Source of the DNA: Alphaproteobacteria bacterium
Lineage (GTDB): Bacteria > Pseudomonadota > Alphaproteobacteria > JANQMY01
Reading direction: 5' to 3'
DNA length: 64,000 nucleotides
NCBI GenBank assembly: GCA_028289425.1
Contig: JANQPL010000001.1
Coordinates: 194,503-258,502 of the forward strand
Below the pieces are notes generated by a model, which was not told the DNA's origin, made no database searches, and was given only the letters and a program-made list of their open reading frames with translations. Positions 1 to 64,000 of the stretch are shown here, one piece after another. The number at the start of each line of letters is the position of its first letter. Position 1 is the first letter of the stretch. Made by a program: the position numbers and the translations under genes.

Positions 1-342
1 GTCATCATGTTCTGCCCCGTCTTGTTCTTCGGCGCATTTCCATTCGCGCTTGGTCCCGCTGCAATTGCGGCCATCACTCCCAATCAAATGCGTGCTCAAA
101 TCACGGCCCTTTATCTGTTCTCGATCAATTTGCTGGGGTTTGGCCTTGGTCCCCTCTTTATCGGTGCTATCACGGACTATGTGTTCGCGGACGAGGCTCA
201 ATTGCGCTATTCGATTTCCGTTTCCGCAGCGATCGCCATGCCGCTGGCGCTCGTTGCCTTGGCAGCTTCCATGCGACAGTACATCGCCACGCTCGAAAGA
301 CTGGAAAGCGCGGTAACGTCCGTACACGACACAAATAATTAG
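1..342 (+). CDS. MFS transporter, C-terminal fragment (5' end truncated by window edge)
   Basis: Frame-1 ORF runs from the window start. The hydrophobic TM-like sequence LLGFGLGPLFIGAITDYVFADEAQLRYS matches the C-terminal region of the two MFS paralogs at 27851 and 29318 (LLGLGLGPFLVGAISDVLANAYGLGEDSIRYA). Confidence 0.6.
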   Translation, partial: VIMFCPVLFFGAFPFALGPAAIAAITPNQMRAQITALYLFSINLLGFGLGPLFIGAITDYVFADEAQLRYSISVSAAIAMPLALVALAASMRQYIATLERLESAVTSVHDTNN

Positions 343-414
343 GCTTGGACGATTGATTGCAAGGTGACGGTTAATAAGGCGTCACTCTTGAGCATCACAA
401 TCTGATGACGTGCC

Positions 415-1404
415 CTATAGCAAGCCCTGCTCTTTGAGCTTTGGCAAAACAGCCTTTTCAAACAAGTGCAGACTTTGCCATGACATGTCCGGATCTAGCC
501 CACCGAACAGCGGCTGAAAACTCAACTGCCCGTCGGCACCCAATGTCTTGGCGTAATCAACGCACTCCTCCGGCGTTACCACCTGAAACAGCGGTGAGGC
601 TTTGAGGTCATCTAGAGTCTGTAGGGGCTTGTATGTGGTGGCGCCGACACCACGTTCGGTAGCCCACTGGGCATAGGAATTGGTCGTGTACTTCACATGA
701 GGTGCAAGGATGGGCCAATCGCGGTCAGGATCTTCCGTGACAAACAGAAAGTTTGGTCCACTTCGGGCTAAGGGTTTCGGCTCCGGCTTACCGAGCTTCC
801 GGCACTCTTCAACATAGACCTTGTAGAAATCCGGATGTCCTGGATAGAACTCAAACCCCATGCGCGCTGACCGCCGAGCGGATGCTTCGGTAGAGCCGCC
901 CATGATGATCTTCGGACCGGCTTTGCGATAGGGTTTTGGCGTGACCGTTACCGTGCGTCCCTCAAACTCGAACGGTTCGCCGCGCCAAGCGGTCTGCAAT
1001 ATGCGGATCGCTTCCTTATAGATGGCCAGCCGCTTTTTTATGTCGATACCGAACATCTCAAATTCGAGGGGGCGATACCCCATGCCGACCGTCAAGGTCA
1101 CCCGGCCTTTGCTGATCAGATCGAGCACCGCAAGATCTTCCGCGAGACGCAAGGGCTGATGCATGGTTATGAGAAGCGCGCTTAAATGAAGCTCGATCTG
1201 TTTGGTGCGGCTTGCAATCGCCGACGCCATAACCATGGGCGAAGGCAAATAGCCATCTTCCGCACCATGATGTTCGCCCAAAAAAACCGTCGCAAAGCCC
1301 AACCGATCGGCCCAAGCGCACTGCTCGATCGCCGCGTCATACTGTGCATCGAGGGGGGCGCCGATCGCCGGGCCTCGCATATCATACCTCAACGATAGTT
1401 TCAT
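415..1404 (-). CDS. LLM-class (luciferase-like) flavin-dependent oxidoreductase
   Basis: TIM-barrel LLM signature stretches (LGFATVFLGEHHG..., RVTLTVGMGYRPLEFEMFG). The ORF extends to 1461, but the likely start is MKLSL at about 1404. Confidence 0.75.
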   Translation of the reverse strand: MKLSLRYDMRGPAIGAPLDAQYDAAIEQCAWADRLGFATVFLGEHHGAEDGYLPSPMVMASAIASRTKQIELHLSALLITMHQPLRLAEDLAVLDLISKGRVTLTVGMGYRPLEFEMFGIDIKKRLAIYKEAIRILQTAWRGEPFEFEGRTVTVTPKPYRKAGPKIIMGGSTEASARRSARMGFEFYPGHPDFYKVYVEECRKLGKPEPKPLARSGPNFLFVTEDPDRDWPILAPHVKYTTNSYAQWATERGVGATTYKPLQTLDDLKASPLFQVVTPEECVDYAKTLGADGQLSFQPLFGGLDPDMSWQSLHLFEKAVLPKLKEQGLL

Positions 1405-1473
1405 GACCCCTCTCTCGACCAATACGACCAATAGATGGCTCGCGGACCTTCGCTCGCTCAATGTTACAAAACT

Positions 1474-1496
1474 ATACTATTCATATGCATAGTATA
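1474..1496. promoter_or_regulatory. Inverted repeat TATACTAT-N8-ATAGTATA (central CATATG) in the divergent LLM/GntR intergenic region; -10-like on both strands
   Basis: Read directly; AT-rich dyad in a GC-rich context, about 70 nt upstream of the minus-strand LLM start. Confidence 0.35.
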
Positions 1497-1610
1497 TTGC
1501 AATTGCCGGGCGCCCCCCTCTGACCGCCAAAACCGCCAAATTCTGCGTGGTTTGCCTACGGCAGCGCGGCTGCGACCACCGGCCTCATCGCTTGATCAAT
1601 CGGATGTGAA

Positions 1611-1631
1611 TCTAACTATGATAATGATGGT
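1611..1631. promoter_or_regulatory. Conserved 20-mer TCTAACTATGATAATGATGGT (copy 1 of 2; second copy at 11893)
   Basis: Near-identical 20-mer recurs at 11893 (TCTAACTATGGTAATGATAGT). Both copies are intergenic, upstream of catabolic transcription units. Confidence 0.35.
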
Positions 1632-1791
1632 GTTAAGTATGGTATTAATGAAAGCTGATCAGGCTTGTACTGATTCACTTCCTGCCTTGTTGAACTCGTG
1701 CCCTGATGACAGGTCTGATGGTTTTCGGCCATAGGCTAAACTGGAAGTAGAAATAAATATTGCGACAATTTCTGAGTGGAATCGATCCTCA

Positions 1792-2637
1792 ATGGCCAAA
1801 CGGAAAACTACACCGGCAAAGCTCTCAAAGGATAAAAAATCGAGAAATCGTGGCGCCGGCCCTACGCCGCCCGACGCCCTTGCCATTGATGTTGATCCCA
1901 ACTTGCGCCGGTCAACTCGGCGGTCGCTGAAGACCGCCGAAGTAATCGCTCGGGAGATCGTTAAGGACATCTCCGACCGGGGGCTCAGACCGGAGGATCA
2001 ATTGCCTCCGGAAGCGTCAATGGTGGAACATTATGGGGTCGGGCGCGCTTCGGTACGGGAGGCACTTCGCCTGTTGGAAACGCAAGGATTGGTGCGTATT
2101 AAAGCGGGGCCGGGCGGCGGCCCGATCGTTGGCCGTGCCACGCCAAAAAGTCTTGGTCGGTTGCTCACTCTGTTTCTGCGATTAATGGGGGTTACCTACG
2201 AAGACTTGGCCGAAGCCATGCTGTTTCTTGAACCGATCTTGGCGGAAAAAGCGGCGCGGCGGATCGAAAAGTCAGAGTTTGGCGACGTGCTTAAGGCATC
2301 AGTTGATGTCACCGGCGGCGTGCTGCACGATTTCGATCAAGCGGTGGCGGGCCTTAAGAACTTTCATCAACTCATCTACGATGCCGCTGGCAACCGGACC
2401 CTCAGTCTTATCGCCGGCGCCATTGGCACAACCTTCGCTGAGCATCTTACATCTTCCATCGACACATCCACCTTTCATCCCGTAGCCAAAGACGATCACA
2501 TGGCCATTACAGACGCCGTTCTCGGCGGTCGGCCGGTGTTGGCCCGGCGCCTAATGGAAGAGCACATAGAACGGCAGATCGACTTCGTGCGGAGCCGTAT
2601 GCCGGGCATGCTCAAGCAATTGGTTGAATGGCGCTAG
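1792..2637 (+). CDS. GntR family transcriptional regulator, FadR/FCD subfamily (paralog 1 of 3)
   Basis: N-terminal GntR winged HTH (EVIAREIVKDI...VEHYGVGRASVREALRLLETQGLVRIKAGPGGGPIV) plus a C-terminal FCD-like helical domain; basic N-terminal tail. Confidence 0.8.
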   Translation: MAKRKTTPAKLSKDKKSRNRGAGPTPPDALAIDVDPNLRRSTRRSLKTAEVIAREIVKDISDRGLRPEDQLPPEASMVEHYGVGRASVREALRLLETQGLVRIKAGPGGGPIVGRATPKSLGRLLTLFLRLMGVTYEDLAEAMLFLEPILAEKAARRIEKSEFGDVLKASVDVTGGVLHDFDQAVAGLKNFHQLIYDAAGNRTLSLIAGAIGTTFAEHLTSSIDTSTFHPVAKDDHMAITDAVLGGRPVLARRLMEEHIERQIDFVRSRMPGMLKQLVEWR

Positions 2638-2933
2638 CCGAACGGCCATTCCGCAACCAGTACGCCGTTCTTTTCGCGCTCAACTATCTATGCGAATGGT
2701 TGTAATATTTATTGATTTCTTCCACGACAAATGCTACCCATTTTGTCTAGACGACGAGGGCGAAAGCCGCTCGCATAGATAGAACACAAACCGGGTGCAC
2801 CCCTACCGGTAAAAGCATGACTCCAAGACGGCGTCGGTAGCGGCCATGCGCGAGAAAACCGCGCGAGGGGGCAGGCACGTCGATCTCTTTATTGATGTTG
2901 ATTGCAGGCCGGTTCGAGAAGGATTGGTTAAAA

Positions 2934-5330
2934 ATGACAGACCTTTTGCGTGGCTTAACGGTCCTGGACCTGTCCCAAGGCATGGCGGGCTCACTCGCAA
3001 CAATGCTGTTGGCCGACAATGGCGCCCGGGTCATCAAGATCGAACCACCCGAAGGGGATTCGTTTCGCACCATCTTGCCGTTTAAGGTTTGGAACCGCGG
3101 CAAGGAATCAATCGTCCTTGACTTAAAGAAGACGGATGACCGGGACAAGCTCTACGAATTGTGCCGCCGGTCCGATGTGCTCGTTCAATCGTTTCGTCCG
3201 TGTACGCTGCCCGATTTAGGAATCGACTACGAGACCCTCCACGGCATTGCACCCCAGTTGATCTATGCCGCCATTTCAGGGTCCGGCCTGTCTGGAAGTC
3301 ACAGGGACGAAGCAGGTTACGAAGCCCTTCTGGCGGCACGCTATGGGGTGTACACGGATCAGCGCGGCGCCCGTTCGGGCCCCCATTTCTGCCCACAACC
3401 CGGTGGGTCGGTGACAGCCGGCCTGCTCGCGGTGATCGGTATTTTGGCCGCACTGCGCCATCGAATGACAACGGGGATTGGTCAATGCATCGATACGTCC
3501 TTACAGGACGGGCTGGCTGTTCAGCATGTGATGTATTGGGGCTGGTCGGAGAAACCGATGGTGAAGATCCCGCCCGGTTATTCGAGCGGCAAGCTAAGGG
3601 CCCGGACGCTGTTGCAGTTGGGGATCATGAAATGTGCCGACGGCCAGCAAATGATGATCCATACGGGCGCACCGGGACGGTTTACGCGCGCGCTTGAAGT
3701 GTTTGGGCTGAAGGACCGGATCACACCGTCTAACACGCCACACGAGATGACTGTTCCGTTGTCCGAAGAAGAAGCCGAGTTGATCGAAACGGAAGTGCGG
3801 GCGCAGCTGGCTTCGGAACCCCGTGCTTCATGGATCCAGAAGATTCAAGAGGCAGATATCGCGGTGGCGGAGGTAGATCCGCCCGGCCGCGCTCTCGAAG
3901 ATCCGCAAGCCGTTTACAACGGTGCGGTCGGAAGAATCCAAGACCCGGACCTCGGTGACATACGCGTTGCCGGCCCACCGCTAATGACGAAGCAGGTGAC
4001 GCACGGCGTCGCCGACCTGAAGGCTGCACCGACGCTAGGCGAGCATACGGCTGCAGTTTTTAAAGAACTAAATGAAAAACCCTGGGCGCCCACTCTCATG
4101 CCGGAGGAAGCGACGCCTAGTCGCCGAAGCGCACCTTTAGAAGGCCTCAAGGTACTCGATTTCGGCGCCTTTTTTGCGGGCCCGTTCGGGCCGAAAATGC
4201 TCGCCGATCTTGGGGCGGACGTGATTAAGGTGGAACCCCTGCAACGGGACCCTATGCGGGCGCTGACGGGTACGTTTGGCCCGGCCCAACGCGGCAAACG
4301 CTGCATCGCTTTAGATCTCAAATCGGAAAAGGGACGTGAGATCGCCTATCGGCTGGTCCAAGAAGCCGACATGGTTTCGCAAAATATGCGCCCAGGCACG
4401 GCAGAGCGCCTGGGTATCGGCTTTGAACAACTTAAGGAAATCAATCCCAGCCTGACTTACATGTACGCACCCGGCTGGGGGTCGAGCGGCCCTAAATCCA
4501 AACTGCAGAGCTTCGCGCCGCTCCTATCAGCTTTTTGCGGCCTCATGGTCGCCGCCGGTGGCGAGGGCAACATGCCCGTCGGGTCTGCCGCCGGCAACGA
4601 AGATACATACAACGCCCTTCTGGGCGCTTGCGGTCTGTTGATGGGGAAAATCAAAGCGGAACAGTCCGGCCAAGGCCAATATGTGGAAAGCCCACAGCTA
4701 AACTCGACGCTGACCGCAACCAGCGAAGTCATCGTCGATTCCGGCGGTAAAGTACTTTCCGCCTTCCAAAACGATAAGGATCAAACCGGCTTCGGCCCAC
4801 TCTATCGTATCTATCAGTGTAAAGATGAATGGATTTGCCTTGTGGTCTTCAAGGAAAAGGAATGGCATGCCCTGACAAGAGCCGAAGGCCTGAACAACCT
4901 TGCCACCGATGAAAGGTTCGCGGATGCGGGCGCCCGGCAGAGGCATGCCAATGACCTCGCTAAAATTATCGAGGCGTGGTGTGCAGAACGTACGGCAGAA
5001 GAAGCTTGTCGATCGCTCAAATCTGCCGGCGTGCCCTGCGAAAAGGTCTATCCCACGCAAAACATCGACTACTTCTTTGACGAAGAAAACCTCGAGACCG
5101 AACGCGTGGTGGAATACGAGCATCCGCTCACGGGGAAAATGCGGGAGGTCGGTCGGTCCATCCGGTTTTCAGAAACGCCTGGGCCGGTCCTGCGTCCATT
5201 TCCGGGATTTGGCGAGCACACGAAGGAAATTCTTGTGGAACTTGGCTATGCCGAAGATGAAATCGACACGCTTCAGAAGGAAAACATAGTGGCGTGGGAT
5301 CCGGCGCCGGCCGCAAAGGCCGCGGAGTGA
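2934..5330 (+). CDS. Family III (CaiB/BaiF) CoA-transferase, tandem two-domain fusion (about 800 aa)
   Basis: Two complete CaiB-like units in one ORF. N-terminal motif LRGLTVLDLSQGMAGSLATMLLADNGARVIKIEPPEG recurs at about aa 415 as LEGLKVLDFGAFFAGPFGPKMLADLGADVIKVEP. ATG at 2934 has an upstream GGA; the ORF-track start at 2892 is TTG. Confidence 0.75.
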   Translation: MTDLLRGLTVLDLSQGMAGSLATMLLADNGARVIKIEPPEGDSFRTILPFKVWNRGKESIVLDLKKTDDRDKLYELCRRSDVLVQSFRPCTLPDLGIDYETLHGIAPQLIYAAISGSGLSGSHRDEAGYEALLAARYGVYTDQRGARSGPHFCPQPGGSVTAGLLAVIGILAALRHRMTTGIGQCIDTSLQDGLAVQHVMYWGWSEKPMVKIPPGYSSGKLRARTLLQLGIMKCADGQQMMIHTGAPGRFTRALEVFGLKDRITPSNTPHEMTVPLSEEEAELIETEVRAQLASEPRASWIQKIQEADIAVAEVDPPGRALEDPQAVYNGAVGRIQDPDLGDIRVAGPPLMTKQVTHGVADLKAAPTLGEHTAAVFKELNEKPWAPTLMPEEATPSRRSAPLEGLKVLDFGAFFAGPFGPKMLADLGADVIKVEPLQRDPMRALTGTFGPAQRGKRCIALDLKSEKGREIAYRLVQEADMVSQNMRPGTAERLGIGFEQLKEINPSLTYMYAPGWGSSGPKSKLQSFAPLLSAFCGLMVAAGGEGNMPVGSAAGNEDTYNALLGACGLLMGKIKAEQSGQGQYVESPQLNSTLTATSEVIVDSGGKVLSAFQNDKDQTGFGPLYRIYQCKDEWICLVVFKEKEWHALTRAEGLNNLATDERFADAGARQRHANDLAKIIEAWCAERTAEEACRSLKSAGVPCEKVYPTQNIDYFFDEENLETERVVEYEHPLTGKMREVGRSIRFSETPGPVLRPFPGFGEHTKEILVELGYAEDEIDTLQKENIVAWDPAPAAKAAE

Positions 5331-5346
5331 AGGGATTACTGCCAAT

Positions 5347-6972
5347 ATGACGGAACACGTACCGAATTGGACGTCGGGTGAACAAGATACGGTCATCGAC
5401 GCTCTTAAGCGCGCGGTCGAGCGCTTTGGAGATGCCCCATTCTTGGATTTTTCGGGCGAGACCTGGACCTATCGCGAATTCGATCGCGCCTCTACCGGCC
5501 TTGCCCACGGCCTGAAATCGCAGGGCGTCGCGCCTGGTGATCGGGTCACGACGATTATCGATAACAATGTGGATGCCGTGCTTGTGTGGTTTGCCGTAAA
5601 CAAGCTCGGTGCTATCAGCGTACCGGTCAACACCGCGTATAAAGGCGAGTTTTTACGCCACCAAATTGCGGATTCGGGTGCGAATGTAATCGTCGCAGAA
5701 TCCGATTACGCGGATCGAATACTCGCCATCGAAGACGGGTTGCCCGAAGCGACGAAACTGTTCCACCGGGGTGAGCCGCCGACCGCAAAAGCGAAGCGGT
5801 TGAACCTTGCACCCCTTGATGACATCAGAACCGCCAACGAAGCACCGCTTGACGTTGATGTAAAACCCGGCGACCTGGCGGTGCTCATCTACACCGCGGG
5901 CACGACGGGGCCGTCCAAAGGCTGCATGATCAGCCACAACTACATGTGTAATCTGGCGCGCCAAGGCAATGAAGGCATTGACCGGCAGCCCGGCGAAGTG
6001 AGTTGGTCGCCGCTGCCCCTTTTTCATCTGAACGCGACAGCCTCCACGGTGGTGGGCACATTGCTCGCTGGCGGTCTGGCGGCGTTCTATCCACGATTCT
6101 CGGTGTCGAACTTCTGGGATGAGATTGAGCGCACGGGCGCGACCGTCGTGTATCTGCTTGGGTCTATGATACCGTTGATCGCAGATGCACCGGATACGGA
6201 GGCTTCCAAAAGATGCTTCGGTCAAATACGATCGGTGCGAGGCGCGCCGTTTCCGGCCGCATTGCAGGAAAAATGGACGAAACGGTTCGGCATCAAGACG
6301 GCAGGGTCGATGGCCTACGGCTTGAGCGAAGCTTCTCTGGTTACGAGCCTTAAGGCCGGTGAATACGCCGTACCCGGATCTTCCGGCAAACGGAACGACA
6401 GTTTCGATGTGCGCATCGTCGATGACGAGGATAACGAACTACCGCCGGGCGAATCCGGCGAAATCATCATCCGCCCGTTAAAACCCCATGTTATGTTTGA
6501 GGGCTACTGGCGACGTCCGGAGGCGACCCTGAAGGTCATGCGGAATCTATGGTTTCACTCGGGCGACATTGGCAAATTCGACGAGGATGGTTTTTTCTTC
6601 TTCGTAGACCGCAAGAAGGACTACCTCCGCCGCCGGGGAGAGAATGTGTCCAGCTTCGAGTTGGAGTCCACATTCCGCCGCCATCCCGACATTCAAGATG
6701 TGGCGGTACACGCCGTGTTGTCGGAGTTCACCGAAGATGACGTGAAGGCAACTGTGGTCCTTAAGGACGGATCTACCCTGACGGAGGCGGATCTCTGCCG
6801 CTGGTCCCTGGACAACCTGCCTTACTTTGCGGTACCCCGCTACATTGAGTTCCGGGAAGACCTACCGCGCAATCCGGTCGGCCGCGTCCTCAAATACCAG
6901 CTTCGCGACGAAGGGCGGACGCCGCAAACATGGGATCGTGAAGAGTCCGATATCGACATCAAAAAACGATAA
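5347..6972 (+). CDS. AMP-dependent acyl-CoA synthetase/ligase
   Basis: AMP-binding motif LIYTAGTTGPSKGCMISH and adenylate-forming C-terminal region; 541 aa. Confidence 0.8.
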   Translation: MTEHVPNWTSGEQDTVIDALKRAVERFGDAPFLDFSGETWTYREFDRASTGLAHGLKSQGVAPGDRVTTIIDNNVDAVLVWFAVNKLGAISVPVNTAYKGEFLRHQIADSGANVIVAESDYADRILAIEDGLPEATKLFHRGEPPTAKAKRLNLAPLDDIRTANEAPLDVDVKPGDLAVLIYTAGTTGPSKGCMISHNYMCNLARQGNEGIDRQPGEVSWSPLPLFHLNATASTVVGTLLAGGLAAFYPRFSVSNFWDEIERTGATVVYLLGSMIPLIADAPDTEASKRCFGQIRSVRGAPFPAALQEKWTKRFGIKTAGSMAYGLSEASLVTSLKAGEYAVPGSSGKRNDSFDVRIVDDEDNELPPGESGEIIIRPLKPHVMFEGYWRRPEATLKVMRNLWFHSGDIGKFDEDGFFFFVDRKKDYLRRRGENVSSFELESTFRRHPDIQDVAVHAVLSEFTEDDVKATVVLKDGSTLTEADLCRWSLDNLPYFAVPRYIEFREDLPRNPVGRVLKYQLRDEGRTPQTWDREESDIDIKKR

Positions 6973-7081
6973 TGCAGGTTGGCTTTGCAGAACCGGGCTA
7001 GAGCTCACGTCCCTTTTTCAAGAACTCCCCAAATCACGCCTCACGCCAAGAACAAAGCGGCATGAGACGAGAGGACAAGCT

Positions 7082-8389
7082 TCAGGTGGATCGACCGTCG
7101 GTTTGTTTGAATAGCTCTATTACATCTCGTGACGTTACGACCCCTCGTCGCTCTTGGGCCGGTGCGTCTTTGGTGCCGAATGATGCCGGAGTCGTATCCA
7201 CATGGGCAGCTTCGGCGCGCAAAGCGCCCACCGTGCAATCTTTTCGCTCGAACGTCGAGAATGGATCGAACCGGTAAGCCTTGCATGCATTCCCGTGAGT
7301 GATCTTGTCGACCTCATCATCCGGCACCCCCTTGAAACTATCCGCAAGATATTCCGGTGACTTGGGCCATACACTATCCGAATGCGGATAATCACATTCG
7401 TAACAAATTCGGTCGACGCCTATGTGGTGACGGTTCTTCACACCGAACTTGTCGTCGATAAAGCAAGTCAGGAAATGCTGGCGGAAGACGTCACTGGGCT
7501 TCAAACCGTCGAAGTCCGCTCGAGTCCAGCGATGATGATGCTCAAATGTAAAATCGGCCCGCTCCAAAAAATAAGGAACCCAACCAATGCCACCTTCCGA
7601 AAGGGCAATCGTCAGATCGGGATATCTTTGCAGTGCCTTGAGCTGTAACCAGTCGGCGGCGCTGTAGGCGATCGAAAAAGGCATGCTGGCAATCCACGCA
7701 TCGATCGGCGATTCGAGTGACGCATGGGGCGATGCCCGACCCGTACCAATATGGCAATTGATAATCACCCCATTCTCTTGGCAGGCCTGCCAAAGCGGTT
7801 CCCAATAAGCATTGTGAATACTGGGCAGCCCTTTGACGCTGGGATTGTCTGAAAACGCGATCGCATGGCAGCCCTTCTTCACTACGCGTTTGATTTCGTC
7901 CACCACAAGGGAGATGTCCCATAGAGGAAGGATTGCCATGGGAATGAAGCGCCCGGGATAACTTCCGCACCATTCATCAATGTGCCAATCATTGTATGCT
8001 TTGACAATTTCAAGAGCCGTCTTCTTGTCTTTGGCATCCAAGAAAAACGACCCATCAAAGGAAACAAACGTTCCGAAATTGAGCGACGCCAATATGCCGT
8101 TGGCATTCATGTCGTCGACCCGGGCGCTCACATTGTAAGCTCCTTTGCGCATCTGGTTTAACGAAGTGGGCTCGCAGCCATATTCCTCGCGCCGCCGCCC
8201 CGCCACCGCATTGAGCCCAACATTAGCCACCTTCCGGTCTTCAAAGATCCATACCTGGCTGCCGTTGTCTTCGGTCACCATTTTCGGCGCCTTGGATTTG
8301 AGGGATTTTGGCACATGCGCATCGAACATTTCGGGTGGCTCGATGATGTGATCATCGACGCTAACGATGATCATGTCGTCCATCCTCAT
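7082..8389 (-). CDS. Amidohydrolase-2 family metal-dependent hydrolase/decarboxylase (LigW/ACMSD-like TIM barrel) with about 70-aa C-terminal extension
   Basis: N-terminal IIVSVDDHIIEPPEMFDAHVP and overall similarity to the paralog at 21526; ends ...ITHGNACKAYRFD followed by an extra tail. Confidence 0.7.
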   Translation of the reverse strand: MRMDDMIIVSVDDHIIEPPEMFDAHVPKSLKSKAPKMVTEDNGSQVWIFEDRKVANVGLNAVAGRRREEYGCEPTSLNQMRKGAYNVSARVDDMNANGILASLNFGTFVSFDGSFFLDAKDKKTALEIVKAYNDWHIDEWCGSYPGRFIPMAILPLWDISLVVDEIKRVVKKGCHAIAFSDNPSVKGLPSIHNAYWEPLWQACQENGVIINCHIGTGRASPHASLESPIDAWIASMPFSIAYSAADWLQLKALQRYPDLTIALSEGGIGWVPYFLERADFTFEHHHRWTRADFDGLKPSDVFRQHFLTCFIDDKFGVKNRHHIGVDRICYECDYPHSDSVWPKSPEYLADSFKGVPDDEVDKITHGNACKAYRFDPFSTFERKDCTVGALRAEAAHVDTTPASFGTKDAPAQERRGVVTSRDVIELFKQTDGRST

Positions 8390-8423
8390 AGGCGCTTATC
8401 CTTCAACAGCGGAAAGTTGGCTT

Positions 8424-9680
8424 CTATTGATCCCGATCCCAGACCAATGGCAGCCTGTCTAAACCGAACACACCGGCATGGCTGGTAATGACAGCTCCTT
8501 CTTGAATGCGGAACGCCGGAATACGCTTCAACCATTCTTCGATCGCGATGCGCATTTCGCACCTGGCAAGCAGAGCGCCGATGCACCGGTGGGGGCCCAC
8601 AGAAAAAGCGAAATGGCGATTGGGCGATCGACCAATCTTCATCTTGTCCGGGTCTTCGAATTCTTCGCCGTCCAGGCTACCCAGAGCTGTGATGCATTCG
8701 ACGATATCGCCTTTCTTCATCGTTACACCGTGAAATTCATGGTCTTGCGTGACGGTACGCCGTGTGGGTACCACGGAATGAAGCCGCAGCATCTCTTCGA
8801 CGAAGCCAGGTATCTGCGCCGGTTCCTCGCAGAGTAGTCTGCAAGTTTGCGGATGCTCCGCAAGGTGACGAAACGCATAGCCAAGGGAAGCCGTCACCGT
8901 ATCGAGACCGCCCACGAACAGCAAATAGCAAATGCCCAAACTTTCGTCATCGGTGATCGGTTCTTCCTCGATCGCGGCATTGGCCACAAAGCTGATCATG
9001 CCATTTGTCGGCTTCCCTTTTCTTGCGGCAATCTCCGCGCGCATGAATTGCAGGATGTCGCGCGCTGCTTCGATGCGTTTCGCCAGGTCAGATTGATGAA
9101 GAAGATCACGTTCCCATGCGATAAAGGTCTCAAGCTGGGATGGCGGCAGCCCAAGAAGTTCGAGCATGATGGTTGCAGGAAGCGGTGTCCCGAAATCCTC
9201 TATGAATTCGCACGCACCCGCGCCATTGAGCCTGTCGATCAAACTGCCCGCGCGTTCCCGGAGACGTGGTTCAAGGCGGTTGACCGCATCTGACGTAAAA
9301 AATGGATTCAGAAGCGCACGAAATTTTGTATGCGCGGGTGGGTCGAGTTCCAACGGGATCATGTCCCAACGCTCACCGACAATGGTGGAAAATTGTGAAC
9401 ATCCCTTGCTGGAATATAAGTCCGGACTTTGAAGAATCTCCCTCAGCAAGCGAGCCCCAGACACGGTCCATGCACCACGCCCCATATAGTGCCGGGGGTT
9501 GAAAGTCACGTCCGGGCCGCCGCGGATTTCCCTCAGCCGCGCGAATGGGTCAACGGATTGTTCTGCATCGCGGAACGGATCGTAGTTCTGCACAAGCGCC
9601 GCAGATACATGCTGCGGTCGGTTAGAGCCATCCATCTCGCACCCCCGCAAGCTCCGAAGCGTTTTCCTGGAAACGCCCAT
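8424..9680 (-). CDS. Cytochrome P450 monooxygenase
   Basis: Heme-ligand loop FSVGPHRCIGALLA and ExxR (EEMLRLHS); about 410 aa. Confidence 0.85.
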   Translation of the reverse strand: MGVSRKTLRSLRGCEMDGSNRPQHVSAALVQNYDPFRDAEQSVDPFARLREIRGGPDVTFNPRHYMGRGAWTVSGARLLREILQSPDLYSSKGCSQFSTIVGERWDMIPLELDPPAHTKFRALLNPFFTSDAVNRLEPRLRERAGSLIDRLNGAGACEFIEDFGTPLPATIMLELLGLPPSQLETFIAWERDLLHQSDLAKRIEAARDILQFMRAEIAARKGKPTNGMISFVANAAIEEEPITDDESLGICYLLFVGGLDTVTASLGYAFRHLAEHPQTCRLLCEEPAQIPGFVEEMLRLHSVVPTRRTVTQDHEFHGVTMKKGDIVECITALGSLDGEEFEDPDKMKIGRSPNRHFAFSVGPHRCIGALLARCEMRIAIEEWLKRIPAFRIQEGAVITSHAGVFGLDRLPLVWDRDQ

Positions 9681-9797
9681 GATGCGACCGGCTCGGTTTT
9701 TCAGCTATGCAAAAAACTTTCTTCAAACCACCTTCCAACCTTTTGCGGTTTTCAAGCACGGACGGAAACGCCTATACATCGAACTGCGCTCAACACG

Positions 9798-10814
9798 CTA
9801 AAGCTTCAAGAGCTGCTTGCCGAAATTGCCACCTTTGTAAATTCGCATGAGCGCTTGAGGAGCGTTTTCCAAACCCTCAAGAATATCTTCCTTGTACTGC
9901 AGATCACCCTTCTGTACCCATTTCAGCAGCCGTGCATCGGCAACCGCAAACTGGTTGCGAAAGTTTGGAAGAAGAAACCCTTGTATGGTGGCACCCGTAT
10001 GAACAACATTGAAATAATTGCGCGGGCCCGGGGGCATCTGTTCGGGGTCTCGCGGGTCATAGTTGTAACGCGAAATGCCCCCGCAAATGACGACACGCGC
10101 ATTCTGTGCCAACCGCCCCAGACAATCATTCAGCACCTCGCCGCCCACATTGTCGAAGAAGATGTCGACGCCATTGGGCGCCAATTCCCGCAACCGCTTG
10201 CGAACTTTGTCACTCTTGTAATCGATGGCAGCATCAAAGCCGAGATCGTCAACAAGCCAAGCGCATTTTTCAGGACCGCCCGCGATACCGATAACCGTGC
10301 AGCCGCAGATCTTCCCAATCTGCCCCACCACACTGCCCGTAGCGCCCGCCGCACCAGATATTACCAGCACATCACCGGGTTTAGGTTTGCCGATATGGAG
10401 AAGGCCGAAATAGGCGGTTCGACCCGTGGTGCCCAAAACGCCGAGTGCGGCACTGGCAGGCGCGTCCGAAGGAACCTTCTCCACATCCTCACCACGCACC
10501 ACCGAAAATTCCTGCCATCCCAAAGGACCGCAAACCACATCACCCACGCCAAGTTCGTGCACTTTCGATTTGAGGATGGTCCCGACGCCCGTGCCGCGCA
10601 TGACGTCACCGATTTCCGTGGGATTGACGTATCCGGCAATGTTTTCCATCCAACTCTTCAGTGCCGGATCAAAGCCGAGATAAGAGGTTTTGACCAAAAC
10701 CTCGCCATCGGAAGGGTCATTCACCTCCGCTTCGTTAAACTCAAAATCGGAATCTTGAAGTTCACGACCCAGCGGTCGGGCTGCGATAAGCCATTGACGG
10801 TTTTTCTGTGTCAT
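9798..10814 (-). CDS. NADP-dependent oxidoreductase, MDR superfamily (PTGR/YncB-like ene-reductase type)
   Basis: 338 aa with the zinc-free MDR pattern (VLVKTSYLGFDPA..., GAAGATGSVVGQIGK Rossmann motif). Confidence 0.75.
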   Translation of the reverse strand: MTQKNRQWLIAARPLGRELQDSDFEFNEAEVNDPSDGEVLVKTSYLGFDPALKSWMENIAGYVNPTEIGDVMRGTGVGTILKSKVHELGVGDVVCGPLGWQEFSVVRGEDVEKVPSDAPASAALGVLGTTGRTAYFGLLHIGKPKPGDVLVISGAAGATGSVVGQIGKICGCTVIGIAGGPEKCAWLVDDLGFDAAIDYKSDKVRKRLRELAPNGVDIFFDNVGGEVLNDCLGRLAQNARVVICGGISRYNYDPRDPEQMPPGPRNYFNVVHTGATIQGFLLPNFRNQFAVADARLLKWVQKGDLQYKEDILEGLENAPQALMRIYKGGNFGKQLLKL

Positions 10815-10820
10815 GTGGGG

Positions 10821-11564
10821 TTACTCCTCACAGCCATCCAAGCGGATGATCGTGCCGGTGGTATAGCTTGAATTGTCGCTCGCGAGATAAAGAGCACTTG
10901 TGACGATCTCATGCGGACGCCCGATACGACCGGCCGCAGAAGTGGTCGTGCGGTCCTTCTCTTCTCGCCAGCTTTTTGAAATGTCAGTCCAGAACGGACC
11001 AGCCATGATGCCGTTGACGCGCACCTTGGGCCCATACTCCAACGCAAACGCGGTGGTGATCGTGTTAAGCCCGGCCTTCGCCGCGGCATAAACACTAAAC
11101 TGCGGTTTGGGCCGCACGGCCCCCATGCTGCTGATGTTGATAATGTTGCCGCCGTCGCCCGCCGCCATCCGGCTGCCTATCAAAGCAGACAAACGATATG
11201 GTCCCTTCAGATTAACGTCCATCGTCTTGTCGAAGAGTGCTTCGCTTATCTCCAGCGATGATGGCGCGACGGGGGCAATCCCGGCGTTATTGACCAAGAT
11301 GTCCACATGGCCCAACTTGCCGTAGGCAAATGACACCAGATCATCAAGTGCGTCCCATTCAGCCACATGGCAGGCATAGGCGGCGGTACGGCGCCCAAGT
11401 TTTGCGATTTCTTCGGCAGCCTTCTCGCAAGCGTCGATCTTGCGGCTGACCACAAGGATATCCGCGCCTTGTTCGGCAAAGGCTTTTGCGATTTCAAAAC
11501 CAAGACCGCGGCTACCGCCCGTCACAAGCGCCACTTTGCCGGATAGGTCGAAATAATCGGTCAC
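10821..11564 (-). CDS. SDR family oxidoreductase
   Basis: GKVALVTGGSRGLGFEIA cofactor motif and NNAG and YxxxK elements; 247 aa. Confidence 0.8.
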   Translation of the reverse strand: MTDYFDLSGKVALVTGGSRGLGFEIAKAFAEQGADILVVSRKIDACEKAAEEIAKLGRRTAAYACHVAEWDALDDLVSFAYGKLGHVDILVNNAGIAPVAPSSLEISEALFDKTMDVNLKGPYRLSALIGSRMAAGDGGNIINISSMGAVRPKPQFSVYAAAKAGLNTITTAFALEYGPKVRVNGIMAGPFWTDISKSWREEKDRTTTSAAGRIGRPHEIVTSALYLASDNSSYTTGTIIRLDGCEE

Positions 11565-11750
11565 GTAAGAAGATCTCCCTTCACTTTAGTCTTTATCGGA
11601 ATCATCAGCATTGGGATGCGACGGCGCGGTCACTCTGCCAACATGCCTGCGAATCACCATTAGCCCCGGTATCCGCCCGAGCTCCCCACCGATCGAATTT
11701 CGATCTGCTTCGGTCCGTAGGCAGAAGGGTTATCCAAAGAGGCAAAATGC

Positions 11751-11784
11751 GGGGATGCAGAAATGATTTCTATTTCTGCACCCC
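11751..11784. other. Strong hairpin (13-bp stem GGGG(A)TGCAGAAAT / ATTTCTGCACCCC, 7-nt loop) in a 577-bp non-coding gap
   Basis: Read directly. On the minus strand the stem is followed by GCATTTTGCC, so it may be a weak terminator or sRNA element. Confidence 0.3.
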
Positions 11785-11892
11785 ACGCTACCCCCCGCCA
11801 TTCGCTGAAATGGTCGAACCGCATAGCAGCACGTTGGTCCCGTACGTTCACCCGAAACCCGCAAGTTTTCCGATGCAGGTCAGTTCTTTATG

Positions 11893-11913
11893 TCTAACTA
11901 TGGTAATGATAGT
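11893..11913. promoter_or_regulatory. Conserved 20-mer TCTAACTATGGTAATGATAGT (copy 2; see 1611)
   Basis: Near-identical to 1611..1631; lies upstream of the minus-strand SDR-MDR-P450-amidohydrolase unit. Confidence 0.35.
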
Positions 11914-12141
11914 AATTTATCGGGGTTATGTCGATGGGAACTTGTCCCCGGCAGAAAGGAACGTCATGTCAATTGCGGACAAGCTGCTTATTTGATCAGT
12001 TGTGGCCGTGGCGATTGCGCACGCACCGCCGTTTTCGGCGCCCATCGCCGTCATCCCGGACCAAAATGGTCTCATATTCTTTGGCCACGCAGCTGAAACG
12101 ACGAGGAACACGCCATTTTGCCGGGGACGGCGCATCGGCGC

Positions 12142-12954
12142 CTACACGAGGCCCATTTTCTCGCCAATTTTGGACGGCCAATAGGCGCGGAAATGATCGC
12201 CCACATGTTTTACATGGTCGCCCATCAGGCGGCCCGCCTTCGCCGCATTACCGTCAATGATAGCGCGCGCGATGGCCTGGTGCTCGCATACCACTTCGTC
12301 AGCGATATCAATGCTTCTGACGACCTCAAACAGATGTTCTTCGACCATATAGCCGATCGCCTGATGGCCGAGCGCTAAAATACGGTTGCCCGCAAGGACC
12401 GCCACCGTATCGTGAAAGATGTCACCCACCCGTGGCATTTCGGTGCCTTCCAGGTTTTCAAGGAAGGGCTCCATCGCGGTGCGCACCGCTGCACGATCCG
12501 AATTCTCTGCGGCAAGCCGTGCCAACACGGGCTCGGTAATTGTCCAGGCAAAAAGCAACTCGTCGTAACTGGCACCGGCCATATGAAGGTAAAGAGTCAT
12601 GGTGCGCGCCAGGTTACGCGGATGAACCCGACCGACCACAGGCCCGCCCCCAGGGCCAGGGCGGATAAGAATCAATCCTTGAACTTCGAGCAATCGCAAC
12701 GCTTCACGAAGTGACGAACGACTCACGCCATAATGGTCAAGCATCTCAGCTTCCAACGGCAATCGGTCTCCAGACTTCAGTTTCTGGCGAATAATGTCGC
12801 GGACAATATCCAAAGCGACACCCTCGGAGGTTTTGAGGGGGCGGCGGCCCGGTACGTCCAGCCACCGCGCCTTTGCACCCGCAACGGCGCCAGCCGGCGT
12901 CGTTTGTTTTTGGTTTTTCTGCGGCGTATGTGTGCGTTTGCCGTTTCGCGCCAT
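12142..12954 (-). CDS. GntR family transcriptional regulator, FadR/FCD subfamily (paralog 2)
   Basis: GVALDIVRDIIRQKLKSGDRLPLEAEMLDHYGVSRSSLREALRLLEVQGLILIRPGPGGGPVV HTH plus FCD domain. Confidence 0.8.
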   Translation of the reverse strand: MARNGKRTHTPQKNQKQTTPAGAVAGAKARWLDVPGRRPLKTSEGVALDIVRDIIRQKLKSGDRLPLEAEMLDHYGVSRSSLREALRLLEVQGLILIRPGPGGGPVVGRVHPRNLARTMTLYLHMAGASYDELLFAWTITEPVLARLAAENSDRAAVRTAMEPFLENLEGTEMPRVGDIFHDTVAVLAGNRILALGHQAIGYMVEEHLFEVVRSIDIADEVVCEHQAIARAIIDGNAAKAGRLMGDHVKHVGDHFRAYWPSKIGEKMGLV

Positions 12955-13020
12955 CGTCGGATCTCTCTGTCTATGTCGACCTTGAGCGGTCAGATCACAA
13001 CCTTATGCTGTGACAAGTTC

Positions 13021-13037
13021 CTCATTATCATCATGAG
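13021..13037. promoter_or_regulatory. AT-rich dyad CTCATTATCATCATGAG (member of a recurring CTCATYATGATWAT box family)
   Basis: Inverted repeat CTCAT-N7-ATGAG, 70 nt upstream of the GntR paralog 2 start. Related boxes at 21451 and 25394. Confidence 0.3.
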
Positions 13038-13196
13038 TTAATGTGAGGGCTTGTGACTATACTAACAAGAGTAAAGAAGGTCGCTGGCAAACGATGGGCG
13101 CCCACATTAGCCGCGACGCGACCTATTTCACCGTAAAACGCTCTAGCTCGACGTTTCTGGTGTTCGCGTAAGAGACCAATTCAATGCCATTCTTCG

Positions 13197-14609
13197 TTAT
13201 GTCGTGAAAACAATGTGACCGGAAACAATGGTTGCGGCGACAAGTTCTTCCGACAACTGCGGCAAGGCATCCCGAATCGGTTCGTTGAGCAAACACAAAT
13301 CGGCAGCGCCCCCGGCAGTAACTCTGCGCGGCTCTCCTCCCGGGTTGCGGGCACCCGTCAAGTACAGTGATAGGGCCTCGGCAGACGTAATCCCTTCGGC
13401 GGACCCAACGGCCCTGTTGTCACCGGTGGCCCGGCGTTCTACAGCAGACCGCATCCCCACCCAGGGATTTGGCTCCGTATACGGCGCATCAGAACTTCCT
13501 GCAACGCCAATCCCTGCGTCACGTAAACTACGGCAGCGATACAGATCTTCGATTTCTTCCGGCGATATTTCTGATAGATAGCGTGCGCCTCTTTCAAAGA
13601 TGAAAGCGGATTGTGTGACAACCGTTAGATTCATGGACTTAATGACGGGAATCGCGTCCCAGGGAATTAGTGCGCCATGCTCCAATCTGTCTCCCGGTTG
13701 GGTTCCCTCGCTCACAAAAGCGGCAAGAGTGAATGCGAGTTCCGCGTACGTCACGCAATGCACGGCCACCGCGCGGCCCTGCCGGCGTGCACTTCGTATC
13801 TGCTCGCACATCGAGTCTATTGGGAGCAGGTTGGCTTCGTCTAGAATGATCTTGACCGGTCCAATCTCAAATGCGCCGTCTGGGGGGCGGGCCAGTTCTC
13901 CACCACTCATCATCATGAGATGTTGCGGCAAATCACCCCGCCGTCTTGCGTCCGCCAGAATTGCGGCGGACGTATCGTCGTTTGTAACGGAAGCATCCGT
14001 AAGAGAAGTTATGCCGTAACCGGCCAATTTTTTCCCAATCTTGCAAAAATTAGGTCGGGTAGCACCAAGTTGACGTCGCAGCCAGTGATCGCCTCGCCAG
14101 ATGCGTCCCGTTGGCCGGTTTTTTTCATCTTTTTCGACACAGTCTGGATCACCGTCCGTCGATATGGATCGAAGTGCCAAACTATTCAGCATCCAGAGGG
14201 CTCCGGTCTGATGCTGTATCCGAATCGGATGGCGAGGCGAAATGATGTCCAGTTCCGGGAGACCAAGTGGCCCGGCAATTCTTTCATGATAACCAACGGC
14301 CCTGATCCACGCCCCGTCTTGAAGCTGGCCGGCGAACGTTTGGACGATTCTGACAATGTCATCAAAGTCTTGGGCGTTCTCCAAGCGCACGGAGCGCAAA
14401 GCCGCCTCGAGAGATAACAGATGGATGTGATGATCGGTCAAGCCCGGGATGAGCGCCCCCCCACGTCCATCCAGTTCATTCCGCCCATTCAAACCGGTGC
14501 CAATTTCGCGGATCCAGCCATCCGCAATCCGAACGTCCAAATTCGGCCGACCGGCGATTTCGACATTTCGAATGAGTAGGGAACCACCTTCAGTCCCTGG
14601 GCTATCCAT
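13197..14609 (-). CDS. Amidohydrolase family protein (amidohydrolase-3-like, HxH metal site)
   Basis: GALIPGLTDHHIHLLS metal-binding motif. Likely start MDSPGTEGGSLLIRNVEI at about 14609, overlapping the upstream gene's stop by 8 nt. Confidence 0.7.
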   Translation of the reverse strand: MDSPGTEGGSLLIRNVEIAGRPNLDVRIADGWIREIGTGLNGRNELDGRGGALIPGLTDHHIHLLSLEAALRSVRLENAQDFDDIVRIVQTFAGQLQDGAWIRAVGYHERIAGPLGLPELDIISPRHPIRIQHQTGALWMLNSLALRSISTDGDPDCVEKDEKNRPTGRIWRGDHWLRRQLGATRPNFCKIGKKLAGYGITSLTDASVTNDDTSAAILADARRRGDLPQHLMMMSGGELARPPDGAFEIGPVKIILDEANLLPIDSMCEQIRSARRQGRAVAVHCVTYAELAFTLAAFVSEGTQPGDRLEHGALIPWDAIPVIKSMNLTVVTQSAFIFERGARYLSEISPEEIEDLYRCRSLRDAGIGVAGSSDAPYTEPNPWVGMRSAVERRATGDNRAVGSAEGITSAEALSLYLTGARNPGGEPRRVTAGGAADLCLLNEPIRDALPQLSEELVAATIVSGHIVFTT

Positions 14610-15666
14610 GGCGTCGTTCCGGTATGCATTTTGTCTCGGCCGCAGCGGCGGCGGTCGGCGCCAAGGCAGCGTCAACAATGTATCCGCCACCTTTCGCTAG
14701 TGCCTCCAGCGCGGCCACAAAGGCGCGCACGCCCGTAAGCGGATCAGCAACCGCGTCTCCAACGAATAGCGGGCTCCCGTCTGGACAACGGCCGACCAAT
14801 CCGCCGGCAGCCGCCGCATCGTCGCCAAAAGCGACCCAGGCAGCGCCTGCACCGCGAAAGCCGTATCCGGTGATCGCCACCCAAACCAGTCTTGAGTTCC
14901 AGGCGAAAACCAATCTCGGGGATAGACCCAGAGCTTCTAGGGCGCGTGGCCGAGCGCTGGTAATCAGAACGTCGGCGTTTCGAACCTCTTGCGCCAACCA
15001 GTCGCGGCCTGCGCACGCTGTGAAATCCACAACACAATCCAACTTCCCAGCGTTTAACTTCTGATAGAAAGGCGCAATGCCGCGGCTGCCGTCCGGGCGT
15101 TTGGGACTCTCTACTTTCTTGACGGTTGCCCCCATATGGGCAAAGAACGATCCACACAGCGGGCCAGCCCAGAGACTTGACATGTCGACGACACGAAGTG
15201 GCACCGCTCGAGGCAATGGATGGAGCGGGGTTAGCGGTATGAGGATTGATCTGGATAGGTCCGATGCCACTTCGCCCACACGTGACACCGGAAGACCGAG
15301 TAACCGGGCCCGAGCAACCACTTCCTTTGCCGGCGTTTTCTCTGCATACGCCTTAATGTCATCCCAGGCATTACCGGAACTCGTGGCTTGCGTCCAGGCG
15401 GGCAGCAGTTCTCTGTCGTCTTCGCGCGACAAGTTTACGGCGATCCAGCCGTCGGCCGCCCGTAGCATCTGACACGACCGATTGGCCGACCAACGCCCCG
15501 GACGGTCCAGCGGAAGAAAACCTTCCCTCGATAGAACACCGGCCTCGTCGATATCGACACGGTGGCCCCATGCGCCCGAAAGGTCACGGGCACGGTCCGC
15601 ATGACGCTGAACAAAAGACCGTATCTGTTTCAAGAAGCCGGCTCCACTGCGTCTATCAGACCCCAT
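14602..15666 (-). CDS. Family III CoA-transferase homolog with apparently circularly permuted segment order
   Basis: In one frame the CaiB mid/C-terminal-like segments (RPGRWSANRSCQMLRAADGWIAVNLSRED...ARARLLGLPVSRVGEVASD) precede the canonical N-terminal glycine motif (VVDMSSLWAGPLCGSFFAHMGATVKKVE) and the rest of the large domain. Start is uncertain: the ORF track extends to 15810 and overlaps the crotonase ORF. Confidence 0.5.
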   Translation of the reverse strand: MGSDRRSGAGFLKQIRSFVQRHADRARDLSGAWGHRVDIDEAGVLSREGFLPLDRPGRWSANRSCQMLRAADGWIAVNLSREDDRELLPAWTQATSSGNAWDDIKAYAEKTPAKEVVARARLLGLPVSRVGEVASDLSRSILIPLTPLHPLPRAVPLRVVDMSSLWAGPLCGSFFAHMGATVKKVESPKRPDGSRGIAPFYQKLNAGKLDCVVDFTACAGRDWLAQEVRNADVLITSARPRALEALGLSPRLVFAWNSRLVWVAITGYGFRGAGAAWVAFGDDAAAAGGLVGRCPDGSPLFVGDAVADPLTGVRAFVAALEALAKGGGYIVDAALAPTAAAAAETKCIPERRHG

Positions 15667-16646
15667 GAGAGGGCGGTCGGAACATCGATCTTTGTTCCCG
15701 TTACCGCCATGTAACACGTTCGGTGCCTCCCGATTCGTCGAGGAATTGACGCGGTTCCCCCTGCGCCCGGGATGAGACCCATGGAAACTTCCGGTAACTG
15801 AAAATAGCAATTGGCCTTGGCCAAGACCTTACCGGCCGCAGCGGGAAACTCGATGCCGGCTCCTATACACGGGCCATGAAGATGGGCGCTCACCCGGCGT
15901 CGCGCCTGACAGAGAAGCCCAACCGGAGAACGCAACGTTCTGATCAAATGCGCCATGCCAACATCTTGGGCAGATCCGAATTCGTCTAAGTCACCTCCTA
16001 CGCTGAATGTGGCGCCCTCCCCCCGCATCTCGACAAAACGCTCGTCCGGGTCGTTCAGGATAAAGTCCAATGCCATGCACAACTCATCACGCATGCGCGC
16101 ATCGAATGCGTTTCGCGCCGCCGGCCGCGCGAGAACCATATGAATCTTGTCTTCCTGTTCGAACAGTTTGACGCGATGATGGTGATCGGGCCGACGTCTC
16201 CGAGGCTTTTGGTTCTGTTGCCATTCCCGAAACTCTGCACTCGAAAGCAGCATCGAATAGGCTATGGACTCCAACGTGAGGGCCTGGTCCATCGGCAACG
16301 CTTCGCCTGTCCGCAACACAGCGGCTAAGACACCGCATGCAACCGGCCTGGCCTTCAGTGTCGCCTCAAGCTCTTTGACAACCGCCTCTCGTTTGTCGCT
16401 TGGCAGCACGGTCCACGGCCGCGATGCCCCGTCTGAAGACGACAGCAATATGTCAAACTTTGCCAACAGATCCGGGTCAATGGGAGGTTTGTGCTTGCCG
16501 CGGTGAATACCCACGCGCACCACTCCCGGAGCTACCGGCTCCATCGATGGCGGACTATCGTCGATCACGACCAACTCAAGGCCACCACCGCCGGCCTTGA
16601 TGATTTCTTTCGCTAGTTCTTGCCGGTCAGACGACCAACCCACCAT
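15630..16646 (-). CDS. Enoyl-CoA hydratase/isomerase (crotonase) fold protein, atypical order (C-terminal-helix-like region N-terminal to the core)
   Basis: Crotonase core motifs sit in the C-terminal half (GATFSVGGDLDEF; GPCIGAGIEFPAAAGKVLAKANCYFQLPEVSMGLIPGAGGT). The segment resembling the usual C-terminal helices (LTLESIAYSMLLSSAEFREWQ) sits at aa about 100-145. The protein ends right after the core. Confidence 0.55.
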   Translation of the reverse strand: MVGWSSDRQELAKEIIKAGGGGLELVVIDDSPPSMEPVAPGVVRVGIHRGKHKPPIDPDLLAKFDILLSSSDGASRPWTVLPSDKREAVVKELEATLKARPVACGVLAAVLRTGEALPMDQALTLESIAYSMLLSSAEFREWQQNQKPRRRRPDHHHRVKLFEQEDKIHMVLARPAARNAFDARMRDELCMALDFILNDPDERFVEMRGEGATFSVGGDLDEFGSAQDVGMAHLIRTLRSPVGLLCQARRRVSAHLHGPCIGAGIEFPAAAGKVLAKANCYFQLPEVSMGLIPGAGGTASIPRRIGRHRTCYMAVTGTKIDVPTALSWGLIDAVEPAS

Positions 16647-16663
16647 GGAACGTATTCCGATCC

Positions 16664-18178
16664 TTAGCCAACAACCTCATCCGCACTCTTTTGTTTGATG
16701 AATTCCGATTTCAATTGACGGCGCAGTACTTTGCCCGTGTCTGTATAAGGCAGACTGGACCGAAACTGCCAAATTTGGGGCGTTTTCGTTGAGCGGAGCC
16801 GCTTTCGAACCCACTCCACTAATGATTTTTCAGATGGGGCGGATTTGGGAGCCACAACCACCGCAGCGATACATTCCCCCCACTGATTATCCGGCACCCC
16901 CAACACAACCGCATCGCTTATGTCCGGGTGCGCGCGCAACACGTCTTCGATTTCGCCTGGAGATATATTCTCTCCCCCTCGCACGATAATATCGTCAAGC
17001 CGGCCTTCGACGAACAAGTATCCCTCGTCATCCATAAACCCGCCATCTTTGGTGGCGAACCAGCCACCTGCACCTTTCGCATTTTTGTTGACGTATTCAC
17101 CGGATATTTGATCACCCCGCACAAAGATTTCACCGGATTGCCCCCGGGGAAGAGACCGCCCCGATTGATCCCGGACATCAATCTCGATCGACGACAGCGG
17201 CTTCCCGACCGACGTAAGCCGGCGGCGCACAACAGGGTTATCGGATTCAATAGCGCGGCGATGGTCTTCAGGTCCGAGCATAGCAATGGTCGAACTGGTT
17301 TCAGTGAGACCATAAGCATTCACAAAGTCTACCTGGGGCAGCAATCGAAGCCCGCGTTCGATCACTGCTTGAGGCATTCGGCCGCCGCCGTAAGACAGGG
17401 ATTTCAGACGCGCAAGGTCCGCGCCTGTTCGGTCAATGACGTCGAGGATTCGTTCCAGCATAGTCGGCACCACCATGGCCTGTGTGATCCCTTCGGAAAC
17501 CACGAGGTTCACCCAGTCCTGGGCATCGAACACAGGCAAATAAACGATGCGACGTCCAGCATACAGATTTGTCAGAATCGCCGAGATACCCGCAACGTGA
17601 TATGACGGAACACTGATGAGAGCCGCCTCGTTTTCGTCCGCACTGTTAAACTCTACCGTGGAGATCACGTAAGAAGACAAATGGGAATGCCGCAAAACGG
17701 CTGCCTTCGGCTCTCCGCTCGTCCCGCTCGTAAACAACAGAACGGCCGCTTGGTTTTCCAAGTCCGACACTCTTACGGGATAGTCCTTTCCCGCATTGCA
17801 TAACCGCTCGAATTCCGTGTCGCTTACCAACGCCGCATTCTCAACACCGGCCACGCGCTCTACCATGTTGGAGTCCACGATCGCCACTGAGGGAGCCGTG
17901 CGCTCCAAAAGCCGTCTGAGTTGGCGGTCCGGCAACCGAAAGTTCAAAGGGACAAAAGGCACGCCCGCATGCGCGGCAGCAAAAAGCGCAATCGGCACCG
18001 ACGTGGCATTCAAACCGATATGAACGCACGACCCTGATTGAGTGCTGGTCAACCAACGGGCTGCGCTTCTGCTCTGCCGCAGCAAATCAGTGTAACTCAA
18101 ACCATGATGGCGGCGCCCAAATCCAATGCGGTTGGGACAAGCATCGGCAATCATCTCTAGTAGGAGGGGTACGTTCAT
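16664..18178 (-). CDS. AMP-dependent acyl-CoA synthetase/ligase
   Basis: LLFTSGTSGEPKAAVLRH AMP-binding motif; 504 aa. Confidence 0.8.
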   Translation of the reverse strand: MNVPLLLEMIADACPNRIGFGRRHHGLSYTDLLRQSRSAARWLTSTQSGSCVHIGLNATSVPIALFAAAHAGVPFVPLNFRLPDRQLRRLLERTAPSVAIVDSNMVERVAGVENAALVSDTEFERLCNAGKDYPVRVSDLENQAAVLLFTSGTSGEPKAAVLRHSHLSSYVISTVEFNSADENEAALISVPSYHVAGISAILTNLYAGRRIVYLPVFDAQDWVNLVVSEGITQAMVVPTMLERILDVIDRTGADLARLKSLSYGGGRMPQAVIERGLRLLPQVDFVNAYGLTETSSTIAMLGPEDHRRAIESDNPVVRRRLTSVGKPLSSIEIDVRDQSGRSLPRGQSGEIFVRGDQISGEYVNKNAKGAGGWFATKDGGFMDDEGYLFVEGRLDDIIVRGGENISPGEIEDVLRAHPDISDAVVLGVPDNQWGECIAAVVVAPKSAPSEKSLVEWVRKRLRSTKTPQIWQFRSSLPYTDTGKVLRRQLKSEFIKQKSADEVVG

Positions 18179-18304
18179 ATGACCTTCAACGGTTTTGCGG
18201 CAGCGCCTTCCTATTCCCTAAGGAGAAGTTCGTCCTACGTCGACCAACTCAATCGTCCTCAAAATTCCAGCTCGCGACGAAAAGTTTCCCATAGTGCTAA
18301 AAAG

Positions 18305-18613
18305 TTAATCAGAAGACGGAAGGTCTTTTGCATCCTTCAGCGTAAGCCGCACCCCGTCAACGGATAACGACCCTTCACCGGACTTGACCGCGAGCACCTC
18401 CAGGCCGGAAGGATCATGCACATATCTCTTGCCGATCACCGTACCACTCGCGTGATCAGATGACGGTCCCCGGCCGATCTTTTCCCCGTGATCTTTCAGC
18501 ACCATAGCTTCGCCGCCGCACTGTAACGACACAGCACCATTGGGCACTTTGACAACGACAACCTCAGTATCGCACACAACGCTGCACCAGCGCGATCCCG
18601 GTTTGAAATCCAT
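18305..18613 (-). CDS. Hypothetical small protein (102 aa), function unknown
   Basis: Co-oriented ORF between the ligase and the CoA-transferase pair; no recognisable motif (3 Cys, CxxxC). Weak call. Confidence 0.3.
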   Translation of the reverse strand: MDFKPGSRWCSVVCDTEVVVVKVPNGAVSLQCGGEAMVLKDHGEKIGRGPSSDHASGTVIGKRYVHDPSGLEVLAVKSGEGSLSVDGVRLTLKDAKDLPSSD

Positions 18614-18750
18614 TAATCAACTACTCCCGGCAGTGCCGACAACGGTATATCGGCGCCCTCCGAATTCTTTGTCCTTGTCGTTTGGTCCTCACGACATCTT
18701 TGCAGCAGCCAATCCGTATGACCTTCCTTCTTATTCAGCATACAGTGGGT

Positions 18751-19956
18751 CTACTCTACCTCTTCGCCTGCCGGGACGGGTCCAGCCGATCCCAACGCAG
18801 GCGCCGGTTGCCGTGCCACTCCGGAAAAGGCTGAAAAGCGGAAAGGGGCGCCCGGGTATTGAACGGGGCCGACACCCTCGTGATCAACACTATCGAAGAA
18901 CCCCCGCGCTTGCAGGTGTTCATACTCGAGCAAATCTTCAGGTGCATTCAATACACCGATCGGAAGCCCACGCTCTTGTCCTTCGCGATACATGGTCTCC
19001 GCATCATGGATAAGAAAGAAACTTTCAGTGATCCCATGAATGTGCGCCATGTGCTTCTGGCGGTGTTCAAGATTGTTGAAGGCGTCGTCAATCAAATCGG
19101 CCGCCAGCCCTTTACTGTCCATCCAATTCACGAAAGACGACCACGCCTTGTTTTCCGCTAGAATCAAAACGAAGTAGACATATCGCCTGTCGGAACATTG
19201 GAAAAGAGCAGGTTGCGTCATGGTCGGTTGGGCATGCCGACACGTCTGCCGCCGAACAAGCACACGTGGGTAGAACCAATATGGGTTCGCGAGCTCGACT
19301 GTCACCGCCAGGGCTTCATGCATAGAGACGTCAACCAGTTGTCCTTGCCCCGTTTGTTCCCTGGATAGAAGGGCCAGAAGAACACTCGTGTGTGCAAAAC
19401 TGGCGGCGGTGTGAAACCCTTGATTGCCGCCGGGCCGGATCGGCGGAATAGAGTGATCATCATAACCACACATGTGAAGCGGTCCGCCCGCCGCCAACCC
19501 GACGAGATCCGATGTCAGGTAATCCGCCCAAGGACCATCCAGGCCGAAAGGCGTGATGGAGAGGACGATCAGCCGGGGAAACAATTCGACCAGCTCATTG
19601 AGGTCCAAGCCGAACTCTTCAAGCTCCGCCGGTTGTTTCGTTACGATGAAGATATCGGCATCTTTTAGAAGAGCCTTCAGTCTAGAGACTTTTCCGTCAC
19701 CGGTGTCGTCCAGAACCGCGCTCTCCTTGTTCGAATTGTAGTACCAGTATGCGAGGCTGAACTCTTTATCGTCTTTATCTCCAGCGAACGGGCCGGTGTG
19801 GCGCGATGCGCATCCTTCTGCGGGCTCCAGCTTAAGCACATGAGCGCCCATCTGCGCCAATAACAGGCCCGCTTGTTCCCCCGCAGGGTCGTCGGAAAGT
19901 TCAATGACGCGAAGACCCGCATAAGGTTGCGTCGACGTTTTTGAATCGCTGGCCAT
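18751..19956 (-). CDS. Family III (CaiB/BaiF) CoA-transferase, subunit A of an adjacent pair
   Basis: LRVIELSDDPAGEQAGLLLAQMGAHVLKLEP N-terminal motif; 401 aa. Confidence 0.8.
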   Translation of the reverse strand: MASDSKTSTQPYAGLRVIELSDDPAGEQAGLLLAQMGAHVLKLEPAEGCASRHTGPFAGDKDDKEFSLAYWYYNSNKESAVLDDTGDGKVSRLKALLKDADIFIVTKQPAELEEFGLDLNELVELFPRLIVLSITPFGLDGPWADYLTSDLVGLAAGGPLHMCGYDDHSIPPIRPGGNQGFHTAASFAHTSVLLALLSREQTGQGQLVDVSMHEALAVTVELANPYWFYPRVLVRRQTCRHAQPTMTQPALFQCSDRRYVYFVLILAENKAWSSFVNWMDSKGLAADLIDDAFNNLEHRQKHMAHIHGITESFFLIHDAETMYREGQERGLPIGVLNAPEDLLEYEHLQARGFFDSVDHEGVGPVQYPGAPFRFSAFSGVARQPAPALGSAGPVPAGEEVE

Positions 19957-19960
19957 GAGG

Positions 19961-21262
19961 TTAGATGACCTTCTCGTCTACCAATTGATCGAATTCGTCA
20001 TCGGAAAGTCCAGTTATCTCCTTGAAGACGTAGTGGTTGTCTTCGCCCAAAAGAGGGGCGGAGCGCCAGTTGTCCTGTTCTAACCCCGAAAAGTGCATGG
20101 GACTGCCTTCGAAGCGCGCCATACCAATCACGGGATGATCCATTTCAAAGAATATGCCGCGATGGGCGAGCTGCGGATCGTGTTCATTCAAATCCTGAGC
20201 ATTTTGAACGGCGCCCGCCCGAACGCGGGCGCGCTGCAGTATCGTCATCGCCTCATGCGGCGTATGTTGTTTTGTCCATTCGGAAATGTGTTGATCGAGA
20301 GCATCTTGGTTTTGCGAGCGCAGTTGGTGCGTCGAAAAAGACTCGTCTTGTGACCACGAAGGATGCCCCATGGCCCCGATCAAATTTTCCCACTCTTCAT
20401 CGGAAAAAACGGCGATCGCCACCCAGCGGTCTTCACCCTGACAAGGATAGACGCCGTGCGGCGCCCCCAGCGGATGATCAAGACGGTTTCCTAAGGGATA
20501 ATCTTCTAAACGCGTAGAGCGGCTGTTCGCACTGACCTCCAACATAACCGAGCCCAATAGGCTAATGCCGACTTCCACGGCGGAAACGTCAATTTCGGTG
20601 CCCTTGCCTGTTCGATTTCTGGTCAATATGGCCATGAGCAGGGCCGCGGAGTTATAGTACGCAGCCTGATTATCCATGTAAGACAATCCCCACCCGGAGG
20701 GTTCCTCGCCGGGCAATCCACTGATGTGCGATATGCCACTGACCGCCTGAACCACAGGCCCAAAGCTGCGATATTCCATATCAGGCCCCGAATGCCCGAA
20801 TCCGCTCATTCGCGCATAGATCACTTCGGGACAGATCTCGTTTAAGGCATCGTAGGTCAGTCCCCACTTTTCCATGATGCCGGGGGCGAAGTTTTCCGTC
20901 ACAACACTGCTTTTGGCGATGAGTTTTCTCGCCAGTTCACGCCCTTTCTCGGTTCTCATGTTGATCGTAACGCCCAGCTTGTTTCTGCTGTAGTTGTTGT
21001 GCATGCCGCCCAAATCCGGGTTCGGATCTGCTTCCTCTTCCCCAAACGCCCGGGATCCACCTTTGTAGATCGGCAGACGACGCGGCATGTCGAGTTTGAT
21101 GCGATCCTCAATCTTGATGACTTCAGCCCCATAATCCGCAAGGAGGCGCGTCGCGATTGAGCCGACCCCCATCCAACAGAAATCTGCAACCCGAACGCCC
21201 GCGAGGGGCCCTTTGCGCGATCTGGGGTGTCGGTCGGCGTGAGCGTAAGTAGCTATGTTCAT
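19961..21262 (-). CDS. Family III (CaiB/BaiF) CoA-transferase, subunit B of an adjacent pair
   Basis: VRVADFCWMGVGSIATRLLADYGAEVIKIEDR motif. Likely start MNIATYA with GAGG 5 nt upstream (the ORF track extends to 21283). Confidence 0.8.
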   Translation of the reverse strand: MNIATYAHADRHPRSRKGPLAGVRVADFCWMGVGSIATRLLADYGAEVIKIEDRIKLDMPRRLPIYKGGSRAFGEEEADPNPDLGGMHNNYSRNKLGVTINMRTEKGRELARKLIAKSSVVTENFAPGIMEKWGLTYDALNEICPEVIYARMSGFGHSGPDMEYRSFGPVVQAVSGISHISGLPGEEPSGWGLSYMDNQAAYYNSAALLMAILTRNRTGKGTEIDVSAVEVGISLLGSVMLEVSANSRSTRLEDYPLGNRLDHPLGAPHGVYPCQGEDRWVAIAVFSDEEWENLIGAMGHPSWSQDESFSTHQLRSQNQDALDQHISEWTKQHTPHEAMTILQRARVRAGAVQNAQDLNEHDPQLAHRGIFFEMDHPVIGMARFEGSPMHFSGLEQDNWRSAPLLGEDNHYVFKEITGLSDDEFDQLVDEKVI

Positions 21263-21450
21263 AACCTCGATTTCTTGACCCACATCCCATCGGACGTCGC
21301 CGATTGTGGCCGTTTCTTTGGTTATCGCGATTAGTGGAATCCCGAAGGACCCAGCAAATCCAACGAGAAAGCATATACATGATGATCATTCTAATGAATA
21401 TGTCAAGATGTTCGGTCAAAACCAAAGAAGATTCGACAGGACTCTAATTC

Positions 21451-21474
21451 CTCATTATGATTATCATATGATTG
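21451..21474. promoter_or_regulatory. AT-rich box CTCATTATGATTATCATATGATTG in the divergent intergenic region
   Basis: Member of the CTCATYATGAT box family; about 55 nt upstream of the amidohydrolase start at 21526. Confidence 0.3.
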
Positions 21475-21525
21475 CGTTTCGACGCACCGGGCTCAGGCAG
21501 GCCATTTCTTTGGAGGAAAGAGTTT

Positions 21526-22701
21526 ATGAATGCGCTGGTAAAAGAATTCCAAGTGATTGATACCGACACACACATCATCGAGCCGCCCGATCTATGGACG
21601 TCGCGAGTTTCCGTCAAGAAATGGGGTGACCTGGTCCCGCACGTCAAATGGGACGACGAAGCTGAAGAAGAGGCGTGGTATTTCGGCGGAGAGCGAATTG
21701 GCGCAGTCGCCGGCGGCGCCATGGCGGGTTGGCACGAGTACCCACCGCACCATCCGCGCACACTCGACGATGTGGATCCCGCCCTCTGGAAAGCGGATGC
21801 GCGTCTTAAACGCATGGACGAGTATGGGATCTATGCGCAGATTCTCTATCCCAATGTGGGCGGGTTCGGGGCCGGCAGATATTTAGGCATGCGCGATCCT
21901 GAATTGATGCTTCAGTGTGTTCAGGCCTACAACGATTGGATTTCCGACTGGAGCAGCGCAGATCCAAAACGCCTCATCCCACAAATGGCACTTCCGTTCT
22001 GGGATCTTGACCTGTCCATTGAAGAGATGAAGCGATGCGCCAAAAACGGCCACAGAGGAATCGTGTTTGGTTCGGAGCCGGAATATTTCGGCCAGCCCAG
22101 ATTAAGCGATCCCCATTGGGATCCGCTGTGGGCTGCAGCCCAGGACATCGGTCTGCCGATAAACTTTCACATCGCTTCCGGCGATATGTCTCTGTTTGAA
22201 GCAATGCATCCGGGAGCCGGCGCGCATGCCAGCTATGCATCGATGGGCGTTGTGTTCTTCATGGGAAATGCACGGGCCATTTCCCACATCATCTGCAGCG
22301 GCATATGCCACCGTTTTCCCAAGCTTAACTTCGTATCCGTTGAAAGTGGCGTTGGTTGGTTGCCCTATGCGCTCGCCGCGCTGGATTGGCAATGGAAAAA
22401 CTGCGGCGTTCCGAAGGAACATCCGGAATACAAGCTTTTGCCTAGCGAATATTTCAAAAGGCAAATCTACGGATGTTTCTGGTTTGAGCGGGAGACCGTA
22501 GCACCGACGATCGACCTCATCGGACCGGACAACATTATGTATGAATCGGATTTTCCACATCCGACGAGCATGTCGCCCGGACCGGCAACAACAGCCATCA
22601 AGCCGAGCGACTACATAAACGAAGTGTTCTCTGAACTTCCGCGGGACACGATCGAGAAGATTCTGCACGGCAACGCGGCACGCATTTACAATCTGGGCTG
22701 A
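21526..22701 (+). CDS. Amidohydrolase-2 family metal-dependent hydrolase
   Basis: MNALVKEFQVIDTDTHIIEPPDLW is homologous to the start of the 7082..8389 product. GGAGG 6 nt upstream of the ATG at 21526. Confidence 0.75.
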   Translation: MNALVKEFQVIDTDTHIIEPPDLWTSRVSVKKWGDLVPHVKWDDEAEEEAWYFGGERIGAVAGGAMAGWHEYPPHHPRTLDDVDPALWKADARLKRMDEYGIYAQILYPNVGGFGAGRYLGMRDPELMLQCVQAYNDWISDWSSADPKRLIPQMALPFWDLDLSIEEMKRCAKNGHRGIVFGSEPEYFGQPRLSDPHWDPLWAAAQDIGLPINFHIASGDMSLFEAMHPGAGAHASYASMGVVFFMGNARAISHIICSGICHRFPKLNFVSVESGVGWLPYALAALDWQWKNCGVPKEHPEYKLLPSEYFKRQIYGCFWFERETVAPTIDLIGPDNIMYESDFPHPTSMSPGPATTAIKPSDYINEVFSELPRDTIEKILHGNAARIYNLG

Positions 22702-22771
22702 CCTACCCGGGATCCGCAGGGGCTCCGCGAACCAACCGGCCCTTGACGTCTAGAGACACACGGGGTGCATC

Positions 22772-23161
22772 GTGTCACGTTCTCTTAGAATCGATTTCGA
22801 CACCCTTCCCTATTGGGGAGGGTGTCGGCAGAAAAAACTCTTGATACTCAGATGTCTTGCTTGCGGGTTTTGGATTCACCCTCCCCTTTCCGCTTGTCCC
22901 TCTTGCTGGTCAGAAAAGATCGAAGCGCAAGAAGTGAGCGGAACGGCCCGCATCTATACGTTCACGATTACCAAACAGCGGGAGCCGGCCTCGTCTTTTG
23001 TGACGGTTTGGGCCGAGCTGAGGGAGCAAGAACGTCTTATCGTCATTGGCCAATTGATCGGCACAGGCTCAGCGGCCATTAAGATCGGTGATCCGCTGGT
23101 TCTCGATTGGGTTAGCCACGAGGACCACTTCGTTCCGGCATTTCGGAAGGCGCGTGGATGA
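22772..23161 (+). CDS. DUF35-type OB-fold/Zn-ribbon protein (thiolase/aldolase partner)
   Basis: CxxC...CxxC zinc ribbon (CLACGFW...CPSCWS) followed by an OB-fold-like region; 4-nt overlap with the downstream thiolase-like gene. Confidence 0.7.
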   Translation: MSRSLRIDFDTLPYWGGCRQKKLLILRCLACGFWIHPPLSACPSCWSEKIEAQEVSGTARIYTFTITKQREPASSFVTVWAELREQERLIVIGQLIGTGSAAIKIGDPLVLDWVSHEDHFVPAFRKARG

Positions 23162-24351
23162 CTCTTTCGCCGGACCACCAAGGACGTCGCGTCGCCATTG
23201 CCGGGATCGGAAGAACCGAGTTCAGTCGCAACTCAGGCAAGTCGGTCGGCAGCCTGGCCTTGTCGGCAGCTAAATCGGCGATCCTGGATGCCGGTCTTGA
23301 GCGCAACGACATTGATGGCGTCGGGGGCGTCTTCTGCTCGGATCATCCAACGGTCTGGCCTGGATATGTCGTCGGCGGTCTTGGACTTAACAACATTCGA
23401 TGGAGTTCTTCATCAGCTCCGCCATCGGCAGCGATCGTCCTGGAGGGAATAAACGCCGTCGCGGCGGGCGCGTGCGAAACCGCGCTTTGTTATCACGCAA
23501 AATATCGGTGGGATGTCACCTCGACTTCGGTTCGGAATGATCCAATGCGGCAGTCCCCACCCATGACCTTTGATCCGCATTTTTGCCGGCCTTTGGTGAG
23601 CCATTGCCCCGGCGCAAACGGCTTTGCCGCAAACATGCGCCGCCACATGCACGAGTTCGGATCGGCCCGCGAGCATTTTGGCATGCTCGCCGTCAATGGG
23701 CGCGCCCATGCGCAGAGGAACGAAGACGCCATCTTCTACGGAAGTCCGATCACCCTGTCCGACTATCTGGATGCCCCGCGTACAATCGATCCATTTACGC
23801 TTTTCGATATGGACATGCCGATTGACGCTGCCACCGCCGTCATCGTCACCACGTTAGAGCGCGCAAGAGACCTTCCGCACAGACCGATTGTCGTTGATGC
23901 CTGCGCATTTGGGGCAACCCACAAAACCGACCAGATCTTCCAACCATTTGACGGCTACTTCGGCGCAAAAGTGGTTATGGATGCGCTTTGGCAACGGTCC
24001 GGCTACAAGCCGGAAGAGTTGGACGTGGTCAACCTCTATGATGGCTTCTCCGTCATTGCGATGGATTGGCTTGAAGCGGGATTCTGCACAAGGGGGGAAG
24101 GGGCCGGCCTGCTTAGCGACAGTTGGAACGCCCCTAACGGACATATCAGCTTGCCGGGCGGTGCCGTGGTGAATCCACATGGCGGCAACCTGAGCGAAGG
24201 CCGCACCCAAGGCATGGGCCAAGTCCTTGAAGCTGTTCTCCAACTTCAGGGTCGGGCGGGCATGCGGCAAGTACCGGACGCCCGACTGGCACTTGCAACA
24301 AATGCGGCAAATCCGATCGATGTTGGGCTTATCTTGCGGGCGGACAGCTGA
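23158..24351 (+). CDS. Thiolase-like SCP-x/lipid-transfer-protein family (non-specific thiolase/retro-aldolase type)
   Basis: RVAIAGIGRTEFSRNSGKSVGSLALSAAKSAILDAGL N-terminus typical of SCP2-thiolase-like proteins; 397 aa. Confidence 0.75.
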   Translation: MTLSPDHQGRRVAIAGIGRTEFSRNSGKSVGSLALSAAKSAILDAGLERNDIDGVGGVFCSDHPTVWPGYVVGGLGLNNIRWSSSSAPPSAAIVLEGINAVAAGACETALCYHAKYRWDVTSTSVRNDPMRQSPPMTFDPHFCRPLVSHCPGANGFAANMRRHMHEFGSAREHFGMLAVNGRAHAQRNEDAIFYGSPITLSDYLDAPRTIDPFTLFDMDMPIDAATAVIVTTLERARDLPHRPIVVDACAFGATHKTDQIFQPFDGYFGAKVVMDALWQRSGYKPEELDVVNLYDGFSVIAMDWLEAGFCTRGEGAGLLSDSWNAPNGHISLPGGAVVNPHGGNLSEGRTQGMGQVLEAVLQLQGRAGMRQVPDARLALATNAANPIDVGLILRADS

Positions 24352-24382
24352 TTTCATCTAACCAAGCAACAAGAGATACGGC

Positions 24383-25273
24383 GTGAAATTCGGAACAAAC
24401 GTTTATCAGTTTCCAAGATTTCGGGATGATCTGGCCGATCTCGTGCATTTCGTTCGGACCGCCGACGAGCTTGGATATCATCACATGAGATTTCTGGACC
24501 ATGTTGTTGGTATTGTCGCGGAACGGCATGGAGGAATCGCGGAAACTCCGTACACATCGGAAAGCAGTATCCGTGAATGCTTCACGCTCATGGCCTATTT
24601 GGCATCTATGACAAAACAAATTCGTTTTGTGACAGGCGTGGTGGCGCTTCCCATGAGACAAACTGTTCTTGTGGCGAAACAGGCCGCAGAGATTGACATC
24701 TATACCGGCGGTCGCCTGACCTTAGGTGTGGGCATTGGATATAATCCGGTGGAGTTCGAGGCTCTGGGCGCCGAGTTTAAAACACGTGCCGCGCGCTTTG
24801 AAGAACAGGTCGACGTATTGCGCAAGCTGTGGACAGAGGATGTGGTGAACTACGATGGTCGATGGCACAAGATTACCGATGCCAGTTTGGCGCCTTTGCC
24901 CACCCAACGGCCAATTCCCTTATGGTTCGGTGTCGGACGCACCAACAGCCCCATTCCGCCGGATCCTGTTTTGGATCGCGTTGGACGGTTCGCAGACGGT
25001 TGGATGCCGATGATCTCACCCAACCTTGCCGGACAGGAGGCTCTGGCGAAAGTGCGGGCGGCCGCCGCTTCGGTCGGCCGGTCTCCAAAGGATGTAGCGC
25101 TGGAAATGAACCTCAATCCGGTGGGCAAAGGGAGGGATCAAATCGCAAAGGAAATGGAAGAACTGCGTGAGTTTGGGGCGTCCCAGATTAATGTGAACTT
25201 CGGCGCCAATACGGCTAACGACCAAATCGAGGCACTGTCGCGCTTTCGCGAGCAGTTCGACATTTTCTTTTGA
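24383..25273 (+). CDS. LLM-class flavin-dependent oxidoreductase
   Basis: Luciferase-like TIM-barrel pattern; 296 aa. Confidence 0.75.
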   Translation: MKFGTNVYQFPRFRDDLADLVHFVRTADELGYHHMRFLDHVVGIVAERHGGIAETPYTSESSIRECFTLMAYLASMTKQIRFVTGVVALPMRQTVLVAKQAAEIDIYTGGRLTLGVGIGYNPVEFEALGAEFKTRAARFEEQVDVLRKLWTEDVVNYDGRWHKITDASLAPLPTQRPIPLWFGVGRTNSPIPPDPVLDRVGRFADGWMPMISPNLAGQEALAKVRAAAASVGRSPKDVALEMNLNPVGKGRDQIAKEMEELREFGASQINVNFGANTANDQIEALSRFREQFDIFF

Positions 25274-25393
25274 GCCACCGGGCCAATAGTCTGGACGTTT
25301 CAAACTGGCCGTTAAGGCCGGGGGCGCCGATACCGCTCTAATCCTTTAATCACCAACGCCTTCCCCCGAATGTCATTGACATTTCCATAATTC

Positions 25394-25417
25394 CTCATCA
25401 TGATAATAATTATATCG
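25394..25417. promoter_or_regulatory. AT-rich box CTCATCATGATAATAATTATATCG upstream of the TonB receptor
   Basis: Same box family as 13021 and 21451; about 80 nt upstream of 25499. Confidence 0.3.
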
Positions 25418-25498
25418 ATGTTCTCCCTGCTGCAAGGATGGGAGCGGCACGTGAACAACAGTCATTAATGGCTAAAAAAATGGTCTAGGGGGAAAGTA

Positions 25499-27727
25499 AT
25501 GGACGGAAGGTACGGTAGAAAAAAAGCTCTTTCATCGGCCGTATTAGTCGGTGGATTGCTGGCCGTTTTTGTGCCGGCGAGCGTGCAAGCGCAAATTGAC
25601 GAAATCATTGTTACAGCGACAAAACGTGAAGCCCCGCTGCAATCAGTACCGGTCGCAGTTACGGCGTTTGATGGCGACTTTCTCAGCCAAACCCGCGTTC
25701 AAAACTTTCAAGACCTTGTCGGTCTGGTTCCCGGGATTTCCTTTTACAAAATCTCCGGAAACAGTGGTTCCTACATCCAAATTCGCGGATCGGTGGCCAG
25801 TGACGACTCGCCCGCTTTTGATACGCCGGTCGCCGTGTTCATTGACGACATTTACTACGGCACCTCAGCGTCCTTCTATCCGGATTGGTTCGATGTGGAA
25901 CAAATGGCTGTCTTGCGCGGACCGCAAGGAACCACATTTGGACGGAATGTGGTCGGCGGGGCCGTCCAAATTGTAAACAAAAAGCCGCAGCTCAATGAGA
26001 CGAATGCGGCAGCATCATTCACCGTAAGGGCGTGGAGCGATGATTTTGCCGGTTGGGAATCCTCTGGCCATTTTAATATTCCGTATTCAGATAAATGGGC
26101 CGGCCGCATATCGTATAGCCTAAAGGATGTTGATGGGTACAACTTCAACAACGAAACAGGTACTCTTCTGGATGATCTAAGCGTCGGCAGCCTTCGAGTA
26201 CAATCTCGGTTCCAACCAAACGAAGACTGGGATTTCTTGCTTTCTGCAAGCTACACACGTGAACGGTCGAATTCGGGGCCCGGGTACAAAGTTGAGGGAA
26301 ATGCTGCCGCCGTATTTCAGGACCCTGATATTCGCGAGCTTTCGCAAGATGATGATGGGGAAGTGGAGCGCGATCTCTACTCGATGTTCTTTAGGGCTGA
26401 TTGGGATACGTCAATAGGGACGGTCACATCGATTACTGCCTATCGCGGGACAGATCAGTCGTATACAGAGGATTTTGACGGCACAATCATACCGTGGAGC
26501 CAGAAGACTGACGTACAACAGGAAAATCAGTTTACTCAGGAACTCAGAATAACCTCCCCCGATGAGGGCGCCCGCCTGAGCTGGATCGCCGGCCTTTACT
26601 ACCTTTATCAGGATCAACATCGAACCGAGAAAAACTTCTTTTCGGCACCGGCAGGCACAATCGGTGCGGCCCTTTTTGGCGCCGCGACGACAGGTGCGAA
26701 CAATCCGCATTTCCAGCAACAAGATTTGGAAGTGAACAGTATTGCGCCCTTTGCCGAAGGCAAGGTGCGCTTTACGGATTGGGCAGCGTTGACCGCAGGT
26801 CTGAGGTATACATACGATAAGAAGAGCGGCCACACGACCCACAACATTGATAACCCCTTCTTCGGTACCGCCAAGCAGGTGGGCTGGCAGGATAGCTGGG
26901 ACGCATTCACACCGCGAGTGAGTCTTGAATTCACACCGAATGACGATCTGTTGTTTTATGGCAGCGCTGCCCGGGGCTGGAAGAGTGGCGGGTTTTCCTT
27001 CAGTGCAGCATCGGTCGCTGAAGCCCAAAAAGCGCTTCTTCCGGAAAAAAGTTGGAGCTACGAGGTAGGGGCGAAGACAACCCTGTTTGACAGCCGGGTC
27101 ACGGCCAACATCGCGGCCTTCCTTGTACAGACGAAGGACTTGCAAACCAGAACTTTCAACGGAACGACTCTATTTCAAAGTAATGCCGGCGAAGTTGAAA
27201 CGAAGGGCATCGAGTTCGAAGCTCAGGCAAATCCGATAGACGGGTTCGATGTTGGCGTAACGACCGCGTTTATTGAATCCAAATACGAGAGTTTCGAAGG
27301 ATGCACCCGCACCGGCGCGGACTGCACCGGAAATCGTGTTCCGCGTACACCTAAATGGACCGTTAGCCTTTATGGACAGCATAGGTGGCTCATTCCAAAC
27401 ATGGATGCTGCGCTCACATTGCGGGGTGAATACAACTACCGCAGCAAATTCTTAAACAGCGCCGAAAACAACTTTGCCGACGACATAGAAGCAAAAACGG
27501 CAATGGATGCTTTCGTCAATGCTTTTCTTGAATTCGAACCCTTGGAGTCAAATTGGTCGGTTTCGTTGTGGGGGCGAAACATTCTCGACGATGAAGCGAC
27601 CTTGGGGGTTGTGAACGGCGCGGTTTTCGTCGCCACACTGGCTGAATTCGGAAGCGTAGATGCTTGGCGGCTTCAATATACTGAGCCCAGATCATTTGGC
27701 GCGACGCTGCGGTTTCGGTTTGAATAG
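25499..27727 (+). CDS. TonB-dependent outer-membrane receptor
   Basis: Signal peptide, TonB box/plug start (QIDEIIVTATKREAPLQSVPVAVTAF) and C-terminal beta-barrel ending RFRFE; 742 aa. Confidence 0.85.
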   Translation: MDGRYGRKKALSSAVLVGGLLAVFVPASVQAQIDEIIVTATKREAPLQSVPVAVTAFDGDFLSQTRVQNFQDLVGLVPGISFYKISGNSGSYIQIRGSVASDDSPAFDTPVAVFIDDIYYGTSASFYPDWFDVEQMAVLRGPQGTTFGRNVVGGAVQIVNKKPQLNETNAAASFTVRAWSDDFAGWESSGHFNIPYSDKWAGRISYSLKDVDGYNFNNETGTLLDDLSVGSLRVQSRFQPNEDWDFLLSASYTRERSNSGPGYKVEGNAAAVFQDPDIRELSQDDDGEVERDLYSMFFRADWDTSIGTVTSITAYRGTDQSYTEDFDGTIIPWSQKTDVQQENQFTQELRITSPDEGARLSWIAGLYYLYQDQHRTEKNFFSAPAGTIGAALFGAATTGANNPHFQQQDLEVNSIAPFAEGKVRFTDWAALTAGLRYTYDKKSGHTTHNIDNPFFGTAKQVGWQDSWDAFTPRVSLEFTPNDDLLFYGSAARGWKSGGFSFSAASVAEAQKALLPEKSWSYEVGAKTTLFDSRVTANIAAFLVQTKDLQTRTFNGTTLFQSNAGEVETKGIEFEAQANPIDGFDVGVTTAFIESKYESFEGCTRTGADCTGNRVPRTPKWTVSLYGQHRWLIPNMDAALTLRGEYNYRSKFLNSAENNFADDIEAKTAMDAFVNAFLEFEPLESNWSVSLWGRNILDDEATLGVVNGAVFVATLAEFGSVDAWRLQYTEPRSFGATLRFRFE

Positions 27728-27789
27728 GACCACTTACTAATCCGGAAGAAGAACCGTATGCCGGATTTCACTGTAAAACGATTTAAGGT

Positions 27790-27816
27790 GGGCCACTGAC
27801 ATCAGTTGGTGGCCCC
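27790..27816 (+). terminator. Hairpin GGGCCAC-N12-GTGGCCC after the TonB receptor (putative terminator, no strong U tract)
   Basis: Read directly, 60 nt past the stop codon. Confidence 0.35.
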
Positions 27817-27850
27817 CTTCTACTTCTGGGCTTAAGCACAATCCTCATCG

Positions 27851-29203
27851 ATGTCCGGAGATCTTGTGTCAAAAAAAGCGCCCACAGATTCCGACGGGCC
27901 AGCCAGGTCAAGCTATCGGTGGTACGCCCTTGGTTTGCTCTTTGTCATCGGCACATTCAATTACATTGATCGCCATATTGTGGTGATCCTGCAAGAGCCA
28001 ATTAAGCATGATCTCGGCTTGAGTGATGCACAACTGGGCGCGATCACAGGCCTTGGGTTTGCAATTCTATACACGTTCATGGCACTGCCCATCGCTTGGC
28101 TCGCGGACCGGAGCGTACGAAAGTATGTAATCTCCGCTGCGCTGGGCACCTGGAGTTTCTTCACCGCTCTATGTGGGCTGGCGAACAGTTTTACATCCCT
28201 ACTCATCTTTCGAATGGGTGTTGCGGTCGGCGAGGCCGGCGCTCATCCCACATCACTGGCAATCATCTCGGATTATTTTCCGCGTAAGGAACGAGCAACG
28301 GCGATGGCCATCTTCGGACTTGCCATTCCAGCGGGGGTGATGATTGGCTTTCTGAGCGGCGGATGGCTTCACGAATTATTCGGTTGGCGGAACGCTTTTA
28401 TTTTTGTCGGCATCGCCGGATTGGCCATCATACCGATTGTGCTGCTGACCCTCCGAGAGCCGCCGCGCGGGTTGTCCGATGGCAACGTGGCAGCACAGTC
28501 CGATCCGCGAAATACGCCGTCACTGTTGGTCGTTGCAAAGACGTTATGGGCCATAAAATCGTTCCGATATCTGATGGTCGCCTGTGGTCTGCAGGCCTTT
28601 ACCCTGCACACTATCCTCAGTTGGAGCGTTCCGTTTTACATGCGAGTTCATAGTGTCAGCGTCGGCGAAGTGGCCGTTTTCCTTGCCGTGCTAAAAGGGA
28701 TCGGGGGAGCCATCGGAACCTATTTCGGCGGCGTTGCCGCTGATCGCTTGGCGCAACAAGATGTCCGCTGGTATATGTGGCTGCCGGCGGCATCAGCGGC
28801 GTTGCTTGTTCCCGCCCTGCTTATTCAGTTTCTTGCGCCCCATCTCAACCTGTCGCTTATCGCTGGAATGATTGCCTTCACCCTGATGCCTGTCTTCATC
28901 CCATCGATGAATGCCACCGGTCAGTCTCTGGTGGACGCAAACATGCGAGCATCAACAGCAGCAACAATAGTGATCACCACCAATTTGCTGGGATTGGGGC
29001 TGGGGCCTTTTCTTGTTGGCGCCATCAGTGATGTGCTCGCGAATGCTTACGGTCTAGGTGAAGACTCGATCCGGTATGCCGTGCTTGTCACATTGGGCTT
29101 CAACGTGGCGGCGGCCTTCTATTTCATGAAGGCCGCCGGTTTTCTTGCTGCCGACATGCCTCCCGAGAGCTCTATAGCAATTACGGCGTCTGAAAGAGCA
29201 TGA
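27851..29203 (+). CDS. MFS transporter (paralog A)
   Basis: 12-TM-like profile with the FNYIDRHIVVIL and GRL-type motifs; 450 aa. Confidence 0.8.
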   Translation: MSGDLVSKKAPTDSDGPARSSYRWYALGLLFVIGTFNYIDRHIVVILQEPIKHDLGLSDAQLGAITGLGFAILYTFMALPIAWLADRSVRKYVISAALGTWSFFTALCGLANSFTSLLIFRMGVAVGEAGAHPTSLAIISDYFPRKERATAMAIFGLAIPAGVMIGFLSGGWLHELFGWRNAFIFVGIAGLAIIPIVLLTLREPPRGLSDGNVAAQSDPRNTPSLLVVAKTLWAIKSFRYLMVACGLQAFTLHTILSWSVPFYMRVHSVSVGEVAVFLAVLKGIGGAIGTYFGGVAADRLAQQDVRWYMWLPAASAALLVPALLIQFLAPHLNLSLIAGMIAFTLMPVFIPSMNATGQSLVDANMRASTAATIVITTNLLGLGLGPFLVGAISDVLANAYGLGEDSIRYAVLVTLGFNVAAAFYFMKAAGFLAADMPPESSIAITASERA

Positions 29204-29317
29204 TTGCAAGGGGCGGATTGATGTATGACCTGCGAGATCTAATCGGCCAGCGAACCAAAACTGACATATGTACCAAAGGCTTTACGTCTATTTAGTCGGA
29301 GCCTAAAGAGCATCGAG

Positions 29318-30667
29318 GTGCGTCCCATGAGCACCTTCTCAAGACAAGGGCAGGCACCTGCGATGGCAGCAAGCAATACGGTAAATCGTCAACACAAACG
29401 CGCTAACTATTCTCTCGCTCTACTCATGTGCGTGGCAGTGTTCAGCTATATCGACCGCACCATCATTGCTGTCTTACAGGAAGGGATACGTCTTGAACTT
29501 GGTCTGTCCGACACTCAGTTGGGCATGCTCACAGGGCTCGGTTTCGCGATCTTTTACACCTTGTTTGCAATACCGATTGCACGGATTGCGGATACCTGGA
29601 TCAGAAAATACGTCATTGCCGTGGCGCTTTGTTTTTGGAGTCTCATGACCGCCGGATCAGGCCTTGCGACCAGTTTCTTAGCGTTGTTGATTTTTCGGAT
29701 TGGCGTCGCCATCGGAGAGGCGGGGAGCGTACCGACAACCCATTCCCTTATATCGGACTACTATCCCAAAGAGAAAAGAGCGACCATCTTATCGATTTGG
29801 GGATTAACATTGTCCATCGGTCCGATGACTGGGTTTCTATTGGGCGGTTGGCTAAACGACCTTGTGGGGTGGCGGCAAACGTTCATTATCTTTGGCCTTG
29901 CTGGCGTCGCGCTTGTACCCATCATCTTGCTCACTCTGCCTGAACCGGTTCGCGGAGCAACCGATCAGAATGACGACGAGACGGCCGATCCCAAGAGCAC
30001 CGAAAAGGCCCCTGACCTATCGGTCGTCGCGCGTTCTCTTTGGCAGTTGCGCTCATTTCGCTATCTTTGCATCGGCACGGCGCTCCATGCGTTCTCGGCC
30101 ATCGCGATGGCGAACTGGAATGCGCCGTTCTATCAAAGGATCCATGGGCTTTCCGCAACTGAAGTCGGCATTTATCTTGGGCTGATCATCGGCGTTGGCG
30201 GCGCGCTTGGTACGCTGGCGGGGGGTATGCTCGCCGACCATCTTGGCCGTCGGGACAGTCGTTTCTACATGTGGGTCCCGGCGGCATCGACACTTTTGAT
30301 CATTCCATTTGGGCTGATCCAGTATCTCGTGCCGAACCTCGCTTTATCTTTAGGGGCTGCGTTCGCAATCGGGGTTCTCACCAGCGTCTATCTCGGTCCG
30401 GTAAATGGAACTTCGCAATCGCTTGTTAAACCCGGTATGCGCGCCGTAACTTCGGCAACACTCGTCTTTGTGACCAATATCATCGGCATGGGGCTTGGTC
30501 CGCTGTTCACCGGCATGCTCAGCGATTGGTTTTCACTTGGGTTTAACATGGGACCGGATTCATTGAGATATGCCATTCTTTGCACACTGCTGGCGAACGT
30601 TTTCGCCGGTGTCGCCTATGCCCACGCGTCCCGATTTGTTGACCGTGACATGAAAGCGAATGCATAA
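29318..30667 (+). CDS. MFS transporter (paralog B)
   Basis: Homologous to 27851 (FSYIDRTIIAVLQEGIRLELGLSDTQLGMLTGLGFAIFYT). Confidence 0.8.
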   Translation: MRPMSTFSRQGQAPAMAASNTVNRQHKRANYSLALLMCVAVFSYIDRTIIAVLQEGIRLELGLSDTQLGMLTGLGFAIFYTLFAIPIARIADTWIRKYVIAVALCFWSLMTAGSGLATSFLALLIFRIGVAIGEAGSVPTTHSLISDYYPKEKRATILSIWGLTLSIGPMTGFLLGGWLNDLVGWRQTFIIFGLAGVALVPIILLTLPEPVRGATDQNDDETADPKSTEKAPDLSVVARSLWQLRSFRYLCIGTALHAFSAIAMANWNAPFYQRIHGLSATEVGIYLGLIIGVGGALGTLAGGMLADHLGRRDSRFYMWVPAASTLLIIPFGLIQYLVPNLALSLGAAFAIGVLTSVYLGPVNGTSQSLVKPGMRAVTSATLVFVTNIIGMGLGPLFTGMLSDWFSLGFNMGPDSLRYAILCTLLANVFAGVAYAHASRFVDRDMKANA

Positions 30668-30774
30668 CAGATGCACCCTCTCGATGACGTGCCGTGGAAG
30701 AGACACTACCGGACACACCAAGCCGGACGGCCACATTTCATCTTGGGGCTGACGGTTTTACCGCACACCCTGTG

Positions 30775-31545
30775 CTATCTGAGTTCGATGTTTTCGCCGA
30801 CCTTGGTGGGCCAATACTCTCGAAAATGATTCCCGACGTGAGTCACGTGCTCTTCCATCAGTTTCCGGGCTTTCTTTTTGTTGCCGGCCATGATTGCCTT
30901 CGCAATTTGGCGATGCTCTCGAGCCACGTCGTCTTCTATATCGATGTTGCTTACGACTTCCAGTAAATGTGATTCAACAATATACCCCACGGACTGATGG
31001 CTTAGCGCCAGCACCCGATTGTCCGCCAAATCCGCGACCGTGTCATGAAAAAGATCCCCCATGCGCGGCATATCGGTGTCGGCGGTTGGATCGACGAACG
31101 GCAGGAGTGCCTTTTCAACGGCCTCGCGATCTTCGTTTCCTGCAGCAAGTTCCGCCAAGGCCGGGTCGGTTACGCACCACGCTGTGAGCAGCTCGTCATA
31201 GGTGGCGTTCTGCATGTGCAAATACAATGTCATGGTACGGGCCAAGGTTCGAGGATGAGCTTCCCCGACAGTTGGGCCGCCCCCTGGGCCTGGCCGAATG
31301 ACGATCAGTCCTTGCACTTCCAACAGTCGCAAGGCTTCCCGAAGAGAGGACCGGCTGACCTTGTATAGCGCGAGCATCTCGTTTTCCAACGGTAAGCGGT
31401 CGCCCGCCTCAAGCTGACGCCAAACAATGTCCCGCACGATGTCAAGGGCAACATTCTCTGAAGTTTTACGGGTGCGCTCGCCAAGGCCATCATGGCGTCT
31501 GACTTGCCTGCCGGTTTTCGAGAGATTGAGAGGCTTACTCGGCAC
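30775..31545 (-). CDS. GntR family transcriptional regulator, FadR/FCD subfamily (paralog 3)
   Basis: VALDIVRDIVWRQLEAGDRLPLENEMLALYKVSRSSLREALRLLEVQGLIVIRPGPGGGPTV. Confidence 0.8.
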   Translation of the reverse strand: MPSKPLNLSKTGRQVRRHDGLGERTRKTSENVALDIVRDIVWRQLEAGDRLPLENEMLALYKVSRSSLREALRLLEVQGLIVIRPGPGGGPTVGEAHPRTLARTMTLYLHMQNATYDELLTAWCVTDPALAELAAGNEDREAVEKALLPFVDPTADTDMPRMGDLFHDTVADLADNRVLALSHQSVGYIVESHLLEVVSNIDIEDDVAREHRQIAKAIMAGNKKKARKLMEEHVTHVGNHFREYWPTKVGENIELR

Positions 31546-31981
31546 TAGGTTTATTCTCCAATGTCACCCTGTTTGCATCCATAAGCAGCCTGGTTTCATT
31601 TTTTTCTTGTTCCCGAATCGAGAGGCCAACCTAGCAAAGCCGAGAAAATCTACAAAGGAACATTTTGCCGGTCACAGATGGCAATAGCGGCCTATTTTTG
31701 TTGATCCAAAAACCTAATAATGATTATACTTTTATGGAGCCGATCAACGGTTGCTGAGTGGGGCACACAAAATGCCGACCCGCGACCGTGTCGAATAGAA
31801 GCCCATTGTGAGGTCTCATGAAGACCATAAATCAGACGACGGATTGTTATGCCGATAGTCGAACCAGACAAAGAAGCGCAATCCCTTGGCGACCCCGCCA
31901 TTTCGATTGTCCGCCTGCCGCTTCGGTTCGCGTCGGAATGAGACAAACACACTTAATAATGACTGCATGAGATAACATCGT

Positions 31982-33190
31982 ATGCCGGCCCGCCAAACAG
32001 ATGACTTCGGACATCAAGATCGATGCGCAATTGTCGGCATCGGCAGCACTGAGTTTTCGCGAAATTCCGAACGCAGCGTCTTGACGCTCGCCACAGAGGC
32101 GTCGGCGGCAGCGTTGGCGGATGCCGGTTTGTCGCCGAAGGATGTGGATGGAATCGTTCGATGCGATCATGACCACGTCACCCATAACGATCTGGTTTGC
32201 TCGCTGGGCATTGCAAACCTCACATACCAAGGCCAAGTAGGCCCCGGCGGCGTTGGACCTTGCGCGATGGTCGGGCAAGCCGTCGCGGCCATCCTCTCCG
32301 GCCAGGCGACAACCGTCTTGCTATACCGTTCTTTGAACGGAAGGTCGGAAGTGCGTTTCGGATCAGGCACAGCCAGCGCCCGCGATGCAGCTGTCACTGT
32401 CGGCGGACAAGGCACCTATGATGAGTTCTTCCTGCCCTTCGGATTGATGACGGCGGGACAGACATTCTCGATCATGGCGCAACGGCATATGATCGAATAC
32501 GGAACAACCTGCGAGCAGCTGGGCAGTATCGCCATTGCCTGCCGGGAACAAGCAAACGCCAATCCTGCTGCCCAAATGCATTCAAAGCCGCTGGACATGC
32601 AGACTTACCTTGCCTCGCGCATGATATCGACGCCTTTGAGGCTCTATGACTATTGTTTAGAAACCGACGGCGCCTGTGCGGTTGTTGTGACCAGTACGGA
32701 CCGCGCGTCAGACACTCGAAAGTCGCCTGTGCTCATTCGCGCCGTCGCCCAAGGCTGTCCGCCGGATATGAGAGGCGGCATGATGTTCCCCATCGTCATG
32801 AGGGATAGCATAACGGATCTCCCAGCCTATTCGGTGGCCTCGACGCTCTACGCCCGCGCCGGCCTCGGGCCCGACGAAATCGATGTGGCGCAACTTTATG
32901 ACTGCTTTTCAATCAGCATACTGCTGCAACTTGAGGCTTATGGTTTTTGCGAAAAGGGCGAAGGCGGGCCATTTGCGGAAAGTGGTGCCATTCACCGCGG
33001 CGGCGCCCTGCCCATCAATACGGGAGGAGGGCATTTATCCGAAGGCTATATCCACGGAATGAACCATGTGGTGGAGGGTGTGCGCCAAATGCGGGGTGAC
33101 TCCTCCGGCCAAGTCCCGCATGCCGAGACCTGTCTGGTGACGGGTGGTCCTCTCCCGACGGGCAGCGCCGTGATACTGAGGAAGTCTTGA
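31982..33190 (+). CDS. Thiolase-like SCP-x/lipid-transfer-protein family (second copy)
   Basis: RCAIVGIGSTEFSRNSERSVLTLATEASAAALADAGL is homologous to 23158. Confidence 0.75.
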   Translation: MPARQTDDFGHQDRCAIVGIGSTEFSRNSERSVLTLATEASAAALADAGLSPKDVDGIVRCDHDHVTHNDLVCSLGIANLTYQGQVGPGGVGPCAMVGQAVAAILSGQATTVLLYRSLNGRSEVRFGSGTASARDAAVTVGGQGTYDEFFLPFGLMTAGQTFSIMAQRHMIEYGTTCEQLGSIAIACREQANANPAAQMHSKPLDMQTYLASRMISTPLRLYDYCLETDGACAVVVTSTDRASDTRKSPVLIRAVAQGCPPDMRGGMMFPIVMRDSITDLPAYSVASTLYARAGLGPDEIDVAQLYDCFSISILLQLEAYGFCEKGEGGPFAESGAIHRGGALPINTGGGHLSEGYIHGMNHVVEGVRQMRGDSSGQVPHAETCLVTGGPLPTGSAVILRKS

Positions 33191-33618
33191 TGAATTTTGA
33201 CCGTATACTGCCGATCATGAATGATCGGGATACCGCTGGCTTTTTTGAAGCCTGTAAGAACAAGACGCTCGTGTACCGCGCCTGCCAATCATGCAACGCC
33301 ACACTGAACCCGCCACGGGCGCATTGTGGGAATTGCGGCAGTTGGGACACGGCATGGCGTGAAGCCAGCGGCCGGGGCCGCCTTTATTCGTGGACCACGG
33401 TCTGCCATCAAGTTCATCCGGCTTACGGCGTTCCGTATACGGTTGTAATTGTCGAACTGGAGGACGCGCCGGAAGTCCGTCTCGTGGGACAACTGAACGG
33501 CAGCCCGGATCTTTGTGCCGGAATGGAGATGCAGGTCTGGTTCGAAACACTTGAGGACGGCACCGTTTTGCCCCAGTGGGAACCCGTTGAGAAAATTCAA
33601 CAAGGCAAAGAGTCTTGA
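33187..33618 (+). CDS. DUF35-type OB-fold/Zn-ribbon protein (second copy)
   Basis: CQSCNATLNPPRAHCGNCGS Zn ribbon; overlaps by 4 nt with both flanking genes. Confidence 0.7.
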   Translation: MMNFDRILPIMNDRDTAGFFEACKNKTLVYRACQSCNATLNPPRAHCGNCGSWDTAWREASGRGRLYSWTTVCHQVHPAYGVPYTVVIVELEDAPEVRLVGQLNGSPDLCAGMEMQVWFETLEDGTVLPQWEPVEKIQQGKES

Positions 33619-34514
33619 GCGACGTTTCACCCCCCAAATTCAGTATTTCGATCTATGACTACAGTGTCGAAGATACCCTCGAACTCGCCCGAAGCGCGGA
33701 ACAGTTCGGCTACGACGCCTTATGGCTGGGCGAACACTATTTCGTACCCGAGTCGTTCGAAAGTACGCACCCCGCCGTCGCGTCCGGTAATACGGTCACG
33801 GAAAGAAGCATCCTATCGCCGCAGACCTTATTGTACGATCCGTGGTTTACGCTTGGCGCCATTTCCGGTGCGACCAAAAATCTGCGGGTCGGCACAGCGA
33901 TCAACATCGTGCCTCTCAACAATCCGCTGTTTCTGGCTCGGGCTACGGTTACCGCACATGATATGTCTGCGGGTCGTTTCCTTTTCGGAGTCGGTGCAGG
34001 CTGGTTGAAGGAAGAGTTTGATGTTTTCGATGTGCCTTTCAATGAGCGGGGCAGTCGGCTGGACGAGTCCCTCGAAATCATGCGGCGGGCGTGGAAAGGC
34101 GGGTTTTTTAGTCACCAAGGCCGTCATTTCAACTTCGGATCGCTTCAGATTACCCCCCATGCCGCAAACGTGCCGATGATTTTGGGGGGGAATTCAAAGC
34201 GCGCGCTGAAACGAACGGCTTTGTTAGGGGACGGCTGGATCAATTCTTCGACGATTACATATGAGGACGCCGTGGACCTGCGAAGTCAGCTTGAGAGGCT
34301 GAGGCGAGAGTTGGGAACTGACGGCAAGCCGTTCGAATATTTCGTGCGGCCACGAACGTTTGCCAAGGATGAAGTGGCTCGCTTTATCGAAGGTGGTTTC
34401 AACAACATCGTGATCTGGGGTCCGTCCCTTTGGCCACAGGGGCCAAATATGACCCTAACGGACAAGAAAGACGCGCTGGAACAGTTTTCCGAGACATTCG
34501 CCTTTCGCACCTAG
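33615..34514 (+). CDS. LLM-class flavin-dependent oxidoreductase (third copy)
   Basis: ARSAEQFGYDALWLGEHYF luciferase-like pattern; 299 aa. Confidence 0.75.
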   Translation: MSDVSPPKFSISIYDYSVEDTLELARSAEQFGYDALWLGEHYFVPESFESTHPAVASGNTVTERSILSPQTLLYDPWFTLGAISGATKNLRVGTAINIVPLNNPLFLARATVTAHDMSAGRFLFGVGAGWLKEEFDVFDVPFNERGSRLDESLEIMRRAWKGGFFSHQGRHFNFGSLQITPHAANVPMILGGNSKRALKRTALLGDGWINSSTITYEDAVDLRSQLERLRRELGTDGKPFEYFVRPRTFAKDEVARFIEGGFNNIVIWGPSLWPQGPNMTLTDKKDALEQFSETFAFRT

Positions 34515-34652
34515 AATCTACCGACTGCCGAAGAGAAGAAGAGAGAAGTTCCATCCGCATTCAAGCTGGATGGTGCGACGTTGTAGAGGTCCGATTGACA
34601 ACACCGTGACCGTCATTGTGTGACTGTGCGCTAATGTCGTTTATTTCCCGCT

Positions 34653-34677
34653 ATACCCAATTTTGACGATGCGGCGT
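34653..34677. promoter_or_regulatory. ATACCCAA dyad box (TATACCCAATTTTGACGATGCGGCG), copy 1 of 4
   Basis: Shares ATACCCAAT...TGAYGATGYG with 37207, 41951 and 44694; about 80 nt upstream of pilin 1. Confidence 0.45.
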
Positions 34678-34735
34678 TCCGTGAGGCGGGCGTAAGGTCT
34701 TTCTTATCTGAGGTCACAAATTGGAGTTTACACCC

Positions 34736-35365
34736 GTGAGAAAGCGGATCTTCCTTACCTTGGCGCCGTTCATAACTGTGTTCGCCGCCATGCCAACGAT
34801 CGCTCAGGTCACCGGAGATGTGAATGTGGATGTAACGGTACAGGTTGAGCCCAGTGTCGTGTTGACCCTTGATGGTGACTTGGTCCGTAACGTTTCAGGT
34901 GATGAATCCGGGAACGTCATCAGCTTAGAGAGTTCCGCCGGCAACGTTAACGGGGTCAGCGGGTGCCTGACGGCGCCCCCGGGATCCGTGACGATTTCCG
35001 TCGACGGCGTTGAAACGGACGCGGCGGGCCAGTTCGCCCTATCCGCCTCTGGCGTCACCACCAAAATAGCCTATTCGCCCCTTGTACGTTTGCGAACAAC
35101 AGGTGGTTCTTTTACGTCCGTCGCCAATCCGAGCCAAAGCGGCGAGAATACGACGGTCGATTTGACCAGCTTCGATGTGGACGGGTCGGACTGTTCATCG
35201 AAGCCGGAGAATATCCAGATCGATGGTTTTATCGTGAATAACACTTTTGCGGCGAGTGCAAATTCGGGTGGGATGCAATATGTCATCAACGAAGAAAACT
35301 TGGACGACGGCGTTGCCCGTCAATTCTCCGATGTAATGACAATAACGGTGACACCTGTCCCCTAA
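34736..35365 (+). CDS. Csu/SCPU-type fimbrial subunit (pilin paralog 1)
   Basis: Signal peptide ...AAMPTIAQVTGDVNVDVTVQV, two Cys, C-terminal VMTITVTPVP resembling the CsuA/B tail. GGAG 9 nt upstream of the GTG at 34736. Confidence 0.6.
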   Translation: MRKRIFLTLAPFITVFAAMPTIAQVTGDVNVDVTVQVEPSVVLTLDGDLVRNVSGDESGNVISLESSAGNVNGVSGCLTAPPGSVTISVDGVETDAAGQFALSASGVTTKIAYSPLVRLRTTGGSFTSVANPSQSGENTTVDLTSFDVDGSDCSSKPENIQIDGFIVNNTFAASANSGGMQYVINEENLDDGVARQFSDVMTITVTPVP

Positions 35366-35415
35366 AGCATCTGAGAAAACGGCGTGCCGCCAACCGGTCT
35401 TTGTTTAGTGTCTTG

Positions 35416-37152
35416 CTAAAGCAGACCCCTCATCCCGTCCAGAATTCGAGGCCAATGAGAATAGAGAAGGTATTGGCCGGCACCGTCTACGAGTGTGAGG
35501 TTTGCGGTAGGGAGTTGCCGTGTATATCCGTCAATGTATTTGCGCGTCACCACCTGATCAGCAGCGCCGTGAAAGATATGCACGGGGACGTCTAGACCAC
35601 GGGCATCGGGCGCCCAATCAGTGAGCACCAGGGGACAATCAAGACAAAAGCCTGCAGCGCCCCGCTTGACCGTATGCCTGAGACCCTGGACGACGGCGCC
35701 GTAAACGTCGGGCCGCCTGAGGGCACGCATGTCTTCCTCGACACCCTTATGTAATGCATGAATAAAATGATCATGGCCGCCTGCGTCGATCAAGGCGACG
35801 CCGGCTCGGGTCAGAAACGGCAATGCTGCCGGCGCATAGCGTGTGGATTTCGCAAGCAGCCTTTGACGTCGGGGCAAGTCGTCGAAAAACGCATCATCCC
35901 AATGGGGCGCATGACTGACGAACAGAAGGCCGCGCGTATATTCCCGATAACGCAGCGCAAAGCGCTGAGCGTATATGCTCCCTGCCACATGGCCGATCAC
36001 AATGACTTTTTGTAATTTCAAATGATCAAGCAGGTAAAGAGCGTCGCGGGTCGTTTGATCGACAAGGGCTGCACCGCGCAGCCCAGCATTAAGACTGGAG
36101 TCTCCAAAACCTGGTCGCGACGGTGCAATGATCCTAAACCCCTGGCGCGTGCAGGCATCGATAAACCCCTCTGTCAGGCACGTGCCGTAAAGCATATTGT
36201 GGAAGAACAGCGCGGGCACGCCTGTTGCTTTGCCGTGCTCCACGTAACAGAGCCTGCGGGAATCCGGCAAAACCACCTGACCAGACCGGCTGGAGTTGCC
36301 ATTTTCCCTTAGGTTGATTGTCATGCGGCTTGCAGACTTATTTACGGCGTAACCCGCTGTAAAACCGCATAAAATGCGCACTAGATCAGGGATACCTTGC
36401 GCATTCGTTTTCTTGAGAATTTTTTTAATTTGTGTACGGATTGTATTGATCGATGCGCCGCGGACTGCCGCAACATCGGTTGGCGTATGGCCTTCGCCGA
36501 GAGCGATGGCGACTTCTGCTTCCGCTTGGCTCAATCCGAAACCGTCAATCAACATCTGATGGGTTGACTGGTCGAACCCCAAATCGATGGACAACAAGAA
36601 AAAGTACTTACGCTCGGTGCCGAAAACATTGCGGCTATCCGAGATGGGCAGAGGAATCAGGCTGGCAAGAAAACAATCCGATGTACCGCTTCTCTCATTC
36701 TGTCCTCTAACAAATAGGAAGGAATCCTCCCCCGCCCTTGCCGATTGAATCCAGCGGGTCAACGAATCGATCGCGTCTGGGTCCAGGGCTGTCTCAGTTA
36801 GATTCTTGCCGGTCGTCGCGCCGATCCGGTCCGCAGCCGAGTCATTGGCAGCAATGACCAAGCCATATTCGTCGACGACGCAACCGGCGCCAAGGGCCAG
36901 GTCGACCAGTTTTTCGGCGGTTTTTTCTTGGCGCTTTAGACGCCCCAGCCGGTCCAGGATTTCCAACCCCCGAGCAAAATGCGCATGAACCGGTGAATTT
37001 TCCAGGTCATAAAGCGAAGAAAGATTTTCTGCTTTGAGGCACGACTCGATGTACTGCTCCCAGGAATCCATGAAGGCGTCATACCGCATTGGATCGGTCG
37101 TCGTGGCGTAGGCCTCATTGACGAGGTCGATAACGCTGTCTTGGCTGCTCAT
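35416..37152 (-). CDS. One-component regulator: N-terminal sensor-like domain + central LuxR/GerE HTH + C-terminal alpha/beta-hydrolase fold (nucleophile Ser apparently replaced)
   Basis: LuxR HTH LSQAEAEVAIALGEGHTPTDVAAVRGASINTIRTQIKKILKKTNAQG sits in mid-protein. C-terminal alpha/beta-hydrolase pattern HVAGSIYAQRF with elbow G-H-V-A-G (Val at the Ser position). Start chosen at MSSQDS (ATG about 37152). Confidence 0.65.
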   Translation of the reverse strand: MSSQDSVIDLVNEAYATTTDPMRYDAFMDSWEQYIESCLKAENLSSLYDLENSPVHAHFARGLEILDRLGRLKRQEKTAEKLVDLALGAGCVVDEYGLVIAANDSAADRIGATTGKNLTETALDPDAIDSLTRWIQSARAGEDSFLFVRGQNERSGTSDCFLASLIPLPISDSRNVFGTERKYFFLLSIDLGFDQSTHQMLIDGFGLSQAEAEVAIALGEGHTPTDVAAVRGASINTIRTQIKKILKKTNAQGIPDLVRILCGFTAGYAVNKSASRMTINLRENGNSSRSGQVVLPDSRRLCYVEHGKATGVPALFFHNMLYGTCLTEGFIDACTRQGFRIIAPSRPGFGDSSLNAGLRGAALVDQTTRDALYLLDHLKLQKVIVIGHVAGSIYAQRFALRYREYTRGLLFVSHAPHWDDAFFDDLPRRQRLLAKSTRYAPAALPFLTRAGVALIDAGGHDHFIHALHKGVEEDMRALRRPDVYGAVVQGLRHTVKRGAAGFCLDCPLVLTDWAPDARGLDVPVHIFHGAADQVVTRKYIDGYTRQLPTANLTLVDGAGQYLLYSHWPRILDGMRGLL

Positions 37153-37206
37153 GCCTTGCTCGTTTGTCTGTCGTTCTTTCAGACTTAAACGAGTGTCAAA
37201 AGCGCC

Positions 37207-37232
37207 GCATACCCAAAATTGGTGATGACAGG
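37207..37232. promoter_or_regulatory. ATACCCAA dyad box (GCATACCCAAAATTGGTGATGACAGG), copy 2
   Basis: About 55 nt upstream of the regulator at 35416..37152; nearly identical to the copy at 44694. Confidence 0.45.
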
Positions 37233-37353
37233 CAATGACAGTCCATCGCCCATGGAAAAATTCTCGACCAGAGCAACGAGCGATTTGTGCAAATAATTCT
37301 GTGTTGTGATTTCCGTGGCAGTCCAAGCCAGGATGGCTTAACCGTTTGCGCCG

Positions 37354-39117
37354 CTACTCGCCACAATTCTGTAAGGCCGTTTGACTTAGTATGTCCAAAA
37401 CCATGTCTTGGTGGGAGAAGAACACCAGAAAGCCACCATCTGGGACAACGGTGAGATTAATGGCTGCTCCCTTCTCAATGAGCGCTTGTGTTTGCATTGC
37501 CCGCGGCACGGTATCGTTTGCGCCCACGATCACGTGATAGGGTATTTTGGTTTCCACCCACCAATCAGGTCCATCGGTGTATTTCGTTTTGCCGTCCAGA
37601 TGGGCCGCTTCGTGGCCATTCGCAGCCGTGAATTCTAACCCCCGCTCTAATGCCTCGAACACTGCCGGATCGCGCAAAACCGCCATATCGTCACGAACGC
37701 CTTTGACGACCCTTTTCAGAAAAGCCTCTGGTCCAAGAAAGCGATAAATTGCATACAGCGTACGAACCATAAACTCATAGAGGCCGGGGTTTGTGTAGCT
37801 GCAGGCTTGGTTGAAGAAATGCTGAAGTTGGGATGCTGATTTCGGTTCGCCTGTTTTGACAAGATGCAATTCCGGTGCAACGCCAACCATGCCGGTCACA
37901 CGGCCGGGAATCTTATGAATGATAGCCGGTGCGTATTTGGCACCCATGGCGCGTAGCAACAACGTGATTCCGTCAAGCTCCAGGTGATCGACAAGGTGCG
38001 CCACATCCTCCGCAAATTGAACGAAGGGATGGGATGATCTGGGGTAAGCGTCTGTTTTTCCGTACAGGGCCCTTGCCGGCGTAATGATCCTCAAGTCACG
38101 TCTTATGGCTTCTTCCGCCATTGCGGCAGGCCAGGCATCACCGGAGAAATAGTCGTGTAAATGCAAGACCGGCTTACCGTTCGCGGAGCCAAAGTCTGAA
38201 TAAGACAGAAAGCGGCCATCTCGCAGTTCGAGGCGGTGCTCGTGTTCTGCTTTTGGATAGGGTGTCTTCACGGCTGCATCTGAGCTTTTGAGCCGCGCGT
38301 CCGCCGCCGAAATTTCATCGGGTTGCTGGAGAGTGCGGCTTGCGGCCAGTCCGATCATCATCCGTAAGAGCTCGACCTGACCACGTGTATTCGTTTTATC
38401 GTAGATTGTGCGCAACTGCGTTCGAACGGTGGAGACAGTGCTGTTTCGTGCCGAAGCAATCTGAGGAATGGCCGCACCGTCGTAAACATGGCGCGTTACT
38501 TCGATTTCGGCCGGCGTTAGGTCAAAGGTGCGGGAAAGCAAAGTAGCCAACGCGGCCGACCAAGTGATGTGACAAAACCTTAGCTCAACGATGTCTTCTT
38601 TTTTTTGGGTTTGGCCCGATGGATCAATTAAGACGATTTCGAATCGTTTGTTGTCGAGCTGGATAAGCCGCGCTATTTGTTCCACCCTATCGGAAAACGC
38701 CCGCTGCACACCATCCATGAGAATTTCGATTGATTCTTCTGTAAACGGAAGGTCTGTAATTCGATCGAACTCTTTCAGGCCAAATGTCCGGGCACCAACC
38801 GAATTAATGTTTAGGATTGAACCTTCAAGGTTGATACCAATGACCGGCGAGCGGTCGCCGGTCTTTTTGGGAGACGCGTGCTGCACTTCCTGATCTCCAC
38901 GAATGACAATCGTGGTTGCACGCGCGAAATGGTCGCTAAGCTGTTCTGTTAAATCGTTCGCAAGCTCATCGTCATTACCCAATTTCGCCGTCCAGAGTTT
39001 GACGAGCTCTTCCAGACGATCCGGATCGATTGCAACGGCGTAGATGTGGTCAACCACATCTAAGGCATATTTGCTTCGGTCAAGCCCGGAGAAATGGTCC
39101 TCTGTTTGGTATGACAT
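37354..39117 (-). CDS. Paralogous one-component regulator (sensor-like N-domain + LuxR HTH + alpha/beta-hydrolase fold, Ser-to-Ala at the nucleophile position)
   Basis: HTH LTPAEIEVTRHVYDGAAIPQIASARNSTVSTVRTQLRTIYDKTNTRG. Hydrolase region aligns with the paralog (LLLRAMGAKYA opposite VIGHVAGSIYA). N-terminus is homologous to the paralog. Confidence 0.65.
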   Translation of the reverse strand: MSYQTEDHFSGLDRSKYALDVVDHIYAVAIDPDRLEELVKLWTAKLGNDDELANDLTEQLSDHFARATTIVIRGDQEVQHASPKKTGDRSPVIGINLEGSILNINSVGARTFGLKEFDRITDLPFTEESIEILMDGVQRAFSDRVEQIARLIQLDNKRFEIVLIDPSGQTQKKEDIVELRFCHITWSAALATLLSRTFDLTPAEIEVTRHVYDGAAIPQIASARNSTVSTVRTQLRTIYDKTNTRGQVELLRMMIGLAASRTLQQPDEISAADARLKSSDAAVKTPYPKAEHEHRLELRDGRFLSYSDFGSANGKPVLHLHDYFSGDAWPAAMAEEAIRRDLRIITPARALYGKTDAYPRSSHPFVQFAEDVAHLVDHLELDGITLLLRAMGAKYAPAIIHKIPGRVTGMVGVAPELHLVKTGEPKSASQLQHFFNQACSYTNPGLYEFMVRTLYAIYRFLGPEAFLKRVVKGVRDDMAVLRDPAVFEALERGLEFTAANGHEAAHLDGKTKYTDGPDWWVETKIPYHVIVGANDTVPRAMQTQALIEKGAAINLTVVPDGGFLVFFSHQDMVLDILSQTALQNCGE

Positions 39118-39191
39118 GGTCGCGGCACCCCCGCCAAATCCATCTTATCCCCTGGTTTCGATTCAGATTTCACATTTTATTGAGCAGAAAA

Positions 39192-39207
39192 TTTGACGCG
39201 CGTCAAA
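39192..39207. promoter_or_regulatory. Perfect 16-bp palindrome TTTGACGCGCGTCAAA upstream of the regulator gene (lux-box-like operator candidate)
   Basis: Read directly; about 80 nt upstream of the 39117 start codon on the coding strand side. Confidence 0.4.
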
Positions 39208-39272
39208 GTTGAGTTTGAGAGCTTGTCACATGACTGTGACCATCAGCAAATTTCTTGGTTAATTGAATGGGC

Positions 39273-41795
39273 TCAATCCGGGCGGCGGCACGAAAGGTCC
39301 CCTAAATCGACAAATTGCTCGTCCCGCTTAGGTTCTAGATCCGGCAGATTGATCGTGCAGATGGTTGACCCGCCGGCTGTCCCCTCAAATGCTGAAACAC
39401 CTGCCGGCGCATCCAAAATGAAGTAACCGGCTTCGTCGGTTTGATGACGGTCGCCTGCCACATTCAGGCGCATGTTGGCGACCGGGCTACCGTTCTCATC
39501 CACCACCCGGCCAAACAAACTTACCAAACGCAAGAATCTTGGGTTGAGCCCAACAATATTGCCTGGAAATGTGATGACTTGCAGGGTTCCGGCGTCATAG
39601 CCCAGCGCGCCGCCACTCTCTGGACGGAACCGCAACGCGTGGCGCCGAAATTGCGGCAAGGGAACGAATGTGACCTTGCGATCTAAATCCCGCGATCTTC
39701 CGTCTATGGTGAGCTGAACTTGCCGGTCGCTGTCATTTCCGTCGAGATCAATCATCACACCTCCTTCTGCTATCCGAACGCCGGCCATATCGAGTTTCTT
39801 TGGTGTAACTGCCAGCGTGGTCGCCGCCGATCCGAAATAGTTCGTACGACGATCGGGCGAGAATGTGTGATCGATTCGGGCATCTGCGATCACGCGGGCC
39901 GCGGCAACGTTGCCATCCACCCCGATGATTGGATCCGTTCCGGTACTGTTATTGATCCGTGCACCGACAGACCACGGATGTCGCGCCCTTGGCTTTGATC
40001 TTAAGATCCAGCGCCCTTGCTGAACTGCCTCCGTCCCCCGTCGATTGCCGGACAATTGACGCCGAGCGCCGACGGTGCCGGACAGCGTACTGCGCCCCCT
40101 TGTTAGGGAAATTCGGAAGCGCAATTCGATCCGTTTCTCGCGCCCCGTGCCTTGATAACCAAGCGTAAGTTGGCCCCTGGTGGCACGGTCCCATAGAGGC
40201 ACCGACCGGTTCCACGTGATGCCGTAGCTCGTTCCGCTTCGAAGATTGTCGCGTTTTGCGTAACGGCCAAAACCGCTCAGCCAGCCGCCAACTAAAGGCA
40301 CGGGCGCGGAGACATTGACGGTTGCGTCTGTATTTCGCCCTAAAATGAACTGGCGAAACGGGTGGCGTTGTTCGTCAAGAAATGAATGGCGGCCTCGCGC
40401 ATTCAGATTGATATTCCGGTAGGACCCGGAAACATTCGCAACACCCCCATACCCGCCTTTGCTGGTGGCAAGCCCGGTGACTTCCCAAAACAATGGTCCC
40501 TGAAAGCCATTCACCGAGCTTTCCAAAAAACCAACCCGGTCCAGCACACCGACCCGCGCGGAGATCAACTCGCGAAGACCGATGGGGCGGCCCGCCCGCA
40601 CTGCGCCGTATATCACCCCCTCATCGCCGTCTCCAAACCGATTTGTGTTTCTTTCGCGTGTCACACCGCCTTGGACAGAGAATGACCATTGGCGGACAGC
40701 GCTGGTTCGGCTGAAGAATCTTTGCTCCTGGCGCTCCTCGCCGCTTTCGTCTCGGATATTGATTTGAACTTCATATGATCCGGAGGGAAAACGACTGGTG
40801 GGAATGCGGGCGGGTCCGGCCTCCAAGAAATCGCTATATAGAAGTTGTCCGCCTCGAAATACATCCACATAAGAGGGGCGGGACAGAAACAGGACGACTG
40901 GGGAGTCGACAGTGGTGGCCTGCAAGTCCTGCGTGAGATCCGTGGTGTGAATTTCCCCACCGATGAGATCCAGCTGCGAAAAAAATTCTGAGCTCTCCGA
41001 AAGGAAGAATCCCCCTGCCGCGCGATAACGACCCCGAAAGGTTTGTGCGCCTGCGCGAAAGAACGACACGTCGCCGTCTTGATTGGCAAAGCCGGTGACA
41101 AATAAGCTATCTGGGCCTCGGCCTGCAATGGACTCGAAAGACAGAGAGCCATTCGTCTGCGAACCTCCGTCACTTGCCGTTCCAGCAAGCCGGGCATTCA
41201 GCGATGTGATAAGACCAAATTGTTTCGGATGGGTTGGTGCGAGAGGGGGCGGCGGAATTCGGAACTCTGCGGAACGGTAAAGATCAAGGCGCTGATTTTC
41301 AGTATCCACGAGGATACCGAAACGCCCAAGCACTGGAGGCGTACACGATGTATCTTCGGTGACCAAACAGGCTGATTTTCCGTTAAGGGTGAGGCTGCGG
41401 TTTAAGCGTTGCACGAACTTATCCCGATTGCGTAGCCCGTCGATGAGATCCGCGACGCGGGTTGGATCGTCGAATGTCAGTTTGTGCTCGGATATGGAAA
41501 CGAGTATGTCGCCACGTCGCGTGCCGTCCACATAGAAATCCACATAGAATTCACCTTCGGTGGTTGGGCGGCGGTCCGCCCCTTCTCCATCAAGGGGACT
41601 CACCAAATCCAGAAATTCCTTTGGGATGCCGGTCGGAAGCCTTTCGGATTGGGCCAAAACCATGCTCGTGCCGAGGAACCACAGGCAAAAACCACCATGC
41701 AGAACGGTGCTCAAGCCTGGCCGAAAACTCGGCCAAGTCCGACAAAGGCGCGATAACCCGCGGCGCCTGTGCCCCCATTTTCCACCGCACACCAT
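39273..41795 (-). CDS. Fimbrial outer-membrane usher (chaperone-usher pathway)
   Basis: About 840 aa; N-terminal EGEFYVDFYVDGTRRGDILVSI usher motif; C-terminal DEAGYFILDAPAGV and a terminal Cys pair (CTINLPDLEPKRDEQFVDLGDLSC). Confidence 0.7.
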   Translation of the reverse strand: MVCGGKWGHRRRGLSRLCRTWPSFRPGLSTVLHGGFCLWFLGTSMVLAQSERLPTGIPKEFLDLVSPLDGEGADRRPTTEGEFYVDFYVDGTRRGDILVSISEHKLTFDDPTRVADLIDGLRNRDKFVQRLNRSLTLNGKSACLVTEDTSCTPPVLGRFGILVDTENQRLDLYRSAEFRIPPPPLAPTHPKQFGLITSLNARLAGTASDGGSQTNGSLSFESIAGRGPDSLFVTGFANQDGDVSFFRAGAQTFRGRYRAAGGFFLSESSEFFSQLDLIGGEIHTTDLTQDLQATTVDSPVVLFLSRPSYVDVFRGGQLLYSDFLEAGPARIPTSRFPSGSYEVQINIRDESGEERQEQRFFSRTSAVRQWSFSVQGGVTRERNTNRFGDGDEGVIYGAVRAGRPIGLRELISARVGVLDRVGFLESSVNGFQGPLFWEVTGLATSKGGYGGVANVSGSYRNINLNARGRHSFLDEQRHPFRQFILGRNTDATVNVSAPVPLVGGWLSGFGRYAKRDNLRSGTSYGITWNRSVPLWDRATRGQLTLGYQGTGREKRIELRFRISLTRGRSTLSGTVGARRQLSGNRRGTEAVQQGRWILRSKPRARHPWSVGARINNSTGTDPIIGVDGNVAAARVIADARIDHTFSPDRRTNYFGSAATTLAVTPKKLDMAGVRIAEGGVMIDLDGNDSDRQVQLTIDGRSRDLDRKVTFVPLPQFRRHALRFRPESGGALGYDAGTLQVITFPGNIVGLNPRFLRLVSLFGRVVDENGSPVANMRLNVAGDRHQTDEAGYFILDAPAGVSAFEGTAGGSTICTINLPDLEPKRDEQFVDLGDLSCRRPD

Positions 41796-41950
41796 AAGGT
41801 TTAGGAATGCCCAGCCTACCGCCCCCACGCATCATCAAAATTGGGTACGTCGTGGCGCTATTTGGGCCGGAACCTTGCGATCGACGCCAAAAATGATTGC
41901 CGTGCTTACTTCCAGCCGAGGCCCGAAACGCTAACAAAGCTTTTCGGCGG

Positions 41951-41980
41951 TTATACCCAATCATGATGATGCGCAATTTT
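41951..41980. promoter_or_regulatory. ATACCCAA dyad box (TTATACCCAATCATGATGATGCGCAATTTT), copy 3, in the divergent usher/pilin region
   Basis: About 100 nt upstream of pilin 2. Confidence 0.45.
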
Positions 41981-42051
41981 CTGCGCGACCGTAGCGTCGG
42001 GCGATGGATTGAACTTATGGGCCCCTCAATTAGGGCAATAGGGAGGTTGTG

Positions 42052-42627
42052 ATGCTAAGGTTCGCCCTCGCGACAATGAGCTTCCTGCTGATAGGATTGA
42101 CGTCAGGAAACGCTCAAGTATCCGACGATATCAGTGTTGATGTTGAAGTAACGGCACAGCCACAGATATCGATAACAATTCCGGGCGCCGATGTTCTCTT
42201 TACATCGGATGGCGCAACGGTCTCTCCTGGCAGCATTACATCCGGCATTTGCTTTGCGACCAACTTGTCCGATGTGCGGGTAACCGTCGCCAAGCTTAAT
42301 GGGATAAACAATGGCCTTCCCTCGCTCATAAGCAAAGACGTGAACGATTTCTTCAACTACAATCTGGATGGCGTTGTGTTTGGGGTCGGCGGCTCTCTCC
42401 AGTTTAATACGACCGATTCTAGGGACTATGACCTCACATCGGCAACGACCGGCCAATCAGGCTGTCCCGCTAATGACTATCGTTTTTCGTTCACGGTCGG
42501 TCCCATAGACGCCCCTGTGGGGTCACTTCGCAGTATTCAAGAGGTGGTCGCGGACAATGGCCTCGATGATGGCACGACGTATGTGTTTACGGACGTGCTG
42601 ACGATTACCTTTGAACCTGTTCTCTAG
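42052..42627 (+). CDS. Csu/SCPU-type fimbrial subunit (pilin paralog 2)
   Basis: Signal peptide ...GNAQVSDDISVDVEVTAQP, two Cys, C-terminal LTITFEPVL. GGGAGG 5 nt upstream of the ATG. Confidence 0.6.
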   Translation: MLRFALATMSFLLIGLTSGNAQVSDDISVDVEVTAQPQISITIPGADVLFTSDGATVSPGSITSGICFATNLSDVRVTVAKLNGINNGLPSLISKDVNDFFNYNLDGVVFGVGGSLQFNTTDSRDYDLTSATTGQSGCPANDYRFSFTVGPIDAPVGSLRSIQEVVADNGLDDGTTYVFTDVLTITFEPVL

Positions 42628-42653
42628 CATCCTTACGAAACGATGGAATTAGG

Positions 42654-43211
42654 ATGACAAAGAAATTCTATATGGCAGCCGCTTTCCTTCTTGGGGCGGG
42701 CCAGCCCACGGTCGCTCAAGTGTCTGACGACGTCAACGTTGATGTAACGATTCAGGTGGCGGCACCCGAAGTCTTCTTGTCCAATCTCAATGATTTGAGC
42801 GTGACCTATGACGGTACGGCCCTTGGCGGCAATCAAGCCGATTCGTTTTGCATTTTTGCGGGTGAAAGCTTCTTGCTCACGCTGACAAGCAGCAATGGGG
42901 CCAATGGCGACTTTATCCTCGCGGGTGACGGTTCCGGTATCATTTACGATGTTAATATCATCGCCGATTTTGACTTTGAGCCCATCACCGATGATGGCGA
43001 GACATTTGACCACGCCGTGACGGAAACGATTGACGGTACGAGCCTGTCGACGGATCCGACATGCTCCGAGGGCGACAATATGTTGTTGGAAATTATTTTC
43101 CCATTGGGGGGAGCAAACAATTTGGACGTCGTGACGGCGAGCCAATTGTCAGATGGTGCAGAATATCTGTATCAAGATGTTTTGACACTCACCCTTGCGC
43201 CAAGCATCTGA
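42654..43211 (+). CDS. Csu/SCPU-type fimbrial subunit (pilin paralog 3)
   Basis: ...VAQVSDDVNVDVTIQV; C-terminal LTLTLAPSI. Confidence 0.6.
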   Translation: MTKKFYMAAAFLLGAGQPTVAQVSDDVNVDVTIQVAAPEVFLSNLNDLSVTYDGTALGGNQADSFCIFAGESFLLTLTSSNGANGDFILAGDGSGIIYDVNIIADFDFEPITDDGETFDHAVTETIDGTSLSTDPTCSEGDNMLLEIIFPLGGANNLDVVTASQLSDGAEYLYQDVLTLTLAPSI

Positions 43212-43368
43212 TTCGTGGTCGTGTGTCATTTGGTTTGGGTATGATTACGTTAAGTTCTCGTAAGCCAAAGCCTGCAAATCTGCTTTCTAAACTGGCAACA
43301 GCCTTAACTTAACGGGACTGAAATCCAAAGACGGCAGACTTGCCTCTTGATTTGAGAGGCAAGCAATC

Positions 43369-43926
43369 ATGCGTTTGGGTCTTTTGGTTCCGGTCATCAG
43401 CGGCGCGCTTTTGTGCGGTGGTCCAGCTTTCGCGCAAGTAAGTGACACGATTGGCGTAAGACTCACAATTCAAACCAAACCCAAGGAAATCCTTGTGTCG
43501 GGCCTCGACGATATCGCTATTGGATATGACGGCGCCGCCATCAGTGGAGATCCGGGCGATGCGTTCTGTTTGTTTGCCGACAGTAATTTCACCATGAAAT
43601 TTGCGAGCCGCAACGGACAGGCTGGGCGTTTCTTCCTTTCGGGTAGCGGGCGGCCGATTGTGTACGATGTAAATGTACGTTCCGGTTCGGGCCTGACGCC
43701 TATTACAGAGCGGGATTTCTTCGAACATAACATTGCAGCGTCCATCCCGAAGAATGCAGTCTTTGAGGATCGGACTTGTGCCAATGGCGACAATGTGCGT
43801 TTGGAAATTAGTTTTCCGGAAGACGGCCAGTTCGGATTGCCCACTGTGACCGATCAGGATTTGTCGGACGGCAAACCTCATACGTACCAGGATTTGCTGA
43901 CCGTCACGCTTGAGCCGACTTTGTAG
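43369..43926 (+). CDS. Csu/SCPU-type fimbrial subunit (pilin paralog 4)
   Basis: ...FAQVSDTIGVRLTIQT; C-terminal LLTVTLEPTL. Confidence 0.6.
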   Translation: MRLGLLVPVISGALLCGGPAFAQVSDTIGVRLTIQTKPKEILVSGLDDIAIGYDGAAISGDPGDAFCLFADSNFTMKFASRNGQAGRFFLSGSGRPIVYDVNVRSGSGLTPITERDFFEHNIAASIPKNAVFEDRTCANGDNVRLEISFPEDGQFGLPTVTDQDLSDGKPHTYQDLLTVTLEPTL

Positions 43927-43941
43927 CTCAGTCACTGGGCC

Positions 43942-44625
43942 CTAGAAGCTTATTTCACCGACTTGATCGGCATAAAGAATTTTAAATTCAACTGTCTCAC
44001 GTTCGCGTGGCAAAGAGATGGTTTTCTCCTGCCCAGCCAGAACACGAAACCGGTCGATTGACGCGCAAGAATCTCTCGAAGAGCTTGTACATTGTTTTCC
44101 GCCTGTCAGTTCCGCATGGGTGTTGCCGGTGTTTCTTACAGTCAGGGTTCGCCCATTGCGCACCCCTGAAATTTTTGGAGCCGCGCCTTCCGGCCGAACG
44201 AAAACCCACGCCGCATAAGCAATGAGCACCTTCACGCCGATTAGATCCTCGCTTTCCACCTCACCAACCACGGGTGTGACGGTCACTTTGAAGAAGCGGT
44301 CTGCTGTCGGATTCTCCAAAGCGACCAGGCGAATGCGTTTTTCCTCGCCAGGATCCAGGACCAAGCGCTGGGGCGATACGAGGAGGCCTAGTTCTCGAGG
44401 GTCTTTAACGTTGCGGGTCACCTCTCCTTCAAGGCCGGGATTCAATACCTCTTCCGCCGTGACCTTGAGATACAAACGTTCATCCCCAAGGTTCGAGGCA
44501 AAGATTTGGTTAGAGGGCCGGCCGGGAAACAAATCCACAAAAATGTCGCTGATCTTAAGCTGAGCTTGGGCCGAGCTCATGCTGCTCAACAAAACGGCAA
44601 TGGCCAGGACAATCCGCGCGAACAT
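43942..44625 (-). CDS. Periplasmic pilus chaperone (PapD/CsuC-like)
   Basis: Signal peptide MFARIVLAIAVLLSSMSSAQAQ; 227 aa; Ig-like chaperone pattern (RLYLKVTAEEV..., FRVLAGQEKTISL). Confidence 0.6.
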   Translation of the reverse strand: MFARIVLAIAVLLSSMSSAQAQLKISDIFVDLFPGRPSNQIFASNLGDERLYLKVTAEEVLNPGLEGEVTRNVKDPRELGLLVSPQRLVLDPGEEKRIRLVALENPTADRFFKVTVTPVVGEVESEDLIGVKVLIAYAAWVFVRPEGAAPKISGVRNGRTLTVRNTGNTHAELTGGKQCTSSSRDSCASIDRFRVLAGQEKTISLPRERETVEFKILYADQVGEISF

Positions 44626-44693
44626 TTGAGGCCTTCCTACAAAAGACGGAAATGCGTACCGGCGTTCATTGTGGATTCTGGGCGTCCGCTTCG

Positions 44694-44730
44694 CATACCC
44701 AATTTTGGTGATGTGCGTGAATTTTCATGT
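44694..44730. promoter_or_regulatory. ATACCCAA dyad box (GCATACCCAATTTTGGTGATGTGCGTG...), copy 4
   Basis: About 70 nt upstream of the chaperone start at the right edge of the pilus locus. Confidence 0.45.
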
Positions 44731-44755
44731 TCCTATTCGATGCTTTGGCGCAGGC

Positions 44756-46219
44756 TTAGCAGGTCATTCCGTCCGCATGATGTGACTTCGCGCCGGATTC
44801 TTTTCGCGCGACGGCAAGCAGCTTTAACGTTTGGGCGTGATGGCTCTTTGAGATCCGGTAGCGGGTAAGGAACAAAAAGGACACCACGCCGCCCAGCGCA
44901 AGCACCGGGCCATCGACAATCGCTAGGGCAGTGAGCGTGTCCGCCGGTACTTGTCCAACGGTCGCGTTGACAGGAAAGTTGATGAGATCAAGCGCGATCC
45001 CGCCAATCCAGGTCCCCACTCCAATTAGGGCCTTGCCGGCAAAGGCATAAATGCCGAAGAAGATTCCTTCCTGGCGGCGCCCGGTCTGCAATTCGTGTTC
45101 GTCAATGCAATCGGCGACCATAGAGCCACCCAACACCGTTGTCGCCGCGCCGCCAAATCCGGCAAGCGCAGCCATGACCATCAGTGCAGGAAATGTTGTT
45201 GCATGGTCGCCCGGCGAAAGAATGCCGACCAGAGCAAGACAAGGCGGCAAGATTACGAAGCCGCACCACCACGCCAGGCCCAGCATGAAGGCCGGTTTCT
45301 TCTCCACATAGCGCGTCAAATAGGCCCAGACGGGAATCGACAATGCCGTCGACAGAGTTCCAACAATCACCAGTGAAAAGTTCTGATCGGAACTTAACTG
45401 CCAATAGTGGATGTTCATGTGCAGGAGCAATGTGTATCGCGCACCATTGACTGCATAAAAGCCGAGTATGCCCAGGAACAAGGCCAAGAAGTTTGGCTGC
45501 GTCAGCGCTTCCGCGTTCTCGCGCAGAAAGCCGCCAATGTCTAACCGGCGGCTGGATGGCGCCTGCGATAAAAAGGGGACTCGCGATAAGGTTCCAAAAA
45601 CGCTGACCAGGACCAAAAGAGTCATCATGACGCCCAGTCCGAGTGCGAAGGGAAAGTAGGCATCGGCGTTGAGCTGGCCATTGGGATGTTGCACGCTGTC
45701 GGCAAAGAAATAGCCAAAGCCGATCGCCATGGCGGCCACGTACCCAAACAAAGAGAAGAACTGTCTGACCGCCACGATGCGATTTCGTTCATGGTAACCG
45801 GACGCAAGTTCGGCGCCCAATGCCATATGCGGGACGTAAAACAACGTCAGCGCGAGCCTGGCTGCGATGTTGAAAGCACACAACCAGCCGAACAACCAGA
45901 AAGAAGAGAGGTCGGCAGGCGGCGAAAAAAGCGCAACCACGCTGACCGCAAGCGGCACGGCGGATGCAAGCATCAAGGGATGGCGCCGGCCCCAAGAGGT
46001 TTTAAGGCGGTCTGAAATGGCGCCCGCAAGCGGGTCCGAGATGGCATCGAACACAAGACCGATAAGCAGCGCCGTACCGGCAAGCCCCGCACCAAGCCCG
46101 AGAACCTGATTGTAATAGAAGAAAAGGAAGACGGAAAAGGAACTGGTAAACAATCCTTCCGCCATCTGACCAATGCCGTAAGCGTATCGCTCTCGGAGGG
46201 TCAGCGGGACTTGGTGCAC
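44756..46219 (-). CDS. MFS transporter, GPH (glycoside-pentoside-hexuronide:cation symporter)-like
   Basis: YAYGIGQMAEGLFTSSFSVFLFFYYNQVLGL...DAISDPLAGAISDRLKTSWGRRHP is typical of the GPH family; GTG start at 46219. Confidence 0.7.
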   Translation of the reverse strand: MHQVPLTLRERYAYGIGQMAEGLFTSSFSVFLFFYYNQVLGLGAGLAGTALLIGLVFDAISDPLAGAISDRLKTSWGRRHPLMLASAVPLAVSVVALFSPPADLSSFWLFGWLCAFNIAARLALTLFYVPHMALGAELASGYHERNRIVAVRQFFSLFGYVAAMAIGFGYFFADSVQHPNGQLNADAYFPFALGLGVMMTLLVLVSVFGTLSRVPFLSQAPSSRRLDIGGFLRENAEALTQPNFLALFLGILGFYAVNGARYTLLLHMNIHYWQLSSDQNFSLVIVGTLSTALSIPVWAYLTRYVEKKPAFMLGLAWWCGFVILPPCLALVGILSPGDHATTFPALMVMAALAGFGGAATTVLGGSMVADCIDEHELQTGRRQEGIFFGIYAFAGKALIGVGTWIGGIALDLINFPVNATVGQVPADTLTALAIVDGPVLALGGVVSFLFLTRYRISKSHHAQTLKLLAVARKESGAKSHHADGMTC

Positions 46220-46227
46220 GATGAGGT

Positions 46228-47226
46228 CTATCGTGCGTGTTCGGCGAGAAACGCGACCGTCGCCTCGCGAACTTGATCGCCCTCAATACCCCACCAGCAG
46301 AAGTGGCCGCCCGCCCGAACGGTAACAAACACGCCATCGGGCCGCTGCTGTTGAACATAGGTCTGATGGTCGATGGGCACATCCGTATCGACCGGACTGT
46401 GCGCGGATAAGAGCGGAGTTTCTGGATGCCGGAAGGGGCCGTACCATTCGCCCTCGGTCAATTCCAATTCGTACATCATGCCCTCAAAGCGGACGCTCAT
46501 GGGTGTAATGGACTTGATGAACTCGATGAGCTCCTGCTTCCGCCCCAACACCACCAGCTCTTCATGGATAATCTTCTTGGTCTCTTCCTCGCTCAGATCT
46601 GCCTCGGTACGGAGGAACTCGGTCATGAGGGACGCGGGAAAGAAGCGGGCCGAGCGCGCCATTGACCACGAGATCAAATCTTTGACACTTGCCGGCGATT
46701 GCAGCACCGCTCTTGCAAGCGGCGTGTCCGCCGTATCCGGGTTGGGAACGTAGGTCTTGGAGATGGCCGACCAGAGAATGAGACTCTTCGACTTGTGGGG
46801 ATACCGGTCGGCAAAGAAGATTGCACCGGGCCCGCCCATGGAAACGCCAAGAATATGGGCTTTATCGATTCCTAGAGCATCAAGGAGGGCGGCCGCATCG
46901 TCCGCTTGCGTTTCAAACGTCACATCGTCGGTTAGCGGCCGGCCGAGATAGCCTTCGCGGTTGACCGATATCAGTCTGTATCCTTTGTCCACAAGCCACT
47001 GAAAATGCGTGACACCATCGGGCCCAGATCCGCCACCATAAATGTAAAGAATGGGTTCGCCCAACCCAATGTCCGTGTACGAAAGTGTTGTGCCACCCAC
47101 CTCTACCGTCTTGAGCTGTTTCTTTATCGAGGCCAAATGGGCGCTTCGCCACCACAAGAAATCAATCGTGATCGCAAGCAGTAGAAGAACGGCCACCACT
47201 CCGATTATCGTTATGACTTTGATCAT
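46228..47226 (-). CDS. Membrane-anchored alpha/beta hydrolase
   Basis: N-terminal TM helix (MIKVITIIGVVAVLLLLAITI), then the alpha/beta-hydrolase core with GVSMGG nucleophile elbow. The long upstream ORF extension to 47775 overlaps the SDR and is rejected. Confidence 0.65.
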   Translation of the reverse strand: MIKVITIIGVVAVLLLLAITIDFLWWRSAHLASIKKQLKTVEVGGTTLSYTDIGLGEPILYIYGGGSGPDGVTHFQWLVDKGYRLISVNREGYLGRPLTDDVTFETQADDAAALLDALGIDKAHILGVSMGGPGAIFFADRYPHKSKSLILWSAISKTYVPNPDTADTPLARAVLQSPASVKDLISWSMARSARFFPASLMTEFLRTEADLSEEETKKIIHEELVVLGRKQELIEFIKSITPMSVRFEGMMYELELTEGEWYGPFRHPETPLLSAHSPVDTDVPIDHQTYVQQQRPDGVFVTVRAGGHFCWWGIEGDQVREATVAFLAEHAR

Positions 47227-47306
47227 TCGGTGCCTCCTGGCGCTTCCGTTTTTATTTGCTTTGAAACCCTCACCGGCGAAGGGCCCGCTACGCCCATAGG
47301 CCTGAC

Positions 47307-48071
47307 CTACGAACTGTCGGCGGATGGCGCATTCTCCACACCCCCAAAGGCCGACCAACCGCCATCCACGGGCAGAACGGCCCCTGTGATAAAACTTGCA
47401 AGTTCCGATAGGAGGAATACGGCGGCATTGGCGACTTCTTGTGCTTTGCCAGGCCGTCCCAGCGGGACGCGCTGTTCGATGGCGCTGATGCCGTAAGGCA
47501 CCTGATCGGTCATCACATCCGCCATGGGCGCCTGGATAAATCCGGGAGCGATTGCGTTGACACGAATTCCGAAGCGAGACAGATCGCAGGCCATTGTCCG
47601 CGTCATCATGATGACACCGGCTTTGCTGACGCCATAGGCATTGGACGCGGGCAACCCGACCATGCCGGCGACGGAGGCGATGTTTACGATCGCACCGCCT
47701 TCCTGCATGCATTTGGCGCCATCCCGGGACATCAGAAAGACGCTCTGCAGATTGACATCGATAACGCGCCGCCAATCATCAGCTGACTGACGCATGGTTC
47801 CCTTTATCGGTTCCGCGACCCCCGCATTGTTCACAAGCCCGTCCAATCCGCCCAGAATGTCCGCCGCTTCTTGAACCACACCATTGACCGATGCTTCGTC
47901 GGACACGTCGCCTGCAACGGCGCCCGCCACATCACTTTCGGTTTTCGCTTGGGCAATTCGCTCTTCGTCGATGTCATTGATCACCACGCGCGCGCCAGAT
48001 TTTACCAACGACACCGCGATCGCAAACCCAATGCCGCCGGCGGCGCCGGTGACCAAAACGCGCCTCCCCAT
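47307..48071 (-). CDS. SDR family oxidoreductase
   Basis: RRVLVTGAAGGIGFAIA cofactor motif; 254 aa. Confidence 0.8.
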   Translation of the reverse strand: MGRRVLVTGAAGGIGFAIAVSLVKSGARVVINDIDEERIAQAKTESDVAGAVAGDVSDEASVNGVVQEAADILGGLDGLVNNAGVAEPIKGTMRQSADDWRRVIDVNLQSVFLMSRDGAKCMQEGGAIVNIASVAGMVGLPASNAYGVSKAGVIMMTRTMACDLSRFGIRVNAIAPGFIQAPMADVMTDQVPYGISAIEQRVPLGRPGKAQEVANAAVFLLSELASFITGAVLPVDGGWSAFGGVENAPSADSS

Positions 48072-48255
48072 CAGATTTATGTTCGATTGGCCGCTAATTT
48101 CCTATCTCCCCAGAAGCTGCGCGCATCGGATCATCCTCGGCCGGCGTTCGTTTCGCCGACCGAATTGTAGCCATCCTTCCGTACGCGTTTTTATCGGGCC
48201 GTGCCGGTAAAAGCGGTTTCACGTCGGATCCGTATTGCCAATGGTAGATAATATT

Positions 48256-48269
48256 AGTACAAATGTACA
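48256..48269. promoter_or_regulatory. TGTACA-NN-TGTACA operator-like site (AGTACAAATGTACA)
   Basis: One of eight or more copies of a two-hexamer palindromic motif between 48.2 and 58 kb; in the divergent SDR/hydrolase promoter region. Confidence 0.5.
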
Positions 48270-48342
48270 GGTTTAATTTTTCAAAGTCTCGACAGACTGA
48301 CGACAACAACGTCGGCAGGATATCGAAGTGTGAGAACGACTA

Positions 48343-49278
48343 ATGTCCGATTCAAATAGACAAGGCACGCAGCAATGGATTGCCTCTGCCGACGATGGAG
48401 CAATCTGCTTCTATACGTGGCACCCGAAAGCATCGACGCCGTGTGGCATCGTTCAAATGGTTCATGGCAGCATCGACCATGCCCGTCGATATGGACAGTT
48501 TGCGGAGTATCTAGCCGCGGCCGGCTACATCGTCGTCGCCAGCGACAATCGCGGCCACGGGAATGCCGCTAGCATCTCCGGAGGCCTTGGTGCTACGGGC
48601 CCGGACGCATGGAACGGCATCGTTGGCGATCTGGATTCATTGTCCAGACACATTCAAGACAAATACCCTTCCTTGCCTTTGTACCTGGTCGGCCACGCCA
48701 TGGGCACGCTGCTGGTCCTCGACTATGCCCAACGGTACGGGGATCGATTGTCGGGCATGGTTCTAAGTTCACCCTTGCCGCCAACGGAAAACGTCGACCA
48801 GGTGATCGGCGCGCTTGAGGCCTATGTGTCCGAGCATGGCCCGGATGTGCCGGCGGAAGGAATCGAAGACAGCATTGCCAAGTACAATGCCCCTTTTGAA
48901 CCGGCAACATCGAAGTGGGCCTGGTTCACGCGGGATCCGGAACAGCTGCTTGCCTACGAAGAAGATCCTCAATGTGGCTTTGTGGAGCGGGTTGGGTTCT
49001 TGCTGGAGCTTTCCCGCGCGGAAAAAAAGATCCGGCAAACGGAGAATATGGCCAAGATTCCGCGCGGCCTGCCGGTGCTCATCTTGGCCGGACAAGCCAA
49101 CCCGGTGGTGGAATTTGGCCAACTGGCGCTGACGATGAAGAGCATGCTGGAGCAAGAAAAATTCACCGACGTCACGAGCAAAATCTATACCGACGCCCGT
49201 CACCAGCTTCTTCATGAAGTCAATCGCGAAGAGGTGTACCAAGACATTCTTGAGTGGATTGAGCAGCGCGCCTCATAG
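48343..49278 (+). CDS. Alpha/beta hydrolase (lysophospholipase/monoacylglycerol-lipase-like, Hydrolase_4 type)
   Basis: HGSIDHARRY...GHAMGT nucleophile elbow; 311 aa. Confidence 0.7.
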   Translation: MSDSNRQGTQQWIASADDGAICFYTWHPKASTPCGIVQMVHGSIDHARRYGQFAEYLAAAGYIVVASDNRGHGNAASISGGLGATGPDAWNGIVGDLDSLSRHIQDKYPSLPLYLVGHAMGTLLVLDYAQRYGDRLSGMVLSSPLPPTENVDQVIGALEAYVSEHGPDVPAEGIEDSIAKYNAPFEPATSKWAWFTRDPEQLLAYEEDPQCGFVERVGFLLELSRAEKKIRQTENMAKIPRGLPVLILAGQANPVVEFGQLALTMKSMLEQEKFTDVTSKIYTDARHQLLHEVNREEVYQDILEWIEQRAS

Positions 49279-49337
49279 CTGAAATCGCCACGCCCAAACC
49301 TGCCATTCCCCTTGCAATCCTCATCTTATCAAATTAC

Positions 49338-49351
49338 TGTACAAATGTACG
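49338..49351. promoter_or_regulatory. TGTACA-NN-TGTACA operator-like site (TGTACAAATGTACG)
   Basis: About 90 nt upstream of the ligase start. Confidence 0.5.
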
Positions 49352-49439
49352 GTTTTTAGAAATGAAGTGCCGGCCGCTGCGCCGACTGAGCACGCAACAA
49401 GAGCGCCTGCCGGATAAGCCAACGGCGAAGGAGAGAGCA

Positions 49440-51086
49440 ATGGCCAATAAGTTCATTCCGGCGGACGTGAAGTTGGAGCAACGCACCGTTGGACAGTTGA
49501 TCGCCAAGCAAGCCAACGAACTCGGCGACAAAACGTTCGTGCAAACGACGGATGGCGAGACATTGAGCTATCGGGACCTGCATCTAAGGTCCAATCAACT
49601 CACCCACGGGCTGGCGGATCTGGGAATCGAACACCAAGAACCCGTTCTAGTCATGATGCCCGACACAACGGACTTTCTTGTCATATGGGCGGCGCTGGGC
49701 AAACGCGGTGCGATCCAGGTGCCTATCAATTTGGCTTACCAAAAGAGCATTCTAAGACGGATCTGCAATGACTCGACCGCAAAGTCCGTCTTCGTGGACA
49801 TCCAGTTTCTAGACCGGCTCGAAGAGATCTGCGATGATTTGGACGCCTTGGAAACACTCATCTTGTATTCAGAGGAACACGGTGAGGATTTTTCAGGCGA
49901 TCTACCGCCAAAACTCGCCAAACGCTGCAAGTCCATAAAGTTCAGCACACTTTTCAGCGAATCGACGGCCGATTTTGAGAACGGCCCGCGGTTCAATGAT
50001 TTGCTGGCGATCATGTACACGTCGGGAACCACGGGCGCTTCGAAAGGCGTGTGCATTACCCAGTCTCATGCGTTTTGTTATGCGGACTCCGCGGCAGAGA
50101 TCTTTCATTTGTGCTCGTCCGACCGGTTCTATTCCTCCGGCCTTCCGCTGTTTCATGTCGGCTGCCAATGGGCTGTCTGCTATGCGTCGCTGATCTATGG
50201 CGGCACCGTGGTTCTCAGACAGGGTTACAGCAACGATAATTTTTGGCCCGACGTGAAGAACTTTGACTGTACCGTCGTGTTCTTGTTGGGGGCCATCGCC
50301 AATTTCTTGTGGCAGCAACCGAGTTCCCCGAGCGATCGTGACACATCGCTGACCAAAGTGGGCATGTTTCCGGTGATACCGGAGCATGAGGCATTCTGCG
50401 AACGGTTCGGCGTGGAAATCGCTGCGGCCTATGCCAGCACGGAGTGCCCGACCCCGATGATCCATCACTTCGGTGATCCCCTGCCAAACAACCAATGTGT
50501 TGGCTTTCCAACGGGCAAGTATGACGTCGCAATCTTCGATGAAGATGACCGCGAATGTGACACCGGCACCATGGGAGAGATTTGTGTCCGGCCAAAAGGG
50601 CCTTGGGAGATCCTCTCAGGATATTGGAGGCAGCCCGAATACACGGCAAAAGCCTTCCGAAATCTTTGGTACCACACGGGCGACGCCGGTTATCAAGACA
50701 ATGACGGTCGATTCTATTTTGTCGACCGCCTGACCGACTCCATGCGCCGGAGGGGCGAAAACATTTCCTCTATGGAAGTGGAAGACGAAATCAATCAGCA
50801 CCCGGATGTGCTGGAGTGTGCCGTGTTTCCCGTATGGGACGAACACACAGAACAAGAGGTTATGGCGGTCGTCACGCCGAAACCGGGCACGACCATAGAC
50901 CCGAAAGCTCTGATCGCTTTCCTCAATGAGCGCATGGCCTATTTCATGATCCCGCGCTATCTGGATTTTCAGGACGACATCCCCAAAACACCCACAGGCA
51001 AAATCCAAAAATTCAAACTGCGCGAGCACGGCATCACGCCAACCACTTGGGACCGGGTTGAAGCAGGTGTGAAGTTATCACGCTGA
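49440..51086 (+). CDS. AMP-dependent acyl-CoA synthetase/ligase
   Basis: IMYTSGTTGASKGVCITQSH motif; GGAGAGAG RBS before the ATG at 49440. Confidence 0.8.
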   Translation: MANKFIPADVKLEQRTVGQLIAKQANELGDKTFVQTTDGETLSYRDLHLRSNQLTHGLADLGIEHQEPVLVMMPDTTDFLVIWAALGKRGAIQVPINLAYQKSILRRICNDSTAKSVFVDIQFLDRLEEICDDLDALETLILYSEEHGEDFSGDLPPKLAKRCKSIKFSTLFSESTADFENGPRFNDLLAIMYTSGTTGASKGVCITQSHAFCYADSAAEIFHLCSSDRFYSSGLPLFHVGCQWAVCYASLIYGGTVVLRQGYSNDNFWPDVKNFDCTVVFLLGAIANFLWQQPSSPSDRDTSLTKVGMFPVIPEHEAFCERFGVEIAAAYASTECPTPMIHHFGDPLPNNQCVGFPTGKYDVAIFDEDDRECDTGTMGEICVRPKGPWEILSGYWRQPEYTAKAFRNLWYHTGDAGYQDNDGRFYFVDRLTDSMRRRGENISSMEVEDEINQHPDVLECAVFPVWDEHTEQEVMAVVTPKPGTTIDPKALIAFLNERMAYFMIPRYLDFQDDIPKTPTGKIQKFKLREHGITPTTWDRVEAGVKLSR

Positions 51087-51141
51087 ACAGAGCGTGTCGC
51101 AGTGTGAGGTCTCAGAGGCCACTTAAAGAAAGAACGAGAAT

Positions 51142-51924
51142 ATGGCGGAAAAGCAAATTCACTATGCCAAGGACGGGCACATCGCGCGCATCACCATCGA
51201 CCGGCCGGAAGCCTTGAACGCCATGACCGGTGACATGATCAGAGAGTTTCGCGCCGCCGCCGAAGAAGCAGAACGCGACCCAAATGTGCGCGTCGTCATT
51301 TTGTCGGGTGTCGGAGATGCCTTCTGTGCGGGATATGACATCCGTGAGTTTCAAGCGATGAAAGACCTCAACGGCATCTGGGAAGTTGGGATGTTGATGA
51401 CCGGCACGTGGTCCTTCGTGCGCAAGATGAGCAAGCCGACCATTGCGGCGATCGGCGGCTCAACGGCCGGTGGCGGGTTTGAGCTTTCGCTGTGCTGTGA
51501 CCTGCGCATCGCCAAGAAGAGCGCCAAAATCGGGTCGTGCGAAGTGCGTATGCACCAGCCAACCACGAACGCCTCGAGCCAGTTGCTGGCGCGATTGATC
51601 GGGGAAAGCAAGGCCAAGGAACTTGCCTTGACCGGCGATGTCTGGGACGCGGAAACAGCCGCCCAGTTCGGCCTAGTTAATGTGGCGGTGGACGACGAAG
51701 CGTTTGAGCAAACGGTGAAAGAGTGGGCTGAGCGTATTGCCAGCCGATCGCCGGTCGCTGTCAGCATCACGAAGAGCCTGTTCGAAAGTTTACGTCTGGT
51801 TTCGGCAGATACCGCAAGCTCGCTCGAAGAGGAAGCCGCGATCAAATGCTATCTGATGGACGATATGAAGGAAGGGTTTGACGCGTTTCTCAATAAGCGC
51901 CCGCCCGTTTGGAAGGGCCAATAG
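51142..51924 (+). CDS. Enoyl-CoA hydratase/isomerase (crotonase), canonical order
   Basis: GDAFCAGYDIREF and GGSTAGGGFELSLCCDLRIA oxyanion-hole motifs; 260 aa. Confidence 0.8.
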   Translation: MAEKQIHYAKDGHIARITIDRPEALNAMTGDMIREFRAAAEEAERDPNVRVVILSGVGDAFCAGYDIREFQAMKDLNGIWEVGMLMTGTWSFVRKMSKPTIAAIGGSTAGGGFELSLCCDLRIAKKSAKIGSCEVRMHQPTTNASSQLLARLIGESKAKELALTGDVWDAETAAQFGLVNVAVDDEAFEQTVKEWAERIASRSPVAVSITKSLFESLRLVSADTASSLEEEAAIKCYLMDDMKEGFDAFLNKRPPVWKGQ

Positions 51925-52154
51925 TCGGCATCATGACGAGAACCGGCGCCGGATGCAGTAATTCTAATCCTATTAGCGTTAAGCCAGGGGACAATGTCGG
52001 TTTCCCCTTGAAGCCCTTTTGAAACAGTTTCCTCCCGGCAGCGCTTGCGCGCTGCTTTCTCTGATCGTCAGCCTCTGTCGCTCTTATTCGCGATACGGGC
52101 TGACGATTTTTTTTTGACCCTCGGCAAACCTGACTGGCTCAAATTTTTCAAACT

Positions 52155-52168
52155 GGTACAAATGTGCA
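52155..52168. promoter_or_regulatory. TGTACA-NN-TGTACA operator-like site (GGTACAAATGTGCA)
   Basis: First of three sites in the 460-nt region upstream of the second TonB receptor. Confidence 0.45.
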
Positions 52169-52324
52169 ACACATGGGCTTTAAACCCTGGATGTCCGGAC
52201 GTTACCGACATCCTATCAAGAATCGGGGGCCTATACTTAACAATGCCCTCCACAATGGAGCCGCTACAGCGGCCCTATGGCGAACAGAGCTCTACTCGGC
52301 CAAAGCATGAAGAATTTGAAAAAC

Positions 52325-52365
52325 AGTACAAATGTGCTAAAACATGAAAACCGTACAAACGTACA
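52325..52365. promoter_or_regulatory. Two adjacent operator-like sites (AGTACAAATGTGCT and CGTACAAACGTACA)
   Basis: Tandem sites 50-90 nt upstream of the TonB receptor start. Confidence 0.5.
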
Positions 52366-52417
52366 AATTATATTTTGAACGACGCTATTGGCGTCGGCCA
52401 TGAAAAGGGGGAGACCA

Positions 52418-54718
52418 ATGGGTTCTGGGAGAGTTTCGCTTCGGTCAATTCTGATGACCTCAGCGGCATTGACCATATTCGGCATGCCGGCTGAGATAGC
52501 CTCAGCCGCTTTGGATGAGATTGTCATAACGGCAGCTCACAGGGAACAGTCGCTCCAAGACGTCCCGATTGCAGTGACAGCAATCGACTCTGTGGAACTC
52601 GACAGACTCAATGCCATTTCCTATGCGGATCTTTCCGGCTACCTACCGAACTTTTCTTTCAACTCCCTGACAAGCGTGGGTTTTGTGGTTCCCGTCATTC
52701 GGGGCGTCGGCCTGACCGGATCCGGTGAAAGCGCGATCTCCAACAATCCGACAACCGGATTCTACATCGACGGCGTTTACATTAGAGCCGCGGGCGGCAA
52801 TCTGTTCAATGTTGTGGATGTGGAGCGGGTGGAGATTCTGCGCGGACCTCAGGGCACGCTTTACGGCCGCAACACGCTGGGCGGTGTGATCAATATCATT
52901 ACCAAGAAACCGGGAGATGAATTGGACTTCAACGCCCGGGCATCGTACGGCAACTTCAATCGCAAAGACTTCCGTGCGTCAGTGTCAGGCCCCTTGGTAA
53001 CAGACAAGCTGCTGGGGCGCTTTGGCGTGGCATATATCGATCGAGACGGACGTGTTGAGAACAATTTTTCCACACCGGACAGCCGCTTCAATGAGTCGGG
53101 CGCCGACGTGGACGATCTAGACAGTCTCACACTCCGCGGCTCTGCCATCTACAGAGCGACGCCCAATCTGGAATTCACTTTCGCGGGCGACTACAGCAAA
53201 GATAATACCACCTACCCCGGCTATAACGTTGAGGATGGTAGCCTTGACCTATCCGCGTTCTTCCTAAGCGGCACCTATGCCGACACGGACGGCGACGTCC
53301 ACGAAGTGTCCTACAATTCGAACAATGAAGAAATGGCGAGAAATTGGGGCGCGTCGCTGACGGGCGAGTGGTCGTCAGGCAACTACCGCGTCGTGTCAAT
53401 CACGGGCTATCGCAACACAATTTTCGAGAATGACAACAGCGACATTGACGGCACGCCCTTCAACATCTTTCAGCAATTTCTGCGGCTCGAAGAAGAAGCG
53501 GTGAGCCAGGAGTTGAGATTTCACTATGAAGACGACCGGCTCGATACCGTTGCGGGCGTTTACTACTACGGCTATCAGGGCCAGCAGGACTCCACACTCG
53601 ACATTTTCGGCATCGAACGGGAGTTGGGATATCCCCTTTCGGTGTTTGGCGCCCCGGTGCTCAGTACGGGAATCTCAAGGGCGGTGGTGAATACAGAGAC
53701 GGACACCTTTTCCGCATTCGGGCACGCCGGCTACAGAATTCTTCCGGACTTGCGCATCGAAGCCGGCCTAAGGTACACAACCACCGATGTGGAATTCCAA
53801 CGCCCCGTCTCGCGCAGCGAAATTGGAGGTCTTGCAAATCCGTTCTATGACGGCTCGAACCCCTTTGATGAAGTGCCGGCCGGTGTTGCATTGGCATCCA
53901 ATGGCGGCGAAATACCGCTCGTGGAAGACACCTTCTCGAAGGTGACGCCAAAAGTCGGCATTAGTTATGACGTGAATGAAGAAACTCTCGTCTACGCCAC
54001 ATGGTCTAAGGGCTTTCGGGAAGGCGGATTTGCGACGCGACCATCCAGCGGCAACGGGGCGTTCGATGCCGAAAACCTGACCGCCTATGAGGTAGGCGCC
54101 AAATCCGACCTGTTCGATCGCAGGCTGAGACTTAACCTTGCAGCCTATTGGTACAGATATAAAGATCAGCAAGCGGAAGAGACGTCGCTTGGCGGCCCCG
54201 GCTTCTTTGTCGACATCACCAATTCCGGGCGGTCGAGAGCACGGGGCTTTGAACTTGAATTCGTGACAAATCCGGCGGATTTCTTTTCACTTCAGGGATC
54301 TTTCGGTTGGCAGGAAACCAAGTTCCTGGAACTGGATACGGGCCTTGGTGGCAACCTTGCCGGCAATGAATTCCCTCGGGCACCGAAATACAGCGCATCG
54401 CTCATCCCAACGTTCTACTACAATGTGCCCAATGCCGGCACGCTGTCGTTACGCGGCGAATGGACGTATCAGTCCGACGAGTTTGACGGCTTGACCAATG
54501 ACCGGAATCTTGTGCTTGAACGCCGCAATGTGTTTGGTGCGTCAATGTCATTTGAAAACATCGATCAGGATTGGTCGCTCACCCTGTGGGGCAAGAACCT
54601 GACCGACGAAGAATATGCAATCCGCGTCGTCGATCTAAGTGGCTTCTTTGGATATCGGTTAAGAAGCTACGGCACGCCACGGGAATTTGGGTTCACCGCA
54701 ACCTATTCCTACAACTAG
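52418..54718 (+). CDS. TonB-dependent outer-membrane receptor (second copy)
   Basis: GGGGGAG RBS, signal peptide, plug start LDEIVITAAHREQSLQDVPIAVTAI, C-terminal barrel; about 766 aa. Confidence 0.8.
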   Translation: MGSGRVSLRSILMTSAALTIFGMPAEIASAALDEIVITAAHREQSLQDVPIAVTAIDSVELDRLNAISYADLSGYLPNFSFNSLTSVGFVVPVIRGVGLTGSGESAISNNPTTGFYIDGVYIRAAGGNLFNVVDVERVEILRGPQGTLYGRNTLGGVINIITKKPGDELDFNARASYGNFNRKDFRASVSGPLVTDKLLGRFGVAYIDRDGRVENNFSTPDSRFNESGADVDDLDSLTLRGSAIYRATPNLEFTFAGDYSKDNTTYPGYNVEDGSLDLSAFFLSGTYADTDGDVHEVSYNSNNEEMARNWGASLTGEWSSGNYRVVSITGYRNTIFENDNSDIDGTPFNIFQQFLRLEEEAVSQELRFHYEDDRLDTVAGVYYYGYQGQQDSTLDIFGIERELGYPLSVFGAPVLSTGISRAVVNTETDTFSAFGHAGYRILPDLRIEAGLRYTTTDVEFQRPVSRSEIGGLANPFYDGSNPFDEVPAGVALASNGGEIPLVEDTFSKVTPKVGISYDVNEETLVYATWSKGFREGGFATRPSSGNGAFDAENLTAYEVGAKSDLFDRRLRLNLAAYWYRYKDQQAEETSLGGPGFFVDITNSGRSRARGFELEFVTNPADFFSLQGSFGWQETKFLELDTGLGGNLAGNEFPRAPKYSASLIPTFYYNVPNAGTLSLRGEWTYQSDEFDGLTNDRNLVLERRNVFGASMSFENIDQDWSLTLWGKNLTDEEYAIRVVDLSGFFGYRLRSYGTPREFGFTATYSYN

Positions 54719-54809
54719 TAAAATCAGAGAACACAAAATTTGCGCCGGCGCCTCACAAAAGCGTGCCGGCGTTTTTGTGACCTATCGATCGGCGCCGGGT
54801 CCGGACCGG

Positions 54810-55451
54810 TCAACGCTTGGGATTCGTCTTTGGGAAAAGAGACTGAAAGTCGTAGTCGAATTTGCTGCGCGTTCGTGCAAGTTCGGAATCAACCTTACCC
54901 CGCGCCATCAAACACAGAGTTTTCCCAAGGACAGAGCATTGCAGTATTTGACCATCCAGCGCCGGATCCTTTGAGCCGGCCTGCTCTGCCGTTTTTCGCC
55001 AATAGGCCATGCGAACTTTGTGGACATCGCCAATTGCGGCGCTCAGTTCAGGAGATCGGAAAGCCTCAAACGTCAATTCGAACGCCGCCATAGTTTGTTC
55101 TTTGTGTTCCGTGGACTCTCTTATGAGGCGGGTGCTGATCCGATCGATGATTTCCGCTCGCGAGGCCTTCTGGTCTTTGTCGTTTCTGTTGGATTCGCGC
55201 CAGCGGGCGACCTCTTGCTCGTAGAGCAGCTGATAGGCCTTTTCCAGAATCTCATCCCGCGACTCGAAATGATATGTGGTCACGGCGATGGACACATCGG
55301 CCTCCTTCGCGACTGAGCGATGCGTAACGCCCGTGGCACCTTGCCGCGAAAGTAGCCGCAACGCAGCCGCAACACATTTGTCATGGGTAGCCTGACCCCG
55401 CTGCTGGCCTTCGGACCGTTCGACGCTTTTCTTTGGACGACCCTTAGTCAT
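54810..55451 (-). CDS. TetR/AcrR family transcriptional regulator
   Basis: HTH AALRLLSRQGATGVTHRSVAKEADVSIAVTTYHFESRDEIL; likely start MTKGRPKK. Confidence 0.75.
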   Translation of the reverse strand: MTKGRPKKSVERSEGQQRGQATHDKCVAAALRLLSRQGATGVTHRSVAKEADVSIAVTTYHFESRDEILEKAYQLLYEQEVARWRESNRNDKDQKASRAEIIDRISTRLIRESTEHKEQTMAAFELTFEAFRSPELSAAIGDVHKVRMAYWRKTAEQAGSKDPALDGQILQCSVLGKTLCLMARGKVDSELARTRSKFDYDFQSLFPKTNPKR

Positions 55452-56064
55452 CAAACATACTCTCGACCAGTCGGGTATAGGTTTGGCGCAAGCTTCGGGC
55501 GCCATATTTCTCTTGACCGGCAGCAAGGGCGGACATCTCGTAACCAATCATGCAATCCACCAGGCGACGGGCATCTTCTCGCGGATTGCGGCTTTTGCAC
55601 CTCTCCAGAACATCTTCGTAGTAATCGCAGGTATCCGAATACCATTTGTTGGCAGTTTCCTGGAGCGCCGGATTGCGCGCCGCTTCCAACATGAACTCGT
55701 ACCAGGCGCAAATCACATGCCGATCATCCTTTTTTCGGAATGTGTGCCGCGAGACCCGAATGAGAAGTTCGGCGAGACCCTTCTTCGTGTAATCGTCACC
55801 CATGGAGGTTCTCAATCTTGTCCGAACATTCGCGATGTAGATTTCGATGAGCCAATCAAATGCGGCGGACAGTAATTCAGCTTTGTTCCTAAAATGATAG
55901 GTCGTGGACGCTAGAGAAACGCCGGCCAGTTCGGCCACACGCCGGTGCGTGACGGATTTCGCCCCCTCGGCGCCAAGCAACTGAGTGGCAGCGCTTAAGA
56001 TTGCCTCTCGGGTTAGGCGTGCGCGATCCTGTTGGGGAATTCTGACAACTGACGGACTGTTCAT
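55444..56064 (-). CDS. TetR/AcrR family transcriptional regulator (second, overlapping by about 8 nt)
   Basis: HTH AATQLLGAEGAKSVTHRRVAELAGVSLASTTYHFRNKAELL; likely start MNSPSVV. Confidence 0.75.
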   Translation of the reverse strand: MNSPSVVRIPQQDRARLTREAILSAATQLLGAEGAKSVTHRRVAELAGVSLASTTYHFRNKAELLSAAFDWLIEIYIANVRTRLRTSMGDDYTKKGLAELLIRVSRHTFRKKDDRHVICAWYEFMLEAARNPALQETANKWYSDTCDYYEDVLERCKSRNPREDARRLVDCMIGYEMSALAAGQEKYGARSLRQTYTRLVESMFDD

Positions 56065-56100
56065 GAAGCAAGTGTACTTTTGTTGATGAGACTTGAAAAC

Positions 56101-56113
56101 TGTACAAATACAC
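56101..56113. promoter_or_regulatory. Operator-like site (TGTACAAATACAC, one degenerate half), plus the degenerate GTGTACTTTTGTTGA at about 56072
   Basis: Immediately upstream of the second TetR gene (autoregulation candidate). Confidence 0.4.
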
Positions 56114-56353
56114 CAGTTTGATGAAAGGGGTCTTTGCTGCGTCGAATTGTCAAGATCCACCACATAGGCAGCTTCGATTTGGTTACGTTACGGCAGCCAT
56201 GTGAAAGATTGCGAATGCGACACGTAGCCCCTTAAGCGTTTCGACAGCCTCCTTTTTGATCCCCACGCGGCCCATTGACGTTCAGCGCGGCGCTGCAAAT
56301 TCGCCGGCATGCTGAGGCGCCAAAGCCTTGAATTAGCCTTCTTGATCATATAC

Positions 56354-56367
56354 CGTACAAATGTACA
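56354..56367. promoter_or_regulatory. TGTACA-NN-TGTACA operator-like site (CGTACAAATGTACA)
   Basis: About 30 nt upstream of the FAD oxidoreductase start. Confidence 0.5.
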
Positions 56368-56393
56368 GTTCTTGAGCAAGGGAACGAAAGAGT

Positions 56394-57686
56394 ATGTTGT
56401 ATGACGTGGCCGTATTGGGGGCAGGAGTGGCCGGTGCGGCAGCCAGTTACGCACTTCGCGATCTGAATGTCGCCCTAATCGAAGCGGAGAACTTTGTTGG
56501 TGGTCGGACATATTCCGAGAAGCTTGGAGATAACCTCTGGGCGAATTACGGCGCGGGATACTTCTCTTCGGACAAGACAACCATTATGGAGTTGGCCGAT
56601 GAGGTCGGTGCAGAACTTGTCCGTTTCGATGACCGGGCGATGACCGGCGATTTCATGAACGGTCTGTTTGATAAAGACGATGTAAAGCAAATCCGGGACA
56701 TCAAACGGCGGATTGCCGATGAGCAAAGACACACGCGAGACCCAGCAGATACATCCCTAGACGATGTTTCCTTTGCCGATTGGATGGGACCTGTTCGGCC
56801 AAACGTCAAGCTATACTGGGATGCTTGGTGCGAAACCATGAGCGGTCCGCCCGAAGAGGTCTCACTCTACGGAGTGCTGCTACTCCACGGCACCGACCGC
56901 ACCTCTGCGTTCAACGACACAGAACCAGATCATGACCCGCGCGGCAATCTTGTCGCCAAAGGTGGCAACAGCATGATTGCTCAAAAACTGGTTGAAGCAA
57001 GCGGTGTCGCGCTGCGCCTGGGAACGAGAATCGTACAGGTTACCTCTACGGAGGAAGGTTACCTGGTTGCCGCCGAGTCGCCCGACGGGTCGGTCACCTT
57101 TCAAACCCGAACCGTCGTTTCTGCCCTTACGGCACCCTCAGTTCTGAGCGTTATGCCCGAATTACCGGTGCAACGGATCGAAGCGCTAAATGCCATTGAA
57201 TATGGGCGCATTCTCGGCATCCCCGTTGTGGTCGGGCCTAAAGGCATGAACGAGCACTATGTACCAAAGGCGACCTACCGGCCCGATGCGGTCTATTGCC
57301 AAAGCGAGTTCCTATTGAGGTCGCCGACGGACCTTGACAAAGACGGCGCCTACTTTGTGTGCCAAGTATATGACCGCGCGAGCCGTGTTATTTGGGACGA
57401 CGATGATGAATCGATTCGGGCGGGCGCCTACGCAGCCTTTATCGCCAAATTTCCCGAGCTCAAATATCGCGTCCTGAAAATCGGTGTCCGCCGCTGGCCG
57501 ACCGGTGTTTGCAAATACAACCTTGGCCGCATGAAAGTCATGCCGGAGGTCGCAAAACCGATAGGCGGCATCAGCTTCTGCGGCGATTACACTTTAACCC
57601 CTCACACGGATGGCGCCGCAAAAAGCGGTTTACGCGCGGCAGAAGAAGCGCGCGCATTCCTGAACGATCAGAAGAGCCCGGAATGA
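56394..57686 (+). CDS. FAD-dependent oxidoreductase (flavin amine-oxidase-like)
   Basis: N-terminal dinucleotide fold DVAVLGAGVAGAAASYAL...EAENFVGGR and C-terminal FCGDYTLTPHTDGAAKSGLRAAEEA. Confidence 0.7.
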   Translation: MLYDVAVLGAGVAGAAASYALRDLNVALIEAENFVGGRTYSEKLGDNLWANYGAGYFSSDKTTIMELADEVGAELVRFDDRAMTGDFMNGLFDKDDVKQIRDIKRRIADEQRHTRDPADTSLDDVSFADWMGPVRPNVKLYWDAWCETMSGPPEEVSLYGVLLLHGTDRTSAFNDTEPDHDPRGNLVAKGGNSMIAQKLVEASGVALRLGTRIVQVTSTEEGYLVAAESPDGSVTFQTRTVVSALTAPSVLSVMPELPVQRIEALNAIEYGRILGIPVVVGPKGMNEHYVPKATYRPDAVYCQSEFLLRSPTDLDKDGAYFVCQVYDRASRVIWDDDDESIRAGAYAAFIAKFPELKYRVLKIGVRRWPTGVCKYNLGRMKVMPEVAKPIGGISFCGDYTLTPHTDGAAKSGLRAAEEARAFLNDQKSPE

Positions 57687-57943
57687 GAATCACATCGCCA
57701 GTCATCACAATGGATGTGGACATAGAAGAGATCATTGTACGGAACAGCAATATCGTTCTCTCTGGATTTGCCGGTGTTGAGGAGATTGAAGCGCAAGTCT
57801 CGGCGCTGGAGGCAAGATCTTTGATGTTCAAATTGATGCGGATCTCAGTGCTAACCCTACTGGTGCGAAGTTTCTTCGCCCCGAAAGAGTAGCGATACTT
57901 TGAGCCGTGCAGCCTCCGAATTGCCGGCGATGTGACACCTATT

Positions 57944-57957
57944 CGTACATTTGTACA
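57944..57957. promoter_or_regulatory. TGTACA-NN-TGTACA operator-like site (CGTACATTTGTACA)
   Basis: About 70 nt upstream of the molybdopterin oxidoreductase. Confidence 0.5.
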
Positions 57958-58023
57958 AACAGCTATTCCAAGATCTCGAATACACCAATGATCCCTACCC
58001 CAACGACCACTGCGGAGTAAATC

Positions 58024-60246
58024 GTGTCCGATCGGTCTCACAGTATTTGCCGTGTCTGCCACCTGATGTGTCCCATCATCGTCGAGCGCGACGGAAACCG
58101 GATCGAAAAAATCTACGGAGATAAGACCAATCCCGTCTATTTCGGATACACATGCATTAAGGGGCGGCGGCAGCAGGACTACCTGACATCTCCCGAGCGC
58201 CTCAAACATTCCGTCGGCCGGACGGCTTCAGGAGCCTTCGAGCCCCTCTCCTCCTCTGCGGTGATTGAGCAATCAGCGGAACGCATCCGCTCGATTACCG
58301 ATCAATACGGCCCGAAATCGGTCGCACTCTATATCGGCACGCAAGCGGCGCACAATTTGATCACGCGCAATATGGCGTTGGCGTGGATGGAGGCGATCGG
58401 GTCTCCGATGGTGTTCAGCAGCTTGACGATCGACCAGCCCGGCAAAGTAATCGCGCCCGCCTTGCACGGCATATGGCTGGCCGGGCCTTACGCACCGGAA
58501 GAAGCGGATGTGTGGCTGCTTGTGGGAACCAACCCGATGGTGTCAATGCAGGGCGGCCTGCCGATTAATGCAGCACACGGACAAAAAATTCGCCAAAGGG
58601 AAGGCAGAAAGCTCATCGTCATCGATCCGCGCAAAACGGAGAGCGCTAAGGCGGCAGATGTGCACTTGCAGGCCCTACCGGGCTGCGATGCCGAAATTCT
58701 TGCGGCCATGATCCGGGTCATCATCGCTGAGCGTTTGTTTGACCAAGACTTTGTTGACCAAAACGCGTCCGGTTTCCAGACTATCGAGCGTTGCGTGGCG
58801 TCGTTTCATCTAGAAGACGTTGCCCGACGTGCGGGATTGCGTGCTGCGGATATTGAACGCGCGGCGCGGATGTTGGCTCAAGGTAGGACCGGGGGCGTGA
58901 GTTTGGGGACGGGCCCCAACATGTCGGGCCAATCGAATCTAAGCGAATATCTCGGCTTGTGTCTGATGACCTTGTGCGGCCATTGGGTGCGAGCCGGAGA
59001 AAAAGTCCGAAATCCTGGCGTCCTGGTGCGCCGTCTTGACCCGATCGCTCAGGCCTTTCCGCCCTATCCGGCCTGGGGCTTCGGCGAGCAGTTGCGTGTC
59101 AAGGGCTTAGGCAACTCGCTTGCTGGGCTGCCCACCTCAGCACTGGCAGATGAAATACTTCTCGACGGGGAAAGAAAGATCCGGGCCTTGATCAGCCTCG
59201 GCGGAAATCCTTTTTCCGGGTGGCCTGACCAACAAAAGACGCACGAAGCCCTCAATGCGCTCGACCTGTTGATCAGTGTAGATCCGATTATCAGCACCAC
59301 CGGAAAATATGCAGACTATGTTGTGGCACCAAAGATATTTCTGGAAGTTGCCGGTAACACGGCGCTTCAAGAGAGCTATGGCGTTTTTGGACCTGGGTGG
59401 GGGTATCAGGCGCCTTATGCACAGGCGTGCGGGCCGCTGGTTGACCCCCCTCATGGCTCGGACTTGATCGAAGACTGGGAGTTCTTCTATGGCACAGCCC
59501 AAAAACTGGGCCTCCCGCTCAAGTTAAAATCCGCCTCGATACTCGACCAAAAACAAGCAGCAAGATCAGCGCTGGAAGTGGACATGACGGTTAAGCCAAC
59601 CACGGACCGTCTATGGACGGCGGTGCTCGACGGCGCGCCGCTGCCTTTGTCGGAAATCGAGCAGGATGCGCCCGGCCGTCTTTATGACGTTGACGAACAA
59701 TTCGTCAAACCGAAAACACCGGAGTGTACTGACCGTTTGCGTCTTGATGACCCCACAATGCTGCAGGAACTCAGCGGTCTGGTGAGTGGCGAGTGGAACA
59801 TGGCAAATCCATCGCCCTATCTTCTGATCACTTGCCGGCTTCCTGACATCCACAATTCTTCATGGCACGGCGTTGCAGCCCTCAAACGGCGTCATGGCTT
59901 CAATCCCCTATTTGTAAATCCGGAAGATGCAAAAGAGTTGGACGTTACGGACGGTGATTTCGTGGACGTTGAGTCGGATCACGCATCGATTACCGCGATC
60001 GTTCAAGTTTCGGAAGACTTGCGCAGACGGGTGGTTGCCCTTCCCCCCTGTTGGGGCGCACCCCCAATGGGTGAACAAGACCCCCAAACCGTCGGCAGCA
60101 GTGCCGCAAAGCTGATCACCGTCGACAAGCACTTCGATCCGATCACCGGCATTCCAAGAATGAGTGGCGTGCCGGTCCGATTGCGCAAGTTGAAAACCGA
60201 CGCCAAAAAACCAAGCACCAAGGAGAGCACATATGCCGCAGGTTAA
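58024..60246 (+). CDS. Molybdopterin-dependent oxidoreductase (MopB superfamily), cytoplasmic, stand-alone
   Basis: N-terminal 4Fe-4S motif CRVCHLMCPI...YTCIKGRR (C-x2-C-x3-C-xn-C); C-terminal molybdopterin-binding barrel (DVTDGDFVDVES...); no Tat signal; 740 aa. Confidence 0.75.
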   Translation: MSDRSHSICRVCHLMCPIIVERDGNRIEKIYGDKTNPVYFGYTCIKGRRQQDYLTSPERLKHSVGRTASGAFEPLSSSAVIEQSAERIRSITDQYGPKSVALYIGTQAAHNLITRNMALAWMEAIGSPMVFSSLTIDQPGKVIAPALHGIWLAGPYAPEEADVWLLVGTNPMVSMQGGLPINAAHGQKIRQREGRKLIVIDPRKTESAKAADVHLQALPGCDAEILAAMIRVIIAERLFDQDFVDQNASGFQTIERCVASFHLEDVARRAGLRAADIERAARMLAQGRTGGVSLGTGPNMSGQSNLSEYLGLCLMTLCGHWVRAGEKVRNPGVLVRRLDPIAQAFPPYPAWGFGEQLRVKGLGNSLAGLPTSALADEILLDGERKIRALISLGGNPFSGWPDQQKTHEALNALDLLISVDPIISTTGKYADYVVAPKIFLEVAGNTALQESYGVFGPGWGYQAPYAQACGPLVDPPHGSDLIEDWEFFYGTAQKLGLPLKLKSASILDQKQAARSALEVDMTVKPTTDRLWTAVLDGAPLPLSEIEQDAPGRLYDVDEQFVKPKTPECTDRLRLDDPTMLQELSGLVSGEWNMANPSPYLLITCRLPDIHNSSWHGVAALKRRHGFNPLFVNPEDAKELDVTDGDFVDVESDHASITAIVQVSEDLRRRVVALPPCWGAPPMGEQDPQTVGSSAAKLITVDKHFDPITGIPRMSGVPVRLRKLKTDAKKPSTKESTYAAG

Positions 60247-61036
60247 ATCTCACGGACTAGATCTGTTCTATGTGAAGTCAGGGAACGGCCCAGCCCTGGT
60301 ATTCGTACATGGAACTGGCGGCAATTCCATTTTGTGGTTCAAGCAGTTTGAACGCTTTGCCGGGATCCACACCTGCATTGCCTATGATCATCGCGGCTTC
60401 GGCCGATCGTCGGGGCCGGCGGAAAATTTCAAATCCGAGTACTTTGCTGACGATGTCAGAGCCATCCTCGACGCCGAGAACATCTCCAAATGCACCTTGG
60501 TTTGCTCGTCCCTCGGCGGATGGACCGGTGTTAAGTTTGCTCTTCAGTACCCAGATAGGACCGCTGGCCTGGTGATCTGCAATTCGACAGCGTCCGTAGA
60601 CCTGCCTATCGCCATCGAAGCGTGCGAAGCCTCGAAACCTCGTTCGGAAGCGGAAGGCGCCCTGGCCGTGGCCTTTTCGCCCGACTTTATCCAGAACCAA
60701 CCGCTTCTCGTCTACCTCTTCGAGCAAATCCAGATGGCGACACCCGTCGCACACCAACTTGATTGGGAGTTGGTGTATGACCGCATCATGGGCCCTAACA
60801 CGCTAACCAACGTCGAGACGCTCGCCAAGATTTCTTGCCCCTCGTTGCACATTGATGGCGAGCTTGACCGAATTTTTCCCCCTGCCGTCATTGAAGCCGT
60901 GGCCGCTAAGTTCCCCAACTCTCAATTTACCGTCATACCGGATGCTGCCCATTGCCCCTGGATTGAGCAACCTGAAGCATTTAATTCCGTGCTGACTGAA
61001 TTCCTAAACGGAGTCGATTGGCATCGCGCCAAATAG
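60233..61036 (+). CDS. Alpha/beta hydrolase
   Basis: LVFVHGTGGNSILW...CSSLGG elbow; AGGAG RBS; start overlaps the MopB stop by 14 nt. Confidence 0.75.
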   Translation: MPQVKSHGLDLFYVKSGNGPALVFVHGTGGNSILWFKQFERFAGIHTCIAYDHRGFGRSSGPAENFKSEYFADDVRAILDAENISKCTLVCSSLGGWTGVKFALQYPDRTAGLVICNSTASVDLPIAIEACEASKPRSEAEGALAVAFSPDFIQNQPLLVYLFEQIQMATPVAHQLDWELVYDRIMGPNTLTNVETLAKISCPSLHIDGELDRIFPPAVIEAVAAKFPNSQFTVIPDAAHCPWIEQPEAFNSVLTEFLNGVDWHRAK

Positions 61037-61647
61037 CCGCGCCGGATCCATTCTTGTGCAAAGAGCCTATCTTCAGGCACTTCTTTGAGGTGACGGTGGG
61101 TCACGGACGACAAAGGACGCGGGAACATCAAAATGGGCATCGATAATGGCGACACCTCGCACTTCTTCGATACTGGCCATTTTTTTGGCGATGCGCATTG
61201 TGGACCTCGCAGATTTCACATTCACGCCAATCATTACAGTGGTGTTAAACCCGCCTAACCCCAATTCTAGATGCCGGCAATCTGCGCAAGCATTTCGTCC
61301 AATTGGCGTTCTATGGGATCGGCAATCATATCCTCGGTGACACAAAGATTCGACGCCTGAAGGACGCACTAAACATGTTTGGTGTATCCATGGCAGTGAA
61401 ACTCGATTCCGGTCAACGATCGCGGGGCCCGGCCATACACCCATGCGTACGATGGATTTGTAATGGCTGTCACGTGCAGTCGTGCGTCGCCAAATTTGAA
61501 AGCGTTAGAACACGGCGCGAATATAGCTTTGTCATTTGATATCTGTACGGATGAACCGTTTTATCTGTGCGCTTGTGGCAAGACGTCCAGCTATGGCACA
61601 GACCAAAATTTAGGCAATTGCCGCTTTATTGCGCTGCAAAATAATCG

Positions 61648-61675
61648 TTGACACAAATGTGAAGCCAGATACTAT
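61648..61675 (+). promoter_or_regulatory. Sigma70-like promoter TTGACA-16 nt-TACTAT
   Basis: Consensus -35 and near-consensus -10 with 16-nt spacing, about 230 nt upstream of the nrtA-like gene. Confidence 0.45.
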
Positions 61676-61679
61676 TTTC

Positions 61680-61727
61680 GGGACTCAAAGACGAGTCTCA
61701 TGTCGCTCCATCGACGGGCCGATAGAG
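61680..61727 (+). ncRNA. 5' leader with two tandem hexaloop hairpins (loops AAAGAC and ACGGGC; A at position 1, G at position 4) resembling an ANTAR antiterminator target
   Basis: Hairpin 1 GGGACUC-AAAGAC-GAGUCUC; hairpin 2 CUCCAUCG-ACGGGC-CGAUAGAG; 12-nt linker; begins at the predicted transcription start of the promoter above. Confidence 0.4.
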
Positions 61728-61883
61728 CAGAGCACGGAATGATGCTTTGCAAATAACCGCCTCTGCGGATGAGGCGCTCCCAGGAAAACCCAAGTACTCA
61801 GCGTCTTGAAGGCGGCACGTGTTGTGCAACGCATGTGTCTTCAACAAGGCCACCCGTTGATCAAGAACTTGTTTGGAGAGCAC

Positions 61884-63314
61884 ATGAAAGCGACCGTCGA
61901 GAAATCCGTCTCAAAGTTTAAGTTACTTGCCGCTGCATCCTTCTGCGCGCTGTCGATCTTCGCATTACCTCCGTCTACAGAGAATATGACGGGTTCGGCC
62001 GTGGCCGCCGAGCTTGATGTGGAAAAAGACGAGCTCAAGTTTGGTTTCATTAAACTGACCGATATGGCGCCCCTCGCTGTCGCCTATGAGCTTGGCTATT
62101 TCGAAGAAGAGGGGCTTTTCGTGACGCTCGAGCCCCAGGCGAACTGGAAGGTCCTGCTCGACCGGGTCATCGACGGCGAATTGGACGGCGCCCATATGCT
62201 GGCAGGTCAGCCGCTCGGCGCCACCATCGGGTTCGGCACCAAGGCCGACATCATTACAGCCTTTTCCATGGATCTGAACGGCAATGGCATTACCGTTTCC
62301 AATGAGATCTGGGAACAGATGAAACCCAACATTCCGCTTCAGGATGACGGCAGGCCGGTGCATCCAATCAAAGCGGAATATCTCAAACCGGTTGTCGACA
62401 AATTCAAAGACGAAGGCCGGCCCTTCAATATGGGTATGGTCTTTCCGGTCTCTACCCACAATTACGAACTGAGATACTGGCTTGCGTCCGGCGGGATCCA
62501 TCCCGGCTATTACGGAAAGACGGACATCTCCGGGCAAATCAACGCAGACGCGCTGTTGTCCGTCACGCCGCCGCCACAGATGCCGGCAACGCTCGAGGCG
62601 GGCACCATCTACGGATATTGCGTGGGCGAACCTTGGAACCAGCAGGCCGTTTTCAAAGGCATTGGCGTGCCGGTCATCACGGATTACGAGATTTGGAAAA
62701 ACAATCCGGAAAAAGTGTTCGGCGTTTCCGCCTCTTGGGCGGAAGAAAACCCGAACACCCATCTGGCTGTCGTAAAAGCCCTGATCCGTGCCGCCATGTG
62801 GCTTGACGAAAACAACAACGCAAACCGGGAGGAAGCGGTGAAAATTCTGTCGCGCCCGGAATATGTGGGGGCGGACTATGAGGTGATCGCCAATTCCATG
62901 ACCGGCACGTTCGAATACGAGAAGGGCGATAAGCGAGACGTGCCGGACTTCAACGTCTTCTTCCGCTACTTTGCCACCTATCCCTACTACTCCGATGCCA
63001 TCTGGTATCTGACCCAGATGCGCCGCTGGGGCCAGATCACGGAAAGCAAGCCGGATAGTTGGTACATGGACGTGGCCAAAAAGGTCTACCGGCCCGAGAT
63101 CTACTTGCAAGCAGCCCAGATGCTGATCGATGAGGGCAAGGCCAAACAAGAAGACTTTCCTTTTGGTACGGACGGCTTCAAAGACCCTCAAAGTGAATTC
63201 ATTGACGGCATCACGTTTGATGGCCGGAAGCCGAATGACTACATCGCCAAGTTTCCGATCGGTTTGAAGCAAGGCGAAGTGGTTACCGATGCCGGGGATG
63301 TGGTCACCAATTAG
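61884..63314 (+). CDS. ABC transporter substrate-binding protein, NrtA/CmpA-like (nitrate/nitrite/bicarbonate family)
   Basis: Signal peptide; [28 protein letters not shown]...[10 protein letters not shown] pattern typical of NrtA-type SBPs; about 476 aa from the ATG at 61884. Confidence 0.7.
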
Positions 63315-63326
63315 AGCGCCCGCCAG

Positions 63327-63359
63327 TCTGGTGGTGACGGCGTTTATGTCACCACCAGA
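63327..63359 (+). other. Perfect 12-bp inverted repeat hairpin TCTGGTGGTGAC-N9-GTCACCACCAGA between SBP and permease genes
   Basis: Read directly; no U tract follows. Intercistronic stem-loop, possibly mRNA stabiliser or attenuator. Confidence 0.4.
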
Positions 63360-63395
63360 CAGCAACTCATCGAGAAGATTTAAGGGGATATCCTC

Positions 63396-64000
63396 ATGAC
63401 GTCAGCGACGTCTCGTCAAATTGAAAGCGACACGGTTCTTGAAACGCGGCCTTCGGCCTCGTCACAACAGACAGGCGTGGTCGCAACGCTTCCAGTGTCC
63501 ACGGAAAATATTGCCGCCGCCAAGGCACCGGCGCCGTCTTCCACACAAGTACTAACCCAAACCGTTCAACGAGTCACAAACGGGCTGTCGGTGGTGGGAC
63601 TTGGTTTCCTGAACCCCATTATCCGTTTGCTGATGGGGGAAGATCCGCGCACACAGCTTGGTGAACTGTGGAAAATGCTGGGCATACCGCTGGTGGCCAT
63701 CATGGTGTTCCTGGCCGCCTGGTCGGCGGGAGCTGCGCAAGTGAAGACCAGCCTGGGGCAAATACCCGGACCCGTCATGGTGTGGGAACAATTCGGTGCG
63801 CTGATGGAAGATCACCGCGCGACCCGGGCCAAGGAAGCGGCGTTCTACGATCGGCAGGACGAACGAAATGCTAGGTATCTTGCGGAAGGCCGACCTGAGA
63901 AGGTCAAAGAGCGGTCGTTTACCGGGAAGCCGACTTACATCGACCAAATCCTCACTTCTCTAAAAACAGTCTTTTTCGGCTTTGTCATTGCGACCTTGAT
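63396..64000 (+). CDS. ABC transporter permease, NrtB-like (3' end truncated by window edge)
   Basis: AAGGGGA RBS, ATG at 63396. Translation contains a TM helix and the AFYDRQDERNARYLAEG cytoplasmic insertion typical of NrtB-type permeases. Open to the window end, so absent from the ORF track. Confidence 0.7.
   Translation, partial: MTSATSRQIESDTVLETRPSASSQQTGVVATLPVSTENIAAAKAPAPSSTQVLTQTVQRVTNGLSVVGLGFLNPIIRLLMGEDPRTQLGELWKMLGIPLVAIMVFLAAWSAGAAQVKTSLGQIPGPVMVWEQFGALMEDHRATRAKEAAFYDRQDERNARYLAEGRPEKVKERSFTGKPTYIDQILTSLKTVFFGFVIATL

Follow-up and report, generated by a model that had tools for sequence, protein, structure and literature searches.

A repeated palindrome around two overlapping TetR genes is very probably the operator of a local uptake-and-breakdown regulon in an uncultured alphaproteobacterium

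In a 64,000-nucleotide stretch of alphaproteobacterial DNA (the window), a short palindrome recurs eight times around two neighboring TetR-type regulator genes, and the two encoded repressors, which would control an uptake-and-breakdown cluster, very probably dock on it. Ligand-released repression of the cluster by a TetR operator system of the RcdA/Rv3066 type is assigned a probability of about 0.85. The original prediction, according to which the motif serves as the operator of the TetR pair and defines a local regulon, is supported at the sequence level by the proven operators of homologous repressors, the family membership and HTH regions of both regulators, the co-occurrence of motif and regulators in related genomes, and conserved intergenic footprints.

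All eight motif copies that had been proposed (at 48256, 49338, 52155, 52325, 52352, 56101, 56354 and 57944) were found at these positions. Compared with the 14-mer initially chosen as their consensus, TGTACANNTGTACA, one mismatch is present at 48256, 49338, 56354 and 57944, and two at 52155 and 52352. The proposed 12-of-14 match is therefore accurate for six sites but slightly generous for 52325 (AGTACAAATGTGCT) and 56101 (TGTACAAATACACC), where only 11 of 14 positions agree. Similarly, the notion of an eightfold repeated palindrome stands, but a 12-bp inverted repeat, GTACA-WW-TGTAC, describes its conserved core better than a 14-bp element, with four copies perfect, three carrying one mismatch and one carrying two. 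Chance recurrence, previously considered very unlikely, is excluded by shuffle counts for both versions of the motif. The 14-mer with up to two mismatches occurs six times in the 64-kb window against 0.79 expected (at least six in 0/100 shuffles), and the 12-mer core with up to one mismatch occurs seven times against 0.44 expected, a number reached by 0/100 shuffles (maximum 2). A PWM scan gave the eight sites 15.8-25.2 bits, values that are circular in that the matrix was built from these same sites; the best other match in the 64 kb, located in coding DNA, reaches 12.1 and is thereby equal to the mean shuffle maximum. All eight sites fall within 48.2-58.0 kb, and the scan revealed no convincing site in the other 54 kb of the window.

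Table 1. Candidate operators (12-mer cores), predicted genes and a terminator of the cluster, in window positions
Feature	Position	Strand	Remarks
MFS_2 transporter	44756..46219	-	8 nt 3' of hydrolase; probable operon member
Alpha/beta hydrolase	46228..47775	-	ORF as listed over-extended into SDR gene
SDR oxidoreductase	47307..48071	-	First gene of minus-strand unit from 48257 region
Candidate operator GTACAAATGTAC, perfect core	48257..48268		Divergent SDR/hydrolase intergenic region; 74 nt to hydrolase start, 185 nt to divergent SDR start; PWM 23.5
Hydrolase_4-type alpha/beta hydrolase	48343..49278	+	Monoacylglycerol-lipase/lysophospholipase-like
Candidate operator GTACAAATGTAC, perfect core	49339..49350		89 nt 5' of acyl-CoA ligase ATG 49440; PWM 25.2
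Acyl-CoA ligase (AMP-binding)	49440..51086	+	548 aa, same length as in L001 and L002
Enoyl-CoA hydratase/isomerase (ECH)	51142..51924	+
Intrinsic terminator	52037..52115	+	Two hairpins and U9 tail; ends ligase-ECH unit
Distal candidate operator GTACAAATGTGC	52156..52167		250 nt 5' of TonB receptor start, directly past ECH terminator
Candidate operator GTACAAATGTGC	52326..52337		80 nt 5' of TonB receptor ATG; flanked by conserved TTGAAA and TAAAAC boxes
Candidate operator GTACAAACGTAC	52353..52364		53 nt 5' of TonB receptor ATG 52418
TonB-dependent outer-membrane receptor	52418..54718	+
tetR1, second candidate repressor	54810..55451	-	213 aa; TetR_N + TetR_C_31
tetR2, candidate repressor	55444..56064	-	206 aa; TetR_N + TetR_C_31
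Weakest candidate operator GTACAAATACAC, 2 mismatches	56102..56113		37 nt 5' of tetR2 ATG (56064)
Candidate operator GTACAAATGTAC, perfect core	56355..56366		27 nt 5' of FAD amine-oxidase-like gene
Flavin amine-oxidase-family protein	56394..57686	+	Putrescine oxidase match E = 1e-11
Conserved 69-aa ORF	57683..57892	+	ATGA overlap with oxidase stop codon
Candidate operator GTACATTTGTAC, perfect core, spacer reversed	57945..57956		67 nt 5' of Mo-enzyme GTG start
Molybdopterin (bis-MGD) oxidoreductase	58024..60246	+	N-terminal 4Fe-4S domain; GTG start
Alpha/beta hydrolase	60233..61036	+	Overlaps Mo-enzyme gene end

The features concerned are listed in Table 1. Every copy of the motif had been described as intergenic, which holds for all eight under sensible gene models. 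Open reading frames that would cover some of the sites, namely 52045-52347(+), 57571-58209(-) and a GTG-extended form of tetR2, were judged spurious or over-extended; the first was rejected because related loci call no gene at that position, and the last because its HTH would then lie about 35 residues too deep in the protein. The start of the TonB receptor was picked to agree with 766-aa orthologues and with a GGGGGAGA ribosome-binding site. The real start of the minus-strand alpha/beta hydrolase is probably near 47.2 kb, and its 332-aa orthologue in L001, the closest complete relative, starts about 100 nt past the SDR gene. With these gene models, the suggested distance of 30-190 nt between motif and start codon is broken at both ends, by 52155 (about 250 nt from the TonB receptor) and by 56354 (27 nt from the FAD oxidase). 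The terminator behind the ligase-ECH unit has a predicted free energy of -44.3 kcal/mol (z = -5.6) and is kept in L001 and L002.

The two overlapping TetR genes claimed at 54810-56064 were borne out, with an 8-nt overlap on the minus strand. TetR1 and TetR2 are 31% identical, and both match PF00440 (TetR_N; 7.8e-8 and 8.7e-10, respectively) and PF17940 (TetR_C_31; 1.6e-8 and 2.4e-15), the latter family also being matched by RcdA (2e-9). Many proteins of this family are labeled 'YbjK' in public annotations. In the PDB, TetR2 matches RcdA (2e-8) and Rv3066 (1e-7), and Rv3066 is the best characterized relative of TetR1 (E = 1e-8). The HTH of TetR2, VTHRRVAELAGVSLASTTYHF, is identical to that of RcdA at 14 of 21 positions, and the reading-head signature VTHR..A..A.V.....TY.F is common to both window proteins. 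Its residues V-T-H-R, A, A, V, T-Y and F are invariant in a five-sequence alignment of TetR1, TetR2, Hyphomonadaceae orthologues and RcdA, and HMMER alignments to RcdA, Rv3066, 2dg8 and 3kkd contain the form (V/L)(T/S)HR..A..A.V.....TY(H/Y)F. Once starts are corrected, the tetR genes overlap in every locus, an arrangement that points to co-expression of the paired paralogues. The two proteins most likely act as two homodimers with shared operator specificity, or possibly as a heterodimer.

The palindrome itself is already known as a TetR operator. In Mycobacterium tuberculosis, Rv3066 binds the operator IR1, TGTACATTTGTACA, as demonstrated by EMSA and DNase I footprinting (one dimer per site, KD 4.4 nM), and its DNA binding is weakened by ligand (PMC3467072). 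IR1 and the window consensus are the same sequence, and the site at 57944 differs from it at one outer base only. Both window TetRs match Rv3066 in the PDB and have the HTH signature SHR.VA.EA.V....TTY.F in common with it, although overall identity is low and the alignment is confined to the N-terminal part. Rv3066 is a single regulator of one small operon (mmr-rv3066, for the Mmr multidrug efflux pump) and responds to cationic drugs, whereas the window holds two overlapping paralogous regulators, eight candidate operators and, in place of an efflux pump, uptake and catabolic enzymes as putative targets. For RcdA (YbjK) of Escherichia coli, genomic SELEX and footprinting yielded the palindrome TTGTGTACAttTGTACACAA (PMC3535384), which is located 21 nt 5' of rcdA in the K-12 sequence. 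RcdA resembles the window regulators in its TetR_N and TetR_C_31 domains and in having a palindrome, TTGTGTACATTTGTACACAA, just 5' of its own gene, and the candidate autoregulatory site 56102 is placed similarly. However, RcdA is encoded by a single gene, has dispersed global targets (csgD, stress genes), acts cooperatively on tandem half-boxes and often activates, in contrast to the compact local regulon proposed here, with full palindromes around a regulator pair.

Operator-sharing TetR pairs have been described in Streptomyces: the homologous SAV576 and SAV577 act as competitors at shared DNA sites without interacting (PMC4051647), and AvaR1/AvaR2 and ScbR/ScbR2 use the same sites and form both homo- and heterodimers (PMC5744401). 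These actinobacterial pairs are devoted to antibiotic production or autoregulator signaling and recognize other motifs, whereas the window pair is encoded by overlapping genes, suggestive of translational coupling, and is conserved across several alphaproteobacterial lineages. The same logic, in which a TetR repressor lies beside a cluster for lipid-type catabolism, uptake and beta-oxidation-like operons are preceded by several palindromic operators, and autoregulation is added, is found in systems of the KstR/KstR2 and FadR/PsrA type, which belong to another TetR subfamily and have other operator sequences and known substrates.

For comparison, eight further loci from other assemblies were considered, forming roughly six distinct clusters with TetR identities of 49-88%. 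The overlapping TetR pair and the motif occur together in every orthologous locus found, including L001/L009 from an Alphaproteobacteria MAG (TetR2 78% identical), L002 (88%), and L003-L008, L010 and L011 from Sphingopyxis, Hyphomonadaceae and others (49-55%). The motif is enriched in each locus, its count being reached by 0/100 shuffles in seven of the nine loci tested and by one shuffle in 100 in L006 and L010. It precedes the tetR pair (by 6-60 nt in L003, L007, L008, L010 and L011), the TonB receptor, transporters, amine-metabolizing genes and beta-oxidation genes. The proposed comparative search upstream of orthologous clusters thus recovered the motif together with the TetR pair, except for the Mo-enzyme site 57945, which is not conserved in L001; this absence counts against the operator reading.

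In alignments with the relatives at 78-88% TetR2 identity, the operators and adjoining -35-like boxes are invariant, and the surrounding intergenic DNA is diverged and indel-rich. For example, sites 48257 and 49339 are kept in L001 together with their upstream boxes (TTGCCA and TTGCAA, respectively), the block ACTGGTACAAATGTGCAACA at 52156 is invariant in three genomes at 170, 170 and 171 bp from the next operator, and the block CTTGAA-N16-TATACnGTACAAATGTACAG at 56355 is kept in three genomes. The block GAAAACTGTACAnATACAC at 56102 is kept in L001 and L002. This tetR2-proximal site has the poorest match of the eight, which counts against the operator reading. Among distant TetR_C_31 homologues (about 30% identity), most have no motif near the gene, and the specificity is therefore not family-wide; six matches were present in 19 kb of their upstream DNA, 6.7 times the background rate. 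The fumonisin (fum) cluster of Sphingopyxis was also considered as an identity for the sphingomonad and Hyphomonadaceae loci and rejected, since neither FumI nor FumD is the nearest relative of the enzymes compared: the best matches of the L010 aminotransferase are beta-transaminases (6k8h 3e-81, 2yku, 4ao9), with the aminopentol aminotransferase 6hbs at only 6e-34, and among the matches of the L010 carboxylesterase the fumonisin esterase 8s6d comes fifteenth.

A mechanism consistent with these data can be proposed. One or both co-expressed TetR proteins would bind GTACA-WW-TGTAC as dimers, at sites that would overlap or directly adjoin the promoters of some seven transcription units: SDR with hydrolase and MFS_2 transporter; Hydrolase_4; acyl-CoA ligase with ECH; the TonB receptor, with three sites; tetR2-tetR1; FAD amine oxidase with the 69-aa ORF; and Mo-enzyme with hydrolase. 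The hydrolase and MFS_2 transporter 3' of the SDR gene probably also belong to the regulon, and MFS_2 and SBF transporters are present in the sphingomonad and Hyphomonadaceae clusters as well. A consensus promoter scan gave no sigma-70 match at any of the eight sites; promoter overlap is proposed because weaker hexamers, read manually, are conserved in two or three genomes. Without inducer, the units would be repressed. A pathway substrate or intermediate may then bind the C-terminal domain and release the repressor, which would switch on the genes for uptake, catabolism and the regulators themselves (negative autoregulation). Judging from the gene content, the ligand may be an amphipathic, lipid-like compound that carries an amine or ester group.

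Alternative explanations differ in the sign of regulation, in the protein that reads the motif, or in whether the motif is regulatory at all. It is quite unlikely that the TetR pair binds the sites but, like RcdA at csgD, functions as an activator or dual regulator. In E. coli K-12, RcdA carries the annotation of a dual regulator, and it activates csgD (PMC3535384); the distal position of site 52156 relative to the TonB receptor, about 250 nt, is more typical of activation or DNA looping. However, most sites lie 27-89 nt from a start codon, beside or inside conserved -35/-10-like boxes, in the classical position of a repressor, and repression is the mode of action of Rv3066 and of most TetR proteins that control neighboring catabolic or efflux genes (PMC3467072). 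In view of the annotation of RcdA as a dual regulator, repression is not guaranteed here.

Cyanobacterial-type LexA boxes follow the general pattern GTAC-N4-GTAC, into which the motif fits, and an unlinked LexA-like or other global regulator might read it, the TetR genes being mere neighbors. Such an arrangement is very improbable: within the window the motif is found strictly in one place, it accompanies the TetR pair in genomes whose other cluster genes differ, and it has exactly the sequence bound by homologous TetRs. A LexA/SOS box in particular, expected before DNA-repair genes and dispersed over the genome, was rejected, since the downstream genes encode hydrolases, CoA-pathway enzymes, transporters and oxidoreductases rather than SOS functions and all sites sit within 10 kb of the window. 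TGTACA and GTAC are also restriction-type palindromes, and short palindromes may spread in the manner of REP elements, but an origin as a dispersed palindromic element, a restriction-related signal or a chance recurrence is extremely improbable. GTAC is neither avoided nor enriched overall (126 occurrences, where a Markov model predicts 125), similarity among the sites does not continue past about 18-25 bp, and their positions relative to orthologous genes are kept across genomes. Together with the shuffles, none of which reached the observed counts, these cross-genome footprints effectively refute a non-regulatory or accidental repeat.

Beyond ligand-released repression by the TetR pair, a tentative and rather doubtful extension is that the coupled paralogues act jointly rather than redundantly, as an obligate heterodimer or a two-homodimer AND gate, over an as yet undescribed pathway for a lipid-like compound with amine or ester groups. 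If so, an AND gate would combine the same operator specificity with different ligand pockets, such that both signals would be needed to clear the shared operators; the jointly acting pair would be conserved across several alphaproteobacterial lineages; and the pathway would include a flavin amine oxidase, for which the 69-aa protein would be a dedicated partner, along with a cytoplasmic bis-MGD molybdoenzyme.

Because the same site has already been proven for E. coli and M. tuberculosis repressors, the system is a further example of a known mechanism and leaves the current understanding of TetR regulation unchanged. Through it, the TGTACA-WW-TGTACA specificity known from RcdA and Rv3066 would reach a third phylogenetic group, where it would serve catabolic regulons. 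The system also provides a testable regulatory map of an uncharacterized cluster in uncultured Alphaproteobacteria, on which eight candidate operators, some seven transcription units and a pair of candidate repressors are placed. In addition, the conserved overlapping TetR pair offers a natural case for asking whether operator-sharing paralogues compete, integrate two signals or heterodimerize.

The 14-bp element described in the original prediction, TGTACANNTGTACA, was found six times at no more than two mismatches in a search of the window (48256, 49338, 52155, 52352, 56354 and 57944), against an expectation of 0.79, and none of 100 dinucleotide shuffles reached six. The real conserved core is a 12-bp inverted repeat, GTACA-WW-TGTAC, starting one base later. 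At up to two mismatches, this core yielded all eight reported copies together with one weak extra at 29262; at up to one mismatch it occurs seven times where 0.44 copies are expected, and no shuffle gave more than two. Of the eight cores, four are perfect and three carry a single mismatch; the one at 56102 carries two. The claimed eight-fold repetition is thus confirmed, far above chance, while the claimed agreement of 12 of 14 positions is correct for six copies and not for those at 52325 and 56101, where 11 of 14 agree.

A position weight matrix (PWM) trained on the sites, and hence circular for scoring those sites themselves, was used to look for further regulon members in the remaining 54 kb, and none was convincing. 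Beyond the eight, the top score in the 64 kb was 12.1 bits, for a site at 26481 in coding DNA. This is at chance level, as the best hits in shuffled sequence average the same score. The weak look-alike at 29262-29273 (TGACATATGTAC, two mismatches, 6.2 bits), also at chance level, is intergenic, flanked by two genes of about 450 aa each. An origin of the motif in GTAC avoidance or restriction-modification was rejected, given that the GTAC count in the window equals the Markov expectation.

Genes and terminator of the cluster, with window coordinates
Feature	Coordinates	Strand	Remarks
MFS_2 transporter	44756-46219	-	
Alpha/beta hydrolase	about 46228-47230	-	
SDR	47307-48071	-	
Hydrolase_4	48343-49278	+	
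Acyl-CoA ligase	49440-51086	+	
Enoyl-CoA hydratase (ECH)	51142-51924	+	
Intrinsic terminator after ECH	52037-52115	+	strong, two hairpins, U9 tail; free energy -44.3 kcal/mol, z = -5.6
TonB receptor	52418-54718	+	
tetR1	54810-55451	-	
tetR2	55444-56064	-	
Flavin amine-oxidase-like protein	56394-57686	+	
Coupled 69-aa ORF	57683-57892	+	ATGA overlap with oxidase stop codon
Bis-MGD molybdoenzyme	58024-60246	+	
Alpha/beta hydrolase	60233-61036	+	

Domain annotation of the cluster proteins bore out the gene labels originally assigned. Under the adopted gene models, all eight copies are intergenic, as had been stated, and the ORFs that formally cover some sites appear to be spurious or over-extended. 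For seven of the eight sites, the nearest start codon lies 27-89 nt away; the divergent SDR start is 185 nt from the 48257 site, and the TonB receptor start about 250 nt from the 52156 site. The proposed spacing of 30-190 nt therefore holds for all sites except 52156 and, just below the range at 27 nt, 56354. The 69-aa ORF, which belongs to no Pfam family, has orthologues behind the oxidase in two related loci, L001 (72% identity) and L003 (43%, 84 aa), and may encode a small partner subunit. Elsewhere in the window, two large proteins (636 and 587 aa) with C-terminal alpha/beta-hydrolase domains are encoded at 35416-41828 on the reverse strand, adjoined by a CS1/Tcf-type pilus usher (851 aa); none of these genes has an operator, and they are not part of the regulon.

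The same palindrome is a proven operator of characterised TetR regulators. A full-text search for GTACAAATGTAC retrieved the structural study of the M. tuberculosis TetR regulator Rv3066, whose binding to the 14-bp palindrome TGTACATTTGTACA was demonstrated by EMSA, with a DNase I footprint spanning TTGTGTACATTTGTACACAAAGG, a KD of 4.4 nM, one dimer per site, and weakened binding in the presence of ligand (PMC3467072). In E. coli, RcdA (YbjK) recognises TTGTGTACAttTGTACACAA upstream of its own gene, as established by genomic SELEX and footprinting (PMC3535384); the K-12 genome sequence indeed has TTGTGTACAttTGTACACAA 21 nt upstream of the start of rcdA. TetR2 matches RcdA at 2e-8 and Rv3066 at 1e-7, TetR1 matches Rv3066 at 1e-8, and the Pfam architecture TetR_N + TetR_C_31 is common to RcdA and both TetRs of the window. 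Within the helix-turn-helix (HTH) stretches (VTHRRVAELAGVSLASTTYHF in TetR2, VTHRSVAKEADVSIAVTTYHF in TetR1 and LSHRRVAAEANVPVGSTTYYF in Rv3066), TetR1, TetR2, the Hyphomonadaceae orthologues and RcdA all have residues V, T, H, R, A, A, V, T, Y and F in common. Because these positions are invariant and the relatives Rv3066 and RcdA bind the same sequence, TetR1, TetR2 or both are credible candidate binders of the exact motif.

Close orthologues of TetR2 are rare: 11 were found at 49% identity or more among 5.8 billion proteins, and a close orthologue is present in only three species of a 185,579-species genome set. In the related loci, TetR2 identity is 78% for one relative (L001/L009), 88% for L002, and 49-55% for L003-L008, L010 and L011, comprising Sphingopyxis, Hyphomonadaceae and other loci. 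Once mis-called starts were corrected, the overlapping TetR gene pair was present in every locus examined, and the comparative search found motif and pair together throughout. The motif is enriched in each locus, with none of 100 dinucleotide shuffles reaching the observed count in seven of nine tested and one of 100 attaining it in L006 and L010. In L001 and L002, site positions match those of the window except for the Mo-enzyme site, which is absent from L001. Their intergenic alignments are classical phylogenetic footprints, in which operators and short adjoining boxes are invariant and the flanking DNA is diverged and indel-rich; the terminator structure after the ECH gene is likewise kept in both. 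The distant clusters have other gene content, namely a beta-transaminase-like aminotransferase, SBF and MFS_2 transporters, a thiolase and a FadB-like protein, and carry the motif in divergent regions before the tetR pair, the TonB receptor and transporters, and beta-oxidation genes.

At about 30% identity, a subset of TetR_C_31 homologues, found in Thermoleophilaceae MAGs, has the motif 10-75 bp upstream, and motif density near the genes of homologues at this distance is 6.7 times that elsewhere. Since most such homologues lack the motif near their gene, the operator specificity is limited to a sub-group and does not extend to the entire Pfam family. A metagenome scan with the TetR2 alignment yielded only relatives at most 34% identical over most of the length, or more similar over the HTH alone, and a search of a plasmid collection gave best matches of at most about 38% identity and no annotated orthologous cluster. 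An IS240-type (DDE_Tnp_IS240) transposase at the cluster edge on sphingomonad and Hyphomonadaceae contigs (L003-L005, 872-1576 and equivalents; L010, 5477-6208) hints that the orthologous cluster is mobile. L001 has an extra acyl-CoA dehydrogenase (14129-15289) between the ECH gene and the TonB receptor, and a Rieske oxygenase, a second AMP-ligase, an APH/EcKL-type kinase and a GMC oxidoreductase past the Mo-enzyme operon, none of them with an operator in front. It also contains a one-mismatch copy, GTACAAATGTAA, within the tetR2 coding region (10459-10470), which is probably due to chance, as the window has no counterpart.

Each intergenic region of the cluster that bears a promoter contains the dimer-sized palindrome, which also precedes the regulator genes themselves; repression would proceed through promoter occlusion by TetR at these operators. 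A sigma-70 consensus scan of 47.9-58.2 kb returned no promoter at any operator, so the promoter proposals are manual and weaker: the hexamers were read by hand beside operators, are conserved between genomes, and serve as hypotheses. For the hydrolase, TTGCCA-17-TACAAA would place the -10 inside the operator; for the FAD oxidase, CTTGAA-16-TATACC would let the operator begin one base past the -10; and for the TonB receptor, TTGAAA-16-TAAAAC would enclose one operator between its hexamers, with another lying 8 nt downstream. The ligase reading is TTGCAA-17-TACTGT, and on the tetR strand a -10-like TACAGT overlaps the operator. Such placement would suit repression better than activation.

Three operators precede the TonB receptor, and the distal one lies 170, 170 and 171 bp from the next in the window (52156-52337), L001 (13718-13899) and L002 (4421-4603), across DNA that is poorly conserved among the three genomes. 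This nearly constant spacing may point to DNA looping or to a second promoter. An Rfam scan of the whole window gave no match, and accordingly no riboswitch or sRNA was detected in the long TonB leader. Upstream of tetR2, a block AGTGTACTTT (56071-56080, 7-16 nt before the ATG), invariant in the window, L001 and L002, resembles the RcdA half-box TTGTGTACA and occupies the expected ribosome-binding-site position; it may be an extra half-site.

TetR1 and TetR2 are 31% identical. Each has a conserved series of orthologues of its own and retains an intact reading head, and the two genes always overlap. By analogy, precedents may be cited for both possible relationships of paired TetRs: SAV576 and SAV577 of Streptomyces compete for shared sites and do not interact (PMC4051647), and AvaR1/AvaR2 and ScbR/ScbR2 form heterodimers (PMC5744401). 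Half-site asymmetry was considered as a hint of a heterodimer, as deviations in the window all fall in one half-site, but it was dropped because the pattern fails in the sphingomonad sites.

NCBIfam provides an equivalog-level name for none of the cluster proteins. The gene set combines a TonB receptor, an MFS_2 transporter, three or four alpha/beta hydrolases, an acyl-CoA ligase, an ECH, an SDR, a flavin amine oxidase with putrescine and monoamine oxidases as distant relatives, and a cytoplasmic molybdoenzyme, with a beta-transaminase additionally present in the distant clusters. On the basis of this combination, an amphipathic ester- or amine-bearing acid is suggested, with low confidence, as the pathway substrate. 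A fumonisin cluster, an idea prompted by the sphingomonad/Hyphomonadaceae carboxylesterase, class-III aminotransferase, TonB receptor and two regulators, was rejected: among solved structures, the two enzymes come closest to beta-transaminases and generic carboxylesterases rather than to FumI or FumD.

Taken together, the proven operator of homologues, the family match and the conserved co-occurrence support the original interpretation of the motif as the operator of the TetR pair in a local regulon. Judged from sequence comparison, the system is most probably a local catabolic regulon with several TetR operators of the RcdA/Rv3066 type, mildly unusual in its conserved overlapping regulator pair and in a pathway lacking equivalog-level assignment.
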